DNA from: a virus
Length of the DNA stretch: 56,676 bases
IMG/VR virus record: IMGVR_UViG_3300031760_000087
Location: 1-56,676 of that record
Strand: one strand, 5' to 3'
Numbering within the stretch: position 1 is the stretch's first letter; each line of letters starts with the position of its first letter. Of this stretch, positions 1 through 56,676 are shown piece by piece. The translations under genes were made by a program, and so were the position numbers. Below the pieces are notes generated by a model. That model did not search any database, was not told where the DNA came from, and saw nothing but the letters and a program-made list of their open reading frames with translations.

Positions 1-125
1 AATTCAGGAATTCAAGACCTGCAGGAATTCAGGAATTCAAGACCTGCAGGAATTCAGGAATTCAAGACCTGCAGGAATTCAGGAATTCAAGACCTGCAGG
101 AATTCAGGAATTCAAGACCTGCAGG
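1..125. repeat. 25-bp tandem repeat array, 5 identical units (AATTCAGGAATTCAAGACCTGCAGG)
   Basis: Counted directly. Unique sequence starts at 126. Same unit as the array at 56250-56676. Confidence 0.97.
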
Positions 126-300
126 AACTAGAAAATACTACAATTATATTAAAAGATAAGGTTATTAAATTAAAAGATATCTTAATAAATCAATTAAATT
201 AATAGTACTATCTAATATAATTAAATCAATAACTAATTTTTACATTTAAGTTTAAAATATTCTATATGTAATACTAAAATTATTATCTTTTTTAAAAAAA
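126..300. promoter_or_regulatory. Strongly A+T-rich non-coding stretch next to the array (candidate DNA-unwinding element)
   Basis: Visibly more than 80 percent A+T with no ORF. It sits between the tandem array and the first promoter. Confidence 0.4.
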
Positions 301-354
301 TTCCAGATCATCAAATATTCCAGGACCTAGTGAATATTTCAGGACCATAAAAAA

Positions 355-431
355 CGATAAATTTAAATACTATGAAGTACAACCTATTAGTAACTACTAT
401 TAAGTAGGAACACAAAAAACGAGGTTAAAAA
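355..431 (+). promoter_or_regulatory. Conserved promoter plus leader, copy 1 (TATA-like AAATTTAAATA, then TATGAAGTACAAC, then palindrome CTACTATTAAGTAG)
   Basis: Shares TATA box + TATGAAGTAC(A/T)AAC with 37553-37580 and 53118-53200. The leader palindrome and the AAAACGA(G/A)GT ribosome-site context are shared with copy 3. Confidence 0.55.
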
Positions 432-740
432 ATGGTTAAAATATATTTCGATGCAGTACAACAAATGAGGAAATACAACACAGAAACCTGGACACTTGAA
501 AACTACATCCATGAATGCCTGAAGCTATGTAAGGATGATAAGGAAATTTTAAGAACACTAGTATTTATTTGTAATAACAAGGACTTTAAAACAATACTAG
601 CAATAGTATACAACCACTGTCCTAGCAAATTCCACAGAGAAGACAATTACGAGCTAACAAGCCTTTATATTTACTTATTTGTAAATGAGGAAATTACAAC
701 AAGAGAATTTAACAAGTTAATAGGTTATCAAATCTATTAA
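432..740 (+). CDS. hypothetical protein (102 aa), first gene after conserved promoter copy 1
   Basis: ORF track. ATG is preceded by AACGAGGT. No recognisable motif. Confidence 0.65.
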   Translation: MVKIYFDAVQQMRKYNTETWTLENYIHECLKLCKDDKEILRTLVFICNNKDFKTILAIVYNHCPSKFHREDNYELTSLYIYLFVNEEITTREFNKLIGYQIY

Positions 741-761
741 ACTTTATTTTTTATATTTTTA

Positions 762-1118
762 TTGGAGGAATTTAAAATGACAAGCAACCAAACCAAAAGA
801 GCGGAAAAAATGGAAGCAGCTTATGAAAAAATAAGTGAAGGATTAAGAGAACTAATAGAAGCCGAATATGAAGGCAAATATGCAGAAGCCATCCAGGAAA
901 TAGATTTGGATGTAGCTGCCGGTAATGTTGGCTTATATTATGAAGAGGAATATAAAGGCATCTTATTAGAAAAAGCAGAACAACAAAAACAACAACAGGA
1001 AAAAGAGCGAATAGATAAAGAACTATCAGAACTGGTAGATATTATCTACAATGCAAAAAACGAGCAAGAGGCAATCGAAAAATTAGAAAAATTTGGAGTA
1101 AAAGGTTATAGGATGTAA
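762..1118 (+). CDS. hypothetical acidic coiled-coil protein (likely true start ATG 777)
   Basis: ORF track. GGAGG lies 8 nt upstream of ATG 777. Sequence is E/K/Q-rich. Confidence 0.65.
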   Translation: MEEFKMTSNQTKRAEKMEAAYEKISEGLRELIEAEYEGKYAEAIQEIDLDVAAGNVGLYYEEEYKGILLEKAEQQKQQQEKERIDKELSELVDIIYNAKNEQEAIEKLEKFGVKGYRM

Positions 1119-1145
1119 TTATTACATCCTGAAAAAATTTTTAAA

Positions 1146-1913
1146 ATGGAGGAATCAAAAATGGCAAGCATTAAACCAAAACACAGCAGGATTAAATATG
1201 TTGAAGAAGCAGGATTTAATATAAATTACTCTGAAAATTCAAGAGATATCAAATACGATGTAGCAATGGAATACACCAGAGGCTCTGGAAAATACCACAG
1301 CGATACAATCATTATCTCAAGCTCTAGTGCTTTTAATTGTTGTTGTAAAAATATTTGCAACTGCAGAGCTTTTTGCTATGCAAACAGAGATGAGAGATCA
1401 CACGGTCACAAGGTCACAGAGTACAAGGACAGACAAGGCTACGAATTTTTACACACCCCCAACTCTGAAATAGTAAGAGATTTCATAGAAATGCAGAAGA
1501 ATTTCCAAAAGCCAATAACACAAGTCAGACTCAATGAAGCCGGAGACCTATCAAAAGAATTTTTACTCAAGGTTTACAACCTGCAACAGGAATTCCAAAA
1601 GCACGAGAGCTTAAAAGAGATTATCTTTTTTACTTACACACACAATTATATGTTGTACTCTGAAATTGAACCACTCTTAAACAGTCACTTTATTGTAAAT
1701 AATTCCTACAACCCTGAAGCCCCAACACAGAGAACCCTCTCTAATAACTATATTGCAGTTGAAGAGCATATTTATAATTATATTGCAAGTATGCCACAAC
1801 ACAAACTAGATCAATTTAATATTGTTATTTGTGACTGCAGAGAAAAATGCAATACTAACTGTAACGCTTGTATGCTAAACAATGGCAAAAACATTATAGT
1901 TAAGATTCATTAA
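1146..1913 (+). CDS. Cys-rich protein, possible metal / Fe-S binding (likely start ATG 1161)
   Basis: N-terminal cluster NCCCKNICNCRAFCYA, then VRLNEAGDL and FFTYTHN, and a C-terminal cluster CDCREKCNTNCNAC. The pattern resembles phage Gp37/Gp68-type (DUF5131-like) proteins, but this comes from memory of motifs only. Confidence 0.6.
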   Translation: MEESKMASIKPKHSRIKYVEEAGFNINYSENSRDIKYDVAMEYTRGSGKYHSDTIIISSSSAFNCCCKNICNCRAFCYANRDERSHGHKVTEYKDRQGYEFLHTPNSEIVRDFIEMQKNFQKPITQVRLNEAGDLSKEFLLKVYNLQQEFQKHESLKEIIFFTYTHNYMLYSEIEPLLNSHFIVNNSYNPEAPTQRTLSNNYIAVEEHIYNYIASMPQHKLDQFNIVICDCREKCNTNCNACMLNNGKNIIVKIH

Positions 1914-2015
1914 TGGCGGTGCTAAAGTGGATGAAATAGATATAATAATAATCCCAATAATAATATACTGTATACTTATGGCAGTTATTGGAGCAATAGC
2001 AACAGCAATATAACC

Positions 2016-2065
2016 ACCAAACCACCAACACCACACCACCACCAAACCACCAACACCACACCACC
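2016..2065. repeat. 25-nt AC-only tandem duplication (ACCAAACCACCAACACCACACCACC x2) inside an AC-rich tract
   Basis: Counted directly. The surrounding 1990-2100 and 2320-2395 are also A/C-only on the + strand. Confidence 0.9.
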
Positions 2066-2536
2066 AAATCAAACCAACCAACCAACAGCACCAACAAAAA
2101 ACCAAATGAAAACAGATTTAAAACTAGTAAAAAATAGGTTGGTATTTCCTCTTTATTTTTTATTGGATGATATCAAACCTGCAGGTATTAAGCTCTAGCA
2201 GGTTGGATCATCTGAAGCCACTATATAAACTGCTGTAGTACTAGCAGTTAGTAAGAGGTAATTCTTACTATATACTAACAATATAGTATTATGTAAGAAC
2301 CGCCAGGACATCCGCAAGGCACACACACCGACCAACTGCAGCACCGACCAACAGCAGCAGCAACCGACCAACCGACCGACACAAGCAAAAAATAAGTTCC
2401 TCAAAAACAGGCTTCAAAATTCACCATTGTCGCATAGATTTTTTGTGGTTTTCGGTTTTGTGGAGTGGTTTGTGAGGGTGTTTTAGGGTTTTGTTTTTAT
2501 TTTTTTTGGTTTTTTCCGAAAAGGTTATATATTATA

Positions 2537-2570
2537 GGTTTCCTGAATGTACCAAGTTAGTGTCTTGTGC
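2537..2570 (+). repeat. 34-nt dispersed repeat copy 1 (GGTTTCCTGAATGTACCAAGTTAGTGTCTTGTGC), preceded by TTATATATTA
   Basis: Near-identical copy at 3174-3208. A TATA-like box lies directly upstream of this copy. Confidence 0.85.
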
Positions 2571-2795
2571 TTATTATGTGGGGGGTAGTTTTTATATAAT
2601 ATTGTGGATGTTATATAAAAACTGGGGGGTATATTGGGGCATTGAATATTACTGTTTTTTCAATATTGACTGTTTTTTTATTTGATCCTTTTGTCTTTTT
2701 CGATGTGGAAGGTTGTTATGTTCGTACACTTTACACTTGAAATTGTACTTTAAGGATGGTGAGGTATGTTTTGGGGCATATAGAGTACCATACAA

Positions 2796-2821
2796 GTGTA
2801 GATTAAATCTACACCATTTTT
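2796..2821 (+). terminator. Perfect hairpin GTGTAGAT-TAA-ATCTACAC followed by a T-run
   Basis: 8-bp stem, 3-nt loop, then CATTTTT. It lies immediately before locus A. Confidence 0.35.
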
Positions 2822-2824
2822 CGT

Positions 2825-2918
2825 GTTGAGTAAATTACCCCTTTTGTTGCATTTTTCACCCTTTTTGTTGCAGATTTTCAGTAAATGTTGAGTAAATTTG
2901 GTGTAATGTTGAGCATAT
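2825..2918 (+). repeat. Locus A: multi-repeat module (3 x GTTGAGTAAAT-like, 2 x CCCTTTT(T)GTTGCA), homologous to locus B at 36646-36718
   Basis: GTTGAGTAAAT at 2825 and 2887, and GTTGAGCATAT at 2908. Shares the 16-nt identity AAATGTTGAGTAAATT with locus B and has the same order and orientation. Confidence 0.9.
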
Positions 2919-3173
2919 CGAGAAGTTGAAAATTGCAGTTAGGTAATCTATATTCTATTTGGAGTATGAAAACCGATATGCAAGGTTTGACTATCGCTAT
3001 TTTTCGGCAGAAACTTAATTTTTTTTCAGAAAAATTTTTGTATATTTGAGGGGGTATTGAAGATTCTAGTTTTTTCAAGTGTCTGATTTTCTGATTTTGT
3101 CAGAGGTTTTTGGATTCTCTGATTTTTTGTTTTTGCAGATTTTTTTTGTTCGTTAGATAACTAACAATAGTGT

Positions 3174-3208
3174 GGTTATCCTGAATGTACCAACTTATTG
3201 TCTTGTGC
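3174..3208 (+). repeat. Dispersed repeat copy 2 (GGTTATCCTGAATGTACCAACTTATTGTCTTGTGC)
   Basis: Direct comparison with 2537-2570. Confidence 0.85.
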
Positions 3209-3366
3209 GATGATTGATTACTATAATTTTTTTAGTGGGTTATTATTTTTTCACCGATGACCCCCCCATCATAATCATTTTATCATCTCCCAATCACACC
3301 CCCCCCACACTCATATACACTTTTGATGGGGGGCGAGGGGAGAATTAATTTTTTGGAGAGTGCAGA

Positions 3367-3582
3367 ATGGATAAGGGAAGATTAACAACATTAATCAGCG
3401 ATTTAGGACTGATACTGGTAGCCATTGCAACCTTGCTTGGCATCAGGCTTGATCCTAATTTGGCGACTGCGATAGTGAGTGCAGTAGTATTGATTATTAT
3501 CGCATTACTGGATGTTTACCATCCTGAATACAAGGACTTAATAGATATTGATGATTCAGAGGAGTTGGATGGAGAAGAATAG
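3367..3582 (+). CDS. small membrane protein (71 aa) with acidic tail
   Basis: Hydrophobic stretches LILVAIATLLGI and AIVSAVVLIIIALL. GGAGAG lies upstream of the ATG. Confidence 0.6.
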   Translation: MDKGRLTTLISDLGLILVAIATLLGIRLDPNLATAIVSAVVLIIIALLDVYHPEYKDLIDIDDSEELDGEE

Positions 3583-3916
3583 TCCAACATTCCAAGACCA
3601 TCTTGACTTGAATAATCGTGTAACCAAACTGGAATCAGAGAACAAGACACTCTTCAATGAGATAAGGGAAATCAAGGATGCTTTGGGTGAGAATACTGAT
3701 GCCTTGAATAATCTGAACAGTACCTTGAATGAGGAGCGAGTCAATAATACCAAGGCGATTAACGAGTTAACTACCTTGTTGCACGAGGAAAAGTTAAGAG
3801 TCGAGTTGATGAATGAGAAAGAATCCACAGAACTGGGCATCAGGAGTACGATTTATACTGGTGTCATTGTGGGTGTTGCCTTGTTGATTGTTGAGGGATT
3901 ATTGAGAGTATTGTGA
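3548..3916 (+). CDS. coiled-coil protein with C-terminal transmembrane helix (likely start ATG 3569)
   Basis: Heptad-like N/E/L-rich sequence ending in IYTGVIVGVALLIVEGLL. GGAG lies 5 nt before ATG 3569. Confidence 0.6.
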   Translation: MMIQRSWMEKNSPTFQDHLDLNNRVTKLESENKTLFNEIREIKDALGENTDALNNLNSTLNEERVNNTKAINELTTLLHEEKLRVELMNEKESTELGIRSTIYTGVIVGVALLIVEGLLRVL

Positions 3917-4389
3917 TTTTTATGACTGATGATGATAATAAGATTGAAGAGAGGAATATGGTTCAGGGGAAGAAGCCCCCACGATTCATTAAAGAACCTA
4001 TCCTTAAACAGAAGCTTTTGTCTATGATTGAAAAGGGCAATTATATCACTACTAGTTGTGAGGCTTGTGGTATTTCCCCATCTACTTTGGCTTATTGGAG
4101 AACCAAGGCTAGAGAGGGTAAAGAGCCTTATGTTAGTTTTTTTGCAGAGTTGCGAGAAGCCGAGCGAAAGGCTGAAACTGTTATTGCAGAGGGTATTTAT
4201 GATATCGGTTTCGATAAGAGGAATTGGACTGCCCTTGCTTGGTTATTGGAGAGGAAGAATCCTGAAAGATGGGGTAGGAAAGACAGAGTTGATGTTGCCT
4301 CTGATAAGGAGTTTAAGATTGAGATTACCAGCACTAAATCCGAGCATAAGATGAGTGAAGAGGATAGGAAGAACCTAGAAGAGGAATAG
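3913..4389 (+). CDS. terS: terminase small subunit candidate (HTH protein)
   Basis: Directly upstream of terL. HTH-like ITTSCEACGISPSTLAYWRTKA. Size is 158 aa. Confidence 0.6.
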   Translation: MIFMTDDDNKIEERNMVQGKKPPRFIKEPILKQKLLSMIEKGNYITTSCEACGISPSTLAYWRTKAREGKEPYVSFFAELREAERKAETVIAEGIYDIGFDKRNWTALAWLLERKNPERWGRKDRVDVASDKEFKIEITSTKSEHKMSEEDRKNLEEE

Positions 4390-4390
4390 T

Positions 4391-5608
4391 ATGCCAGTTG
4401 TTGAGTGGAAGTTGAGTGAGAAACAAGCCGAGTATTTGTATGATAAGCATAGGTATTTGGTTGTTGAAGGATCAGCAGGTAGTGGCAAGACCTTGTTTGC
4501 TTGTCATAAGGTTTTGATGTATGCTTTCACTCATAAGAATGCGAAGATTGGTGTTTTTAGGTTGACCTTGCCATCTTTGAAACAGACTGCTTGGTTGGAA
4601 ATCAGGCAATTATTGGATAAGTATGATTTGCCTTATCAGGAGAATAAAACCGAGGGTGTTATGACTTTCCCTAATGGTACAACCATCATATTCAGGGCTT
4701 TGGATGATATGAGGAAGATAAGAAGCCTCAATATGGATTTTATCTACTGTGAGCAGGCAGAAGAGATAGACAAGGATGTATTTATGGAATTAGACTCAAG
4801 GGTGAGAGGACAAGCGAGTATTGATGATTATGGTCAATTATTGCTTGTTGTTACTCCTGAAATGCAATCTCATTGGATTTATAAAAGATTTCACAAGCTT
4901 GAGGATGAGGATGCTTGTGTAGTGCATTTCCATTATACAGAGAATCCTTTTGTTGATGATAAGTATATTAAGATGGCAGAGGATAGGAAGAAGTTTGATT
5001 ATGATACTTATGCACGATTAACACTTGGTAAGTGGGGCTTGGTTGGTGACATTATTTATCAGAACTGGGATATCAAGGAATCCAGTAGGGGTTTCGAGTA
5101 TTATACTGGAGGTTCTGATTTCGGTTTCAACAACCCAAGTTGTTTCTTATTGGTTGGTTGGTTGGATAATGAGGCTTATGTTATTGATGAGGTTTACGAG
5201 CGAAACCTTATAAATTACCAATTCATTGGCAAGGTTAATGAGATGTTGAAGAGGAATAATCTCAACCCAAGCAACCTTGACACAGTATATGGTGATAAGG
5301 CAGAGCCTGACAGAATACAAGAATTCAATGAATATGGTTACAATATGGTTGGTGGAATCAAGGATGTTAATGCGAAGATCAATGCCACCAAATCAGTTAA
5401 AATCCACATAAGCCCCAAGTGTGTGAATACTATTAAGGAGATTGAGAATTACTGCTATCAAAGGGATAAGGATGGCAATGCTATTGATAAGCCGATAAAA
5501 TACAATGACCATAGTATGGATGCTCTTGGTTATTGTGTTTATGGTACTGTTGGAATCTTAAGCCCTGAACGAAGTATGCCTGAAAAGGCTACAATCTATG
5601 GATACTAA
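4391..5608 (+). CDS. terL: terminase large subunit
   Basis: Walker A is GSAGSGKT. The nuclease-half motifs GGSDFGFNNPS and HSMDALGY are typical of PBSX/Terminase_6-type TerL. Confidence 0.85.
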   Translation: MPVVEWKLSEKQAEYLYDKHRYLVVEGSAGSGKTLFACHKVLMYAFTHKNAKIGVFRLTLPSLKQTAWLEIRQLLDKYDLPYQENKTEGVMTFPNGTTIIFRALDDMRKIRSLNMDFIYCEQAEEIDKDVFMELDSRVRGQASIDDYGQLLLVVTPEMQSHWIYKRFHKLEDEDACVVHFHYTENPFVDDKYIKMAEDRKKFDYDTYARLTLGKWGLVGDIIYQNWDIKESSRGFEYYTGGSDFGFNNPSCFLLVGWLDNEAYVIDEVYERNLINYQFIGKVNEMLKRNNLNPSNLDTVYGDKAEPDRIQEFNEYGYNMVGGIKDVNAKINATKSVKIHISPKCVNTIKEIENYCYQRDKDGNAIDKPIKYNDHSMDALGYCVYGTVGILSPERSMPEKATIYGY

Positions 5609-5627
5609 ATTGGAGAGATGAATATAT

Positions 5628-6950
5628 ATGGGAATTTTTGATAGGATATATGGGTTCAGACAACGAGAGGTTCGCAACAGTTATCCTAACGAGGTCAGAT
5701 TGGCAGATATAAGTGCTAAAGAACCTGATAATCCAAGTGGGAAAGACCTTTACGAGATAACCCCATCTCATATTAATAGGACAGTAAGGAACTGCCGATA
5801 TGCTACTAGAGATCCTCAAGTACACGGTGTACTACTGGATATTATGGTGAAGTCCAATACTCATTTTGAGATAATTGGTGATAATGAAGAGGCAGTTAAT
5901 CACATCAAGAAGATGGATGAGGATTACTGGAATATTAATAAGATTATTGATGAGATGTTTTGGAAAGGGGCAGTTGATGGTCAAGCCTTTATGAACTTGC
6001 GAATCAAGGAGAATCATATATGTCCACGATGGCTTGAATGGGATGGAGAATCCTATAATATTATGGAGATATATGACTCTGAAGAGGAACTGTTAGGTTA
6101 CAAGCAAGTTATTCAGAAGAATGCGAAGACTAATAATGGTTGGCTTCGCAGGAAATTCGATGAGTTGAAGAACGAATCCTCCGAGGAGGTTGAGATAAAC
6201 TTTGAACCATCCGAGGTGATCCATATGAAATACCTTGAGAGGGATGGAATAGGTCATAGTCTTGTAGTGAATGTACTGGATGATGTGATGTACAAGAGGA
6301 AGCTCAAGGAACTTATGACTTTGACTGTTTACAAGAATAGTAATCTTGTTGTTGTTACTATGGGTAACGAGGATAAGATGAACACTTACCTTGATGAGGA
6401 TGCACGAAATATGGTAGTGGAAACTGTATCCGACTTCGACCATAAGGGTGCAGTAGTAGTGCCATATGGAATTGATCTTGAAGTGCTTAAGGGTGGAACA
6501 TTACCTGAAATCCAAGACTACCTCAAATACTATGAGAGATGCATTTATGTAGGATTGAACACACCTGAAGCAGTATTCAACTCTGAATCAAGTAACAGAG
6601 CAACAGCCGATATTCAATTGGACAGTAAGACAAGTGGTAGAATACTCTTCTTCCAATACAATCAAGAATGGGTTACCAAGTATATTGAGGAATTATTCAG
6701 AAGAGAACTTGAACTTCAAGGCATAAGTGGATATGTTACTATTGAATTCGAGAACCTTACCGAAGATGAAGATGGGGATGAGAATAGTGATGATACCGAC
6801 CCTGAAAGCCTACACAAGCCAATCACAAAGAAAGGTCAAGAGGATATTGACAAGACTGGCACTACTGGGATAAAGAAAACCAGTACTAATACTGATAATG
6901 TTCATAATGATGTTAAGAATAGAAGTCAAACGAATACTGCAGGAGGTTGA
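5628..6950 (+). CDS. portal protein candidate
   Basis: Position between terL and the MuF-like gene, 440 aa, acidic/polar C-terminal tail. No motif-level proof. Confidence 0.6.
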   Translation: MGIFDRIYGFRQREVRNSYPNEVRLADISAKEPDNPSGKDLYEITPSHINRTVRNCRYATRDPQVHGVLLDIMVKSNTHFEIIGDNEEAVNHIKKMDEDYWNINKIIDEMFWKGAVDGQAFMNLRIKENHICPRWLEWDGESYNIMEIYDSEEELLGYKQVIQKNAKTNNGWLRRKFDELKNESSEEVEINFEPSEVIHMKYLERDGIGHSLVVNVLDDVMYKRKLKELMTLTVYKNSNLVVVTMGNEDKMNTYLDEDARNMVVETVSDFDHKGAVVVPYGIDLEVLKGGTLPEIQDYLKYYERCIYVGLNTPEAVFNSESSNRATADIQLDSKTSGRILFFQYNQEWVTKYIEELFRRELELQGISGYVTIEFENLTEDEDGDENSDDTDPESLHKPITKKGQEDIDKTGTTGIKKTSTNTDNVHNDVKNRSQTNTAGG

Positions 6951-6955
6951 AGTGA

Positions 6956-7747
6956 ATGGCTAGTGATGGATTAAAACATCTTATCAAGACTCCTGCTGAT
7001 TTGACTGATGAGGTTTTTGATTTCAAGAACCTTGACTCTGATGAACAAGCTTACATCATCGCTTTATTATTTTATTATAATGATTTTGCCTTGAAGTATC
7101 AGGGCAAGACAAGAGCATATATTGAATCTCATTATGAGGATGATATTGATGCCTTGCAAGAGAAACTTCTTAAGAGTAATGAGAAACAATTCGAGAAGAT
7201 GTTTGAAACTTTCAAGAGAAAACAACTTGAGAATGATAAGAACCTCCCAAGTAGCAAGTATGGTAAGGTTACTTGGAAAGGCTTCAATAAGGCAAGTATG
7301 AGCAAGAAACTCACATTCGAGGTTGTTACTCAAAGCATAAAAGACATCTGCTCTGAATTGAAGAGAGAGATAGGTTTGCAATTGAAAGTCCACGAGGACA
7401 TAAATTACAAGGACTCTGACTTCTCAATCAAAGCAAAACTTGACAAGGGAGCGAAGAAGCTTAAAAAGGCAGGGAAGTTTACTGCAGGTAGATTAAGGCA
7501 GAAGACAGAACGAGCCTACCAAGACTTCCAAAACAAGCCACAAACTCTCTACAAATGGCAATGCTCATATGTAAGGAATGTGCCTTGTGCTTGGTGCGAA
7601 TACCAACAATTACAGCCACCAAGACCAATCGATGACTGGGAGTATGACCACCCAAATGGACATTGTACACTAGTACCAGTAAATGGGGCAGAAGCCTATT
7701 CCGATGATTATCTTGCAATAGCAGAATTCCTTGATGAGGAAGATTGA
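6956..7747 (+). CDS. head morphogenesis protein, Mu F / SPP1 gp7-like
   Basis: C-terminal CAWCEY ... YDHPNGHCTLVPV matches the C..C ... HPNC.C signature of the Phage_Mu_F domain. Position after the portal also fits. Confidence 0.7.
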   Translation: MASDGLKHLIKTPADLTDEVFDFKNLDSDEQAYIIALLFYYNDFALKYQGKTRAYIESHYEDDIDALQEKLLKSNEKQFEKMFETFKRKQLENDKNLPSSKYGKVTWKGFNKASMSKKLTFEVVTQSIKDICSELKREIGLQLKVHEDINYKDSDFSIKAKLDKGAKKLKKAGKFTAGRLRQKTERAYQDFQNKPQTLYKWQCSYVRNVPCAWCEYQQLQPPRPIDDWEYDHPNGHCTLVPVNGAEAYSDDYLAIAEFLDEED

Positions 7748-8613
7748 TATTTATGAAATTTATTAACCTTTTTGGAGTTGGTACAGTTGATTATGCTGAT
7801 GAGGGATTCGACAAGCCAGTAAGGTTCAGTAGTGAAACCCTCAAATATCTAGCCGAAAATTTAGGCGAAACCAAACTCACAAGAGAACATACAGATGAGA
7901 ATATTGGATCATACAATAATTTCCGATTCAAAGATGATTTCCTCCAAGTCGAAGTACCTGATGATTTCGAGGGTGGATTATCACCAGTATTCCAAGCAGA
8001 TTGGAATCTTGTTGGAGATTACTATGAACCAGTACAAGATAGTTTACGAATGACCAGTATCGGATTGACAAATAATCCGAGGACTGGAATAATCTACAAC
8101 AGTAATAAGGGAGATGATACTGTGGATGATAATAAATTCAATGACTTGTTAACTAGGAAAGATGAGAGAATCACCGAGCAACAAGAAGAGATAGCAATAC
8201 TGCGAAAACAGTATGAAGACTTACAAGATAAATTTAACGATTCCAGTAAGGAATCCAAGGAGTTACAAGCAAAGATAAAAGAATTAACAAACTTGGAAAC
8301 CGAACTGGAATCTTACAAAGCCGATGCCGAAAAGTACAGAGTACAAGAAGCTGAAGCGAGGGCTGAACTCATCACACAAATTGCAGGTGATGATGAAAAA
8401 GCCAAAGAAATCTTCAAAGACACTAGTGTTGAGGATTTGAAGTATATGCTTGAGCAGAAAACAGTAACCGAGCCTCCGAAAGGTGCGACTACTAATAATG
8501 CTCAAGGGAATGTGCAAGATGGTTCTGAACCACCTGCAAGTAAAGTGAATGAGGATGATAAATACACTTATGAGGCTTTCAAAGAGTGGGAAGACTCATT
8601 AGATGAATGGTAG
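7744..8613 (+). CDS. scaffolding protein candidate
   Basis: Long charged coiled-coil centre (QQEEIAILRKQYEDLQDKF...). Located upstream of the capsid gene. Confidence 0.5.
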   Translation: MIFMKFINLFGVGTVDYADEGFDKPVRFSSETLKYLAENLGETKLTREHTDENIGSYNNFRFKDDFLQVEVPDDFEGGLSPVFQADWNLVGDYYEPVQDSLRMTSIGLTNNPRTGIIYNSNKGDDTVDDNKFNDLLTRKDERITEQQEEIAILRKQYEDLQDKFNDSSKESKELQAKIKELTNLETELESYKADAEKYRVQEAEARAELITQIAGDDEKAKEIFKDTSVEDLKYMLEQKTVTEPPKGATTNNAQGNVQDGSEPPASKVNEDDKYTYEAFKEWEDSLDEW

Positions 8614-8657
8614 TCCTCAAATGAAAAACAACTAATATATATTATGGAGAATAGAGA

Positions 8658-9197
8658 ATGACCGAAAATACATTAGGAACTTTCTATGACAAAGAACAAG
8701 GTAAAACCTACGAAGTCAACGAGGGTAATGTAACTGTCGCAGAGGGCTACAGTACTTTAAATGCAAGTAAGCAGAAATTCATTTCCTTTGCAAAGCCAGT
8801 AGGTGCAGAGAACTTTTTAGAATTTGATTTTAGCGATGATTTGCTTGTCAAGGGTGCAACCACCAAAGCAACTCATATCACAATGTACGAACCTGAATTC
8901 CCATATGGTAAACTCCCACAAGAGAACATTACTGATGGAAGTTACAGAAGATTCGTAACTGCATTCGAGTTAAAAGTAGGAGAAGTACAATTACCACTTT
9001 CCGATACTAACTCTGCAATCACAAAAGGTAATGGATTAAAGATTACTGATTACCATACTGGATTGGACAAGCATACTGATGACTCCGAAATCGTAGCACT
9101 TGAATCCAAACCTGCAAATAGTGGTGGATACATCATCGCATACCTCAAAGTACCATACTTGACTGTTGGAGGCTCTTCAAAACCATCAGGATCATAA
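8658..9197 (+). CDS. head-module protein of unknown role (179 aa)
   Basis: ORF with GGAGAA ribosome site, located between the scaffold and capsid candidates. Confidence 0.6.
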   Translation: MTENTLGTFYDKEQGKTYEVNEGNVTVAEGYSTLNASKQKFISFAKPVGAENFLEFDFSDDLLVKGATTKATHITMYEPEFPYGKLPQENITDGSYRRFVTAFELKVGEVQLPLSDTNSAITKGNGLKITDYHTGLDKHTDDSEIVALESKPANSGGYIIAYLKVPYLTVGGSSKPSGS

Positions 9198-9262
9198 AAT
9201 CCTTTACAAAAAACTTTAATTTTTACAACTAACACACAATTAACGAATGGAGAATCACAATA

Positions 9263-10222
9263 ATGGCTAACGAGAACCAATTACAAAAAGTGGATGGAGC
9301 ATACCATAGTGGATACTATACTGCTAAAATCAGAAAAGATGTAGCAAAAGAATTCAAAATGGCAGGACTCTTCCCAACCCAAAAAGTAGATGATAAGAAC
9401 ATCACAGTAACTGATGTAAATACTTACGATGAGATTGAAGAACAAGTAAAAGGCAGAAAGAAAAAACTGGAAGCCAAAGGAACTAGTCTTCGTAAAATAA
9501 GAGCAAGAGTAGTCACCCCAGAGGGTTTCAGACTGGAACAATATGGTATCGAAATGGATATTGAACAAAGAGATTTACTTGAACAAAGAATATCCATTAC
9601 TGATGTTATGAAACCAGTAACCAAATACCTTGCACAAGAAATCGACAACAATGTCTACCAATCAGCAGTTTCCTATGCTACTGATGAATCCACCAATTAT
9701 GGATTAACCAACAACTGGACTAATTCTGAAATCGAGGACATCCTCCACGATATCATCACCATCAAGAACAAGAAACTGGAAGAGGGTTACGATATCAACC
9801 ATATAATGTTGGGTATGGATGCAAAGACCAAACTTGACATCTTAAGTGCATCTAAAGATATTGCAACCTCTAAATACATCTTCGGACACAACAACTTCGA
9901 GTTAGACAACACTATCACCCTGAATGATATGGTATTTTCTTGGGGTGGTAAAACTATGGATGGTAAGGAGTTATTGGCATTCTGTACTGATGCACCTGCT
10001 CTTGAAATCTTCTACCTTGACTTCTTCAACCCTAATGTGCAAAGAGTACCAAGTATTGGTCAGTATGAAAAATATGCACCATTAATCAATGTCTTGAAGT
10101 ATGATAATGCTAAAGAAGAACACGAACCTATCATCAAGATGAAATTCGCTACTGCAGTAGGTACTTACCCATTAGAAAAAGGTAAGAGAATGCTTAAAGT
10201 ACCTAATGTAATGGGTAACTAA
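9263..10222 (+). CDS. major capsid protein candidate
   Basis: 319 aa, in the position after MuF and scaffold, with a strong ribosome site (GGAGAA). Assignment is by synteny only. Confidence 0.55.
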   Translation: MANENQLQKVDGAYHSGYYTAKIRKDVAKEFKMAGLFPTQKVDDKNITVTDVNTYDEIEEQVKGRKKKLEAKGTSLRKIRARVVTPEGFRLEQYGIEMDIEQRDLLEQRISITDVMKPVTKYLAQEIDNNVYQSAVSYATDESTNYGLTNNWTNSEIEDILHDIITIKNKKLEEGYDINHIMLGMDAKTKLDILSASKDIATSKYIFGHNNFELDNTITLNDMVFSWGGKTMDGKELLAFCTDAPALEIFYLDFFNPNVQRVPSIGQYEKYAPLINVLKYDNAKEEHEPIIKMKFATAVGTYPLEKGKRMLKVPNVMGN

Positions 10223-10252
10223 ACCTGATAATACTTTTTAAGGAGATATTCA

Positions 10253-11248
10253 ATGGAAAACAAGATGGAAGACTACTACAAAGTAATGCAATATCTCCGA
10301 GAAATGTTCGTAGACAGACAATACCCTTACGAGTTTGAAGATGAAGAACTACTAGGTTCTGACTCTTCAATATCTCTTGTTGATTCCGAGTATGGTGACT
10401 TCGAGAAAAGCCTACAATTGGAAAGTATCAAGAGTGGTGATGTACTCCGAATGACATTACCTAAACCAAGAGATTTTACTGACTGCACAAGCTTTGAAGT
10501 CAGTTTCTATTGTAGTGAGGAGTTTGATCCACAGAACCTTGTTGTTGGTTTCAGTAATAAGAAGAAAGGCTACATTAATCAGGTCGAGCTTGATAGTGGT
10601 AATATTGTTGAGGCTGAAACCTACTTGAACAAGGGTGGTCATTACCTCATCAAATACAACCTAAAGGATACTAATACCAAGATGGCTAAAAAGGATAGAA
10701 GATTATCACATACAGAGTCAATTAGTTTGATATTTGGGCAGGAAGTTAATGAGTTAATCCTTTATGATGCAGTTTTAAGGACTGCTAATAATCATATTAC
10801 CCTTGAGGACTTGGATGAAACTATAGTGATGGGTACATATTATATTCAGAACCAGTTATTGTTGGAGGATGCAGAGGATATTCCATTACCATTGCAACAT
10901 TTGAATTATAAGTCTGCAGGTGCTTACACTTGGTTGATATGGTGGGAGAACGAGAGCAAAGTACAAGATGATGGTACTAAAGAGGGCAGAAACTATGCCA
11001 CACGATTGTTCGACCAAATCGACCTCTTCCTACAAAAATGGTTAGAAGCCCACCCAACTGGAAATACTGATCCTAACCTGAAGCTCTTGGGATTCACTAC
11101 ATATCAGGACTTCCCAATAAAACGAAGAATCCACGAAATAGGAAACAACCAAATCTATGTCTATGACCCTGAAGACCTACGAAACTACAATACAATGAGA
11201 TTAGTCATCAGTAACCGACTTGACTTATTAGGTGCAAAAGGAGGATAA
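10253..11248 (+). CDS. head-completion / connector-region protein (331 aa), function unknown
   Basis: Position between the capsid and tail genes. AGGAG lies upstream. Confidence 0.55.
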   Translation: MENKMEDYYKVMQYLREMFVDRQYPYEFEDEELLGSDSSISLVDSEYGDFEKSLQLESIKSGDVLRMTLPKPRDFTDCTSFEVSFYCSEEFDPQNLVVGFSNKKKGYINQVELDSGNIVEAETYLNKGGHYLIKYNLKDTNTKMAKKDRRLSHTESISLIFGQEVNELILYDAVLRTANNHITLEDLDETIVMGTYYIQNQLLLEDAEDIPLPLQHLNYKSAGAYTWLIWWENESKVQDDGTKEGRNYATRLFDQIDLFLQKWLEAHPTGNTDPNLKLLGFTTYQDFPIKRRIHEIGNNQIYVYDPEDLRNYNTMRLVISNRLDLLGAKGG

Positions 11249-11254
11249 AAACTT

Positions 11255-11722
11255 ATGAGTGTCTTAAAAGAAATACTGGAAAACCTTGCTGAATATATGG
11301 CAAACCATCCTGAATTCAAAGACTACTCCGACCTAGAATTCTACTTCCACGAGGCAGAAATGAATGGGAATACTGAAGTGCCTTGCATCTGTTTCCAAGT
11401 AGGTTACAATGATGATAATAGTGAAAAGAAGACAATTAATCGTGATTGTCGAGAATTCTTCAGAGGAATGAAGATAGAGTTGCATACACGAACCATTGAC
11501 CATTCAACCTTGCAAGATGAGTTATGGAACTTTGAGGAAACCTTATTCAAGGTATTCAGTAATATAGCATTCGAGAATATCCATCCAAACTTGCACGATG
11601 TCAAATATGTAGGCACAAACCCAATAGCCCACATATACTGGCAACCATTCAAGGATGAAAAAGAAGAAGAATGGTTCAGCAACTGCATAACAATACTCTA
11701 CGAACTAGACTACACAATATAG
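11255..11722 (+). CDS. head-tail joining region protein (155 aa), function unknown
   Basis: Synteny only. Confidence 0.55.
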   Translation: MSVLKEILENLAEYMANHPEFKDYSDLEFYFHEAEMNGNTEVPCICFQVGYNDDNSEKKTINRDCREFFRGMKIELHTRTIDHSTLQDELWNFEETLFKVFSNIAFENIHPNLHDVKYVGTNPIAHIYWQPFKDEKEEEWFSNCITILYELDYTI

Positions 11723-11726
11723 CGAG

Positions 11727-11936
11727 ATGATAATTATGAAAATGGAATACATAGGGGCATCCCACAAAAACATCCTAGAGCTTATCGCACTAGGAGTAAC
11801 CAACGAACCCCTGATTAATGGAAAAGTATATGATATTCCATCTAACCAAACTGCTCTTATCGAAACCTTGATAAAGAGTGAGTTTTTCAAACCAGTAAGC
11901 AAGAAACAACATAAGAAAAAAGATAAAGAGGAATAA
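11727..11936 (+). CDS. small hypothetical protein (69 aa)
   Basis: ORF track, tightly packed with its neighbours. Confidence 0.5.
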   Translation: MIIMKMEYIGASHKNILELIALGVTNEPLINGKVYDIPSNQTALIETLIKSEFFKPVSKKQHKKKDKEE

Positions 11937-11940
11937 TATT

Positions 11941-13089
11941 ATGGTAAAATCATACTCAAAAACTTATCACAGATGGAATGTAGCCCTCAAACCAACCGAT
12001 GCGACCTATCCTGCCAGTATGGGTGGAAAAACTGCAAGAGGAACTGATTTTGAGGGTGAGCCTGATATGGACACAACCGATTGGGAGGGTCATACTGGTA
12101 CAAAAACCATCAAACTTGGATCAGACAGAACCTCTGTAACATCCGAGCCTGAATTCGAGCAGAAGCTTGTGTTTGGTGAATGTGCCGAGGAATATTTCTT
12201 TATGTTACTTGGTAATGTTGATAATAATGGAACATTATCCAATACTCCTACACCAACAACTCTTGTGCAACCTGCCGAGGGTACAGTTGGTATCTATGAA
12301 TGGAACTTCGCACAGAACCTTACTAATCCTACTCCTATCCCAAAATCCACCATTGTCAACACTTACAATGTAGCGATTAATGGAACACCTATAAATGACA
12401 GTATAATCTACGATAACTGTACCATATCAGAGTTGGAATTGAATATTGATGATGATGGAGTAACCATCCACCCTACTTGGAGAAGTGATGCACCTATTAT
12501 CAATCAGCCAAATCCAGTAACCAGTTTCGGTGAACACATATCCAAGATTGGAACTGGTAGTGTTGAATTCTATATGGCAGATTTCGGAACAAACCTGAAT
12601 GAGAAAACTAATGAACAGTTAGCCCTCTACAAATACGATTGTCTTGTAAGTGCAAGTAACACTTTCAACACCAACCTTGATGATTTCACTTGTCTTGGTA
12701 GTGAATTCGGAGCAAATGCCTCCGATGAGGGTAACTTCGAGATGGATGGAGAAGCCGAAATCATATGGAACGAGAAATCACAACACTTGATTGACAAATG
12801 GTATACTGGCGAAGCCAATGGAACACACATCACCCAAGAATCCCAATACCAAGAAGTCCTCATCAGACTCAATGGAAAAACATTGAATGATGACTACACA
12901 GAACTCTTCGAGATGTACTTCCCAAAAGTCGAACTGATGAAAGCTTGGTCAGACCTTTCAGGTGATGACACCAAAACAATCAATGTCGAATACAACCTTG
13001 CCTATAATGGAAGTGTATCCCCAGTAAAAGTCAAATTCATTAGCAATACTGATGAACTGACTTATGGAGTAGCAACACAACCATCATAA
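11941..13089 (+). CDS. major tail (tube) protein candidate
   Basis: 382 aa. It is the last large gene before the chaperone pair and the tape measure, and is followed by a strong hairpin terminator/attenuator. Confidence 0.5.
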   Translation: MVKSYSKTYHRWNVALKPTDATYPASMGGKTARGTDFEGEPDMDTTDWEGHTGTKTIKLGSDRTSVTSEPEFEQKLVFGECAEEYFFMLLGNVDNNGTLSNTPTPTTLVQPAEGTVGIYEWNFAQNLTNPTPIPKSTIVNTYNVAINGTPINDSIIYDNCTISELELNIDDDGVTIHPTWRSDAPIINQPNPVTSFGEHISKIGTGSVEFYMADFGTNLNEKTNEQLALYKYDCLVSASNTFNTNLDDFTCLGSEFGANASDEGNFEMDGEAEIIWNEKSQHLIDKWYTGEANGTHITQESQYQEVLIRLNGKTLNDDYTELFEMYFPKVELMKAWSDLSGDDTKTINVEYNLAYNGSVSPVKVKFISNTDELTYGVATQPS

Positions 13090-13120
13090 GAGCCTTTGTA
13101 ATCGCTCAATTTCAACCATT

Positions 13121-13150
13121 ATAACCCTAAATCCTTTTTATTAGGGTTAT
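13121..13150 (+). terminator. Perfect 10-bp stem hairpin (ATAACCCTAA / TTAGGGTTAT) followed by T-rich sequence
   Basis: Read directly. Located 30 nt after the stop of the tail tube candidate. Confidence 0.55.
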
Positions 13151-13236
13151 TCCTTTACTATTTTTCTAACCCTTATTAACCTTTCCCCCTATATGTAAAC
13201 ACAACTAATTTTATTAAAAAGTGGAGATGATAAAGT

Positions 13237-13830
13237 ATGAAATTCACAAAAACAACAGTAGAGATTTGTGGAAAAGACTTCAAATATGCAAGATGCACCA
13301 ACAAACAATTGCTTGAACATCAAAAAGCTATCGAACATAAAACTAAAAAATTTGAAGAGTTATCCGAGATTGCTAACAAATACTCAAGAGATGTTGAGGC
13401 AATTGACAATGAGATAAAAGCAAATGCAATGTATATGGAAACCATTAATCGTAAACAAGATCCATCCGATAAGGAACTGGATAGTGTGGCTGAATTAAGC
13501 CTTAAACAAATAGACCTCTTCAATAAAAGAAGAGATATTATTGAAAAATCAGAGGCATTGGACAAGGAACACGAGAAAGAAATCAAACAATTAACTGATT
13601 ACATTAACGAGGAATATGGGGAACTTGCCGAGTTACAATTCGAGGGGATGACTAAAGAGTATTATATGGAAAACAGCACAAGCTTCGACAATGAAATAAT
13701 CAGATTACTTGCTAGTATCAGGCAGATGGCAGAGGCAGGAACATCTTCTAAATCAATTGAAAGATTCGTTCGTAAGAATGCCGAGGCTAATGCAAAGAAT
13801 AGGCTTGATAATTCCTTTCAGAGAGAGTAA
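13237..13830 (+). CDS. tail assembly chaperone candidate (short form)
   Basis: Coiled-coil protein between the tail tube and tape measure genes. It overlaps a downstream ORF that has no start codon of its own. Confidence 0.55.
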   Translation: MKFTKTTVEICGKDFKYARCTNKQLLEHQKAIEHKTKKFEELSEIANKYSRDVEAIDNEIKANAMYMETINRKQDPSDKELDSVAELSLKQIDLFNKRRDIIEKSEALDKEHEKEIKQLTDYINEEYGELAELQFEGMTKEYYMENSTSFDNEIIRLLASIRQMAEAGTSSKSIERFVRKNAEANAKNRLDNSFQRE

Positions 13831-14152
13831 GGATATTGAAGAGGAAGAGGAGGATGATGGTTTTCTCCATTACCCAAGTGATACACTTGAAGAGATATTA
13901 TTGAACAAGTATTTCCTACTAGTCAAAAGAGTAGAGGGAATCGGACTATCACTCAACGATTTTTGGGAAATGGACACAAAACAATTCAACCTACTCTACA
14001 ACAACGAACTAGAAATAATCCAAGCAGAACAAAAAGAGATAGAAAAACACGAACTAGCAAACAGAAGTAAATCAACTAAAGGAAAAATGGTAACCACAAA
14101 GGGAACAGACAACCCTGAAATGAGCGATGCATACGAAAGTCTAATGAAGTGA
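13709..14152 (+). CDS. frameshift extension of the tail chaperone (frame +1 relative to 13237-13830)
   Basis: After the upstream stop (13828-13830) this frame has no Met until WEMD. It overlaps the upstream ORF by 122 nt, the canonical G/GT-like arrangement. Confidence 0.45.
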   Translation: MLVSGRWQRQEHLLNQLKDSFVRMPRLMQRIGLIIPFRESKDIEEEEEDDGFLHYPSDTLEEILLNKYFLLVKRVEGIGLSLNDFWEMDTKQFNLLYNNELEIIQAEQKEIEKHELANRSKSTKGKMVTTKGTDNPEMSDAYESLMK

Positions 14153-14158
14153 TACAAA

Positions 14159-14608
14159 ATGAAAGCAAAATTCACATTAGACCCAACAGAATTAAAAACA
14201 ATACTAAACGAGTATGCAATGGGAGTAGAAGAAAGAGCAGAAGCCAATATCAAATATATAATGACTGATCCAGTAGCAGAAATAAGTGAACCACTAGCCC
14301 CAAAATGGAAAGGAGGATTCAGAGAGGAAATATTAGATTATGACATCTTAAATGATGTTCAATCCACAGGAACTGGATTTATGACAACCCTCATAATCGA
14401 CCCTGAACAAGATGAGGATGACAGCAAAATGTTAGACTGGCATTACTACCAAGTTACTGGAATACAAATAGATACCAAAGGACAATATGGTAAACACGCT
14501 TACTACAACAGTTTTACTGGAAAACACGATTTCTTTGCAGTAAGCTTACCCAAGGCAATGCCTTTTATTCGTAAAAGAATGCAAACACACTTGATAAGGA
14601 GAGGATAG
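14159..14608 (+). CDS. hypothetical tail-module protein (149 aa)
   Basis: ORF track. Lies between the chaperone pair and the tape measure. Confidence 0.55.
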   Translation: MKAKFTLDPTELKTILNEYAMGVEERAEANIKYIMTDPVAEISEPLAPKWKGGFREEILDYDILNDVQSTGTGFMTTLIIDPEQDEDDSKMLDWHYYQVTGIQIDTKGQYGKHAYYNSFTGKHDFFAVSLPKAMPFIRKRMQTHLIRRG

Positions 14609-14611
14609 GAT

Positions 14612-17600
14612 ATGCCAGTAGAAGTAGTTGGTGGAGTAGAAGCGAAACTATCATTAGATATTTCACAATTCACATCTGCGATAACAACTGCAACAGAACA
14701 AGCAGAAAAATTATCAAGTGGACTGGCAAATGTCAAACCAAACAACACACTTGACAGTAACATCACCAAAACAGAGGAACTGATAACTAATCTGCAACAA
14801 ACAATAGAGGGATTAGCATCCACAGTAAAATCCTCATTCACAAACATCGACTCTACATTAACCAACCATTTCAACAAACCACTTATAGAAGCCAAAAAAA
14901 GAGCAGAGGAAATGACTGCCAGTATAACACAATTCCGAACGAATTATATGGAAACCTTTGAACAAGGCAGAATAAGTTTGGAACAGTTAGTCAATGGTTT
15001 CAATGAATTGAATATTTCCGAGGAGGAAAGCATTAAACTGACAAAGGAACTGGAAGCCAGTATAACAAATGCCTTTGCAAATAGCACAATGTCTGCTATG
15101 GAATATGTTTATGCCTTAAAAGAGATAGGTGTAGCCACCTCTAAAAACAGTTACAGAGAGGCACTTCAACAATATAGGGGAATGCCGACAAATGCCAGTT
15201 TCGTAAAACAAATTAAGGAATATGCCACCTCCCTCAAAGAGGGTGAAGTGTCAGCACAAGAATTCGCTGTTAAACTTAAAGAACTTGGCATAACCTCTAG
15301 GGAATTAGCAACTATCTCTAGGGAAGTTGGTGGAGCATATGTTGAATCCTTTAAAAGGGGTGAGATGAGTGTTAGCGAACTGCTTATGAAGTTCAAGGAA
15401 TTAACATTTACTGAATCAGAGCTTTATGTTTACAATCAAAGGATGGCAGTTTCATTCGTACAAGCATTCCGAAATGGTGCAATGTCTTTAGAAGAATTAG
15501 TAAGTAGTTTCAAACAATTAGATACAAGTGCAAAACAAACAGAGGAACTTACTAAATTATTAGAAAAAACACTCACAATGGCTTTTAAGAATGGGAAATT
15601 AGAAGCCGAGAATTATATCAGATCCTTGCAAGAGGTTGGTGTTGCTACCGAGGAAGTGGCTCTTAAGACTAAAGGATTAGGATCTACTGGTTCTTTATTG
15701 GGTGCAGGTAGTTTGTCTAATAGTAAGAATAAGGGTACTGGTGCAGGTTTCGGTGGTGTTATTGACAGAACTGCTAATCTTGTTAAGATGATGGCTATGC
15801 TTGAAGCCTTTATGGGTACTTGGGAGGCTACCGAGTCTTATATGGAGTCTAGTAGTGCTATCAGAGGTTTCTATGACTTGCTCTCAAAGAGAAATGATGC
15901 TACAAAATGGAATGCTAAAAACTTGGCAGAGTACAATCAAAGATTATCCGACTTGCAAGGCACTTACAGTAAGTTAAATGTCAGGGAAACTGGTGCAGAA
16001 GTAATGAAGATTGGGCAAATGTATGGTTTAACTGCCAAGGAAATGTACTCCAATACCAAGGACTTGAAAAAGGGTCAGAAAGACTTTGTTGAAACAGCCT
16101 TGATATTTACTGATGCTATGGCTAATGAGGGCAGAAGTGCAAGAGATTCCAGTTTAGCCCTTAAGGATTTAATCGACCAAGGTGCAGGATGGTCTAGAAG
16201 AACACAAGAAGTAGGTATCACCGAAGATGTACTGAAAGCACAAAAAGACAAGAATGGGAAAGCCTACTGGAGTGGTGACAAACAAGATAAAAAAGGACTT
16301 ATCGAGGCACTTGGTAGTGCAGAAACACAACTTCACCTTGATGAAAGAGCAAAACAAATCAACACCATAGAAGATGGTGTACAAGCACTCTACAATAGTC
16401 TAGGAGCATTACTAGGAGGATTACTAGACCTAGCAAGTCCAAGCCTTATTCAAATATTCAAACAATTAAGTGGAATATTCTTTGAACTGAATGGATACCT
16501 TGTCCAATTTAGTGGTTGGTTCAACAGTTTGAAAGACACTAGTCCTTGGTTATACAATGCAGGAGTTTGGCTAGGTGAAATTGCAATTGCTAGTGGTGTT
16601 GGTTTTTTAGCATTAAAGCGTTTTGGTGGAGCGATAGGTGGTCTTGGAGGCAAGATTGCAGGATTGTTCAAGAAAGTGCCTAGTGGTGGATTGCTTGGCA
16701 GACTCTTTGGTAGTGGCAGTAAGGGTACTGGTGGTATTGCAGAGGGTACTGGTGGTGTTGTTAGTGAAACTGGTGGTGCTACTAGGACTCTTAAATCTAC
16801 ATTGACTAATATTAAGAGTAATCTTCTTCTTGAGGCAGAGGTTTTTGTTAGTTTAGTTGCAGGTATTAGTATGGCACTTGCAACCTTATGGATTGCTAGT
16901 GAGGAACTGGCTCTTCTTGGTCAACGATACGAGCAGATTAAGACTAATGTTAACAAAGGTATGACTGCTCTTCGAGATTACGAGAAACTGATTGAGGATA
17001 TCTATCCGATGTTGATTGGTTTTATAGCTGTTTCAGGTATTCTTGGAGCAGTTGCTTATACAACAGAGGGTTTAGGTCTTGTAGCGATTGGTGGAGGATT
17101 ACTGGCTTTAGTTGGTTTTATCAATGTTACTGTGGCTTCTTTGCAGACTGTTGGTGATAGGTTGGCAGAGCTTGGTGACCATATTGGTGGTCAGAAAGCC
17201 AACTTTGACAAGGGATGCAAGGCACTTAAGGAGATTGGTGAGATGATGGGTGTTCTTGCTATTGCAGTTGGTGAGATGGCAAAAGCCGACTGGAATGCCT
17301 TATCCGATAATATTGCAAGTGCATTGGCTAAACTGACTGGTGGAGATGCATTGCAGGATGTACTGAAACTGGCAGATAAATTCAATGGAAATGACAGTAA
17401 CAGTTTCATCAGCCAATTCAATGCCAAGACAAAGAATATTGGAAAATTGAACACCGAGTCTGCGAAGAAATTCTCTGAAGTGGTTAAGAGTGTTGGGGAG
17501 ATATTCAAGGGAATTAATGAATTGAATAAAGCTCTCAAGGAAGAGCCACAGAATCCATCACAGTTATTGGATCAGAGAGGTAGTCATCTTGGTGAAATCA

Positions 17601-19072
17601 TTAGTGGAATCAATAAGTTTAACTGGAGATTCCAACAACAGATTGGCAAGTTGACTACATCAATTGATATTAACAAGGCTAATAATCTGATACATAGTGC
17701 TAATGCTATCAAGAATATTAATACTGCTATTCGCAATCTTGTTAAGGATATGAAAGCAGATGAGAACATTGTAAATACTGCTAATTTCAAGGTAAGTATC
17801 ACTAATCTTGGTACTCAAGTGGGTATTGTTAGTGGTTTCTTGGCTAGGATGGGTAAGTATAATGCTGATGCTTTCAGTTATAATAATTTTCAATCTATTG
17901 TGACTAGCATTAATAATATTAAGAATATCTCTGACAGTATGCAAAATTTGATGGGTAGTTTTACTTCAGAGAGTATTTTCGGTGCTTTGAAAAGGGCTAT
18001 TGTTGGTGGTACTACTGATTTAGGAGGTAGTCTTCAAAAACTTGCTCAACAAGTCAGTCAAGTTAAGACCTTTGTAACCCAAGTGAATGCCTATGGTATT
18101 GGAAATATCAATGTTAATCTTGCACCGATTAATACTGCTATTAATCAAGTCAGGGCAATCGGTAACAGTATGAATAACCTGACTAATACATTGACTACTA
18201 GTTTTGATTATACTACATTGGCTTATAACTTGTGGACTATGGGTAATGCTATAGTGCAGGTTAAGAAGTTTATGGATAGGGTTAATGCATCAGGAGTTGG
18301 CAATACAAACAAACAGAATGCAGTGGCAGGAATAAATGGATTGGTTACTCAATTGAAGAAGACACTTGATGAGTTTGCTAGTGAGGTTGCTAGTGCTAAA
18401 CAACAACTGCATACTGATGGTCAGACTCTTGGTAATAGTTTCAAACGAGGTTTAAGCAGTACAAGGGCAGGAACTATCAGTACTGCGAGGAGCATTATGA
18501 CTAGTGCAGTAGCAACTATTCGTTATTATGCTCAAAGGTTCTATCAGACTGGTCAATATAATGGTAAGCGATTGGATGCAGGTTTCAAGAGTGGTGTTAG
18601 TAAGCTTGGCAGTACCTTGAAAGGTAAATTGGATAGTATTATTAAAACTATCCGAGGTTATAGTGGTCAATTCTATAATGCAGGTGACCTCCTTGGTGGT
18701 AAATTCAGAGATGGATTCCTAGCAGGACTTGGTACTATTGATGTGAATAGCCATATTAATGGAAATGAGGGCAGTTATGGTGGTGAATATCGTAAGGTTC
18801 AAGATTTCAACCTCCAATCTGCAATGTTAAAACAAGCGAATAATAAGCAGACACCTAATGTCAAACAGACTGTTATCAAATCCGAGAAGACTACCACACA
18901 GACCGAGAAGACTGTTGAAAAGGATAAGAGTAAAGAACAAGCACCAGTTATTAATATTAGTTTTGAGGGTGCGATTATTAATGGATCAAATGAATTCAGG
19001 GAAAGTATTCAACAGATTGCAGAGGAAGTTATGCTTAATTACTTATCTCCTAATCCTGCAACTGGATACTAA
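14612..19072 (+). CDS. tape measure protein
   Basis: 1486 aa, with six ~39-aa N-terminal repeats and a Gly-rich hydrophobic centre (GGAIGGLGGKIAGLF...). Position is canonical. Confidence 0.85.
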   Translation: MPVEVVGGVEAKLSLDISQFTSAITTATEQAEKLSSGLANVKPNNTLDSNITKTEELITNLQQTIEGLASTVKSSFTNIDSTLTNHFNKPLIEAKKRAEEMTASITQFRTNYMETFEQGRISLEQLVNGFNELNISEEESIKLTKELEASITNAFANSTMSAMEYVYALKEIGVATSKNSYREALQQYRGMPTNASFVKQIKEYATSLKEGEVSAQEFAVKLKELGITSRELATISREVGGAYVESFKRGEMSVSELLMKFKELTFTESELYVYNQRMAVSFVQAFRNGAMSLEELVSSFKQLDTSAKQTEELTKLLEKTLTMAFKNGKLEAENYIRSLQEVGVATEEVALKTKGLGSTGSLLGAGSLSNSKNKGTGAGFGGVIDRTANLVKMMAMLEAFMGTWEATESYMESSSAIRGFYDLLSKRNDATKWNAKNLAEYNQRLSDLQGTYSKLNVRETGAEVMKIGQMYGLTAKEMYSNTKDLKKGQKDFVETALIFTDAMANEGRSARDSSLALKDLIDQGAGWSRRTQEVGITEDVLKAQKDKNGKAYWSGDKQDKKGLIEALGSAETQLHLDERAKQINTIEDGVQALYNSLGALLGGLLDLASPSLIQIFKQLSGIFFELNGYLVQFSGWFNSLKDTSPWLYNAGVWLGEIAIASGVGFLALKRFGGAIGGLGGKIAGLFKKVPSGGLLGRLFGSGSKGTGGIAEGTGGVVSETGGATRTLKSTLTNIKSNLLLEAEVFVSLVAGISMALATLWIASEELALLGQRYEQIKTNVNKGMTALRDYEKLIEDIYPMLIGFIAVSGILGAVAYTTEGLGLVAIGGGLLALVGFINVTVASLQTVGDRLAELGDHIGGQKANFDKGCKALKEIGEMMGVLAIAVGEMAKADWNALSDNIASALAKLTGGDALQDVLKLADKFNGNDSNSFISQFNAKTKNIGKLNTESAKKFSEVVKSVGEIFKGINELNKALKEEPQNPSQLLDQRGSHLGEIISGINKFNWRFQQQIGKLTTSIDINKANNLIHSANAIKNINTAIRNLVKDMKADENIVNTANFKVSITNLGTQVGIVSGFLARMGKYNADAFSYNNFQSIVTSINNIKNISDSMQNLMGSFTSESIFGALKRAIVGGTTDLGGSLQKLAQQVSQVKTFVTQVNAYGIGNINVNLAPINTAINQVRAIGNSMNNLTNTLTTSFDYTTLAYNLWTMGNAIVQVKKFMDRVNASGVGNTNKQNAVAGINGLVTQLKKTLDEFASEVASAKQQLHTDGQTLGNSFKRGLSSTRAGTISTARSIMTSAVATIRYYAQRFYQTGQYNGKRLDAGFKSGVSKLGSTLKGKLDSIIKTIRGYSGQFYNAGDLLGGKFRDGFLAGLGTIDVNSHINGNEGSYGGEYRKVQDFNLQSAMLKQANNKQTPNVKQTVIKSEKTTTQTEKTVEKDKSKEQAPVINISFEGAIINGSNEFRESIQQIAEEVMLNYLSPNPATGY

Positions 19073-19111
19073 ATTTTCCCTTTTTAATTTTTTAGGATAA
19101 TAATTATATAA

Positions 19112-19756
19112 TTGAGGTTATTGAGTATGGCAGATTTTTACAATTTTACATTCCAACCAAATTTCCACATTTGGAGAGATTTCAATGTTAAGTTCAATTG
19201 TCAACAAATGAACTGGACAGATACTGATAATGATAGTGTGATGGATATTGGAGAGAGAGCAGGTTTCAGATTGATACTTGCATCTAGCCTTTCTAATGTT
19301 GATATGGAGATTACTAGGGATGAGGATATTGGTGATGATAGTATCATTAATTATGATGGGTACTTGAATGCTGATGGTGAGCATATGACTAGTCTTGCTT
19401 TTGAGGGTCTTCGAGAGGAGGTTACTGATGAGAATAGTGAGGTTGAGTTTAAGTATTATTATAAGCCTATTTATTTGGATTTCCACGAGAGTGATGGTGG
19501 TTTTATTATTACTGTTGCAGGTACATCTAATGAGGGTGAGAATATTATTAGTGACAATACCGACATCACCCTTTCTATGCTTGGTGATAGTCCTCAAGAC
19601 CTAGAAGCCATCTTCATTGGAACTGATGAGTCTAATCCTTATATCCTTGCTTATGCAAAGGCTACTAATAAGGTTAAAGTTAGGGATGTTTTATCTATTC
19701 CACTAGACACACAAATCCTATCTGTTGGTGTTGATGAGTACGATGAGTATCAATAA
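19112..19756 (+). CDS. distal tail protein candidate (likely start ATG 19127)
   Basis: First gene after the tape measure. Synteny only. Confidence 0.45.
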   Translation: MRLLSMADFYNFTFQPNFHIWRDFNVKFNCQQMNWTDTDNDSVMDIGERAGFRLILASSLSNVDMEITRDEDIGDDSIINYDGYLNADGEHMTSLAFEGLREEVTDENSEVEFKYYYKPIYLDFHESDGGFIITVAGTSNEGENIISDNTDITLSMLGDSPQDLEAIFIGTDESNPYILAYAKATNKVKVRDVLSIPLDTQILSVGVDEYDEYQ

Positions 19757-19776
19757 TACTGGGGGTTGGATAATTT

Positions 19777-22700
19777 ATGAGTTATCAAACAATCGAACCA
19801 GTTAGTGTAAGTCAATCTGATGAGAACAGATTATGGTATAATCTTGCTACTCTTGTACCAACTGATACTGTGTATGATAATACTACAGAGTTGGTGCAGA
19901 CTAGGAGTGGTTATGCCGAGTGCATCTTGAATGGTTTCTATTATGATGAGAATAAGCCTAATAGTTTGACTTTTGATTTCGGAAGTACCGAGATAACCGA
20001 TACCACTAATATCAATAATGTCAGGTTCTACTTCAGGATGTATGTCATTGGCGATGGCAGAACCAATATGGTTTCACAGACTCCGAAACCGAATGTGAAA
20101 CTGTGGACTAATCTTGACCCTGATAGGACTTATGATTGGCACGATAGTGATGAGTATTTGAAGCTTGTTGATGAGATGGATCATAATTATTATGTGGATG
20201 CAGAGGCTAGTTATTTGAATGATAATTATGATAGTGGTTATATTGATTTTACTGTGACCTTTAATAATACTAGTATGGGTAATGTCTTGTCTTCAGGTTT
20301 CTTCAATAATGGGTTCGGTATTAGTTTGGAGTTTCCTCCGAGCAAGTGTATGGTCGAGCATCGCATCATCTTCGAGAGCTTGTATTGTGTATTGAATTAT
20401 GGTACTGATGGTGGAATGACTGTTACTAGTGATAATAGTGAAACTTATACAGTTAATACCTTGAATACTATTCAATTTACTATTGTTGAGGATACTGATG
20501 TTGATAGTAGGATCAGTTTCGAGGCAGAGGGTGATGGGTTATATATTAATCCTTACAATAATGTGGGGGTTGAAAATGGTCACCCAATCAGTACTGATGA
20601 CCCTTATAAGTTTGCAGAGGTGCAGACCTATGGTGGTAATACTGTTGTTGTTACCTTGCATTTTGTTCCGACAAAGACTGGTGATTGTAGTTTCAAGGTT
20701 ACTGTTAATGAGGAGTTGACTCCAAGAGTATTCAATTTTACTGTTGTTAGTAATGATGAGGATAGTTATTATCCAGTTTATAATTTTGAAGAAGATACTC
20801 TGACTTTTTATGGTGACTTCACAAGTAATCCTGAAGAGTATGTGACTAATGGAACACCTGCAACCTACTTTGAATATATTAAGAAAGTTACATTAACAAG
20901 GAGGCATATCACAAAGTATGCTTATAAAACCACCTCCATTGTAGCAGAGGGTACAACTCCAACATATACTAATCACACAATAGATGTGGATGTATATCTG
21001 TATAATGTTAATGTTGAGTTATGGAATAAAGGAATGATAACCATAACTGATGGGTTTTTTACATCTGAAAGCAACGAACCAATAACAACTATGGTTGGTG
21101 GAGGATTAATTAGTGGAGGAGATAGGGTTCTCCCATCAGGATATCAAGGTGACATTATAATTTCCACAAATGATGACTCCATCACTATACCATTAAACAC
21201 ATCTAATCTTTCAAATGTTACATCTACAAGAAATGATCCAATATATAATGATATATCAACAAGAGAAGAAGCTTTTAATTATATGATGGATGGTACACCC
21301 CACACATACTCAACTGGGAATGTAACACAATATGAGGGAACATACCCACAGACTGTTAAAACTTACACCCCAAGTAATAGTGTTTATGATAGTTTATTGG
21401 AGATTCATAACATTGGCACTACTGATGTTCAGGGAATAACCACACCATTATTCAGTATTGATAATGTTGAAGTGTATAGGAAGTATTCAAGTGGGAATTA
21501 TAGATTATTAGACCCTCATTTCTACTCATTAACAACAAACAATAATGAACTATTATTGAAGACTTTTGAGGGCAGATACTACGAGGATAATGAGTTTCCA
21601 AACAGTACTATTCAAGATATCAAATCATACAATAAGGATTATCACGATAAGGTAGTAGTCCACATAACACCTTTAAGGAACGAATACCATTTCCAATTAA
21701 CTAGTCAAGGAATGAGCAACACCACAACACAAAAAACCAACACCTACTACCAACTCTTTTCCCCAAACAAGTACACAACTGGCTCTGTCTTGAACATCCT
21801 CCCTGCAACTGCTTATATGCAAGAGAGGACAAAGGTCACAATTGAAAACTTCGCAACTGGTGAGAATGATATAATCCATTACTATGCCTACATTAAAGAT
21901 GGTGTGCAGATACCTAAAAAGGATGCCCTGAATCCTGATGGTACACTTAAAGAGGGTGTGACTTTTGAGGAAGTGACCGAAGATGAAGCTTATGTTACTT
22001 ACTACTGGTTCAACAATACTGCTTTCTCCGAAGAAGAAGTATTGACCTTGATAAGTGACTTTGAAGACTGTACTCTTGGACTTGACCCAAGCCAATACGA
22101 GAACCTAGGAACTACTAATGTTCGTATGATGAGATTGATGAGAACAACAATCATACCAAAATACGAGTCTGTTCTTTCATTGGATTTCAGTAAATGCCAT
22201 TTCATTCTCAAGAAACCAAGAAGCGATATCAGAGTAGAATTGCCAGTTCCTTACATTGGAGCAGTAAGATTGCATCGTTGCCATAAGGCTGATGTAACAA
22301 ACACAACCACCAATAGCCTAATCCGAGAGGTATATCAGAATCGCCAATACTATGGTAAGAAAGGAGATTGGGAAGAGAAAATCACAATGACTCTTCGTAT
22401 GCCTTGGCAGGACATCGTAACATTACAAGGACACACAAGAGCCGATATGCCAATCCCAATCGACATTAACCCCTTACACCCTGATGGTGACCCATTAAAC
22501 CATAGAGGATGGGCAGAGATAAGCAGTACTGGAGAAATCAGTAAAATCAATGATATGCTCTACCAATGCAAACCTGAAGTAACCTACTTAACCCACGAGT
22601 TGATTGGAAGATTTGCTATTACTCAAGATCCTGATAGAATCTGTGACCAAGACCCTCCGATTAATATGTTGAAGACTCACGAGTATTGGGAAGATGACAG

Positions 22701-25700
22701 AGAAGTATTGGATTTAAGCAGTTACTTGAACTTCCATAATATGCCAATCGGCGATGGAATGTTTAAGGGTGTTTATACTGTTGCAGATGACAATGAATAT
22801 GTCTTTGATTTGAAAGGAACTGTTTCCAGTATAGGCAGATATAATTGGAGATGGAGAAACATTCTTCCTGCATTGGGTACTACTGCTCACGATGATAATC
22901 GTTGGCAGACTGCTATCAGGGTATTGGGTGCATCTGATGATTCCCTGCTCTTCGAGTACTTGTATAAAGATTTCAAACACTATGATGGTGACAACCTACT
23001 CAATGAATCTGATGTAAGAGTACTACACAAGAATCCAGTAACTGGCTTACTTGACACCATTGATTACACTCATATGAACCTTGACTTCGATGAAGTTGGA
23101 GCAGAAGTCAGTATTGATAAGACAAACACTTATATTGAGATTCCAAAGCAAGACCAAACCTTGTTTGAAAAGGGTAGGAACTTATACTTCACATTAAGGG
23201 ATAGCAAAGGTTATGGAATACCTAATAAGGATGTTGATGTTAACATTATTAATAATCACGATGAGGTTATCTATTCAATCCCTGCCTTGACTGATGTAAA
23301 TGGAAATAGGGATGTTGAATTGAACCTTGAGAGTGGAGATTATACTGCTCAATTGTTGTTTAGTGGGGATGATGAGTACAATCCTTGTTCAATCGAGTAT
23401 TACTTTACTGTTGACTTGGTATACAGACAAGGAACAGAACTTGCTATATACAATGAATATGGAGGATATGGATACGATATCAACAATGAATACCTCAAAG
23501 GCAGACTCTTAACCGATGATGACCGACCAATAGCAGGTGAAAAAGTCTATGTAACAGTATACGAATACAAGACAATAAAAGCCAGTAATGGAAAAACCAC
23601 TAAAACATTCAAAGTCAAGGAAGCCATATCCCCTGAAATAGAATGTACTACAAGCAGTACTGGATGGTACAAATGCAAAGCAAACCAATTCTGTGTTGAA
23701 GCTGGAACATTCAATGTAGAGGCTATTTATAAGGGAACAGATTATTACCAAAGGAATAGTTACTCAAGAGATTTCACAATGCGAAAATGGTACAAGCATA
23801 AAGTCACCATAACTACTAGCGACCAAAAGTACGAGCAGGGTAAGAAGTATAATTTTGTAGCAACCTTGAAAGACCATAAAGGAAAACCAATCAAAGGAGA
23901 AACCTTAAGATTTGGTATCCATAATTTTGAGAAAGGTATTAATCAAAGATTCGCTATCAAGACTGATAAGAATGGTCAAGCAAAGATTCCAGTTATGTTC
24001 AATAGTGGAAATCATAGTATTGATACTTATTACTTCGGTAGCAGTAAGTATGAGTATAGTCCTGCTAGAAACACTAACAAGATAACTACTTATGCAAAGG
24101 GCAAGGAAACAACCACTATAACTGCATATATGATGCACATTGTAGATTATGTGAATGATGAGTACAATGCTTGGTTAAAAGACAGTAGTGGTAAAGGAAT
24201 CCCTAATGTTCCAATCACATTTGAAATATATGATTATGAGAAACAATCCAAGAAAGCAACAGAGAGTGGAGTGAATAGTGGTAAGCTTGGAAAACTACGA
24301 GAAAGAGGAACACGATTGACTGATGCTAGTGGTCAAGCAGAATGGAACATCAATTTACCTACTGGGGATTATATTGGTTATGCTACTTATAATGGAGATA
24401 ACAAGTATGCTAAATCCAGTAGAGGAAGAGCAATCTATATTAGCAGACCAAACACTACCCATAATATGAACATCACATTCCCACAAGCAGTTGGAGGGGC
24501 AATACAAGTTACAAGGGATGAGCAGACTGGTGACCTATCACCAATTGTCATACAATTAACTGCAACTCCAAAACTTGGTGGAATAAGCACCAACCCAAAA
24601 GGAATTGATGCAAAAATCACATACACAAACCTTGCTAATGGAAAGCAATATGATGGATCAACAGTAAACACTACTATCACAAGTGATGACAATGGTCAGA
24701 TAACAATCTACCCTAACCTTGAAAAAGGCAACTATCGTATGAATATCGAAACATATGGAGCTTCAATTGATAAGAACCACGATGGTGTGTTTGAAACAGT
24801 ATTCGCAGGTAAGGAGTCAAGTGTTACTTTGAATGTGACTAATGATTGTTATATGGATACTTTGATTGATGTTGTTGAGGCTAATAATAATGTTGTTCAT
24901 ATTCGCAAGGATAGTGGTGAACCTATAAGGATACTCTTGAAAGGTATTGATGAGGCTACTGGAGAACCTTTCCTTATTCCGAATAAGAGAGTTAGTGTGC
25001 AGTACACTTACGAGGATTTGACTAATAGGAAGACAGTTACTTCAAGCAAGGAATACTTCACAACTGATGAAAATGGATTAATCAATTACACTAGGAAAAT
25101 AGGTTATACTGGAACATTAACAATCAGTTATAGTGGAGATGTTGGTTATGATAGTTGCTTGAAAACAGTAACTGTGAATGTACACGATAAAAGCCAGTAT
25201 ACTTCACATTTCAGTTACAAGATGAACACCGACACCATAAGGTATGAAGCCTTGCCTTTAAACATAAGAAGCTTCTATAAAAATGGTGACACCAAGTATC
25301 CTACCTCAAATACACGAGTGAGGATTCAAGTTACTCATAGCGACCCATTAGTTTATGATAAAAGTTTCATTAGATACACAGATGGTAATGGTTATATTGA
25401 TATTAATCTTGTTTTCCCTGAAAATGGTAAGTACACTATTAAATTGTATGCTATTCAAGAGGTTAATGATGTGACTTCAGAGGTTCTTGTCAAGACATTG
25501 CCAGTTGTTAGTGTGGATGGTGCAGACAAGGGTACAGACACAGAGCCAGTAGAATACCTGCCTAACAAATTACCTACTACTCTTGAATTCGTAAGCCCTG
25601 ACTTAAGTGTTGGTGGATTAGTCAAAGAACCAATCCAACATACTGTGACTAGATTCCCATACCTACTCAAAGCAAAAGTCAGTTACTTCGATGAGGGAGT

Positions 25701-27816
25701 AGAAAGAGTACTGCCAAACCATCGTTGCAGAATATACTTCACATTAACCAATGGAGTAATTGAAGAGTATCAGAGATATACTGATACTGATGGAGTAATG
25801 ACATATGAGAGTTTACCTCTTGCTTATGGTGAATACCCAGTAACCATCGAGGTAGAAACTGATGACACATATGCAACAAGCAACATCAACACAGTATTAA
25901 TCGTTACAGAAGAAGCCGAGAAAAGCTTCGATAGTCCATCACCTGCAAAAGCACACTTGCAGAAGAAGAAAGGACAAGTAACACCATTGGAAACACCACT
26001 TGTGGAAACTTATGATGGTATTGAGTATGGATCAACTGCCGAGATGACATTCGATGGAAACTTATTGGATTTCCAAGATTATGGTTTGACACAGAACACT
26101 ACTCAAGTTGGAGCGAAAATAAGTCTTACTGATATTGAATTGCCGAAAGATGAGAAAGGTTACAAGTTGCAGTTCTTGACTAGGTATAATAATGATGTTG
26201 ACAATACTGTTGATGAGTTATTAGGAACATTGCAAGTTGAAATAACAGATGACAAAATAAGCAAACTATACCAACAATTCTATGAGAACCTAGTTGTATC
26301 CCCTGCTCCACTATACAACCATAAATTAATGTTCACTAGAGAGGCTGAAGATGGAACACTCTACTACTACGATGTAACAAGCAACATTGATGTGAAACGA
26401 TACAGACTTTCCCCATTCCTACAATATAAAGGTGGAGTAAACCTAGAAACTGCATCAGGGGTAAGCATCTTCGACCTAGAAACTGGAGTAAGTCCAGTTA
26501 TAATCAATAATGGATTAGTAAAGGCAGAATTCAACAAGAGAAGTGGATTCGTAAGAGTAGCAAGATACGATGACAGAACAAAAACTTGGAACTGGGTCAG
26601 ATGGCTACAAGTCGAGGAAAACTTCTACAAGATGGAATTACTCCATTATTCAACTGATAAGATAAGCTTGAAAATGGGCAACACTATTTGGACTGTATGG
26701 AGAGGCAGACCTTGGATAGAAATCAAGCACGAAGATGATGATATTAGGATCATCGGAGAAACCAATAAGACTTATGCCGAAATCCTCCATAACGATACAA
26801 GGTATCAGATAATGAGTGAGGTTGACACTCATAATGGAATATTCAATACCTACAATGCAATCAATTACCTTGGTAAGGAATTGAATATCACAGAGAATAT
26901 TAAAAAGGATAACTTCACAGTTACTGGTGCAACTGCATCTACTCCAATCGATATATCATTGATTGGTGAAACTTGTCTTAAAGTGGATGCTAATAGTGAT
27001 GAGTACCATATCAAACTTCCTCAAGTACAAAGACCATCAGATGACATCTTCACATTCCTCATAGACAGATTGAAGATGGATAATGTTGATAATATCAAGA
27101 TTACCTGCAATGCTTATGATACCAAGGGTGGAGAGTTTGTAGCAAGTGCAAGTAGGGAATTTGATGTTGAAACTACTGGAGATGAAACAGTAACAGACCT
27201 TGTTAGTGATGGCAGACTGAATACTGGTTTCAGGTCAGTATTCGACCTATCAGATTTCAAAGACACCAATAATAATTCAATAAAGGAAACCACTTACTGG
27301 CATAATAATGAACAAGTAAGTAAAGAAGATGCATATGTCACCATAATTGATGAGGAAGATGGCACTACATATACAGAGCTTAAGGAAAATATTGAGATTA
27401 AGGAAACTTTCGGTGCGAAGTATGAGAAGTGTAACTTCCTTGAGTTTGATATTGAGTTGCATAAGACTGTTAGTGGTAATAACAGTTATGCGATAATCAA
27501 TCATTTAATGTTGTCTGATGGTGATAACAGAATAGGTTATATGGTTGATAACAGACTTGATGGAATCAGCAATCAAGCAATCGCTTTCACAAATACTTTC
27601 TATACTAACCTCTACAATAGTTTCGAGAGTTTCGGTTTATGTATATTAAGACCTTATCGTGACCAAATCTACTTACATAAACTGCCGAAGAGCAAGTGTA
27701 CTGTTCTGATCCCATACAATCGATTCTGCAAGAAATATGACAGCCCAAGTTATGTCTGTCTTGAATATGTATTCACCCATAACCAAACAACAAGCTTGAT
27801 AGGGGATGAGTACTGA
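19777..27816 (+). CDS. giant tail-tip / adhesin-like protein (2679 aa) with about 8 tandem Ig-like repeats
   Basis: The repeat signature (K/R)D..G.(P)I....V.. ... TD.(N/D/S)G.. ... G.Y ... Y.G(D/S)..Y recurs about 8 times between nt 23185 and 25905. Position after the distal tail protein fits. Confidence 0.7.
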   Translation: MSYQTIEPVSVSQSDENRLWYNLATLVPTDTVYDNTTELVQTRSGYAECILNGFYYDENKPNSLTFDFGSTEITDTTNINNVRFYFRMYVIGDGRTNMVSQTPKPNVKLWTNLDPDRTYDWHDSDEYLKLVDEMDHNYYVDAEASYLNDNYDSGYIDFTVTFNNTSMGNVLSSGFFNNGFGISLEFPPSKCMVEHRIIFESLYCVLNYGTDGGMTVTSDNSETYTVNTLNTIQFTIVEDTDVDSRISFEAEGDGLYINPYNNVGVENGHPISTDDPYKFAEVQTYGGNTVVVTLHFVPTKTGDCSFKVTVNEELTPRVFNFTVVSNDEDSYYPVYNFEEDTLTFYGDFTSNPEEYVTNGTPATYFEYIKKVTLTRRHITKYAYKTTSIVAEGTTPTYTNHTIDVDVYLYNVNVELWNKGMITITDGFFTSESNEPITTMVGGGLISGGDRVLPSGYQGDIIISTNDDSITIPLNTSNLSNVTSTRNDPIYNDISTREEAFNYMMDGTPHTYSTGNVTQYEGTYPQTVKTYTPSNSVYDSLLEIHNIGTTDVQGITTPLFSIDNVEVYRKYSSGNYRLLDPHFYSLTTNNNELLLKTFEGRYYEDNEFPNSTIQDIKSYNKDYHDKVVVHITPLRNEYHFQLTSQGMSNTTTQKTNTYYQLFSPNKYTTGSVLNILPATAYMQERTKVTIENFATGENDIIHYYAYIKDGVQIPKKDALNPDGTLKEGVTFEEVTEDEAYVTYYWFNNTAFSEEEVLTLISDFEDCTLGLDPSQYENLGTTNVRMMRLMRTTIIPKYESVLSLDFSKCHFILKKPRSDIRVELPVPYIGAVRLHRCHKADVTNTTTNSLIREVYQNRQYYGKKGDWEEKITMTLRMPWQDIVTLQGHTRADMPIPIDINPLHPDGDPLNHRGWAEISSTGEISKINDMLYQCKPEVTYLTHELIGRFAITQDPDRICDQDPPINMLKTHEYWEDDREVLDLSSYLNFHNMPIGDGMFKGVYTVADDNEYVFDLKGTVSSIGRYNWRWRNILPALGTTAHDDNRWQTAIRVLGASDDSLLFEYLYKDFKHYDGDNLLNESDVRVLHKNPVTGLLDTIDYTHMNLDFDEVGAEVSIDKTNTYIEIPKQDQTLFEKGRNLYFTLRDSKGYGIPNKDVDVNIINNHDEVIYSIPALTDVNGNRDVELNLESGDYTAQLLFSGDDEYNPCSIEYYFTVDLVYRQGTELAIYNEYGGYGYDINNEYLKGRLLTDDDRPIAGEKVYVTVYEYKTIKASNGKTTKTFKVKEAISPEIECTTSSTGWYKCKANQFCVEAGTFNVEAIYKGTDYYQRNSYSRDFTMRKWYKHKVTITTSDQKYEQGKKYNFVATLKDHKGKPIKGETLRFGIHNFEKGINQRFAIKTDKNGQAKIPVMFNSGNHSIDTYYFGSSKYEYSPARNTNKITTYAKGKETTTITAYMMHIVDYVNDEYNAWLKDSSGKGIPNVPITFEIYDYEKQSKKATESGVNSGKLGKLRERGTRLTDASGQAEWNINLPTGDYIGYATYNGDNKYAKSSRGRAIYISRPNTTHNMNITFPQAVGGAIQVTRDEQTGDLSPIVIQLTATPKLGGISTNPKGIDAKITYTNLANGKQYDGSTVNTTITSDDNGQITIYPNLEKGNYRMNIETYGASIDKNHDGVFETVFAGKESSVTLNVTNDCYMDTLIDVVEANNNVVHIRKDSGEPIRILLKGIDEATGEPFLIPNKRVSVQYTYEDLTNRKTVTSSKEYFTTDENGLINYTRKIGYTGTLTISYSGDVGYDSCLKTVTVNVHDKSQYTSHFSYKMNTDTIRYEALPLNIRSFYKNGDTKYPTSNTRVRIQVTHSDPLVYDKSFIRYTDGNGYIDINLVFPENGKYTIKLYAIQEVNDVTSEVLVKTLPVVSVDGADKGTDTEPVEYLPNKLPTTLEFVSPDLSVGGLVKEPIQHTVTRFPYLLKAKVSYFDEGVERVLPNHRCRIYFTLTNGVIEEYQRYTDTDGVMTYESLPLAYGEYPVTIEVETDDTYATSNINTVLIVTEEAEKSFDSPSPAKAHLQKKKGQVTPLETPLVETYDGIEYGSTAEMTFDGNLLDFQDYGLTQNTTQVGAKISLTDIELPKDEKGYKLQFLTRYNNDVDNTVDELLGTLQVEITDDKISKLYQQFYENLVVSPAPLYNHKLMFTREAEDGTLYYYDVTSNIDVKRYRLSPFLQYKGGVNLETASGVSIFDLETGVSPVIINNGLVKAEFNKRSGFVRVARYDDRTKTWNWVRWLQVEENFYKMELLHYSTDKISLKMGNTIWTVWRGRPWIEIKHEDDDIRIIGETNKTYAEILHNDTRYQIMSEVDTHNGIFNTYNAINYLGKELNITENIKKDNFTVTGATASTPIDISLIGETCLKVDANSDEYHIKLPQVQRPSDDIFTFLIDRLKMDNVDNIKITCNAYDTKGGEFVASASREFDVETTGDETVTDLVSDGRLNTGFRSVFDLSDFKDTNNNSIKETTYWHNNEQVSKEDAYVTIIDEEDGTTYTELKENIEIKETFGAKYEKCNFLEFDIELHKTVSGNNSYAIINHLMLSDGDNRIGYMVDNRLDGISNQAIAFTNTFYTNLYNSFESFGLCILRPYRDQIYLHKLPKSKCTVLIPYNRFCKKYDSPSYVCLEYVFTHNQTTSLIGDEY

Positions 27817-29579
27817 TGGTAGGTAGCAAACATATTCGCAGAAACTTCAATATGTCTGCTCACCGAAACATTCACTATTCAAGTGATTATTGGTTGGCAG
27901 AAATAACAAGGTTCGACAGAAAATATCTTGGAAAATATTACTACGAAACAAGCAACATCACAAAGAGTAGCAACTGTACCATAAAGAAGTGGAAGCCTTG
28001 GACTAGTTTTCAGAGTAAGGATAAGAAAATCTTTACTCTCACATTTTCCTATAATTGTCCATATGAGGGGGATTATAGGATAGAAACCCTCTATTCCAAT
28101 CTCAACATCAACGATTATAATAAGAATAAGATGAATGCTAACAAGAAGCTGAATATGAGTTACACAGTTGATGGTGCGAAAGTTGAAAACCAACACGAAT
28201 GGTTCACTTATTCTCAATATGATGGATTGAATATTATAGAGAAACATTTCACAGAGGGCGAACATACTTTCACATTATCTTGTGATCCTATGGCAGTAAT
28301 CCTTGGAATTATCATAAAGCCTTATTCAATCTATAAGGGTGATAATCTCAACCAAGAGTATTTGACTATTAAGGATTTTGACTTCAAACAAGCAAATGAC
28401 TTTAGTGTTGATGAGTTGAATTTGAATCTTCAATACTGGCACGAACTTGATTGTGATGATAGCCGAAGTGGATTCATATTTGATTACAGAGATGAGATTA
28501 ACTTCTATATTAGTCCGACTGTTCAAGCAAGTGATATCTTTGTGACTCCTATCGATAAAACCAAAAAGAAACAAATTTTTGGTGGTTACATCAGCACAGT
28601 AAGTGTTGACGATGATTTGCAAAAAATGACTATTAACTGTGCTAGTCGATTAACAGATTTAACTGACCGATACATCTACCCTGAATACATTCTGCTTGGT
28701 GGTAATGAGTCAGTAGATTCCTATAAACGAGGAAACAGTTTCTATGACCTTGAAAACTATGCACAAGTCATCAGACAATTACTATCACACCCACAAGTGC
28801 CAATCAGGTCAAACATCAGGGCAAATGGAACAATCGATGACAGTAAATACACAAAAAGCCCAAGAGTCCTCTTTGGTAGTGGAAAAGGCAGGAAGAAAGT
28901 AGTAAGCAAAAGCAATGTAGATGTAGAGTACAATACTAATAATGTTCAATTGAGAAATGGAACAAAAACAAATGTAACACAATCAGTATGCTTATTCAAA
29001 GAGAATAGCAAGAAATATGACATTACCAACTTCCCAACCTTTTACATCACTTATGGTATGGATGAGCCATTAAGTCAGACAAGCCTCACCAAATTCGAGT
29101 CAGAGAATATGGCACTACAAGGAATAAATGTAGCCAAAGAGATAAAGGCAGTTGTTGACCTCATCAAACCAAGAAGAGGAATCAAGGGAGCAGAGGATAT
29201 ATTCAACTGGGTAGTTAGACATATTCAATATGATAATTATCCAAATTTCCACCGAAAACCAGTATCCATCTTAAAACACCCTAAACGAGGAGCAAACTGT
29301 TGTGATATGGCACGATTAAATGCAAACCTCTTATATGCGAGTGGACTCTTAACAGACCCTGAACACAAGATAAAATGCTATTATATCAATGCAAATGGTG
29401 TTAAATTCAGAACTAGGACTTCAGGTCATGTGTATCTTAAATTAAAGTATCAACGAGCCGATAAGAGTTGGACAACCTGCTATATGGACACAACATCTTC
29501 ACAAGTGAAATTCGGACAGAAAAATGGAAAGGGAGGACACCAAGTTGGAAAAAGCGAATTCCCTAAACTACCATTCTAG
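27816..29579 (+). CDS. tail-associated protein with C-terminal transglutaminase-like Cys-His-Asp domain
   Basis: RGANCCDMARLNANLLYASGL ... SGHVYLKL ... CYMDTTS matches the transglutaminase-core cysteine peptidase pattern. The ATGA start overlaps the stop of the giant gene. Confidence 0.65.
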   Translation: MVGSKHIRRNFNMSAHRNIHYSSDYWLAEITRFDRKYLGKYYYETSNITKSSNCTIKKWKPWTSFQSKDKKIFTLTFSYNCPYEGDYRIETLYSNLNINDYNKNKMNANKKLNMSYTVDGAKVENQHEWFTYSQYDGLNIIEKHFTEGEHTFTLSCDPMAVILGIIIKPYSIYKGDNLNQEYLTIKDFDFKQANDFSVDELNLNLQYWHELDCDDSRSGFIFDYRDEINFYISPTVQASDIFVTPIDKTKKKQIFGGYISTVSVDDDLQKMTINCASRLTDLTDRYIYPEYILLGGNESVDSYKRGNSFYDLENYAQVIRQLLSHPQVPIRSNIRANGTIDDSKYTKSPRVLFGSGKGRKKVVSKSNVDVEYNTNNVQLRNGTKTNVTQSVCLFKENSKKYDITNFPTFYITYGMDEPLSQTSLTKFESENMALQGINVAKEIKAVVDLIKPRRGIKGAEDIFNWVVRHIQYDNYPNFHRKPVSILKHPKRGANCCDMARLNANLLYASGLLTDPEHKIKCYYINANGVKFRTRTSGHVYLKLKYQRADKSWTTCYMDTTSSQVKFGQKNGKGGHQVGKSEFPKLPF

Positions 29580-29591
29580 GAGTGATGAGTT

Positions 29592-31349
29592 ATGAGTTTT
29601 GATCCAAAGAGAAGAAAATTCTATGTTAACACCGACAAAATATCACGAAACCCCAAACCTGACATCGACTATGCTAAAAGAGTAGTCAAGGCATTGAAAA
29701 AACAAGGCTACTCTGCGAAGTATGTGGGAAGAGGACCAGATGTAAAAGGACATCCTAATAAATGGGGAAAGATGGATGAGTACTCTGTTAATGTCCATAT
29801 CGTTGGTGGGATGTGTGCAGGTACAATGGTAGACCTTACTGCGAAGTACTTCAAGAGGATGATGAAAGGTGGAACAGTAATCTTCGGCTTAAGAGTTGGT
29901 AAGCCATCTGCTATTCCATCTGCATTGAATAAGAAGAGTACTGACTTCGAGCATCTTAAATGGTTGCCTAGGGCTTGGGATGATGGTTTTAGTGGCAGCT
30001 TTAAGGGTTTGAAATACCCTGCCAATCATCTCCGAAGAAATAATGCAGGTTACTGTTATGACTGCGACCATACTGGAAGAAACATCAGCCCTGAACAGAT
30101 GGCAAAAAACCTTGTAGGCAACACTACTGGAGTATTCAATACCAAATATCAAAACAATAGTATAAGACCTAACTGGGGTAACTCCTACGAAGTTGATGAC
30201 TCTGATAGTGCAGGAACTACCCAAACCTTTGGTTTTGATAAGGATAATCCTTTTCAAGCATATATTAAGATTGTATTTTCTATTAATAATGAGTCGAAGA
30301 GGCGAGAAGCTATCTTTGACTTCACGAGTAATGCCCCTGATAAGAATTACTCATTCCAAACTGATGAAAAGGTATCATTTGAATGGTATAGTTTCAAGGA
30401 GTACAGACTGGATCTTGTGAGTCGGTTAAGAGAAGTGATGATGGATACTCAACACGAGAATCGTTATTACTTGCACGAAATTTGGTTACTAGATTATATT
30501 CCAATCCCTGACTCTGCGAATGGTGAGTCCAGTAAGTTGTATGATAAAAATACTGACCATAGTAGTTATAAAATGTTAGTGAGTGAATGTGGCTTCAGTA
30601 ACTACGAGGAAATATCAAGCAAGAGCCTTGGATTAAGTGGTCAGACACTTATGGATGGTATTGAAACTTGTATGGATGAAACTGATTTCTTGTACAAGAT
30701 TCAGTATGCACCGAAAAGATACAATGACAAGATTATCTTCTATAAGGATGACCAGTACACCGAACCTGCTGATTATAACATCTTCAAGCAAGGTGTTGAG
30801 GGTAATATTTTGACAGTATCGAATATTCAATATAGTCCGATTACTACCTTGAAGAATAGTAGTATCTGTGTTTACAAGAGTCAGGAGGATAATCATAATG
30901 AGGAGAGTTTGACTTATAATTATACTCAATCCTGCTACTTGGATTCTGTCTTGGAGTATGGTGAGCATACTGTGATGACAACTGCCTCTGACAACATTAG
31001 TGACTTGGAAGCCTTTTACCGAGCGAGGACTAATAAGGATTTCCAAGACAATATGGATATCTCATACTCAATTCAAGTTGCAGGTTATACTGGAACAGAA
31101 CTAATGGATTATGTGAAGACATTGATGAGCAATGACTATCTGAATTCTATCAAGAGAGTTAACAGTATTGAGATTACTGGAAATGTTGAACAAAGACCGA
31201 TGATTAAAACAACATTAGGTTTAGGTGCTATCGACAGAGCAATGGCTTTGAGCAAAAAACTACAAGATGACAGAAAACAAGCAAGAACAGAAAAAGCCGA
31301 AGTGGTCGGTGGAATCGGTTATGTTGATACAAGCAAATTATTCGAGTGA
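29592..31349 (+). CDS. baseplate / tail-tip region protein (585 aa), function unknown
   Basis: Synteny only. Confidence 0.6.
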   Translation: MSFDPKRRKFYVNTDKISRNPKPDIDYAKRVVKALKKQGYSAKYVGRGPDVKGHPNKWGKMDEYSVNVHIVGGMCAGTMVDLTAKYFKRMMKGGTVIFGLRVGKPSAIPSALNKKSTDFEHLKWLPRAWDDGFSGSFKGLKYPANHLRRNNAGYCYDCDHTGRNISPEQMAKNLVGNTTGVFNTKYQNNSIRPNWGNSYEVDDSDSAGTTQTFGFDKDNPFQAYIKIVFSINNESKRREAIFDFTSNAPDKNYSFQTDEKVSFEWYSFKEYRLDLVSRLREVMMDTQHENRYYLHEIWLLDYIPIPDSANGESSKLYDKNTDHSSYKMLVSECGFSNYEEISSKSLGLSGQTLMDGIETCMDETDFLYKIQYAPKRYNDKIIFYKDDQYTEPADYNIFKQGVEGNILTVSNIQYSPITTLKNSSICVYKSQEDNHNEESLTYNYTQSCYLDSVLEYGEHTVMTTASDNISDLEAFYRARTNKDFQDNMDISYSIQVAGYTGTELMDYVKTLMSNDYLNSIKRVNSIEITGNVEQRPMIKTTLGLGAIDRAMALSKKLQDDRKQARTEKAEVVGGIGYVDTSKLFE

Positions 31350-32053
31350 TAAGTATGGTTAATAATAAGGTTGCAAATGATATTGCAGGATTACAAGCTT
31401 CTAGGTTGAATAATGTTATTGATCCTAATCCTCAATATACTGACACTAGTTTTAGTAAGGAGGTTACTGAACTTTTCGACCCATCCTGCTTGGCTTACTT
31501 GGATAGTGAGGATAGGTTGTGTGTTGATAGTGTGACTGTTTCCTCTGAAATTATTTTCAATTATCCTTTTACCGAGTTGATGGAAAAGGGTGTTGAGGAG
31601 ATTCGGATTCAGTTTACTGTTGAGGGTGAGGGTAGTCCAGTTTTTGCAGGATTTGGTCTTGGCAGTAGTACTGTTAAGGATTTCAAATCCTACGAAATTG
31701 TGATAAATGATACAGTTAATGTAGATGAAACCATATCAACTTTAAGTTTCAGTAAGGAAGATGTAGCATATTATATGAAGACTGGATTATTCAGGCTTTA
31801 TCTTGTATTCTTGCAAGGAAATAGTGTCTGTAATGTGAAATTATCGAATGTTATTGTGACTTTCACATATACGAATAATATTGTTAATGAGGTTAAGGTT
31901 ATTGAGAATAGGTTGGAGGCTTTGGGGGTTCTTGATAGTAGTGGTGATAGTGTTAATTTGGATGGTTATGGTATTGATTTTGATTTAGTTTTTAGTGGTG
32001 TAAGTGGGAGAGATGATAGTTTGACTTTTAGTATAGATTTGGTAAAGGAGTGA
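31346..32053 (+). CDS. tail-tip region protein (235 aa), function unknown
   Basis: ORF track, overlapping stop/start with the upstream gene. Confidence 0.55.
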   Translation: MISMVNNKVANDIAGLQASRLNNVIDPNPQYTDTSFSKEVTELFDPSCLAYLDSEDRLCVDSVTVSSEIIFNYPFTELMEKGVEEIRIQFTVEGEGSPVFAGFGLGSSTVKDFKSYEIVINDTVNVDETISTLSFSKEDVAYYMKTGLFRLYLVFLQGNSVCNVKLSNVIVTFTYTNNIVNEVKVIENRLEALGVLDSSGDSVNLDGYGIDFDLVFSGVSGRDDSLTFSIDLVKE

Positions 32054-32060
32054 ATAGTTT

Positions 32061-32813
32061 ATGGCTGATAAGACAATAACAGGAATAGTGACTTGGTTGA
32101 AAGGATGGTTTTATGATAAGGATGAGATAACTACAAAGGAGAATGCTTTGCAGACACAGATTAATAACAAGGCTTCTCAAAGTGACTTGAATACTCTGTC
32201 TTCTACTGTGAGTGGTAAGGCAGATAGTGTGCATACTCATAGCAGTACTGATGTAGTGGAGAGTAGTGCATTATCTAATATTGGTACAAGTGCTAATGCT
32301 ACTCAATCTGCGATAAATTCAAAACTGGATACTATTGTGGGTAACTTGACTGGTGCAGATATTATCAAGGTAGTTACTGCATTGCCAACTGCATCTGCAT
32401 CTACTATGAATGCATTGTACTTGCTTTCAAGCAATAGTCAATATGATATTTATATTACAATTGAAAATAGTGGATCATACAGTTGGGAGAAGTTGGATGA
32501 TGATGTGTTATCTGATTTGAGTATTGCTTGGGGTGATATTACTGGGAAACCATCAAGTTTCACACCAACAAGTCATAGTAGCTCTGCAACCACTTATGGT
32601 GTTGGTAGTGCTAGTAACTATGGACATAATAAAGTAATTGACAATCTCAATCAATCTACAAATCAGAATGGTTACTCATTGTCTGCTCATCAAGGTTATG
32701 TTCTGAATCAGAACAAGGCAGAGAAATCACAAGTGATTGACTGGGATACTTTGACTCTTGTTCCCAAGGCAACTGATGAAACTGGTGCGATAACATTTGA
32801 TTATCTTGAGTAG
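32061..32813 (+). CDS. tail fibre / receptor-binding protein, paralogue 1
   Basis: The N-terminus DKTITGIVTWLKGWFYDKDEI is shared with the next ORF. S/T/N-rich fibre-like sequence. Confidence 0.55.
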   Translation: MADKTITGIVTWLKGWFYDKDEITTKENALQTQINNKASQSDLNTLSSTVSGKADSVHTHSSTDVVESSALSNIGTSANATQSAINSKLDTIVGNLTGADIIKVVTALPTASASTMNALYLLSSNSQYDIYITIENSGSYSWEKLDDDVLSDLSIAWGDITGKPSSFTPTSHSSSATTYGVGSASNYGHNKVIDNLNQSTNQNGYSLSAHQGYVLNQNKAEKSQVIDWDTLTLVPKATDETGAITFDYLE

Positions 32814-33551
32814 GTGATTAAGTTGTCTGACAAGACAATAACTGGTGTAGTTACTTGGCTTCGGAACTGGTTTTATACTAAATCAGAAGTGGATAGTTTA
32901 GTAACTACTGGTGGAACAATCAGTATAGAAGACACCGACCTTTTCGATGTACTGCAATGTGTAATTGATAATTTCGATGATTTTAACACAGAGTACTTAT
33001 TCTACGATGCTTGTGATAGTGCAACAACATTGAGCAACTATGAAAGTTCAATCCCATTAAGAAACAGTGGCAGTTCTGCAATGACACAAAATGGCACAAA
33101 GCATCAATTGACAATCACAAAGCAGGGGCAATCATTTATAGAAATCCCCGCACTTGAAGGAGTTACAGACAGTTTCAAAATGATTATTCATTCACAAAGC
33201 AGTAACCATTGTGGAATTGGACTCTGTTTGTACATTGATGAAAACAACTGGTATACAATCGGAGACACATCAGAGAAAATTTGGACATACCAAAAAGTCA
33301 ATGGGACTTTCAGTTACACAGAAGGAAGTGCCACACCTAGCTATATTGGTGCAGCTTTAGTACAAGAATGTATCTATGACTCACAGACACACAAGATGAC
33401 CTTGAACAGATATGACTCAAATATGGTCTTCATTCAAAGCAAAGAGTTATCTGTTCCTTCAACAATAACCAATCCGCATTGGGGTGTTGCAACAGACTGG
33501 TATAAAAATGCGTATGTCTTGCTTGAAAAAATCGAAGTAGAAAGTTTATAA
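32814..33551 (+). CDS. tail fibre / receptor-binding protein, paralogue 2 (GTG start)
   Basis: N-terminus DKTITGVVTWLRNWFYTKSEV. The C-terminal part is unrelated to paralogue 1. Confidence 0.55.
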   Translation: MIKLSDKTITGVVTWLRNWFYTKSEVDSLVTTGGTISIEDTDLFDVLQCVIDNFDDFNTEYLFYDACDSATTLSNYESSIPLRNSGSSAMTQNGTKHQLTITKQGQSFIEIPALEGVTDSFKMIIHSQSSNHCGIGLCLYIDENNWYTIGDTSEKIWTYQKVNGTFSYTEGSATPSYIGAALVQECIYDSQTHKMTLNRYDSNMVFIQSKELSVPSTITNPHWGVATDWYKNAYVLLEKIEVESL

Positions 33552-33683
33552 TCGTGTTACGAGGGTATTCCTTATCCTAAAAAAAGGGTGGTGAAAAAAT
33601 TACAACTATAAAAACAAAAAATATAATCAATGAAGCAAAAGAAATCAAAAAATATATAGAAAAAGGGTGATGAGGTTATAAAA

Positions 33684-34328
33684 ATGGTTGATGAAACAAT
33701 ATCTGAAAAATGTGAAACTTTATATAATAAATTGAACAGTTTTGTGGCTAGTGTGATTAGCAGAGATGTCACACCGAAGATTAGTAACTTGAATACAGAG
33801 GTTTGGGGAAGTGATACTCAAACTGGGAATAGTCGAATTGATACTTTGAATACTAATTTCAATAATCTTGATAGTAGTATTACTAGTATGGAGTCTGATA
33901 TTAACAATGTTGAGTCTGATGTTAGTAACTTGCAAACTAGTGTGAATTCGCTAAACACCATCTACGAAGCAAGTGGAACATTTGTCACAAACACTTGCTT
34001 CAGTTATCGTACAAATCTTGGCAATTTTCGTAGAGTAGGTAATGTTGTGCAATTTGAAATGGGTGACAATGTCAAAGCAACAAACACAACTACAAGAGGT
34101 GCAACCTACACTTACTTGACTATCCCTGATGGTTTCAAACCAGTACAGAGTATGTATATGCAGAATATGTACTGGTTGAATAATGAGAAAGAGCATCAAA
34201 TCACTTTCATAGCACAACCAAATGGACAGTTAAATGCAAGAGTATGGTGGATTCAATCTACCACTCAAGATGTCGGTCTAATGATTGGAGCGACTTGGAT
34301 AACAAATGACACTACTCCAAGCCAGTAA
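33684..34328 (+). CDS. fibre-like protein with N-terminal coiled-coil repeats
   Basis: Has IDTLNTNFNNLDSSITSMESDINNVESDVSNLQTSVNSLN. It has its own A/T-rich upstream region with a TATA-like AAATATATAG. Confidence 0.5.
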   Translation: MVDETISEKCETLYNKLNSFVASVISRDVTPKISNLNTEVWGSDTQTGNSRIDTLNTNFNNLDSSITSMESDINNVESDVSNLQTSVNSLNTIYEASGTFVTNTCFSYRTNLGNFRRVGNVVQFEMGDNVKATNTTTRGATYTYLTIPDGFKPVQSMYMQNMYWLNNEKEHQITFIAQPNGQLNARVWWIQSTTQDVGLMIGATWITNDTTPSQ

Positions 34329-34348
34329 CTTAAAGGAACAAGGAAACT

Positions 34349-34501
34349 ATGACAAAAGCAAACCCCAACCCATACCCATTCATATACACAAACCAATGTG
34401 TCTACTGTTACAACGAGGGCAGACCACAATGCCACCTAGAAGAAACAGAAAACAACAAATGCAAAAACTACACAACACAACCCCCAAAAGAGGTGAAATA
34501 A
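34349..34501 (+). CDS. small Cys-containing protein (50 aa; not in ORF track)
   Basis: Hand translation gives MTKANPNPYPFIYTNQCVYCYNEGRPQCHLEETENNKCKNYTTQPPKEVK. AGGAA lies 3 nt upstream, and the stop is followed 1 nt later by the lysin ATG (TAATATG). Confidence 0.4.
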   Translation: MTKANPNPYPFIYTNQCVYCYNEGRPQCHLEETENNKCKNYTTQPPKEVK

Positions 34502-34502
34502 T

Positions 34503-35195
34503 ATGACAAAATTCAACATCACAAACATCAAAAACGAGGGAAAAGAAATAAGAGCATTCATCAAAAAAAACAAATACTACCCACGATATGCCACCATAAA
34601 AGACACCAATGGAAAAGAACACAAACTAAAACCTAGCCAGTACAATGGATTATTCGAGTCCACAAATATTTACTGGATCAAGAATGGAAGACTACCAAAC
34701 TATGTCACATTGAACACTACTGCCAACAATCCACTAGTAATGGATTATCAGAATAATAAGTACACTTGTTGCCCCACCTCACTATCTATGGCTATTCAAA
34801 TGCTCTATGGATTCAAATCCGAGAACGAGTGCAAACGAGCTTGTCAGACAGTAGAAAGAGATAACATTGGAACAAGCCCTGCCAAATTAGTAGCAGGTGC
34901 TAAATCATTAGGTTACTCCTGCACCCCAATAAGCAGGAAATTCAGTAGTGTAACTGCAAGTCTGCAATCCTGCAAACCAGTAATAGCACATTGCCAAACA
35001 AGAGGCTTAAGATTCACCGATGGAACTGGATACCAAGGCGATTATGGGCATTATATCCTAGTTTGGGGAACAAAAGGAGGCAACCAGTACAAGGTAGCCG
35101 ACCCAAGCCGAGGACTCAAAACAATCAATGCCAAAGTCCTTAATAGTGCTACTGGTGGCAGAGATATCAAATACTATTCAATCGGAGTATTATAA
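34503..35195 (+). CDS. lysin candidate: papain-fold cysteine peptidase (C39-like / Pei-like)
   Basis: Has Cys (YTCCPTSLSMAIQMLYG), His (GDYGHYILVWG) and Asp (KVADPSRG) in the right order. It is the last gene of the late operon and is followed by a T-run. Confidence 0.55.
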   Translation: MTKFNITNIKNEGKEIRAFIKKNKYYPRYATIKDTNGKEHKLKPSQYNGLFESTNIYWIKNGRLPNYVTLNTTANNPLVMDYQNNKYTCCPTSLSMAIQMLYGFKSENECKRACQTVERDNIGTSPAKLVAGAKSLGYSCTPISRKFSSVTASLQSCKPVIAHCQTRGLRFTDGTGYQGDYGHYILVWGTKGGNQYKVADPSRGLKTINAKVLNSATGGRDIKYYSIGVL

Positions 35196-35399
35196 TCATA
35201 CTCCCCAATTTCTCTTTTTTTATACTATATACAGATTCTGTAAATCAACCCACTCTTTTTACCACATTACTATATACAGAATCCATACTTTTAAATACTC
35301 ACAACCATATATAGTCTACTATACACTACTACACATCACTAGTGTATGATGACACAATTAACTATATATACAAGTTGCCACAGATAATATAGTAGGAAA

Positions 35400-36590
35400 G
35401 TGAGTTATATGACACAAGCAAAAACCAACCTTGAAATCATAAATGAATTTTGTGAGAAGAAACAACATTCCTCTCACACTAGAACAGTATACAAAACAAC
35501 TTTAATGAAATATGCACAGTTTAATAATATGAGTCTTTGCGACCTCATAAAAGAAGCTGAAGCCGAAGAGGACAAAGGCATCAGATGGAAAAGATGCAAT
35601 TTACTCAACAGACTTGAAAGTTTCAGAGCTTACTTGGTAAAGAATTTTTCAGAAAATACTGCCAAGCAAGACCTCTCACGAGTTAAGACTTTTTATAAAA
35701 GTTTTCGTATAGAGATTGGAGAATTAGATTATCTCTCCGACAAGGTTTACAATAAAAAACCAACCTTGGAATTTGAAGAGATAATCGACAAGGACACTAT
35801 CAGAAGAACCCTTGAATTATGCACTCCAGTATTGAAAAGTCTGATCCTATTCCAAACTTCTTCAGGTAGTGCCAAGGCAGAAGCCCTGAACCTAACCATT
35901 CAAGACTTCATAGATTCAGTAAGCAGTTACACAGATGCTACTGAATTAAAACAAGTCCTAAATGATTTAAATGGGAAATGTGTAATTCCAAAGTTTAAAA
36001 TTAAGAGGCAAAAAATTAACGAGTACTACTACACATTCTGTAGTCCTGAATGTACTCAACAAATCGTTGACTACTTGAAGATGAGAAGAGTCAGAAGTTT
36101 AGATGAGCCTCTCTTCAAGATAAGTGATGTCTACTACAAGCAGATGTTGATAAATCTCAACAACGAGCTTGGACTAGGAAAATGCTCCGATGGTTTCAAC
36201 AAATTAAGAAGCCACCAATTAAGGAAGTACTTTGCAACCACAATGATGAATGGAAAAGGCTGCAAATTATCAATGACAGATATTGACTTCCTGGAGGGCA
36301 GGGCATCAAAAGGCAGTAGGAAATCCTATTTCTTCCAGGACTCTGAACGATTACGAGTCAAATATGCAGAAAGTATGAACGCTATCTGCATTAATAAACA
36401 GTATGAAGTTGATGTTGTCTTGGATCAACTTGAAATCGTTGAAGTTGGTTCTCAAACCTACGAACAACGAAAGGTCAAGGAACAAGCAGAGCGAATAGCA
36501 ATGCTTGAATCAAGGTTGAGCGAAAGAAACATCTTAATTGAGGATATCGACAAAATTGTCGACCTCATTGATGCAATGGGAACTTTTTAA
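35400..36590 (+). CDS. int: tyrosine recombinase / integrase (likely start ATG 35409)
   Basis: HxxR box (KLRSHQLRKYFATT) and a C-terminal Tyr region (GRASKGSRKSYFFQ). The N-terminal SAM-like core-binding region is typical of phage integrases. Confidence 0.75.
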   Translation: MSYMTQAKTNLEIINEFCEKKQHSSHTRTVYKTTLMKYAQFNNMSLCDLIKEAEAEEDKGIRWKRCNLLNRLESFRAYLVKNFSENTAKQDLSRVKTFYKSFRIEIGELDYLSDKVYNKKPTLEFEEIIDKDTIRRTLELCTPVLKSLILFQTSSGSAKAEALNLTIQDFIDSVSSYTDATELKQVLNDLNGKCVIPKFKIKRQKINEYYYTFCSPECTQQIVDYLKMRRVRSLDEPLFKISDVYYKQMLINLNNELGLGKCSDGFNKLRSHQLRKYFATTMMNGKGCKLSMTDIDFLEGRASKGSRKSYFFQDSERLRVKYAESMNAICINKQYEVDVVLDQLEIVEVGSQTYEQRKVKEQAERIAMLESRLSERNILIEDIDKIVDLIDAMGTF

Positions 36591-36645
36591 TCTTCAATTT
36601 CCCATTATAACTTTTTTTAACAATTTTCAAATGGGGTCACCTCTT

Positions 36646-36718
36646 GTTGAGTAAATCGACCCTTTTGTTGCAAATTTCGAGCAAATGTTGAGTAAATTAG
36701 GGTAAATGTTGAGTAAAT
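36646..36718 (+). repeat. Locus B: multi-repeat module (3 x GTTGAGTAAAT, 1 x CCCTTTTGTTGCA) 56 nt downstream of int
   Basis: GTTGAGTAAAT at 36646, 36687 and 36708 (spacing 41 and 21 nt). Homologous to locus A. Confidence 0.9.
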
Positions 36719-37126
36719 CATCCATTTTGTAACACCCAAAAAAGCCAAACTGAACCCCTTATCGAAAAAGAAGACACGAGAAGTCTTAAACCCATTTTTT
36801 CCCTCTCAAAACACACACCCCTACTTTTTTTCTAATCATTAGTAAATTATAAAACAATCCACTAATGAATATTATATGATATATATTATATTTTTCCTTA
36901 TATATAAACTAACACTATAATATATTCAATCCCAAAATTGAACAAGATAACAAAATAGGAAACCAAAACTTGAACACGAAAAAATAAATCACCAGTATTT
37001 TATTTTCACGAGTCGACAAAGTAATAATCAACAAAATAATATCTTGAACAAATCCCTAAAACAAGCTCTAAACAAGGAATGGATAAGTATAAATAGGTTA
37101 TCAAACAAAAAGAAGATTACAAAAAT

Positions 37127-37165
37127 TTTGACACTAAAAGGATGGATCATCCAAATAGTGTCAAA
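37127..37165. promoter_or_regulatory. Nested palindrome TTTGACACTA-N6-TGGATCATCCA-N2-TAGTGTCAAA
   Basis: The outer 10-bp arms are perfect reverse complements. The inner 11-bp palindrome is centred on C. Confidence 0.6.
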
Positions 37166-37284
37166 TAATTTCACACAAAAACGAAGTGAGAAAAACCAAA
37201 ACAAAAAAATAGACTTTTGAGATGAGGTGTCATATTCTTTATTATATGATTTCTCACAAACTATAATATATCATTATATTATAT

Positions 37285-37455
37285 TTAAACTTTTTTCTCA
37301 TTTTCATATTCCAGTAAGCCTCTCTTCAGCAGGATTTCGCAGAAGTCTTGAAGATTCATATCATTCTGTATGGCTTCAGTATGTATTTGTTTTTTCAATT
37401 CCTTGCGAACTCTGATCCGGATGAAGCTTACTGGTTCATCGTTTGCAATTGGCAT
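37285..37455 (-). CDS. ribbon-helix-helix (CopG/Arc-like) DNA-binding protein, 56 aa; the only convincing minus-strand gene
   Basis: Hand translation gives MPIANDEPVSFIRIRVRKELKKQIHTEAIQNDMNLQDFCEILLKRGLLEYENEKKV. This is a beta-strand plus two-helix RHH pattern. GGAGG lies 11 nt upstream. It falls below the ORF-track size cutoff. Confidence 0.6.
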   Translation of the reverse strand: MPIANDEPVSFIRIRVRKELKKQIHTEAIQNDMNLQDFCEILLKRGLLEYENEKKV

Positions 37456-37480
37456 TATGTATCAATCCTCCTATATATTA

Positions 37481-37654
37481 TTATTTGTGTCTTCTTATTT
37501 AAGTTTATATTTGTGTCATATACTCATAAATTATATGTGTCATAAAACACAAAGTTTATATATTATGAAGTACAACATTAAATTGAAGATGATTACCACA
37601 ATGACACAAATAATTAGTGGAATTTTTCGGAATGGGAGATGATTGTGTCTTTTG
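37481..37654. promoter_or_regulatory. Cluster of operator-like TTTGTGTCAT repeats in the divergent region
   Basis: Copies at 37481-37494, 37506-37523, 37531-37546, 37599-37613 (inverted) and 37641-37654. Related copies at 37226-37235 and in the arms of the 37127 palindrome. Confidence 0.5.
37553..37580 (+). promoter_or_regulatory. Conserved promoter copy 2 (TTTATATA + TATGAAGTACAAC)
   Basis: Same TATA box and downstream 13-mer as copies 1 and 3. Confidence 0.55.
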
Positions 37655-37691
37655 TGGTGGTTGTCTTGAATTTGAGATGAGGTGTAGTAGA

Positions 37692-37829
37692 ATGAGGATT
37701 GAAGCTATTGATAATCAAGTGTACTATTGCTATACTGCCGAGGAGCAGGAACAATTGAACACTATTATCAATAGTATTAAATCTTTACAAAAACGAGGTG
37801 AGAAAAGTGAGGGAAATGAAGAAAATTAA
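37692..37829 (+). CDS. small protein (45 aa)
   Basis: ATG 37692 lies 6 nt after the 12-mer GAGATGAGGTGT, the same ribosome-site context as gene 39023. It is the in-frame part of track ORF 37617-37829. Confidence 0.45.
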   Translation: MRIEAIDNQVYYCYTAEEQEQLNTIINSIKSLQKRGEKSEGNEEN

Positions 37830-37938
37830 ATTACCATTAACCGAGAAAGCATTCCTGCAATGGTTAAATGGGTTAATCATATTAATAATAGGTTTTATCA
37901 TAGTGATGGTTCTTACCACTCCAACTGGGTGGGTATGA
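37816..37938 (+). CDS. small membrane protein (40 aa; not in ORF track)
   Basis: Hand translation gives MKKIKLPLTEKAFLQWLNGLIILIIGFIIVMVLTTPTGWV. Its start overlaps the upstream ORF. Confidence 0.4.
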   Translation: MKKIKLPLTEKAFLQWLNGLIILIIGFIIVMVLTTPTGWV

Positions 37939-38108
37939 GTTTTATCGGATCATATTATCAAAGTTTGGAGGAGTTTAATGGTTTTCTATATTTTCCCATT
38001 AACTCCCCCAATCCTCCAAAATGTTTACCATAGTAATACCTAATATGTTATTTGGGGGGAGGGGTTTTCTAACATCTTTTTACTCTCCCCCACACTACCA
38101 TTTTAACT

Positions 38109-38150
38109 GGGATGGAGAATTCAGGTTTCGGTTTAAATCCGAACCATCCC
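38109..38150 (+). other. tRNA-minihelix-like hairpin (7-bp acceptor-like stem GGGATGG/CCATCCC enclosing a T-arm-like TTCGG-TTTAAAT-CCGAA)
   Basis: Read directly. It contains GAATTCAGG, the core of the terminal array unit, and is followed by the TATA-like CTATATAAA. Confidence 0.5.
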
Positions 38151-39022
38151 TCTATATAAAATCTTCAAATGTCTTTGGCATTTTTTATCGGATAAGCACG
38201 AACTATATTGCTTATCCACCTCCTATCAAGGGAGTGGCTATTGTAGGCTTTCCCTTGACTAGTACAAAGGTTAGAAATTTTGAAAAAATAAAGGAAAAAT
38301 TGAATAAAACTGGAGGGGCTAGGGTTTAAGGGGATTATCCCTTACCCCTCTTGATTATTCAAGTATTTGTTTTTCATTCTGACTGGGTAATATGTTATAC
38401 ATTAGTCCAAAAAACCCTTTACAATATGTTATGAAATTCGGTATTGAATATTTGATTATTTGGCTAGTGTATTTCTGTAGAATTTTTCAATTTATTTAGT
38501 TAATAACTCAAAAAGGAATAAATTTTCAATAATAGATTATCCTGCTACTGTACTTTGGTGCTATTCTCTTCGATGAGGGTGGCAGGAATTAGGTAAATCG
38601 ATGATGAACACGAAGTAGATTTCCAGGGGGCTTTCACACCATTTCATTTAAATCACTTCGTTTAAGCTAGTTTCAGTTGGTTTTATAGTCAGTACATATA
38701 TTTTCCTTTCTTATAATATCTTCAGGGATCATCATTTACCTTTTTGCCCCTTGGGAGTTTACTTATAAGCCTTGCCATAGTGGAAATGGGATTTTGGTGT
38801 TTGTTCCTAGGGTTTTTCACACCCCTATAAACACACACCCTTTTATCACCCCCTTACTTCCCCTAGGAATGAACATATCCCCATAGGTGGTGCAAGTCCA
38901 TCTCAAGGCAATCGCTCAAAGGAAAAATTGTTTAAGAGGATTGGCTACGATGTTTCAGCTACATCCCTTAATGATTACTTTCTGAAGTGAGCAAAAAATA
39001 ATTAGAGATGAGGTGTATATGA

Positions 39023-39619
39023 ATGGTAAAGACAACCGATTCAAATAGTGGATCATCAGTTGCTATGACTGATGAAAGTAACTTCTTGAAGAGTATTGAT
39101 GCTTTTCAGAAGAAAGGTGTTGAATGTGGAACTGTGAAAGTGACAGGAATGTACCCTGACAGATTCCACGATAACAAGAGTAGTATCGGAATTGAATTAA
39201 GCATCATTTCCGATATGAAGAAATGTAGGGCAGTAGTCAAGGATGGCGAGGGTAAGCCAGTTATGACTACTAACGATGTCGGTGATAAGATTAAGAAAAT
39301 TGAAATCATCGAGAACCCTAAATCTGTTTTTATCTTTCCAAAAGTAATTTCCAAGGGATCTTACAAGATTAGTGGTAAGGAATTTGAATTGGAAGAAGGA
39401 GAATGTCTCATAGGCAACCAAAGTAAATGGTTTAGCCTCTTCAATGAGGCATTCAAAAGCATCGGCGATGTAAGTGATGACAACACTTCTAACTTGATTT
39501 GTACCATTGATGAAATCCAAGATGCTTTCGCAGGGTACGAATTCAAGTTAACTGTTGAAGAGAAGAAAACCAGTTTCGGTAACAGTTACTTAAAACCTAT
39601 CATCGAAACTATTGACTAG
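39023..39619 (+). CDS. hypothetical protein (198 aa), first gene of the replication module
   Basis: Preceded by GAGATGAGGTGT. No motif recognised. Confidence 0.65.
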   Translation: MVKTTDSNSGSSVAMTDESNFLKSIDAFQKKGVECGTVKVTGMYPDRFHDNKSSIGIELSIISDMKKCRAVVKDGEGKPVMTTNDVGDKIKKIEIIENPKSVFIFPKVISKGSYKISGKEFELEEGECLIGNQSKWFSLFNEAFKSIGDVSDDNTSNLICTIDEIQDAFAGYEFKLTVEEKKTSFGNSYLKPIIETID

Positions 39620-39625
39620 GAGTTA

Positions 39626-41824
39626 ATGGAAATGGAATGGGTAAAAATCGGTAGCAATACCTCTCTTTCCATCGAGTACAATAACTCCGATAAGTACAAT
39701 CTTATTTTAAAAAGGGGTAACAACACCCCTATTATCCTTTTGACAAGCAAGAAGAGTGTAACCGAACTACCGAAAAGTAGTGAGCTATACTCCACTCTTG
39801 ATAATTATCTTAACCCCTCCAACAAAAGGCATTTAAGATTCATTCAGAATCAGGAAGTTGTTGGTTCTTTGGATCAGATGCCATCTGATTCTGAAAGGGA
39901 GCAGTTTGTTTCCGATTATAAAGGATGGGTTGTGACTCAACTTGAAACACTTCGCAGTAAGGTGATGGAGTCCAGTAAGGAACAAGTGTTACTGGATAAG
40001 GATGCTCAAATCCAAGAACATCTGATTGCCGAAAAGCAGAGGATGGATGAGAAGTATCTTCCATTATTCCAAGAATTCAATGAGAGATGCAATGAGTATA
40101 ACTTCACACCTCTACAGTTTATCGCTCAAGTGGTACACGGCTTGGGTGTTGGACTCAATATTGAGGTTCTCCGAGCTTTCATTGGTTTCTTACAAACTTA
40201 TCTTGGATACAAAGGTACTAATGTTATCGCTGTTGGAAGCCAAGCAAGTGGTAAGAGTCACATCTTGGATTCTGCTCTTCGGTTTATCCCTGAAGAGCGA
40301 GTAGTGAAAGGGTCTATGACTCCTGCCTATTTCTTCAAGAAATATAACAGAATGGATTTAACTGGATATATTTTCTATATCGGTGACCTTGGAGGAGATA
40401 ACTCCAACGAGGACACCTTGAGGATGAGGGATATGCTCAAGGAATTATCCACAGATGGTTACATCAGCCGAGGTCTTATTGATAAGGATACTAATTCTCA
40501 AACAGAGGAATTCGTTACTGGTTATCCTGCTTTGGCATATACCACAGTACACGAGAGTTATATTAATGACCAAGAGAAATCAAGGTCTATTGTCATAACT
40601 CCACCAAGCATTGATAGTTACCAGTTGGCTATCTTTAAGGATGCTCAAAAGAATGCAGGAGTATTCAAGCCAGTAATCGAAAGGATTAAACGAGATTGCC
40701 TTTTGGTTCAAGCATATTGTTATCACCTCAAAGAAGAGGGAGATACCAAGAACATAGATATACTCAATACCTACTTTATGCAGGTAATTGAGAAGTTGAA
40801 GTCTAATGAGGATTTCAATCGTAAACTTGATGAGTTTAACAGTATCTTGAAGATTTGTTGTATATTAAACAATTGCTATATGACATCTCATAATTACTAC
40901 GAGAATGAGAGTAGTCTTATCCTTGCTAGTAAGCAAGATGTCATAAATGCTTTAGCGATTTACGATAACAATACATTACTTCCAACAGATTTGGTTCTGA
41001 TCCGAGGACTGTTATCAAAATACAAGACATTTGATATGCTTGATGATACATTGGATTCCGATGACCCTACCTATTTCGAGGATAATGTGAGGAAACACTT
41101 GAGGAATCACGATAATCCTGATTGGGATAGTGATATGTATAAGGAGTATTTCTTTACAGCGAGGACTATCAGGAATAAGTGGAATCGGCAGAGATGGTAT
41201 AGGAAGTCAAAAGAGAACTTGGAACTCAAGCTTAAGAGATTATATGAACAAGGGTTATTGATTCAAATCGATTATGACAATCGTGATCCAGTATATGCTC
41301 TGAATAAGGGCATTGATTTGATTATCGAGGCTACTGACCTTAACTGGAAAAAGAAAGAGTTAGTGGAGAAGTCCAACAAGGTTAATATCCTCAAATATCC
41401 AAGTGTCAAGGATGAGTATATGGCTTTCTTCGAGAAAGATATTCAAACCAACATCAAAGATAACAACTTTGGTCTTGAAGATGATTTGATTTATCACTCC
41501 ATTTGGGATGACCCAATCTATATGGAGGAAACCGAAACAATCGAAAAAGAAGTTTCCTTTGAGGAAATTGAAGAACCAGTTAAGGAAGTTGAAGAGAAAT
41601 CTGAAAACCTTGATTTAAAGGAACTTATCTTCAATATAATCAAGGAGAATGACTTCAAGACTTTGGAGGAAATCAAGGGAATAGTTAGTAAGAATCATAT
41701 GAGTTTCAATGAAGAGGCTGAAGTACTAGAATTCGAGAGAGAATTCAATAAGAACTTCAGAGAACTTAAAAAGGAAAAACGAGTAATGGTTAATGCTATC
41801 GGTGTTGTTGGGGTGGTTGAATGA
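39626..41824 (+). CDS. P-loop NTPase, replicative helicase / initiator candidate
   Basis: Walker A is GSQASGKSH and Walker B-like is YIFYIGDLGG. 732 aa, immediately upstream of the primase. Confidence 0.55.
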   Translation: MEMEWVKIGSNTSLSIEYNNSDKYNLILKRGNNTPIILLTSKKSVTELPKSSELYSTLDNYLNPSNKRHLRFIQNQEVVGSLDQMPSDSEREQFVSDYKGWVVTQLETLRSKVMESSKEQVLLDKDAQIQEHLIAEKQRMDEKYLPLFQEFNERCNEYNFTPLQFIAQVVHGLGVGLNIEVLRAFIGFLQTYLGYKGTNVIAVGSQASGKSHILDSALRFIPEERVVKGSMTPAYFFKKYNRMDLTGYIFYIGDLGGDNSNEDTLRMRDMLKELSTDGYISRGLIDKDTNSQTEEFVTGYPALAYTTVHESYINDQEKSRSIVITPPSIDSYQLAIFKDAQKNAGVFKPVIERIKRDCLLVQAYCYHLKEEGDTKNIDILNTYFMQVIEKLKSNEDFNRKLDEFNSILKICCILNNCYMTSHNYYENESSLILASKQDVINALAIYDNNTLLPTDLVLIRGLLSKYKTFDMLDDTLDSDDPTYFEDNVRKHLRNHDNPDWDSDMYKEYFFTARTIRNKWNRQRWYRKSKENLELKLKRLYEQGLLIQIDYDNRDPVYALNKGIDLIIEATDLNWKKKELVEKSNKVNILKYPSVKDEYMAFFEKDIQTNIKDNNFGLEDDLIYHSIWDDPIYMEETETIEKEVSFEEIEEPVKEVEEKSENLDLKELIFNIIKENDFKTLEEIKGIVSKNHMSFNEEAEVLEFEREFNKNFRELKKEKRVMVNAIGVVGVVE

Positions 41825-42780
41825 ACATCTACCAATTATTATTTCGTAGGAATCAACACTACCTCACTATCAGGAGCAGAGATGGAAGACCTGCTCAAAG
41901 ATACAAAGTACCTAACCACAGATTCCTGAAAAAAGCTTGGAGTAGACAGAACCCTGATGAGGATTTATATATTACAAAGTATCCTAAAGATGGAGTTATT
42001 TCAACTATCATCTTGGATTTCGATTCCGAGAATAATATTGAAAAAGCCTACGAAGACTGCTACAAGATATACAAATATCTTCAAACCAAAGGCACAAACT
42101 CTGTCATAGTATCTTCAGGGAACAAGGGCTACCACTTATATATCCAAATACCTGCCACCAACTTCAAACTTGTTGGCGATATTGAAGTTTCTGATCCAAA
42201 CTTGTTGTATGATATTTTCGTTCAAGATTTTATCAACAATGTGCATTGGAATTTTGAAACCTTGGATATGGTGAATCATCAAGCAGGATTAAAGGGCAAT
42301 ATCCGACTAATCAATTCATTCCACCCTAAAACCAAGAAACCCTGCAAAGCAGTACTTGGAGAATGGATTGAAGAGGATAATGAAGACTACTACTATCAAG
42401 CATTGAAGTACAAGGATATTATCTTCAAGAATGCTTACAAGAAGTATATGAAACAAGAAAGGGAGAAAATCGAAAAAAGAATGAATCGTATTAAAGAGCA
42501 TCAGAGCAGGAAATTCCTAGATAGTGATTATAATCCACTTGATGAATCCTGCAAAGATGTTATGCAAAACATATTCAATTTGGATAAGGTGACAAATAAG
42601 GCTAGTGGAATGTGGTGTTGTTGCCCATTTCACAATGACAGCAATCCGAGTATGGTAGTTACTGATGACTACTTTTACTGCAAGGGTTGTGGAAAGAAAG
42701 GAAATGTGTGGACTTTAATCAAGGAGGGTTATTATAACCCTACTGGAATTGATAATAGTTGTGTAAAGGTGGGAAAATGA
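41821..42780 (+). CDS. archaeo-eukaryotic primase-polymerase domain fused to a C-terminal DnaG-type CHC2 zinc finger
   Basis: AEP motifs are ILDFDSE (DxD), SSGNKGYHLY (sGxGxH) and NIRLINSFHPKT. The finger is CCCPFHNDSNPSMVV...YCKGCGKKGNVW. Confidence 0.7.
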   Translation: MNIYQLLFRRNQHYLTIRSRDGRPAQRYKVPNHRFLKKAWSRQNPDEDLYITKYPKDGVISTIILDFDSENNIEKAYEDCYKIYKYLQTKGTNSVIVSSGNKGYHLYIQIPATNFKLVGDIEVSDPNLLYDIFVQDFINNVHWNFETLDMVNHQAGLKGNIRLINSFHPKTKKPCKAVLGEWIEEDNEDYYYQALKYKDIIFKNAYKKYMKQEREKIEKRMNRIKEHQSRKFLDSDYNPLDESCKDVMQNIFNLDKVTNKASGMWCCCPFHNDSNPSMVVTDDYFYCKGCGKKGNVWTLIKEGYYNPTGIDNSCVKVGK

Positions 42781-43034
42781 TTGAACCTTGTGTAGAAGCT
42801 TGTTTAGGAGTGGACTGCGATTTCTTCAAGGAAAGTATGGAGAATCGTTGTTCAATAAGGAAACAACTAATTGAAAAGGAAAATAAAAAGTGTGCAGATG
42901 CAGAACCGAGAGAAGATATTAAGGAAATACTGGCAACTGATAAATGGTTGCGAGAACTTGACAATCAAACATTCGGATTTGCAATAAGTAATGAAGTGAT
43001 TGAAGAGGAAGTTGTCCGAGTTGGTAAACAATGA
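42777..43034 (+). CDS. hypothetical Cys-containing protein (85 aa from ATG 42777)
   Basis: ATGA overlap with the primase stop. In frame with track ORF 42759-43034. Confidence 0.5.
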   Translation: MIEPCVEACLGVDCDFFKESMENRCSIRKQLIEKENKKCADAEPREDIKEILATDKWLRELDNQTFGFAISNEVIEEEVVRVGKQ

Positions 43035-43183
43035 TAAGACAAGAAAAAAGTAAATTTATTAAAACAATGGAAGAGTTAACAAGACAAGGAATCAAGGGTG
43101 AAGAGTTGGATAAGGAATTAGCAATCCGATTCTGTAACATATACCCATATAGTTTGGTATTCAAGAAAGTAGAGGAGGAATAG
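43031..43183 (+). CDS. small hypothetical protein (50 aa; not in ORF track)
   Basis: ATGA overlap with the upstream stop. Hand translation gives MIRQEKSKFIKTMEELTRQGIKGEELDKELAIRFCNIYPYSLVFKKVEEE. Confidence 0.4.
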   Translation: MIRQEKSKFIKTMEELTRQGIKGEELDKELAIRFCNIYPYSLVFKKVEEE

Positions 43184-43186
43184 AGT

Positions 43187-43432
43187 GTGTTAAATGATTT
43201 GGTTAATGTGTTGATTAATGAGTCAATTGACAAAGAACATAGTGAAAAGTTAGCAGAGGTATTTTTTAAGGAACTGGATGACAGTTTCAAGATGCCTACT
43301 GTGGGTTATGCTATTTTCATCATCCTTGCAAAAACCTACGATATGTTAGAGGCACAAGATGAGAAGAGTGCATTATTTTTTAAGGGATTGATGATGGATT
43401 GTGTTAAAAGTTTAGGTGAGATGAATGAGTAA
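43187..43432 (+). CDS. hypothetical protein (81 aa, GTG start)
   Basis: ORF track. GGAGGAA lies upstream. Confidence 0.5.
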   Translation: MLNDLVNVLINESIDKEHSEKLAEVFFKELDDSFKMPTVGYAIFIILAKTYDMLEAQDEKSALFFKGLMMDCVKSLGEMNE

Positions 43433-43742
43433 CCTTATTGATGAGGAGAGGGTGAGGGTTTTTCTCCTCTCCCTTACCGAAAAACAAGAAGATTATTTAC
43501 TAGAGAAACAAGCTCTAGAAACTGAAAAAGCAGAACTGATCCTCAATACTAACTGGGATGAGTTAAATAAGGATAGGAAAGAAAAAGGCTTATCTAAAAT
43601 CAGTAATGAGAGCAGTAGACAGGCTTATATTAGTCTGCAGTTGGCTGATAACATTGCCAAGTTCAATGAAGTTAAACTGGAGTACGATAATGCTAAAAGG
43701 TACTACAAGTACTTAATAGCAAGTATGAGAATGGAGGAGTAA
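43425..43742 (+). CDS. hypothetical coiled-coil protein (105 aa)
   Basis: ORF track. Confidence 0.55.
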   Translation: MSNLIDEERVRVFLLSLTEKQEDYLLEKQALETEKAELILNTNWDELNKDRKEKGLSKISNESSRQAYISLQLADNIAKFNEVKLEYDNAKRYYKYLIASMRMEE

Positions 43743-43746
43743 TAGT

Positions 43747-43923
43747 ATGGCTACTTGTCCAAGAGAAGCGACACTATCCAGTTTAACAAGGACTGTTGAG
43801 GCTATAAAGAAAGCCCAATCCACAGTACCTGCAAACAGCCAAGATTGGAAAGTACTAGAATCCAAAAGGCAGGAGTACCTCCAAGAGATTCAAAAAATTA
43901 ATAAGGATATTATGGGGTATTAA
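43747..43923 (+). CDS. small hypothetical protein (58 aa; not in ORF track)
   Basis: Hand translation begins MATCPREATLSSLTRTVEAIKKAQ... GGAGGAG lies upstream. Confidence 0.4.
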   Translation: MATCPREATLSSLTRTVEAIKKAQSTVPANSQDWKVLESKRQEYLQEIQKINKDIMGY

Positions 43924-43924
43924 A

Positions 43925-44197
43925 ATGACTAGAGCAACAGAATATCGGTTAATGGTGCAGAAGAACAAGGAAGTAAAAGAACACTACTCTGCACTATTAC
44001 AAGAGTACCTGAAGAAAGAGGGAAAAAATTATACGGACACTTACTTCAATTTCAATGCCGACAAATTAACCCTACGATGGCTTGGCAAGATGGAATTGAA
44101 TGACCTCCAATTCCTTATGAAAATCTTCGGAGATATCGAATCCTTACAACCAGCACACGAATATATTGTGATAGTTTTTAGGGATGATGACAAATGA
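43925..44197 (+). CDS. hypothetical protein (90 aa)
   Basis: ORF track. Confidence 0.55.
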   Translation: MTRATEYRLMVQKNKEVKEHYSALLQEYLKKEGKNYTDTYFNFNADKLTLRWLGKMELNDLQFLMKIFGDIESLQPAHEYIVIVFRDDDK

Positions 44198-44715
44198 TTC
44201 TTTGTGACCATAGCTTGAGGAAGTTTGCAATCGAGTACACAGAGGGGGTTGACTTTGGTAATATTCAACCTAACTCCATTGATTTAACCTTGGATGGGAA
44301 GAGAGGGTGCATAACCCCTCCTCTTCTTTCCCATCAACGATGTGATAAGTTTGAGGAATTAATTGTTCCACCCCAAGAGTTAGTATTAGTTTCCACTAGT
44401 GAGTGGATTGATGTTCCTAACAATGTATGTTGTAGAGTCGAGGGAAAATCAAGTTTAGGCAGAATTGGATTACTAACTCACATTACTGCAGGATTCATTG
44501 ATTCAGGTTTCAAGGGTAATATTACTCTTGAACTTTACAATGTAGGGAAGTATCCTATTGTGTTGCATAATGGGTGTAAGATAGCCCAGTTAGTAGTTGA
44601 AAAATTAGATGATACAGTAGAGAACCTCTACGATGGCAATTACCTTGGTCAAGACAAGGTAACACCAAGCATCCACGAACAAAACTTTGATGGATCAAGT
44701 TATGAGGTGTGGTAA
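44194..44715 (+). CDS. dcd: dCTP deaminase / dUTPase-family enzyme
   Basis: Starts MILCDHSL, then IQPNSIDLTLD, GKSSLGRIGLLTH, AGFIDSGFKGNITLELYN and KIAQLV. These are canonical Dcd/Dut beta-barrel motifs. Confidence 0.8.
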   Translation: MILCDHSLRKFAIEYTEGVDFGNIQPNSIDLTLDGKRGCITPPLLSHQRCDKFEELIVPPQELVLVSTSEWIDVPNNVCCRVEGKSSLGRIGLLTHITAGFIDSGFKGNITLELYNVGKYPIVLHNGCKIAQLVVEKLDDTVENLYDGNYLGQDKVTPSIHEQNFDGSSYEVW

Positions 44716-45230
44716 ATATTCCATTCTATCATCAACAATTTGCATTGATGAGGATTAGCAGACAAGGGCAAGAGTACTATTATACTTTCGCTATCAAGAG
44801 TCTGATCCATTATCAATTCCTTATAGGGGTTAATAAAAAGGATAAGGCTTATTGTCTGCTCAATCCCAATTTTGATACCTTGGAAGTTAAGGATATAAGT
44901 AGGGATGAGGCTGTTAAAGGACAGTATGACTGGAATACTTTCAATTCAAGATTCTGCAAGGCAAATAATAGAAGTGGTTTTATCTTCAGATTCAAGCTTG
45001 ATGAGAAGATTAAATTTAAGAATAGTGTAGCCTTGGAGAATCCTATGAAACAAGGATTAAGAGTAGCCTCAAGGGATGAGGCGAAACGATTGGAAAAGGA
45101 AATTGTTAGAACACTAGCAACTAGGAAAATGAAAGACCCATACCTCAACTTATTACTGATTGAGGCGAATGGGTTGTTAATGACCTACACAAGGATGTGT
45201 AAAAATGGTGAAATTGAAGAAATTATTTAA
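44709..45230 (+). CDS. hypothetical protein (173 aa)
   Basis: ORF track. Confidence 0.55.
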   Translation: MVNIPFYHQQFALMRISRQGQEYYYTFAIKSLIHYQFLIGVNKKDKAYCLLNPNFDTLEVKDISRDEAVKGQYDWNTFNSRFCKANNRSGFIFRFKLDEKIKFKNSVALENPMKQGLRVASRDEAKRLEKEIVRTLATRKMKDPYLNLLLIEANGLLMTYTRMCKNGEIEEII

Positions 45231-45645
45231 ACAAGCATTAAAAGACAATCCCACAACTTGGAAACCATTATCCTACAAGGAAAGACAAAAAAGGATAAGA
45301 GATGGTGGAGGGATTGGATACCTTAAAGAAATGGCAAAGAGGGGTGAACCCCTCAAAAAGAGTGTATCCCATTTCGGTGTGAGAGTTGAAGATGTGAATG
45401 CCTACCTCAAAAAAAATGGGGTAACATACAGAGAACTCAAGAAAGAACTCTATGAGCCACCCAAGACTGGCAGACAGAAAATCATCGAGAGTGGGGGTAT
45501 CGAACAATTACGAGTATATGCCCAACGAGGCTATACTCAAGGCAAAGTAGCAGGAATATATGGTTTGAAGAGCAGTTCAGCCATATCCAACTTCGTAAGA
45601 AGAGAGGGCTACACTTGGGAGGAACTGCAGAATGTATGTGAGTGA
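45205..45645 (+). CDS. DNA-binding protein candidate with two tandem ~55-aa HTH-like modules
   Basis: Internal repeat: RQKRIRDGGGIGYLKEMAKRG...GVTYRELKKEL versus RQKIIESGGIEQLRVYAQRG...GYTWEELQNV. Confidence 0.45.
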   Translation: MVKLKKLFKQALKDNPTTWKPLSYKERQKRIRDGGGIGYLKEMAKRGEPLKKSVSHFGVRVEDVNAYLKKNGVTYRELKKELYEPPKTGRQKIIESGGIEQLRVYAQRGYTQGKVAGIYGLKSSSAISNFVRREGYTWEELQNVCE

Positions 45646-45943
45646 TATCACTATTGAAACAGAAGAGCCATTTGTCAAAGTGGCTTTCTGTGATTGCAAA
45701 TGGGAGAAGCTCAAAAGCATATTACTTGGATTGGAGTGGAGTAAGAATTATTATCTTGTTTTATCACGATTCTACTCAATCCGATATGATAAGGATAGTG
45801 AGAGAGGAACTAATTTTGATTATGAGTATTTATGCAATTGTTATGGTACAAGGCAATTATTTACTGTGGATCATCTTGATGAGAAGATAAAGAATGGTTT
45901 GTACTTGTGTCAGGGATTGCTTGTTTTTTGTAGAAAGGAGTAA
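45632..45943 (+). CDS. hypothetical protein (103 aa)
   Basis: ORF track. Confidence 0.5.
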   Translation: MYVSDITIETEEPFVKVAFCDCKWEKLKSILLGLEWSKNYYLVLSRFYSIRYDKDSERGTNFDYEYLCNCYGTRQLFTVDHLDEKIKNGLYLCQGLLVFCRKE

Positions 45944-45949
45944 ATTATA

Positions 45950-46228
45950 ATGAGTATTGAGGATAACAAATGGTCAGAGGAGTTATTGGATGACCATTTC
46001 GGTGAGATGAGAATACTCTTGACCGAAACTTGTGAAAATTTTGTGAAGACTGATTGGTTTGAGAAATACAGAAAATTGGCTACTGATAATGTTCAATCAT
46101 TTGAGATTATGGAAGATGAGGTTCAAAGACTACACAAGTGTATCTTGTTGCACGATGCACTTGTTAGGATACCATCCGAGGAATTATTAGAGTTGATTGA
46201 GAAACACGATATAGAATATGAGGAGTGA
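45950..46228 (+). CDS. hypothetical protein (92 aa)
   Basis: ORF track. Confidence 0.55.
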   Translation: MSIEDNKWSEELLDDHFGEMRILLTETCENFVKTDWFEKYRKLATDNVQSFEIMEDEVQRLHKCILLHDALVRIPSEELLELIEKHDIEYEE

Positions 46229-46234
46229 GTAAGT

Positions 46235-46456
46235 ATGAGTGATGAGAATAATGACCATCCTTGTTTTGAATGTGCTAGAAAAGGTGAGGGAGGTGCGACT
46301 TATGATTTCCCCCACCCTGCAGTAAAATGCATCGTTGATAATCACAGAAGCTTGGATATCCTAGGTGATTTAAAAACTTGTCTTGATGGATTATACAAAG
46401 AATGCCCAAAGAACAAGGAGGAAAGTGACATTGACAGAGGATATGATGATGGGTGA
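46235..46456 (+). CDS. hypothetical protein (73 aa)
   Basis: ORF track. Confidence 0.5.
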   Translation: MSDENNDHPCFECARKGEGGATYDFPHPAVKCIVDNHRSLDILGDLKTCLDGLYKECPKNKEESDIDRGYDDG

Positions 46457-46775
46457 GAGGGATCTTGAAGCCGAACTTCAGGAGAAAGATGAGATTATTA
46501 TGAGTCTTCGCCTCAACGAACACTTACTCAAGGACAAGGTTGAAATCTCTAGGAGGAATATGAGTAAGCAGTTGGAGAGGATAACTGCTCTTGAAAAAGA
46601 GAATGAGAAGTTGTCAAAGCAGTTGGAGGATTGTAAGGATTATAATGCAATATTGTATAGGAATTGTATGCAAAAGGATAAGAGGTGGTTGAAGAGGGTT
46701 GAAAAGTTGGATGAGGAACTTGAGGAGTACATTAAGGAAAATGCAAGGTTAAGGGAGATGCATATTAATGATTGA
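46443..46775 (+). CDS. coiled-coil protein (start taken at ATG 46443, overlapping the upstream gene end)
   Basis: In-frame part of track ORF 46383-46775. Heptad-rich E/K/L sequence. Confidence 0.5.
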   Translation: MMMGERDLEAELQEKDEIIMSLRLNEHLLKDKVEISRRNMSKQLERITALEKENEKLSKQLEDCKDYNAILYRNCMQKDKRWLKRVEKLDEELEEYIKENARLREMHIND

Positions 46776-46893
46776 AATTTTCTTTTTATGTGTTAGTAGT
46801 TTTACACTAGGATTTTTTCTTATGGATACTATATGGATTTACAAGATTCATAAATGGATAAAAGAGAATGAAATTGAGGTAGTTGAGAAATGA
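46768..46893 (+). CDS. small membrane protein (41 aa; not in ORF track)
   Basis: Hand translation gives MIEIFFLCVSSFTLGFFLMDTIWIYKIHKWIKENEIEVVEK. Overlapping start/stop. Confidence 0.35.
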   Translation: MIEIFFLCVSSFTLGFFLMDTIWIYKIHKWIKENEIEVVEK

Positions 46894-46964
46894 TTTCATT
46901 ATTCAGCATAGCAGTTATAATCATACTGTTTTTCCTTGTACTGTTCCTAGTGAGCTTGAAATAG
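46890..46964 (+). CDS. very small hydrophobic peptide (24 aa; not in ORF track)
   Basis: Hand translation gives MISLFSIAVIIILFFLVLFLVSLK. ATGA overlap with the upstream stop. Confidence 0.3.
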   Translation: MISLFSIAVIIILFFLVLFLVSLK

Positions 46965-46979
46965 TTATGAGGGAGTAGT

Positions 46980-47306
46980 ATGAGGATTGATAAGATTAAT
47001 GGCAAGTTATGGGATAATTATCTCATAACTTGCAACCAAATGAGGGATGGTATGAGGATTGATAAGGTAAGTGGTCGGTTATGGGAATGGTACATAGTGA
47101 CTTGCAATCATTGTGGAGCGAAGATTAAGAAACCAGTATGGTGGTTGAAGCTATTATTCATCTTCAAGAGTAAACTATACTTCACTTGCAATGAGTGTCA
47201 CAGTACAAGTTGCTACATCAACTTTTTCCGACTGATCCACGATACAACCGATGAGCAGGAGAAATTAATGAATAAATATCCCAAATGGGATAAGAGGATA
47301 AGATGA
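46980..47306 (+). CDS. Cys-containing protein with duplicated N-terminal module (108 aa)
   Basis: MRIDKINGKLWDNYLITCN and MRIDKVSGRLWEWYIVTCN are 72 nt apart. Then CNHCGA ... CNECHSTSC. Confidence 0.55.
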   Translation: MRIDKINGKLWDNYLITCNQMRDGMRIDKVSGRLWEWYIVTCNHCGAKIKKPVWWLKLLFIFKSKLYFTCNECHSTSCYINFFRLIHDTTDEQEKLMNKYPKWDKRIR

Positions 47307-47998
47307 GAGTTTGGATTGACACGAGAGAAAAACAGAGGGGTGTCAGGGCAAAGAAGTTTTACAAGCAACATAACTTCAAGGTTGAGGTCAAGCACCTTGA
47401 TGTGGCAGATTATGTCTTTGATGGTAAGGTTGCATTTGAGTATAAGACTGTGGCTGATTTTATGCATAGTTTGACTGATGAGAATAATTCCTTATTCGAG
47501 GAAGTTGCTAATCAAGGTTACGAGTATCGTAACAAGGGCAAGTATTCTTACATTGTGATAGTTGGTAAGCTTGTACCAACATTGAAAAGATTAAGCAAAT
47601 ACAGTAGAAGTAAGAATTATGTCGCAAATAGTATTGCCCAATATAATGGAGCGATACGAACCCTCCGAAAAATCACGAATGGGATAATCCTCTGCGATAC
47701 CGAAGAGGAAGCCCTAGAAGAGATGTATCTTCAAGCAAGAAGTTGTCTGAAATTGAATAAGTATGGGGGTACTGGTAGAAGATTGAAGATTGACAGATTA
47801 ACAGCAGTAGATGTACTATTAACAAGTGTGAAGAATATTGGCTTGAAAACCAGTAACAATATTGTCAAACAGTTAAAAATCAAGAATGTTCAAGACTTAC
47901 TGGATTGTACAATAACTGACTTTGAGTCTGTTAACCGAGTCAATCTGAAGAAAGCAAGAGAGATTCATAAATTTTTGCATAAGGGAGAGAAACGATAA
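47303..47998 (+). CDS. ERCC4 / XPF-Mus81-type structure-specific nuclease with C-terminal helix-hairpin-helix
   Basis: WIDTREK ... VADYVF ... VAFEYKTVADFMHS matches the GDY...ERK..D-like ERCC4 core. The HhH-like segment is LLTSVKNIGLKTSNNIVKQL. Confidence 0.6.
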   Translation: MRVWIDTREKQRGVRAKKFYKQHNFKVEVKHLDVADYVFDGKVAFEYKTVADFMHSLTDENNSLFEEVANQGYEYRNKGKYSYIVIVGKLVPTLKRLSKYSRSKNYVANSIAQYNGAIRTLRKITNGIILCDTEEEALEEMYLQARSCLKLNKYGGTGRRLKIDRLTAVDVLLTSVKNIGLKTSNNIVKQLKIKNVQDLLDCTITDFESVNRVNLKKAREIHKFLHKGEKR

Positions 47999-47999
47999 A

Positions 48000-48155
48000 A
48001 TGGATTTGGAAACCAAATGTTTTATTCAGGATGTACAGATAGTAGAACTGCAGGAACAGTTAACTCAATGCAGAGCAGAGAATGACAGACTAAAATCAAA
48101 ACTCAAAAGAGTTCAAGATGTGCTTAATGATAAGAGGGTTATTTATGAAGATTGA
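48000..48155 (+). CDS. small coiled-coil protein (51 aa; not in ORF track)
   Basis: Hand translation gives MDLETKCFIQDVQIVELQEQLTQCRAENDRLKSKLKRVQDVLNDKRVIYED. Confidence 0.4.
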   Translation: MDLETKCFIQDVQIVELQEQLTQCRAENDRLKSKLKRVQDVLNDKRVIYED

Positions 48156-48543
48156 GTATATTGATAAGGAGGATGTCCTCAAAATACTGCGAGATAAGGT
48201 TAAGGAAACCAGTAGTGTTGCGATGAAGTGGCAATTAAATCACATCATTCGTAAAGTAAATGAAACACCCACTTTTTTATACGATAATAATCTTGTGTCA
48301 TCTACACTAAAAGACACAGATTCCAGTAACAACACCACATTACCAAGTTACTATGGGGATACGATGGACTTGCTAACTGCTTGTGAAAAAGGACTAGTAC
48401 CACGAGAAAAACTAATCCACTTCTGTGAATTGAACATCATCAAATATGTCTTAAGATACAAGCAAAAAGGGGGTTGTCAAGACTTGGAAAAAGCAAGAAC
48501 ATATCTTGAGAAGTTGATAACCTATGAAAATCACGAGAAGTAG
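48145..48543 (+). CDS. DUF3310-like phage protein (start at ATG 48145)
   Basis: C-terminal FCELNIIKYVLRYKQKGGCQDLEKARTYLEKLI resembles the N..KY..R...K....DL.KA..YL signature recalled for DUF3310. Confidence 0.5.
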   Translation: MKIEYIDKEDVLKILRDKVKETSSVAMKWQLNHIIRKVNETPTFLYDNNLVSSTLKDTDSSNNTTLPSYYGDTMDLLTACEKGLVPREKLIHFCELNIIKYVLRYKQKGGCQDLEKARTYLEKLITYENHEK

Positions 48544-48964
48544 CAGATTAATAGTAAATGAGAACAGCCTGACAATCACCATACCCACCGAATGCAAACG
48601 ATGTCATAACCTCTTCTATCCCATCGTAAATAATCAAAAATACTGTAGCCCCCATTGTAGCCACCAAGCAAGACTAGAATGGAGGCAACAAAGACACAAA
48701 AAACTGAATGGAAAAAGGATTCCAAAGAAATGCGAGTACTGTGGAAAACGATTCATAAGTGATAGAAGTAATCGAAAATATTGCAGCCCTGAATGTTCAA
48801 GTAAAGCTCATCAGGATCAGAAAAATAAATGGTGGTTTGAGAATTATGAGGACAATCGATTACCCTTGGGAGAATCAAACTTATCAGAGCATCGGTATGA
48901 GGATTTCGAGCGAGAATTTTGGGCAGTCAGGAACGAGAAAAGAAGACTACTAGGCAGGAGATAA
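48524..48964 (+). CDS. zinc-ribbon protein with duplicated KYCSP.CS motif
   Basis: CKRCHN..., QKYCSPHCSHQARLEWRQ and CEYCGKRF...RKYCSPECSSKAHQDQK. Confidence 0.55.
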   Translation: MKITRSSRLIVNENSLTITIPTECKRCHNLFYPIVNNQKYCSPHCSHQARLEWRQQRHKKLNGKRIPKKCEYCGKRFISDRSNRKYCSPECSSKAHQDQKNKWWFENYEDNRLPLGESNLSEHRYEDFEREFWAVRNEKRRLLGRR

Positions 48965-48969
48965 AAATT

Positions 48970-49248
48970 ATGAAAGTGGAAGACCTGATAAAATCCCTAA
49001 CAAACTATAATCCAAAAGCCGAAATCGGAATCTCAATAGATGGATACTACGAATCAGAATTATACATTTCCCATATCTGCAAAGACACAGATGGGAAAGA
49101 ACTAACCCCACAAACCACCAAGCAAGTGTGGATAGAGGGAATGGATTTCTGCAAGGATTGTGAATTCCTATCAAGTGATTATTGTTTGGCTTATGGTTGC
49201 GATGTCGATGATGTAAACGAATGCTATCAATTCAAGGAGATAGAATAG
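48970..49248 (+). CDS. hypothetical Cys-rich protein (92 aa from ATG 48970)
   Basis: In-frame part of track ORF 48919-49248. The N-terminal KVEDLIKSLTNYNP motif is shared with 52079-52234 and 54510. Confidence 0.5.
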   Translation: MKVEDLIKSLTNYNPKAEIGISIDGYYESELYISHICKDTDGKELTPQTTKQVWIEGMDFCKDCEFLSSDYCLAYGCDVDDVNECYQFKEIE

Positions 49249-49249
49249 G

Positions 49250-49444
49250 ATGAGGGATGTGGAAGTAATCGGAGGAATCGGAGAAAAAAACAGTAACAAT
49301 AATACTCAATGGAAATTCCAAAACCGAATATACAATCCCCAAGGATTAAGCCCAAGCCTAACCACACTAGGCAGAGGCTACCTAACAATAATAGAGAGAG
49401 AGAGAGAGAGCAATGGAAGAAATAAAGTACTTATCATTATTTAG
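49250..49444 (+). pseudogene. stand-alone C5-methyltransferase target-recognition-like fragment ending in (AG)9
   Basis: VEVIGGIGEKNSNNNTQWKFQNRIYNPQGLSPSLTTLGRGYLTII resembles the v.vig...rvY...G.sPtLt..g segment of small C5-MTases. No catalytic motifs are attached. Confidence 0.45.
49393..49410. repeat. (AG)9 dinucleotide tract, 2 nt upstream of the methyltransferase ATG
   Basis: Counted directly. Confidence 0.95.
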
Positions 49445-50006
49445 TGGAATAGGAGGATTCGAGTATGGAATACAAAAAGCAAACACAAATTACAATTTCA
49501 AATGCATAGGATTTTCGGAGATAGATAAATATGCAACACAAATCTACAAAAAACACTATCCAAACCACCCTGAACTTGGGGATGTCACAAAAATCAACAC
49601 CGAAGACTTACCTGACTTTGACCTCTTGGTTGGAGGATTCCCTTGTCAAGCATTTTCTATTGCAGGACAGAGAAGAGGGTTTGATGACTGCCGAGGAACA
49701 TTATTCTTTGAAATCGCTAGGATTCTCAAAGACAAAAGACCCCGATATTTTCTACTTGAAAATGTTCGAGGTTTATTATCTCACAACAAGGGAGAAACTT
49801 TCCAGAGAATACTTGAAGTTCTCTCCGACTTGGGGTATAATGTTAAATGGCAGGTACTTAATAGCAAGGACTTCGGTGTTCCACAGAGGAGAGAGAGAGT
49901 GTTCATTAAAGGATATTTTGGAGAGGAATGTGGAGGAGAAGTATTACTTGTCGGAGGAGGCGAGTCGGAAGTTGATGTGGGATTAGGGAAGCCCAGTAGA
50001 GGATAA
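49413..50006 (+). CDS. dcm: DNA (cytosine-5) methyltransferase, N-terminal catalytic half (motifs I-VIII)
   Basis: Motifs FSGIGGF (I), GGFPCQAFSIAG (IV), ENVRGL (VI) and PQRRERVFI (VIII). The ORF ends without a TRD or motifs IX-X. Confidence 0.8.
   Translation: MEEIKYLSLFSGIGGFEYGIQKANTNYNFKCIGFSEIDKYATQIYKKHYPNHPELGDVTKINTEDLPDFDLLVGGFPCQAFSIAGQRRGFDDCRGTLFFEIARILKDKRPRYFLLENVRGLLSHNKGETFQRILEVLSDLGYNVKWQVLNSKDFGVPQRRERVFIKGYFGEECGGEVLLVGGGESEVDVGLGKPSRG
49885..49899. repeat. AGAG-(GA)5-G tract inside the motif VIII codons
   Basis: Counted directly. One extra GA unit would join the upstream frame to the SLKDILERNVEEKYYLSEEA frame. Confidence 0.9.
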
Positions 50007-50088
50007 GATTTTTTGCTATAACCCTAAAAGGAAACAAGCACAAAAGGTTTACAGTATTGATGGAACTAGTGTTTGTTTAAGTAGTGGA

Positions 50089-50099
50089 GGGGGGGGGGG
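50089..50099. repeat. G11 homopolymer at a frame break
   Basis: Counted directly. Confidence 0.95.
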
Positions 50100-50206
50100 C
50101 AAGGGGGAAAAACTGGACTATATTTGGTGAAGAGAGAATGATAAATCGTGAACGAGTGGAAAAGTATTTCAAGCGAGTGGATAATGGATTGTATGTCACA
50201 ATTGAT

Positions 50207-50216
50207 AGAGAGAGAG
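50207..50216. repeat. (AG)5 tract at the frame break in duplication copy 1
   Basis: Counted directly. Confidence 0.9.
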
Positions 50217-50294
50217 CCTTTATGCATTGACTAGTCATACTCCACAAGTAGGATTCAGAAAACGATTAAGGAATTATGTACTGGAGATTGATGA

Positions 50295-50843
50295 ATGAAT
50301 TGGGAAAGAGTAGATAAATACTTCACAAGAGTCGGCAAGGATTGGTATGCCAGTTTAACAGAGAGAGAGAGAGTTTGTTATGCAGTAACAACACACATCG
50401 GCAGACAAAATAGTTTGGAGAAAAGAAGAGATACCTATGTTCTAGAGGTGAACGAAATGAAAGAAAAGGATGATGATTTTATTAAGCTCCGAGAAACCAC
50501 AAGCAAGGGTTACAAGGAAACCTACCCTTACGATGGAGTAGAGTTAAGCAGGAAAGGGTGTACTGTCAGAAGAGGAGTTAGCCACAATGGAATGACTGGG
50601 GCTTTGAACACTAGCGATGGCAGTTGGGGAACAATAAGCCCTGATTATCGGATAAGGAAACTGACTCCAACAGAGTGTGAAAGGTTGCAAGGATTCCCTG
50701 ATGGTTGGACAGAGTTTGGTGCAGATGGATCAAAGATAAGTGATACTCAAAGGTATAAGTGTTTAGGGAATGCAGTTACTACTAATGTTATTACTTGGAT
50801 TGTAGATAATTGGGATTTTAAGGTGGATAGTGATGGAGAATGA
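50295..50843 (+). CDS. dcm: DNA (cytosine-5) methyltransferase, C-terminal half (motif VIII-like start, TRD, motifs IX-X)
   Basis: TERERVCYAV, then the TRD-like SKGYKETYPYDGVELSRKGCTVRRGVSHNGMTGALNT, then RKLTPTECERLQGFPDGW (IX) and LGNAVTTNV (X). Confidence 0.75.
   Translation: MNWERVDKYFTRVGKDWYASLTERERVCYAVTTHIGRQNSLEKRRDTYVLEVNEMKEKDDDFIKLRETTSKGYKETYPYDGVELSRKGCTVRRGVSHNGMTGALNTSDGSWGTISPDYRIRKLTPTECERLQGFPDGWTEFGADGSKISDTQRYKCLGNAVTTNVITWIVDNWDFKVDSDGE
50360..50373. repeat. (AG)7 tract inside the C-terminal methyltransferase ORF (codons ERER)
   Basis: Counted directly. Confidence 0.9.
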
Positions 50844-51588
50844 ATTTTCGATAAATAATAAAGCTTTGCATATTTATTGCCTATCTGATGCTCATTTAGG
50901 TAGTAATGTGTTTAATCGTGAGTACTGGGAGTATGCTTTATCTGTTTTTAAAAAGGATAAGCATAACAAGGTACTTTATCTTAATGGGGATTTACTTGAG
51001 GTATCAAGCAAATCTGTTGGGGATAGTGTTTTCAATCAAGAGATGGATGTCAATGAACAGATTAATCAGATGGTTGAATACCTAGAACCACACAAGCAAT
51101 ACATCAGAGGACTAACAAGTGGAAACCACGATAGTATGAGAACAAAGAAAGATTTTAACCTTGATACTGCCAAGGTTATTGCAGATATGTTGGATGTTCC
51201 ATACAATAATAGTATTTATGATACCCTGCTAGTGAATGATAAGAAGTTGAGCATCTACCTTGCCCACGGTAAGGGTAGCAGTAAACTACAACATTTAGCA
51301 TTAGGTAAGATACAAAGGGATATGAGCTTCATAGAGGCTGATATCAATTTTATGGGGCATTTGCATAGGTGTGGTAGTATTGAACAAGTCTACTATCAAC
51401 CAAATAAGGGATACTATCGCCGACTCTTCTGCCTTACTGGTCACTTCTTACGATACGAGAACAGTTATGCAAGTAATATGCTACTCTCACCAAGCCCAGA
51501 GGCATTCTTACGAGTAGAAGTGGACAAGGATTTGAATAAGAATGTGACAATGTATGAATCTGACAAAATAGATTGGAGAGGTGAATGA
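50830..51588 (+). CDS. calcineurin-like metallophosphoesterase (possibly an Mre11/SbcD-like nuclease)
   Basis: Motifs LSDAHLGS, LNGDLLE, GNHDS and GHLH appear in canonical order. Confidence 0.7.
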   Translation: MMENEFSINNKALHIYCLSDAHLGSNVFNREYWEYALSVFKKDKHNKVLYLNGDLLEVSSKSVGDSVFNQEMDVNEQINQMVEYLEPHKQYIRGLTSGNHDSMRTKKDFNLDTAKVIADMLDVPYNNSIYDTLLVNDKKLSIYLAHGKGSSKLQHLALGKIQRDMSFIEADINFMGHLHRCGSIEQVYYQPNKGYYRRLFCLTGHFLRYENSYASNMLLSPSPEAFLRVEVDKDLNKNVTMYESDKIDWRGE

Positions 51589-51591
51589 TTT

Positions 51592-51792
51592 ATGGGTGAA
51601 ACAATACTAGATTTACAAGACAAGATAACTGAACTGGAAAACACAATTAAAGAACTACAAGAAGAGGACAAAAGACTCTGCACAGTCATATCAAACATAA
51701 GCAAAGAAAGAGGACAACTACAAAAAACAGTACACAAACAATCAGAAATAATAGAACTCCAACAACAAATCATAGAGGTCTACCGAGAGTGA
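51592..51792 (+). CDS. small coiled-coil protein (66 aa)
   Basis: ORF track. Confidence 0.5.
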   Translation: MGETILDLQDKITELENTIKELQEEDKRLCTVISNISKERGQLQKTVHKQSEIIELQQQIIEVYRE

Positions 51793-51798
51793 ATAGAA

Positions 51799-52089
51799 TT
51801 GCAACTAATTAAAGCAGTACTGGATGCAGTTATCACACAAGGGATAAAAGTCAGTAGCATAGATGATGTACCAATCAACATCTACCTGCTAGATGACACC
51901 ATCTACCCCCTATCCTTTATCCTAGATGAAACCGATGACCTGCTCACAATAGCAGTAACCGACCCTGATGGATTTGAACGAGCCAAAATAATACCCAAAG
52001 AAAACCTATCCAGTATCGAAATAATCTACCAACAAGACCTAGAACCACCAACCGAAGACAATACCACAAATGAGGTGATGTACAATTAA
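51799..52089 (+). CDS. hypothetical protein (96 aa, TTG start)
   Basis: ORF track. Confidence 0.5.
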   Translation: MQLIKAVLDAVITQGIKVSSIDDVPINIYLLDDTIYPLSFILDETDDLLTIAVTDPDGFERAKIIPKENLSSIEIIYQQDLEPPTEDNTTNEVMYN

Positions 52090-52342
52090 AGCAGATGAAC
52101 TATTAAAAATATTGCAAAACATTCCCAACCCACAAGACTACACCCTCATCCTCTTCAACGAAGCGAATGGTGACTACGAAGAAGTCATCAGCATAATAAC
52201 CGACCACAAAGAGGGGATCATACATATCCAATAAAAAAGAGGGAATTATACAATGAAAATATCATTATATAAATTAGTACCAAAAATAAGTTCAAAACAA
52301 GAAGCTGGGAAGAGTCAGAATGGAAATAGGAACTGATAACAT

Positions 52343-52936
52343 ATGAAAAATGATAAACAAGGTGTTTATGCAAATATTGGCTCATCAAGTCATAGTAAAA
52401 GAGAAAGAACCACTAATGACTATTATGCAACAAGCCCACAAGCCATAACCCTCCTCCACAAACACCACCTACTAGACAAAAACACCCCATACTGGGAATG
52501 TGCAGTAGGGGAGGGGAATTTAAGCAAAGAATTGAAAAGATTAGGATACGATGTGGAACTAGAAACTGATTTATATGATTATGGATATCCTGAAGCTACT
52601 ACTGGAATAGACTTCTTAAAATGCAAAAGAAAATTCGAGGGAAACATCATCACCAACCCACCATACAACCAGATCAATAAATGGATACCACACCAAAACC
52701 AATTAGCAACCCACAAATCCTACATCTTCGCAAGAATACAAACCATAGAAACCATCAAAAGATACGAGAACATCTTCAAAAAAGACCCACCAATACTAAT
52801 ATGCCCATTCGTGAAAAGGATAAAATGCTACCCAAATAATAAGGACACTATTAAAAGTAGTGCAATCTGTTATGCTTGGTTCATATGGGATAATCAGGTG
52901 GATAATAATGAAACTATTGTGAAGTGGCTGATATGA
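52343..52936 (+). CDS. DNA amino-methyltransferase (N6-adenine or N4-cytosine), NPPY type
   Basis: SAM-binding-like ECAVGEGNL and the catalytic GNIITNPPYN. Confidence 0.7.
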   Translation: MKNDKQGVYANIGSSSHSKRERTTNDYYATSPQAITLLHKHHLLDKNTPYWECAVGEGNLSKELKRLGYDVELETDLYDYGYPEATTGIDFLKCKRKFEGNIITNPPYNQINKWIPHQNQLATHKSYIFARIQTIETIKRYENIFKKDPPILICPFVKRIKCYPNNKDTIKSSAICYAWFIWDNQVDNNETIVKWLI

Positions 52937-53091
52937 CAAGAGTAAAACTAACATTCAATATCATATTCGATACTGATGCCAATGACTTGGATAATATGGG
53001 GGAGGAGTTAGCCATCTTCCTCCAAGAAACATTCCATAATGGCGAGGATACTTTGGGGGTTGAGTATGTGGAATCAGAAATAATCCCTTAA
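52933..53091 (+). CDS. small acidic protein (52 aa; not in ORF track)
   Basis: ATGA overlap with the MTase stop. Hand translation gives MTRVKLTFNIIFDTDANDLDNMGEELAIFLQETFHNGEDTLGVEYVESEIIP. Confidence 0.4.
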   Translation: MTRVKLTFNIIFDTDANDLDNMGEELAIFLQETFHNGEDTLGVEYVESEIIP

Positions 53092-53110
53092 TTTTTTCTC
53101 TTTTTTTTTC
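53092..53110 (+). terminator. oligo-T termination signal (TTTTTTCTCTTTTTTTTTT)
   Basis: T-runs directly after a stop codon and just before promoter copy 3. Archaeal termination uses oligo-T. Confidence 0.5.
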
Positions 53111-53117
53111 ACAATTT

Positions 53118-53200
53118 ACGAAACATTTATATAGTATGAAGTACTAACTAATATTAACTACTAATAAGTAGTACAAAATACTAAAACGAAGTGATTATTA
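53118..53200 (+). promoter_or_regulatory. Conserved promoter plus leader, copy 3 (TTTATATA, TATGAAGTACTAAC, palindrome CTACTAATAAGTAG)
   Basis: Alignable with 355-431 over the TATA box, the 13-mer, the palindrome and the AAAACGAAGTGA ribosome-site context. Confidence 0.6.
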
Positions 53201-53526
53201 TGAGTAGTGAATATTTAGATAATGTTACAGAAAAGTTTGATGATGTTTTTGATTTTATGAAAGAAGTTATTGACAATGACACTTGTAGGTCTTTCGTTGC
53301 AGGAATCGACTATGTTATTGACTGGTGGATTCAACCTACTGATGAGAGCGTTTTTGATATGGACACTCTTGTTATTAAAGGTGAGGGTTTTACCAGTTAC
53401 AGAGTTTACGATGGTTTTACTCACGATGGACTATGTTATGTTAGCATCGGATTAGCCGAGAATGGGATTTACCCATTAACTGTTGATGATGAGTATTGTA
53501 ACGAACTGTTTGGAGATACATTTTAA
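53191..53526 (+). CDS. hypothetical acidic protein (likely start ATG 53200)
   Basis: ORF track. Confidence 0.6.
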   Translation: MIIMSSEYLDNVTEKFDDVFDFMKEVIDNDTCRSFVAGIDYVIDWWIQPTDESVFDMDTLVIKGEGFTSYRVYDGFTHDGLCYVSIGLAENGIYPLTVDDEYCNELFGDTF

Positions 53527-53563
53527 ATTAATAATAAATTAAAACGAAAATGGAAGTGAGAAA

Positions 53564-53830
53564 ATGACAAAACTAACCAAAATCGATATTTATGCAAACC
53601 CATTAGAAGACCTTTTTAATGTCGGAGATGAGATCAGTACCACAACAAGCGAATTCCCATATAATAGCCTAACCCATCGCTTTGATAGTCAAGCAACCTA
53701 TATGGGAACAGTACTGGCAAAATACGAGTATGGTGACTACTCCGAGTATGATCCTGACAAATGCAATAATGGGGGAAAATATGGGTACGATTACTACACT
53801 ATCGTAGAGGTGCTAGAAAGGGAATACTGA
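53564..53830 (+). CDS. hypothetical protein (88 aa)
   Basis: ORF track. GGAAGTGAG lies upstream and a T-run downstream. Confidence 0.6.
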   Translation: MTKLTKIDIYANPLEDLFNVGDEISTTTSEFPYNSLTHRFDSQATYMGTVLAKYEYGDYSEYDPDKCNNGGKYGYDYYTIVEVLEREY

Positions 53831-53873
53831 TTCCCTCAAACTTTTTCTTTTTTTATCAAGGAGGAAATATTGA

Positions 53874-54440
53874 ATGAAAATTGACAATTGCGAAGCAACA
53901 AGAAATGACATAGTAACTATTCTTGGAAAAATAACCACTTTCAAAGGAGTATTTAGTACCAAAGAATGGTTATATGAATGCGAATTTGAAGATGGAACTC
54001 ATCAAATCAGTTTCGAGAAAAAAAGCATCTTTGAACCTGATTTAAGAGATATGAGAGCATTATACAGTATGGTTGACTGGGAAAAATATACAGAGAACAT
54101 CCCAAAATGTGAAAATGGAGCATATGACCTCTCCGAACACAACCGATATTTTAATTTCTATTTAAAGGATGAGAATGGAAACCCTGTCACCCACCCCCTA
54201 GGGATCAAGGTTGTTAAGGTAGATGACAATGAGAGATTAAGTGTTTACCTTTTTGATGATGTGTCCTATCATACTCCAGTTAATGATATTATTCATAGTT
54301 TCGATGAGGAAACCAAGCGAATTTTTTTGGACATCATTGATGAGTCAGAGGGTTACAGAATATGCAAGGAAGACTATCTCTATGTCGATGATGGAATCCA
54401 TTATGTTAATGCAAGATTACGAGTATTATGTTATAAATAA
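53874..54440 (+). CDS. hypothetical protein (188 aa)
   Basis: ORF track. AGGAGG lies upstream. Confidence 0.6.
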   Translation: MKIDNCEATRNDIVTILGKITTFKGVFSTKEWLYECEFEDGTHQISFEKKSIFEPDLRDMRALYSMVDWEKYTENIPKCENGAYDLSEHNRYFNFYLKDENGNPVTHPLGIKVVKVDDNERLSVYLFDDVSYHTPVNDIIHSFDEETKRIFLDIIDESEGYRICKEDYLYVDDGIHYVNARLRVLCYK

Positions 54441-54494
54441 CCATCTATGACAGAATTAGAATACTAATTCCATCTAACCTTTCTTTTTTTTATT

Positions 54495-54803
54495 ATGAGG
54501 ATGATAATTATGGATACTGAAAAACTAATCAAAGTACTGCAAAACACAAAAGGAATCACACAAACTGATGAAACCCAAATAATAGACTGCACACAACGAT
54601 TCAGAACCGAAAATGAATTACGAATCCAAGCCAACGAAATCACAATCTTCTTCGATGCAATAACCTATATTGAAATATTTGAAAACAGTATCGGATTCAG
54701 GACAGAAACAGAGGATGGAACACAAACCAATTACACAATATTCTATTTTAGTGATCTAGAGGAACTGGAAATAGAAATCAACAACCACTACCACTACTTC
54801 TGA
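54495..54803 (+). CDS. hypothetical protein (about 97-102 aa)
   Basis: ORF track, preceded by a T-run. Confidence 0.55.
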   Translation: MRMIIMDTEKLIKVLQNTKGITQTDETQIIDCTQRFRTENELRIQANEITIFFDAITYIEIFENSIGFRTETEDGTQTNYTIFYFSDLEELEIEINNHYHYF

Positions 54804-54880
54804 AAAAACTGGAGGGAAAAATTTCCCAAAAACTATAAAACCATAAAAACAAAATAAATAATACCAAAGGAGGAAAAAAC

Positions 54881-55213
54881 TTGACAACCATAGAAGTAAA
54901 AATCAAATTCAAAGAATACCAATTCTGCAGAGTCAAACCCACAACTGGAAACTCTGCAATAATCTACACAAACACAGACTGGATCAACCGAGAAGTCATA
55001 ATAATCCCAATGAAACTAAACATAACCGACAGACTAATAGAAAAAAAGTATAACCCTGAAACAAAAGAATACGAACTCACAGTAGAAACAGATTTAATCC
55101 TCAAGAAAACCATCAAAGAGGGAAAAAACATCGGCAGAGCCTACCTCCCAACAGAACTCATAGGTTTGGATATGTTAATAATCCCAAAACCACAAATAGA
55201 AAACCTATACTAG
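54881..55213 (+). CDS. DNA-binding protein candidate with two AbrB/SpoVT-like (DUF2080-like) modules (TTG start)
   Basis: VKPTTGNSAIIYTNTDWINREVIIIP and GKNIGRAYLPTELIGLDMLIIP resemble the G.s..v.lP..w.G..V.i swapped-hairpin pattern. AGGAGG lies upstream. Confidence 0.4.
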   Translation: MTTIEVKIKFKEYQFCRVKPTTGNSAIIYTNTDWINREVIIIPMKLNITDRLIEKKYNPETKEYELTVETDLILKKTIKEGKNIGRAYLPTELIGLDMLIIPKPQIENLY

Positions 55214-55488
55214 AACCAAAAATGGATTCCCAAAAACTTATTTAATTTCTAAATAATAGATTTGAAAATGAGTTTCCGAAATCAGGAGGGATTCCCTAGA
55301 ATCAGAACCCTTTCCCAGTTTCAGATTCTAAAACTGATTTCCGAAATCTGAATTAGTTTCCGAGAACTGGATTCTAATTTCAGTTTCAGATTCCAAAATC
55401 AATTTCCGAAAACTGGAAAAGTTTCCGAGAATCAGATTCAAAAATCGATTTCGGAAATAAAAATGAATCCCAAAATAACCAATACAAA
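55214..55488. repeat. Dense array of TTTCCGA(A/G)AA palindromic sites interleaved with GATTC/GAATC motifs
   Basis: Six strong sites at 55272, 55336 (perfect 13-bp palindrome GATTTC-C-GAAATC), 55356, 55402, 55421 and 55447, plus about 7 GATTC-type motifs. No ORF. Confidence 0.85.
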
Positions 55489-55827
55489 ATGGAGCTAATA
55501 ATTATGTACCCACAATTAATCAAAAATTATGCAAAAACATTAATCAAAGACCTAGGCACAGAACACACAACCTACAACATCAAACCAACCGACATCAGCA
55601 ATAACTACAACAACTACTATGTCATCAACATTACAATCCTAATTGAAAAACCATCAGAATTCGACCCTGAATCCACAACAATCCAACTACTCCATACACA
55701 ATTAATGGATGAGATTAATATGCCAATCATCGTGGACAAGGAAGACCTCCGAACACTCTACACCACCCTTAAAGAAGAGGGGGCTAAAATCGGAAACAAG
55801 GAAGACATCCAAAAACTACTGGAATAA
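55489..55827 (+). CDS. hypothetical protein (112 aa)
   Basis: ORF track. Confidence 0.55.
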   Translation: MELIIMYPQLIKNYAKTLIKDLGTEHTTYNIKPTDISNNYNNYYVINITILIEKPSEFDPESTTIQLLHTQLMDEINMPIIVDKEDLRTLYTTLKEEGAKIGNKEDIQKLLE

Positions 55828-56019
55828 AACACTATTTTATCACAAGTTGCACTACATCAAAAGTGCAACAAACCCTTATTTTTCAACAACACTTTAATTA
55901 TCCTGCATCTTCAATCAATATAACACTACTTTTACTACTGGAGTATAATAATCCACGAACCAACACCCCACTTAAACAACCCCCTCCCAAGAGCAGACAC
56001 ACACCACAAAACAACCATC

Positions 56020-56166
56020 AACATCGTGGACAAAAAAACACACCACCCCATACCACCATCGTGGACAAAAAAGAAAAAAATAACACCCATCGTGGAGGCA
56101 AAAACCATCATCACCCATCGTGCAAAAAAACAAATAACACCCATCGTGGCAGAGTCTTCGTGGAGG
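56020..56166. repeat. Six iteron-like C(C)ATCGTGG repeats in an A/C-rich tract
   Basis: Copies at 56023, 56056, 56086, 56114, 56138 and 56155. The 16-mer ATAACACCCATCGTGG occurs twice. Confidence 0.85.
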
Positions 56167-56249
56167 AGGTTTAAAAAAAACATATAAATAAATATTATAA
56201 TTACTTTATAGCTATTTTAGGATCATCTGAAAATATATGCACCTGCAGG

Positions 56250-56676
56250 AATTCAGGAATTCAAGACCTGCTGGAATTCAGGAATTCAAGACCTGCTGGA
56301 ATTCAGGAATTCAAGACCTGCAGGAATTCAGGAATTCAAGACCTGCTGGAATTCAGGAATTCAAGACCTGCTGGAATTCAGGAATTCAAGACCTGCTGGA
56401 ATTCAGGAATTCAAGACCTGCAGGAATTCAGGAATTCAAGACCTGCTGGAATTCAGGAATTCAAGACCTGCAGGAATTCAGGAATTCAAGACCTGCAGGA
56501 ATTCAGGAATTCAAGACCTGCTGGAATTCAGGAATTCAAGACCTGCAGGAATTCAGGAATTCAAGACCTGCAGGAATTCAGGAATTCAAGACCTGCAGGA
56601 ATTCAGGAATTCAAGACCTGCAGGAATTCAGGAATTCAAGACCTGCAGGAATTCAGGAATTCAAGACCTGCAGGAA
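56250..56676. repeat. 25-bp tandem repeat array, 17 units plus 2 nt, with an A/T variant at one position
   Basis: Unit is AATTCAGGAATTCAAGACCTGC[A/T]GG. Variant order is T T A T T T A T A A T A A A A A A. The last 127 nt equal nt 1-127. Confidence 0.97.

Follow-up and report, generated by a model that had tools for sequence, protein, structure and literature searches.

In iteron plasmids and phage-plasmids (P1 incC/incA, F, R6K and RK2, as well as P4 ori/crr), a distant second cluster of sites exerts control by looping or handcuffing. With P2 Cox, 186 Apl and lambda OL/OR, one small protein has homologous multi-site arrays at two positions, of which one lies by the integrase gene and attP. 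The Bacillus phage SPP1 has two origins approximately 13 kb apart on its circular map, which consist of direct repeats with an AT-rich unwinding element and are both bound by gp38; one of the two lies between genes of the late region (PMC6316719). The pac site of SPP1 and SF6 consists of direct repeats in approximately 100 bp of intrinsically bent DNA that is wrapped by TerS (PMC4737164).

We analyzed IMGVR_UViG_3300031760_000087, an uncultured tailed archaeal virus of rumen methanogens whose whole 56,676-nt stretch of DNA is called the window here. In the rumen and gut, Methanobrevibacter are the chief producers of methane and, to our knowledge, their tailed viruses have so far no mapped cis-acting sites for replication, packaging or integration. 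The original prediction for this DNA had singled out two homologous loci (A and B), and had proposed that they were recombination sites, attL/attR-like scars, or matched regulator-binding arrays. We found that each locus is an array of a single repeated unit, and that the two arrays are probably protein-binding cis-elements, not crossover sites or scars. The arrays, which are sharply defined and conserved within the clade, are the clearest candidate cis sites in this virus group; they belong to a known type of element, and give the group its first candidates for an origin or a pac site. The binding protein (Rep, TerS or other), which the lineage-specific cores of the arrays should reveal, would once identified place the origin or pac site, and a site so located could serve in methanogen vectors and transduction tools.

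From sequence comparison, the host lineage is Methanobrevibacter; homologue searches returned this genus as the source of the named integrase homologues, and both Methanobrevibacter and Methanobacterium as holders of TerL homologues. A circular genome is credible, because both ends of the window lie inside one 25-nt tandem array (identified by repeat search) and the sequence of a relative, L083, continues through the junction of the window ends. All of the large genes are on the + strand, and the sole minus-strand gene encodes the 56-aa RHH-like protein listed in Table 1. Annotation of both arcs confirmed the claimed split of the genes into a structural and a replicative part: the arc from A to B encodes TerS, TerL, the virion proteins, a C39-like peptidase and the integrase, and the opposite arc encodes a P-loop Rep-like protein, a primase, a dCTP deaminase, an ERCC4 nuclease and a C5 methylase, and contains the 25-nt tandem array. 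The peptidase gene, whose product has a faint pseudomurein-binding repeat, is the lysis gene, and the nuclease is of the ERCC4-HhH type. TerL belongs to the Terminase_3/PBSX (headful) family, and two genes lie between array A and terS. Pfam gave no significant match for the RHH-like protein, in the position of which relatives carry a small MazE/AbrB-like gene.

Table 1. Positions of the arrays, of the elements beside them and of selected genes in the window.
Feature	Position	Strand	Description
Imperfect palindrome TTACACTTGAAATTGTAC	2731..2748	+	About 77-90 bp upstream of array A; unique in the window
Perfect hairpin GTGTAGATT-A-AATCTACAC	2796..2814	+	10 bp upstream of array A
Array A	2825..2928	+	Five head-to-tail units (2825/2846/2867/2887/2908)
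terS	3913-4389	+	PHROG 4102; about 1 kb downstream of array A
terL	4391-5608	+	Pfam Terminase_3
Tyrosine recombinase (integrase)	35400..36590	+	PHROG 1; model pLDDT 88
Array B	36646..36728	+	Four units (36646/36667/36687/36708)
Inverted repeat AAGAC-N7-GTCTT	36771..36787	+	About 45 bp downstream of array B; from alignment with L091
AT-rich island	36845..36924		120-200 bp downstream of array B
Small RHH-like protein	37285..37455	-	From a sequence pattern; converges on array B
Putative replication initiator/helicase (Rep-like)	39626-41824	+	P-loop GSQASGKS; homologues carry PF27228
Primase	41821-42780	+	

Anatomy of arrays A and B

The loci had been described as sharing an ordered set of distinct elements. 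We found instead one repeated unit of 21 bp, with a core of 11 bp that is invariant and a spacer of 5 bp that varies, which occurs five times in A and four times in B. When the units were phased on GTTG, their periods were 21/21/20/21 bp in A and 21/20/21 bp in B. In array A, the units at 2825 (GTTGAGTAAAT) and 2887 are intact, those at 2846 and at 2867 (20 nt) have decayed to GTTGCA forms, and the unit at 2908 is partial (GTTGAGCATAT). In array B, which starts 56 bp past the stop codon of the integrase gene, the units at 36646, 36687 and 36708 are intact and the unit at 36667 is a decayed one of 20 nt. The CCCTTTTGTTGCA sequences, previously taken for separate elements, are the decayed units, and they are intact in the relatives L085 and L091. 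The 16-nt identical core that had been reported was present in both loci as AAATGTTGAGTAAATT (2883-2898 and 36683-36698), and the 21-nt difference at locus A corresponded to one extra unit. Both arrays have what characterizes iterons, namely three or more direct repeats of 17-22 bp with spacing of about two turns and a conserved core with a short variable spacer.

The homology of the two loci and their common direction proved to be real. The core GTTGAGTAAAT has six exact copies in the window, relative to an expected 0.07 (zero-order) or 0.11 (Markov-1 simulations, maximum 1), and five of these copies are in the arrays (2825, 2887, 36646, 36687 and 36708), all on the + strand. When A and B were compared without gaps, 61 of 80 positions were identical, relative to a genome-wide mean of 21.1 (sd 4.1; z ~9.7) and to 39 identities for the best unrelated 80-mer. 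A repeat search recovered the same loci as an 80-nt pair with 76% identity and a 21-nt indel, which is the extra unit in A. The similarity ends at the borders of the arrays, the flanks being unrelated. A and B are in direct orientation, 33,800 bp apart from start to start, and the other arc measures approximately 22.9 kb. The sixth copy of the 11-mer is inverted and lies inside the integrase gene (35599). We rejected it as a functional site and regard it as a coding coincidence, because its synonymous sites are not conserved.

A logo was built from 18 intact units, all of them distinct. It showed virtually no variation at positions 1-10 (a single A, at position 3); position 11 was T in 15 units and A in the other 3, position 12 was T or C, positions 13-17 were free, and positions 18-21 were T/A. 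The conserved stretch of each unit is approximately 16 bp, (T/A)(T/A)T-GTTGAGTAAAT-(T/C). The A/T tracts of the arrays are phased at 10-11 bp and, as phased A-tracts are known to bend DNA, these arrays of 85-105 bp should be intrinsically bent.

Conservation, ancestry and surroundings of the arrays

We retrieved 11 locus-A and 6 locus-B sequences of close relatives, some of which were the same contig fetched twice. The locus-A sequences had 81-94% nucleotide identity, and array A had five units in all of these relatives, with units 1 and 4 intact. Array B had four units and started approximately 56 bp past the integrase stop codon in 6/6 clade members, and was conserved in L090, L091, L160, L166 and L490. 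Units 2 and 3 of locus A are intact GTTGAGTAAAT in L085. All four units of array B in L091 have the core GT(T/A)GAGTAAA(A/T), unit 2 being GTTGAGTAAAA and unit 4 being GTAGAGTAAAA. Between the window and L091, divergence was approximately 16% in the flanks, 60% in the spacers and 9% in the intact cores, and the spacer types TAGGGTAAAT and TCACCCTTTT swapped between units. Such slow cores and fast spacers are what is expected of a binding site under selection in an array that turns over. Furthermore, a derived 20-nt GTTGCA unit common to A (unit 3) and B (unit 2), together with the presence of intact units only in locus A of L085 and in locus B of L091, suggests that A and B exchange sequence. 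This argument from co-variation of A and B is suggestive only, because an attempt to link L085 and L091 as one lineage did not establish that link.

More distant relatives have arrays with cores unlike those of the window, located upstream of the late (terminase) operon. L118, whose TerL is 65% identical to that of the window, has an A-type array of five 21-bp units with the core TTTCTGTCAAT; L124 (TerL 68%) has four TGTACAAACTT units on a 21-bp phase and one L118-like unit; and the complete genome vir249 (BK063678.1; TerL 49%) has nine copies of TGTGTCA in a single cluster with irregular spacing. Four lineages had an A-type array on the strand of terS, 0.6-1.5 kb before that gene, and the distance from the array to the first late gene ranged from 70 to 540 bp across lineages. 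We examined the integrase-regulator-replication junction of L127, L129, L130, L131, L489 and vir249 and found no array at the B position in any of them. These six genomes keep the gene order peptidase, integrase, regulator and replication genes, and so come close to the observation that the original prediction had itself named as counting against it, namely relatives that lack one copy and retain the same gene order. A motif search of the L118- and L124-type genomes for a second array found one further A-type locus only. As A-type arrays are present in distant lineages and B is absent from the six genomes examined at its position, A appears to be ancestral, and B would be a clade-specific second copy that has since been retained.

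The array-bearing lineages (4/4) share a homologous TerS (33-55% identity) with an N-terminal GNY(I/L)(S/T)T helix-turn-helix. L121 has a TerL that is 58-59% identical, but its TerS is only 21-25% identical to that of three of the four array lineages and has only a short local match to that of the window, and L121 has no array. The A-type array was co-inherited with the type of TerS in this small sample of five lineages. L130, L131 and L489, whose Rep belongs to the same family, had no such array within 10 kb of rep or after the integrase gene. In the window, B is 2.9 kb and A is 19 kb or more from rep, and neither linkage nor co-variation of the arrays with the initiator gene was found.

Two candidate observations were set aside in the course of these comparisons. 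One was a gene for a Zn-ribbon transcription factor, which L118 and L124 carry after the array, which the window lacks, and which the array-less L121 has; we rejected its product as the array-binding protein on account of this mismatch with the distribution of the arrays. The other was a cluster of contig ends just upstream of A; as these ends fall at G-runs and at places where variable sequence adjoins conserved sequence, we treated them as assembly breaks and not as physical genome ends. IMG/VR, JGI metagenomes and GTDB genomes were scanned with a 16-mer and a two-unit pattern; among the matches listed, most were chance matches or unrelated 10-mer repeats of bacterial phages, a handful were relatives, and none was a Methanobrevibacter chromosome. 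A search of IMG/VR with the integrase found nothing.

Within the palindrome upstream of array A, TACACTTG (2732-2739) is capable of pairing with CAAGTGTA (2793-2800). The same palindrome was present upstream of the A-type array of L118 and, with one substitution (TTACAGTTG), in L124. The 5' arm of the hairpin that precedes array A (GTAGATTAAAT) agrees with the array core in 9 of 11 nucleotides; this hairpin was kept in close relatives, and L118 and L124 have a different one (TTAACCnnGTTAA) at the equivalent site. Near array B we found neither a copy of the palindrome nor a following hairpin, and the inverted repeat downstream of B, the arms of which are conserved and the 7-nt spacer of which is different in L091, has no counterpart at A. 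The AT-rich island beyond this inverted repeat is the second least stable 80-bp duplex of the genome (mean -0.97 vs. -1.25 kcal/mol per nearest-neighbour step for the genome, averaged over 80-bp windows), is conserved in L091, and is rich in TATA-like boxes. This island may serve for DNA unwinding or may be a cluster of promoters. The genome-wide scan of 80-bp windows found no markedly unstable duplex next to array A. The least stable duplex of the genome (162-241) occurs with the 25-nt tandem array, and the two together are another origin candidate. TATA-like boxes were located 110-190 bp downstream of each array, and an operon that runs in the same direction starts 0.4-0.9 kb past each array. 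Promoter regions contained the clear operator-like motifs TTGTGTCA (35350, 35410, 37511 and 37602; TGTGTCA occurs at 37536) and TTGAACA (36938, 36970 and 37044). Rfam and tRNA scans found nothing at or near the arrays.

Candidate roles of the arrays

We propose that the arrays are phased head-to-tail sites for one virus-encoded, sequence-specific DNA-binding protein, in which each 21-bp unit would span two helical turns, with the conserved stretch of approximately 16 bp presented on one helix face and followed by the free 5-bp spacer. Our tentative preference is that A and B are origin-type iterons bound by the replication initiator, in a layout like that of oriL/oriR of SPP1; both the binding protein and the connection with replication are inferred here. 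Array B, with its easily melted AT-rich island and its position upstream of the replication genes, would be the site of initiation, and the older array A, at the head of the packaging/late operon, would be a second origin or a fork-arrest/control site. B would have been derived in this clade by the copying of A-type units, and gene conversion between A and B would have occurred later. The contiguous two-turn units with a specific core are a textbook iteron design, the conserved unstable duplex is beside B, and the hairpin that adjoins A is made of a near-copy of the core. Also consistent with an initiator are the SPP1 precedent of two distant direct-repeat modules, an AT-rich region and one initiator, and the C-terminal ~170 aa of the Rep-like protein, which are restricted to this clade. 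The last ~70 residues of this region were modelled as helix-strand-helix-helix-hairpin (pLDDT 64-79), for which we predict, with moderate confidence, a winged-helix-like topology. Sequence searches of the PDB with the integrase and with Rep, and a plasmid search with Rep, were empty. However, L130, L131 and L489 share the Rep family and have no array near rep, and the widely conserved array is A, which is ~1 kb from terS and at least 19 kb from rep. Furthermore, the presence of an array tracks the type of TerS, no markedly unstable duplex was found beside A, the conserved and TATA-box-rich island by B may be a mere promoter, and the 25-nt tandem array with the duplex at 162-241 competes as an origin. 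The architecture of the unit and the pairing of the arrays favor an initiator, and the comparative linkage favors the small terminase.

The latter is the main rival, and we consider it possible but doubtful that the arrays are small-terminase recognition arrays, with A being pac- or cosB-like. The helix-turn-helix ring of TerS would wrap approximately 100 bp of bent, phased DNA and position the cut made by TerL, perhaps at the palindrome upstream of A, and B would be a clade-specific second TerS site that serves as a second packaging start or in TerS-dependent control beside the integrase gene. This would agree with the usual modular logic by which a cis site lies beside the gene for its binding protein, as the A-type arrays do upstream of terS in four lineages that share one type of TerS, and with L121, where a similar TerL is accompanied by a divergent TerS and no array. 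The headful family to which TerL belongs, the phased A/T tracts, the conservation of the palindrome among lineages with TerL 65-68% identical, and the SPP1/SF6 pac sites, which are likewise direct repeats in bent and TerS-wrapped DNA, are also consistent with packaging. However, known pac and cosB sites do not typically consist of contiguous head-to-tail 21-bp units with a specific 16-bp core, two genes separate A from terS, B lacks the palindrome and is 24-33 kb from terS, and two pac sites per genome would be unusual; in addition, the correlation with TerS comes from five lineages and could be explained by exchange of the whole block. We think it rather unlikely that the arrays are instead operator- or enhancer-like sites of one transcription regulator at the heads of the late (A) and early/replication (B) blocks, on the model of lambda OL/OR or of dispersed P2 Cox or 186 Apl boxes. 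The placement of each array before an operon start in the same orientation, the TATA-like boxes downstream of both, and the proximity of B to the lysogeny module (integrase and RHH-like gene) would suit such sites, but there is no overlap with BRE/TATA elements (the nearest TATA-like box is >100 bp from the arrays), the distance to the first late gene varies, and B lies between convergent genes and is absent from co-directional relatives. The promoter regions also hold other motifs (TTGTGTCA and TTGAACA), and the Zn-ribbon factor gene does not follow the distribution of the arrays. Of the earlier suggestion of matched regulator-binding arrays, the form held up (21-bp phasing, invariant core, fast spacers and conserved position), but no link to late or lysogeny transcription and no overlap with promoters was found.

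The remaining possibilities involve the integrase. The model of this protein has a helical core-binding domain from residue 10, a catalytic domain, and a C-terminal beta-hairpin with a long helix, and its best structural matches in the PDB were XerA, XerH, IntI and Cre. No arm-binding domain was seen in the model, which indicates a two-domain Xer/Cre-like enzyme. In the integrated elements L092-L097, TTACACTTGAAA upstream of the integrase gene was considered as an att core; the other copy is in inverse orientation, and 12-mers also match by chance. It seems improbable to us that the arrays serve an attP as accessory sites, of the arm type or for a directionality factor, with B as one arm and A as a further place where the same architectural factor binds (P2 Cox and 186 Apl being examples). 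The attP core would then be near TTTTCAAATG (36624-36633) or at the inverted repeat AAGAC-N7-GTCTT, and this would account for the fixed position of B past the integrase stop codon in all six clade members, for the conservation of TTAGTTTTCAAATGCTCT beside the integrase gene in L130, L489 and the integrated L092 elements (where the window has TTTTCAAATG), and for the conserved arms and lineage-specific spacer of the inverted repeat. However, the integrase model has no arm-binding domain, relatives with homologous integrases have no adjoining array, the ancestral array is at the late operon and not at the integrase gene, and no integrated copy was found in species-representative genomes. We regard as very improbable the original proposal that A and B are crossover sites or attL/attR scars, by which recombination would divide the circle into a replicon of 22.9 kb and a morphogenesis circle of 33.8 kb, or the genome would be a cointegrate. 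Direct repeats are present at both module boundaries with a tyrosine recombinase gene adjoining B, the Rep family domain PF27228 is named for a Methanothermobacter plasmid protein, and homologous recombination across direct repeats of 80-100 bp is physically possible. However, the arrays contain direct repeats only, with no inverted-repeat core and overlap region, their similarity does not extend past the array borders, and 76% identity with a 21-nt indel is not that of a freshly regenerated att core. There were no A/B hybrid junctions among the 17 related loci (11 A, 6 B), all of which had parental flanks, in assemblies that would hide minority forms. A 37.9-kb contig that ends at the window equivalent of ~38,068 should, from its length and end point, span ~150-38,068 with both loci in parental order, only its B end having been read. 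An integrated or one-arc copy had no match in 185,579 species-representative genomes and none among the metagenome matches listed. In addition, the B-less relatives have the same junction, and neither product circle would be viable by itself. The recombination and att-scar readings are unsupported, because we found no dyad core, no arm-binding domain and no A/B hybrid, and the interpretation of the genome as one that resolves into two circles is removed by this result. A programmed exchange between A and B, homologous or recombinase-assisted, that reversibly splits the 56.7-kb circle into a plasmid-like part of 22.9 kb (Rep, primase and methylases) and a morphogenesis-lysis-integrase part of 33.8 kb is to us scarcely credible; if true, it would make this a bipartite or cointegrate archaeal virus.

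Comparison with known systems

The sites of P2 Cox, 186 Apl and lambda OL/OR have a period of approximately 10.5 bp or form dyads, and overlap promoters or an att arm, unlike A and B, which have a 21-bp period and no promoter overlap and of which the ancestral array is not at the integrase gene. Array A resembles pacL-pacR of SPP1/SF6 and the R sites of lambda cosB in being a set of repeats upstream of terS in approximately 100 bp of DNA that is bent (as predicted for A). The known boxes of pac and cosB sites differ in being few, in being spaced or inverted, and in overlapping or abutting terS, whereas A is contiguous, is 1 kb upstream, and has a second copy by the integrase gene.

In their design, A and B are like the clusters of iteron plasmids, with 4-5 direct repeats at approximately two-turn spacing and a conserved core with a short variable spacer. 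They differ from these in that the clusters are 23 and 34 kb apart, relative to 1-5 kb in the plasmids, and in that neither cluster flanks rep; no evidence of plasmid maintenance was found for the virus of the window.

SPP1 is the precedent for the reading of A and B as origin-type iterons. The two systems differ in that the host here is archaeal, the initiator is unrelated (P-loop, PF27228), the 21-bp iterons are contiguous, the replication-side module is outside the initiator gene, and an AT-rich island is clear only beside B. By analogy with oriL/oriR of SPP1, A and B would be two distant, homologous direct-repeat modules on the circular map of a tailed-phage genome, for which we propose binding by one protein. 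As in SPP1, one module is near the replication genes and the other is intergenic in the late region, and the genome is packaged by a headful terminase of the Terminase_3 type.

Candidate operators and att core around the integrase

The TTGTGTCA boxes lie around the divergent promoter region of the early genes and the gene for a small ribbon-helix-helix-like (RHH) protein, as well as upstream of the integrase gene, and are therefore likely to be lysogeny-switch operators. In the more distant relative vir249, TGTGTCA occurs nine times upstream of the late operon (2340-2499). The three TTGAACA boxes of the window are all kept in the relative L091, related TGAACA-N-TGTTCA palindromes flank the TATA box of the late promoter in L118, and L127 and L129 carry TGAACA boxes 3' of the integrase.

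We consider TTAGTTTTCAAATGCTCT, together with its form retained in the window, TTTTCAAATG, a candidate for an att core or for a site bound by the integrase. In free genomes TTAGTTTTCAAATGCTCT is found 3' of the integrase; in elements integrated next to host eIF-1A it is found 5' of that gene. The integrated elements also contain TTACACTTGAAA, the 12 nt with which the palindrome 5' of array A (one of two arrays of 21-bp direct repeats) begins, a recurrence that may be due to chance.

Coordinates of repeats, boxes and other features in the window and its relatives
Feature	Location	Remarks
TTGTGTCA boxes, - strand	window 35350, 35410, 37602	
TTGTGTCA boxes, + strand	window 37511, 37536	TGTGTCA at 37536
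TTGAACA boxes (3)	window 36938-36944, 36970-36976, 37044-37050	between array B and RHH-like gene
TTAGTTTTCAAATGCTCT	L130 ~7720, L489 ~7710, L092 7105-7122	distant relatives; conserved, adjoining integrase
TTTTCAAATG	window 36624-36633	just 5' of array B
TTACACTTGAAA	L092-L097, e.g. L092 7080-7091	just upstream of integrase
TTACACTTGAAA, second copy	L093 14160-14171	inverted, 10.6 kb from first
42-nt direct repeat, CCTGAATGTACCAA..TGTCTTGTGC	window 2529-2570, 3167-3208	83% identical
Perfect 11-bp inverted repeat	window 2580-2629	TTTTTATATAA 2589-2599 / TTATATAAAAA 2611-2621
AAAnnTTTAWATAnTATGAAGTAC	window 351-383, 37544-37576, 53115-53147	promoter-plus-start module, 3 copies
25-nt tandem repeat, AATTCAGGAATTCAAGACCTGCAGG	window 56141-56676 + 1-127	~26 copies, across window ends
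Contig ends of relatives	window ~2614, ~38050; L118 ~6908	
T-arm-like elements (GGTTCGATTCC) or acceptor/T-arm minihelices	L131 8178-8840; L130 9245-9336; vir249 2499-2535	tRNA-like
C5 cytosine methyltransferase, two ORFs	window 49413-50006, 50295-50843	PF00145 N- and C-terminal halves

Repeats and promoter modules

Array A is bracketed by the two copies of the 42-nt direct repeat, the first of which directly follows a TATA-like box, so that this repeat may represent a leader common to transcripts or a small RNA. The 11-bp inverted repeat, with a G6 run on either side, could represent a divergent pair of TATA boxes or form a cruciform. The recurring promoter-plus-start module suggests leaderless or short-leader small genes with a common promoter type.

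Other non-coding elements and the split methyltransferase

The relatives L131, L130 and vir249 each contain one to five T-arm-like or minihelix elements in non-coding regions, at which ARAGORN called no tRNA. The two methyltransferase ORFs of the window are separated by ~290 bp.

Tandem array and contig ends

The 25-nt tandem array is directly followed by the genome's least stable 80-bp duplex (162-241), and the two together are a candidate alternative origin or centromere-like site. The tandem array is also present in the relative L083. In several independent metagenomic contigs of relatives the end coincides with a G6-G7 run or with the tandem array, and these ends are probably assembly breaks that resemble genome termini.

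Follow-up and report, generated by a model that had tools for sequence, protein, structure and literature searches.

Organization of the array locus

The window (the whole stretch of viral DNA analysed here, 56,676 nt) comes from a tailed, temperate, integrase-bearing virus whose host is a Methanobacteriales archaeon, and all of its genes lie on the + strand. A tandem array heads the late/structural module, upstream of terS (a phrog_4102 match) and terL (Terminase_3/PBSX type) and 3.7 kb from the former. The array and the features around it are as follows:

55847..55868, + strand: hairpin TTGCACT-N8-AGTGCAA, then T-rich DNA, after a 112-aa gene (55489-55827)
56022..56163, all on the + strand: six CWTCGTGS boxes in an A/C-rich stretch, with spacings of 35, 31, 28, 26 and 14 bp
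56164..56240, unstranded: AT-rich spacer on the left of the array, separating it from the boxes
56220..56231, + strand: GGATCATCTGAA, first half of a two-part site, conserved in relatives (flank alignment); the array starts 9 nt downstream at ACCTGCAGG
56241..56676, unstranded: tandem array, opened by a partial unit of 9 nt (ACCTGCAGG) and continued by 17 full 25-bp units (56250-56674) and a final AA
1..127, unstranded: assembler overlap, an exact duplicate of 56550-56676 (5.1 A-units) and not extra DNA
128..297, unstranded: AT-rich right flank, conserved in relatives from A(C/T)TA(C/T)AATTATATTAAA onward
298..346, + strand: AAATTCCAGATCATC, then two ATATT[CT]CAGGACC boxes, which immediately precede a TATA-like AAATTTAAATAC (359-370) and the first gene downstream (432)
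2165..2216, + strand: second, single-copy two-part site, GGATGATATC..ACCTGCAGGT..GGATCATCTGAA

The unit reads AATTCAGGAATTCAAGACCTGC[A/T]GG, and its 17.4 copies follow one another head to tail and free of spacers over 56241-56676, where TRF returned a period of 25 with 98% matches. Exact matches to AATTCAGGAATTCAAGACCTGCWGG numbered 22 in the window against a by-chance expectation of 0, and head-to-tail, spacer-free units so far above chance are those of a minisatellite. The preliminary description had already given the 25-bp unit with its coordinates and lack of spacers, the variant order (T T A T T T A T A A T A A A A A A, i.e., TTATTTATAATAAAAAA) and the restriction of an 8-bp palindrome to A-variant units, and all of these were borne out; the palindrome is CCTGCAGG, and the two variants are interspersed within the array. 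The perfectly periodic stretch comprises the final 154 nt (56523-56676). The unit holds EcoRI and PstI/SbfI sites, and its adenine content equals that of the genome (36% vs 35.9%). This is the sole high-copy perfect array in the window, and likewise there was one per fetched locus.

It had also been stated that the array holds no ORF. As worded this did not stand, as the + strand is stop-free in all frames and has an ATG at 56238 (the minus strand has 11-12 stops per frame); the array is nevertheless non-coding, because the 25-bp unit (1 mod 3) and the copy-number alleles described below would shift the frame. A protein-coding repeat was rejected, with a unit that is not a multiple of 3, alleles of 1.36-17.4 units that shift the frame (the shortest leaves a 23-codon ORF) and 19-bp units in relatives. 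No Rfam family was matched in the window. Single-strand fold-back had z-scores of -6.0 and -7.6 for the A unit, a strong potential, and of -2.5 for the T unit, a weaker one.

The surroundings are those of the apparent main cis-acting control region, as had been suspected, with the six boxes to the left of the array and the most AT-rich 100-200 bp of the genome to its right (the lowest-GC 100-bp window, 162-261 with a GC of 10%, lies within the right flank). CWTCGTGS occurs 12 times in the window vs 1.76 expected, with 6 of the 12 in 56022..56163; these six are kept in all relatives and are candidate iterons or operators. The hairpin at 55847..55868 is also kept in all relatives and served as an anchor. 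The array region looks like the main intergenic control region and is a likely origin, an assignment of the origin made purely from anatomy (boxes and AT-rich DNA); the AT-rich part might be no more than the late promoter region.

The exact 12-mer GGATCATCTGAA is found at two places only in the window, 56220 and 2205. The second site sits in a 1.45-kb gene-free stretch, and the two sites bracket the most variable segment of the genome; in one relative with a 19-bp array unit (L022), the second site carries AACTGCAGGACATCCAA, essentially a type-4' unit. Several degenerate copies of the unit core had been reported in unique DNA. Those at 298-346 are real (the two boxes, at 315-327 and 334-346), and so is the one near 2175-2184 (ACCTGCAGG at 2177, beside the second exact GGATCATCTGAA), while those at 38116 and 38582 are 9-mers at chance frequency. 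Unit k-mers elsewhere numbered 29 vs 18.4 ± 4.5 expected at k=9 and 4 vs 5.0 at k=10, and with counts at chance level a regulon of dispersed degenerate copies was rejected. Likewise, a recurrence of the 25-nt period in an AC-rich stretch was not upheld: TRF fits 2013-2105 equally with periods of 8, 11, 14 and 25, and this is A/C-rich low complexity.

The contig ends are an assembler overlap

The identity of nt 1-127 and nt 56550-56676 was confirmed, and exactly 127 nt is the longest prefix/suffix identity of the contig. This number is the usual maximum, and a typical, assembler k-mer length. The lengths of direct terminal repeats (DTRs) are reported to cluster at assembler k values (CheckV paper, PMC8116208). 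Moreover, an independent assembly runs through the junction: in L033, a 56,465-nt contig of the same genome assembled elsewhere, the array is internal and its flanks are 100% identical, and the site is also crossed by three further contigs (L004, L015 and L017). The 127-nt end identity is therefore an assembler k-mer overlap rather than a physical terminal repeat, the genome is circularly assembled, and the array is probably not a genome end, contrary to the earlier view of an array closing the genome; a terminal redundancy, one of the roles then suggested for it, is not supported.

The overlap resembles the assembler-made DTRs of circular contigs (PMC8116208) in being exact and at the typical maximum k (127), but the break is here non-random, as it falls within a repeat whose perfect run exceeds k+25. 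With a periodic run of 154 nt, the array length is beyond what a k=127 graph can settle; for the same reason circle closure is ambiguous by whole units, so that it needed validation with other assemblies. Those assemblies confirm the closure, with genome length and unit count uncertain by whole units. Since nt 1-127 are the overlap, the five "left" units and the final five "right" ones are one and the same DNA, and the former count of 17 to 22 units becomes a lower bound of at least 17. More generally, a 127-nt "DTR" lying wholly inside a repeat is by itself weak evidence of completeness, and none of physical ends.

Copy-number alleles in near-identical viruses

The array differed in length between viruses that are otherwise the same. 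L033 and the window have 0 mismatches in 2,400 + 3,400 nt of flank (5,800 nt) and carry 8 and at least 17 units, respectively; their variant strings differ (ATAAAAAA vs TTATTTATAATAAAAAA) and have the right-hand T-AAAAAA block in common. Similarly, L004 and L017, with a single mismatch over 10,074 nt of flank, carry at least 6.4 and 1.36 units, respectively, the latter allele being from a single MEGAHIT contig and all copy numbers from short-read assemblies, in which several are lower bounds (contigs that end in the array, scaffolds with N gaps). The 1.36-unit allele reads ACCTGCAGGAA-N14-ACCTGCAGGAA, i.e., an 11-bp direct repeat with its copies 25 bp apart. With copy number and variant maps that differ between otherwise identical genomes, the array is a fast-changing VNTR (minisatellite), real and non-coding. 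The idea of a fixed high-density protein-binding array, which had been put forward from the window, does not agree with a 1.36-unit allele in a strain otherwise matching one with at least 6.4 units. Since it changes where ~6-10 kb of flank remains the same, the array is the fastest-running clock of these genomes, and it might serve for typing strains of methanogen viruses from gut and rumen.

Different units at the same site in relatives

Perfect arrays with units of 9, 18, 19 and 25 bp occupy the same site in relatives, as follows for the units of other lengths:

L005, L015, L025 and L035, same site: 18-bp unit arrays
L006, L018, L019 and L022, same site: 19-bp unit arrays
L024, same site: 9-bp unit array

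Across these relatives TerS is 96-100%, TerL 97-99.5% and portal 95-99% identical, and identity is 92-98% for the 107-aa and 110-aa proteins encoded next to the array. Structural genes that are 95-100% identical go with different units, and with copy numbers from 1.36 to at least 17. Arrays were present in ~13 of 14 relative loci with the site resolved, and all but that of the window were 100% perfect. Most units form a chain of significant similarity and are related by descent (type 1 with 4', p=0.007; 4' with 4, 4 with 3, and 3 with 5, each p<0.003). In short, conservation extends to the position and the tandem state and stops short of the unit sequence. No secondary structure was common to the unit types, with fold-back in types 1 and 2 only; types 3, 4 and 5 have neither a palindrome nor fold-back potential.

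The array is confined to a narrow clade. The unit had 0 matches in 185,579 reference genomes and led to one related contig only in IMG/VR and JGI metagenomes; no similarity to the array region was found in deposited phages, the left-flank hairpin had no match in reference genomes, and a scan of IMG/VR with the right-flank pattern gave, beyond the known contig, chance hits only. No comparable array was seen in the first 50 kb of the 51.1-kb record of vir249, the nearest deposited virus (TerL 48.6% identical), nor in three more distant GP88-like loci (L026-L028).

Proposed growth of the minisatellite from half of a conserved two-part site

We propose, with a probability of roughly 0.6, that the array is a hypermutable non-coding minisatellite in the control region that grew from half of a conserved two-part site. 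The unit can be read directly as an outgrowth of the second half of GGATCATCTGAA-N9-ACCTGCAGG, and the 11-bp direct repeat ACCTGCAGGAA of the 1.36-unit allele, with copies 25 bp apart, is the natural seed for a 25-bp tandem duplication. Units may then be added or removed when they pair out of register, during replication slippage or unequal recombination, and some steps were probably multi-unit, as the variant string parses as (TTAT)(TTAT)AAT-AAAAAA. Both palindromes of this unit type, CCTGCAGG and GAATTC, allow single-strand fold-back, which should favour slippage; the A-to-T switch breaks the 8-bp palindrome. As for the choice of site, the layout of boxes, array and AT-rich DNA is that expected of a replication origin or an early/late switch region, and initiation or fork stalling there would account for the site-specific instability.

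Because unit and copy number change among near-identical viruses, the array appears too changeable for a fixed origin, centromere or packaging signal, and its sequence would be no fixed recognition code. Any function would be dispensable or sequence-tolerant, e.g., spacing or titrating a binder of the two-part site, because position and tandem state are conserved and the unit sequence is not. Under this proposal, the CWTCGTGS boxes, the GGATCATCTGAA two-part site, the AT-rich segment and the ATATTCCAGGACC boxes are candidates for the origin and the early/late switch in a virus group without a cultured member.

Binding of a protein to the array is a possible, though unlikely, alternative. Here, the array would be a selected multi-site element for a putative viral or host protein that reads a short core (CTGCAGG / ACTNCA-like, or a two-part site), which it would recruit or titrate in the manner of iteron control regions, enhancers or families of the EBV FR kind, and selection would maintain the tandem arrangement as the unit drifts by concerted evolution. 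Such an element would be consistent with perfect arrays at the same site in almost all relatives, with units that descend from one another instead of having independent origins, with a unit derived from a conserved two-part site that is also present elsewhere in single copy, with the candidate iterons and AT-rich, DUE-like segment adjoining the array, and with the palindromes of unit types 1 and 2, which are typical of dimer sites. However, none of the TerS, 107-aa, AbrB-like 110-aa and GP88-like proteins co-varied with unit type. The AbrB-like protein, once suggested as a binder of the unit, is 98% identical between genomes with 25-bp units and genomes with unrelated-looking 18-bp units. Units of 9, 18, 19 and 25 bp keep no constant spacing or helical phase, unit types 3, 4 and 5 lack palindrome and fold-back, 10-mers of the unit show no enrichment outside the array, and the 1.36-unit allele occurs in an otherwise identical strain. 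Binding through a looser core motif, or by a sequence-tolerant protein, may occur near the putative origin.

It is also unlikely, in our view, that the tandem state itself is selected, such that each member of the clade keeps a perfectly homogenised array at one site next to the putative origin and concerted evolution replaces the unit sequence over time, by analogy with centromeric satellites. The array would then be an amplified half-site of an element made of GGATCATCTGAA and a CTGCAGG-type sequence, whose two copies bracket the most variable gene cassette. It could act as a dosage-tunable sink or recruiter for an initiator, recombinase or regulator or, alternatively, as an expendable buffer at DNA ends, and in either case, if true, archaeal viruses would have a cis-element of a new kind. 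Neutral hotspots usually show decayed or empty states as well, and ~13 of 14 loci here carry arrays, a persistence that may reflect selection for tandem repetition.

That the array marks the physical ends of virion DNA seems improbable. It would be a pac/cleavage region or a direct terminal repeat of tandem units, similar to herpesvirus 'a' reiterations or an expendable terminal buffer, with copy number changed by annealing in variable register. Its place, ahead of terS and terL where the late/structural module starts, would suit such a role, and many contigs break at the array, although breaks are expected at any repeat longer than k and the 127-nt identity equals the assembler k. Moreover, each type-2 unit of L005 carries CATG, which is nearly purged from that genome (2 in 10.2 kb vs ~39 expected) and might be tolerable in the array if cuts there were harmless. 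Recognition of the array by TerS for packaging, as had been envisaged, is opposed by a TerS that stays 96-100% identical across unit types 1, 4, 4' and 5; the unit is not matched to TerS, and the 3.7 kb between array and terS speaks against a pac site. Furthermore, TerL proteins of the Terminase_3/PBSX type are associated with headful packaging. A related methanogen virus has also been inferred to package by headful (PMC11375127). The MSTV1 paper contains nothing on such repeats.

We consider it very improbable that the array is transcribed from its AT-rich left flank as a regulatory or architectural repeat RNA. The + strand holds all genes and TATA-like AT-rich DNA precedes the array, and the idea has been raised for the intergenic tandem repeats (TRs) of Borgs (PMC9879509), but there was no Rfam match, the unit types share no structure, and the unit sequence is not conserved.

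A partition centromere of a plasmid-like prophage, another of the early suggestions, is highly improbable. Tandem direct repeats are typical of type Ib/II/III centromeres; against this, an integrase is present and the small proteins encoded nearby show no co-variation with unit type. None of the ORFs of ≥60 aa contained a deviant Walker A (ParA-type) or tubulin motif, in a search that covers the ParA and tubulin types of partition NTPases and leaves a ParM-like fold outside its reach, and the neighbours and candidate proteins scanned gave no par-like Pfam/PHROG match.

Finally, an artefact of adaptor/linker concatemers, vector polylinker or mis-assembly, which the restriction sites in the unit, the occurrence of GACCTGCAGG in the pUC polylinker and the location at contig ends might suggest, is effectively refuted and the array is genuine, as the same array with both unique flanks is crossed in JGI Ga0326512, ENA ERZ27256908, ERZ27256903 and WOLF17 scaffolds from different projects and assemblers, relatives have different units at the same site, and the A/T variants are interspersed.

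Comparison with known repeat systems

The DR2/DR4 arrays of the HSV 'a' sequence and the EBV oriP family of repeats are proven terminal or maintenance elements with known binders or cleavage signals. They are similar to the array in being hypervariable reiterations in a cis-acting region, with strain variation in copy number, in a virus with an HK97-fold capsid and terminase; they differ in that termini or binders of the array are hypothetical and TerS does not co-vary with it.

Iterons of theta plasmids and phages (e.g., the seven contiguous 22-bp repeats of the R6K gamma ori, or P1 oriR/incA) are matched to and conserved with their initiator, are functionally constrained in number, and usually have the initiator gene adjacent. 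Contiguous direct repeats of ~17-25 bp adjoining an AT-rich segment are common to both, a likeness that for the array is one of position only (the 10% GC segment at 162-261). Unlike iterons, the units change among near-identical genomes, copies range from 1.36 to at least 17, and the Rep-like/replication genes lie at 39.6-42.8 kb, ~14 kb from the array (the relative loci, with up to 10 kb of flank, end short of the Rep-like genes). The CWTCGTGS boxes next to the array are a better match to the iteron picture than the array itself.

Vertebrate mitochondrial control-region VNTRs, which have been attributed to slipped-strand mispairing or unequal recombination (PMC13353940), offer a parallel in several respects: a fixed non-coding place that holds replication and transcription signals, copy variation between and within individuals, and broken assemblies. 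They differ in replicon and replication mechanism, and the origin assumed here is drawn from boxes and AT-rich DNA only.

Borg and mini-Borg elements of Methanoperedens also carry perfect tandem repeats (PMC9879509; bioRxiv 10.1101/2023.08.02.551345). As in those archaeal mobile elements, the repeats of the array are perfect or near-perfect and intergenic, with a unit not divisible by 3, seed-like flanking partial units, copy variation within a population, and different or absent repeats in close relatives (PMC9879509), i.e., rapid turnover. In contrast, Borgs have dozens of TRs in and between genes, against a single hotspot in each of the viral genomes; the TRs of Borgs are A-enriched (48% A) and the unit matches its genome at 36% A; and Borg TR loci are mostly not positionally conserved, whereas the viral array keeps its position and its units share descent. 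Fast perfect tandem repeats, so far described for Borgs, are now extended to a tailed methanogen virus, in the form of a single persistent hotspot.

Tandem array and number of units

The 25-bp repeat was borne out by TRF, which placed a tandem array at 56241-56676 of the window (period 25, 17.4 copies, 98% matches), and by exact matching of AATTCAGGAATTCAAGACCTGCWGG, with 22 occurrences in the window vs none in shuffles. The 17 full units (56250-56674) follow the variant order T T A T T T A T A A T A A A A A A given in the preliminary description, with a partial unit (ACCTGCAGG, 56241-56249) before them and AA after them. The identity of nt 1-127 with nt 56550-56676 was likewise confirmed, and 127 nt is the longest prefix/suffix identity. 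A k of 127 is a usual maximum in assemblers, and de Bruijn assembly of a circle or concatemer yields an exact overlap of this kind. DTR lengths have been reported to cluster at assembler k values (CheckV; PMC8116208). Because the 127-nt identity is an assembler overlap, the five left units are the last five right units, and the range of 17 to 22 first proposed becomes a minimum of 17. The final perfectly periodic run is 154 nt (i.e., at least k + 25), a length at which a k = 127 graph loops back and leaves the number of A units unfixed.

The proposal that the array closes the genome was not supported, as independent assemblies cross it with unique DNA on both sides; the array thereby passes the refutation test set in the preliminary description, and an adaptor or linker artefact is excluded:

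IMGVR_UViG_3300032038_000622 (record Ga0326512_10000904), 6.4 units
ENA ERZ27256903 k141_1718336, 1.36 units
ENA ERZ27256908 k141_28107, 56,465 nt, array near 22.9 kb

Were the last contig also to end in an overlap, of 141 nt, its genome would measure 56,324 nt and that of the window 56,549 nt, a difference of 225 nt or nine units. The cultured relative MSTV1 also assembles as a circle, which its authors credit to headful packaging with terminal redundancy (PMC11375127).

Copy-number variation between strains

Two strain pairs directly show that the array is a VNTR.

Array length in strain pairs (L, loci from related viral contigs)
Window and L033 (independent 56,465-nt contig): 0 flank mismatches in 2,400 + 3,400 nt; at least 17 units (TTATTTATAATAAAAAA) vs 8 (ATAAAAAA)
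L004 and L017: 0 flank mismatches in 6,752 nt and 1 in 3,322 nt; at least 6.4 units vs 1.36

With near-identical flanks and different unit counts in both pairs, change in the array far outpaces point substitution. The window and L033 have a right-hand T-AAAAAA block in common and differ in the left part, and duplication by several units at a time is indicated by the window string, which parses as (TTAT)(TTAT)AAT-AAAAAA. In the 1.36-unit allele (ACCTGCAGGAATTCAGGAATTCAAGACCTGCAGGAA), the two copies of an 11-bp direct repeat lie 25 bp apart, the obvious starting point for tandem duplication of a 25-bp unit. Single-strand fold-back is strong for the A-unit array (z -7.6 for 152 nt and z -6.0 for four units) and weaker for the T variant (z -2.5), in which CCTGCAGG is destroyed.

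Gene content and predicted host

All long ORFs in the window are on the + strand, including:

3913-4389, +, TerS (phrog_4102)
4391-5608, +, TerL (Terminase_3 plus Terminase_3C)
5628-6950, +, portal
35400-36590, +, integrase (phrog_1)
41821-42780, +, primase-like protein

Also encoded are an ERCC4/HhH nuclease and a dCTP deaminase, and there is a weak match to pseudomurein endoisopeptidase. The closest TerL among deposited phages (48.6% identical) is that of Caudoviricetes sp. vir249 from the human gut, whose host belongs to the Methanobacteriales. The virus is thus temperate and tailed and has a Methanobacteriales host. The tail module contains very large ORFs at 19777-27816 (2,679 aa) and 14612-19072 (1,486 aa), the latter probably the tape measure, judging by its position. 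A 732-aa protein (39626-41824) with the Walker A motif GSQASGKS had no match in local Pfam or PHROG copies and has hundreds of metagenome homologues pre-annotated PF27228; in this virus group it probably serves as replicative helicase or initiator.

Arrays at the homologous position in relatives

Relatives were fetched via genes on either side of the array (107/112-aa gene upstream, GP88/DUF7227-like gene downstream), and nearly all have a perfect tandem array at the homologous position. Its left border in types 1 and 4 is the flank GGATCATCTGAA..GCACCTG, and its right border in relatives is the conserved flank A(C/T)TA(C/T)AATTATATTAAA.

Unit types of the array
Type 1: 25 bp, ACCTGCAGGAATTCAGGAATTCAAG; window, L001/L004, L033, and L009 and L010 (3.2 or more copies)
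Type 2: 18 bp, CCATGGACTAGCTGGAAA; L005, at least 8.1 copies
Type 3: 18 bp, CTCCAATAATTCCAGTAA; L015, 5.5 copies, internal
Type 3': 18 bp, CCAGTAACTCCAATAACT; L035
Type 4: 19 bp, CTGCAAGGACATCCAGTAA; L006, L018, L019, L022
Type 4': 18 bp, CTGCAGGACATCCAACAA; L025
Type 5: 9 bp, AATGACTCC; L024

Among the arrays compared, variant units occur only in that of the window. The units form a chain of significant similarity (types 1 and 4', p = 0.007; 4' and 4, 4 and 3, and 3 and 5, each p < 0.003), with type 2 outside it, and the array is therefore old for the clade, its unit drifting and being re-homogenised. In other respects the genomes hardly differ. Across relatives, identity is 96-100% for TerS, 97-99.5% for TerL, 95-99% for the portal, and 92-97% for the 107-aa neighbour protein; the AbrB-like 110-aa protein of a type-1 genome shares 98% identity with that of a type-3 genome, and GP88-like protein identity does not track unit type.

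In some relatives (L006, L009, L010, L018, L019, and L022), an additional cassette of ~3 kb separates the 107-aa gene from the array. It encodes proteins of 285/202/168, 232/116, 112, and 69 aa and adds a second CWTCGTGS-box region right before the array, so that the boxes are duplicated. Upstream of the 107-aa gene, just before the array locus, lies a mosaic accessory region (L009-L012, L017, L018, L020, and L035) with radical-SAM and B12-binding-domain genes and variable C5 DNA methylase and HNH genes.

Flanking elements and the two-part site

The array is flanked by the following elements:

55847-55868, conserved hairpin, left of the array
56022-56163, +, six CWTCGTGS boxes downstream of the hairpin, kept in all relatives
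Between these boxes and the array, AT-rich spacer
162-261, most AT-rich 100 bp of the genome (GC 10%), right of the array
298-346, AAATTCCAGATCATC and two ATATT[CT]CAGGACC boxes
Between the latter boxes and the first gene, TATA-like AAATTTAAATAC
432, start of the first gene right of the array

CWTCGTGS occurs 12 times in the window vs 1.76 expected, and boxes next to the most AT-rich DNA would be the anatomy expected of an origin or early/late control region. The 12-mer GGATCATCTGAA has exactly two copies in the window, on the same strand (56220-56231, 9 nt before the array, and 2205-2216), and is conserved at both places in relatives. Both copies are followed, after 9-12 nt, by a CTGCAGG-type element that is amplified at the array and single at the second site, where its L022 version (AACTGCAGGACATCCAA) nearly equals the type-4' unit. 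Apart from the site at 2177, dispersed copies of the core were at chance level in k-mer counts over the window. The segment between the two sites is the most variable of the genome; besides the array it holds the GP88-like gene (80-88% identical in relatives) and two small genes that relatives lack or have at 36-75% identity. The paired 12-mers may serve in protein recognition or mark a recombination boundary. An inverted GGATGATCC partner often lies 33-37 nt upstream of the 12-mer; the second site of the window also takes in 2165-2186.

Nature of the array

The preliminary description was largely right in what it observed. As for what the array is, we favor, with a probability of roughly 60%, a hypermutable minisatellite that arose from a half-site of the conserved two-part element in a probable origin/control region, and any function of which would be sequence-tolerant or dispensable. 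The main alternative, a selected, sequence-flexible protein-binding array, appears unlikely and keeps some weight since almost all relatives show the tandem state. For the proposed origin iterons of the initiator, the position of the array fits; the unit turnover, the copy number (1.36 to at least 17), and the 14 kb to the replication genes do not, and the CWTCGTGS boxes are better candidates. A pac site read by TerS is unsupported, since TerS stays constant across the different units and terS is 3.7 kb away from the array. So is a partition centromere, as an integrase is encoded, no ORF of at least 60 aa has a ParA-type or tubulin-type motif, and no par-like proteins were found among the window proteins scanned. 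The + strand of the array is open in all three frames (ATG at 56238), and a stable protein product is ruled out by the 25-bp unit and variable copy number; no known RNA family was found in the window by Rfam.

The array bears some resemblance to herpesvirus 'a'-sequence reiterations, the EBV family of repeats, and iteron arrays, some of whose defining features it lacks. The closest described phenomenon is that of Borg and mini-Borg TRs, similarly perfect, fast-evolving tandem repeats with flanking partial units (PMC9879509; bioRxiv 10.1101/2023.08.02.551345). In contrast to these TRs, which occupy dozens of loci, the array is one persistent hotspot, with units that lack adenine enrichment and are related by descent. 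In its working, the closest analogue is the VNTRs of vertebrate mitochondrial control regions, which recur at one non-coding place holding replication/transcription signals and are credited to slippage (PMC13353940). The array bears on completeness calls and strain typing, and its region offers well-defined candidates for cis-acting sites in a methanogen virus group that is uncultured.

Other repeats and palindrome avoidance

The stretch at 1914-3366 (1.45 kb) has no ORF of at least 60 aa on the coding strand and no Rfam match, contains A/C-rich and T/G-rich low-complexity repeats, and is 77-86% identical in relatives; a gene-free place upstream of terS also occurs in vir249 (1090-2572), L022, L024, and L025. 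The 25-nt period noted earlier within this stretch dissolves into low complexity, as periods of 8, 11, 14, and 25 fit 2013-2105 equally in TRF. Imperfect direct repeats were detected by TRF at 55316-55439 (65 bp x 1.9, 81% matches), in the gap that precedes the 112-aa gene, and at 46967-47107 (72 bp x 1.9, 75% matches).

Palindrome avoidance is extreme: ACGT, CGCG, GCGC, and GGCC are absent from the 56 kb at 128-56240, CATG occurs twice (~181 expected) and CCGG three times in the window, and 35 of the 64 palindromic hexamers are missing, which probably reflects host restriction pressure. The array sites GAATTC (28) and CTGCAG (14) are not avoided. Similarly, CATG is almost purged elsewhere in the L005/L007 contig (IMGVR_UViG_3300031867_009177; 2 in 10.2 kb vs ~39 expected), where every unit of the 18-bp array (10190-10389) contains CCATGG and a perfect 22-bp palindrome (CCATGGATCAGCTGATCCATGG) lies just before the array.
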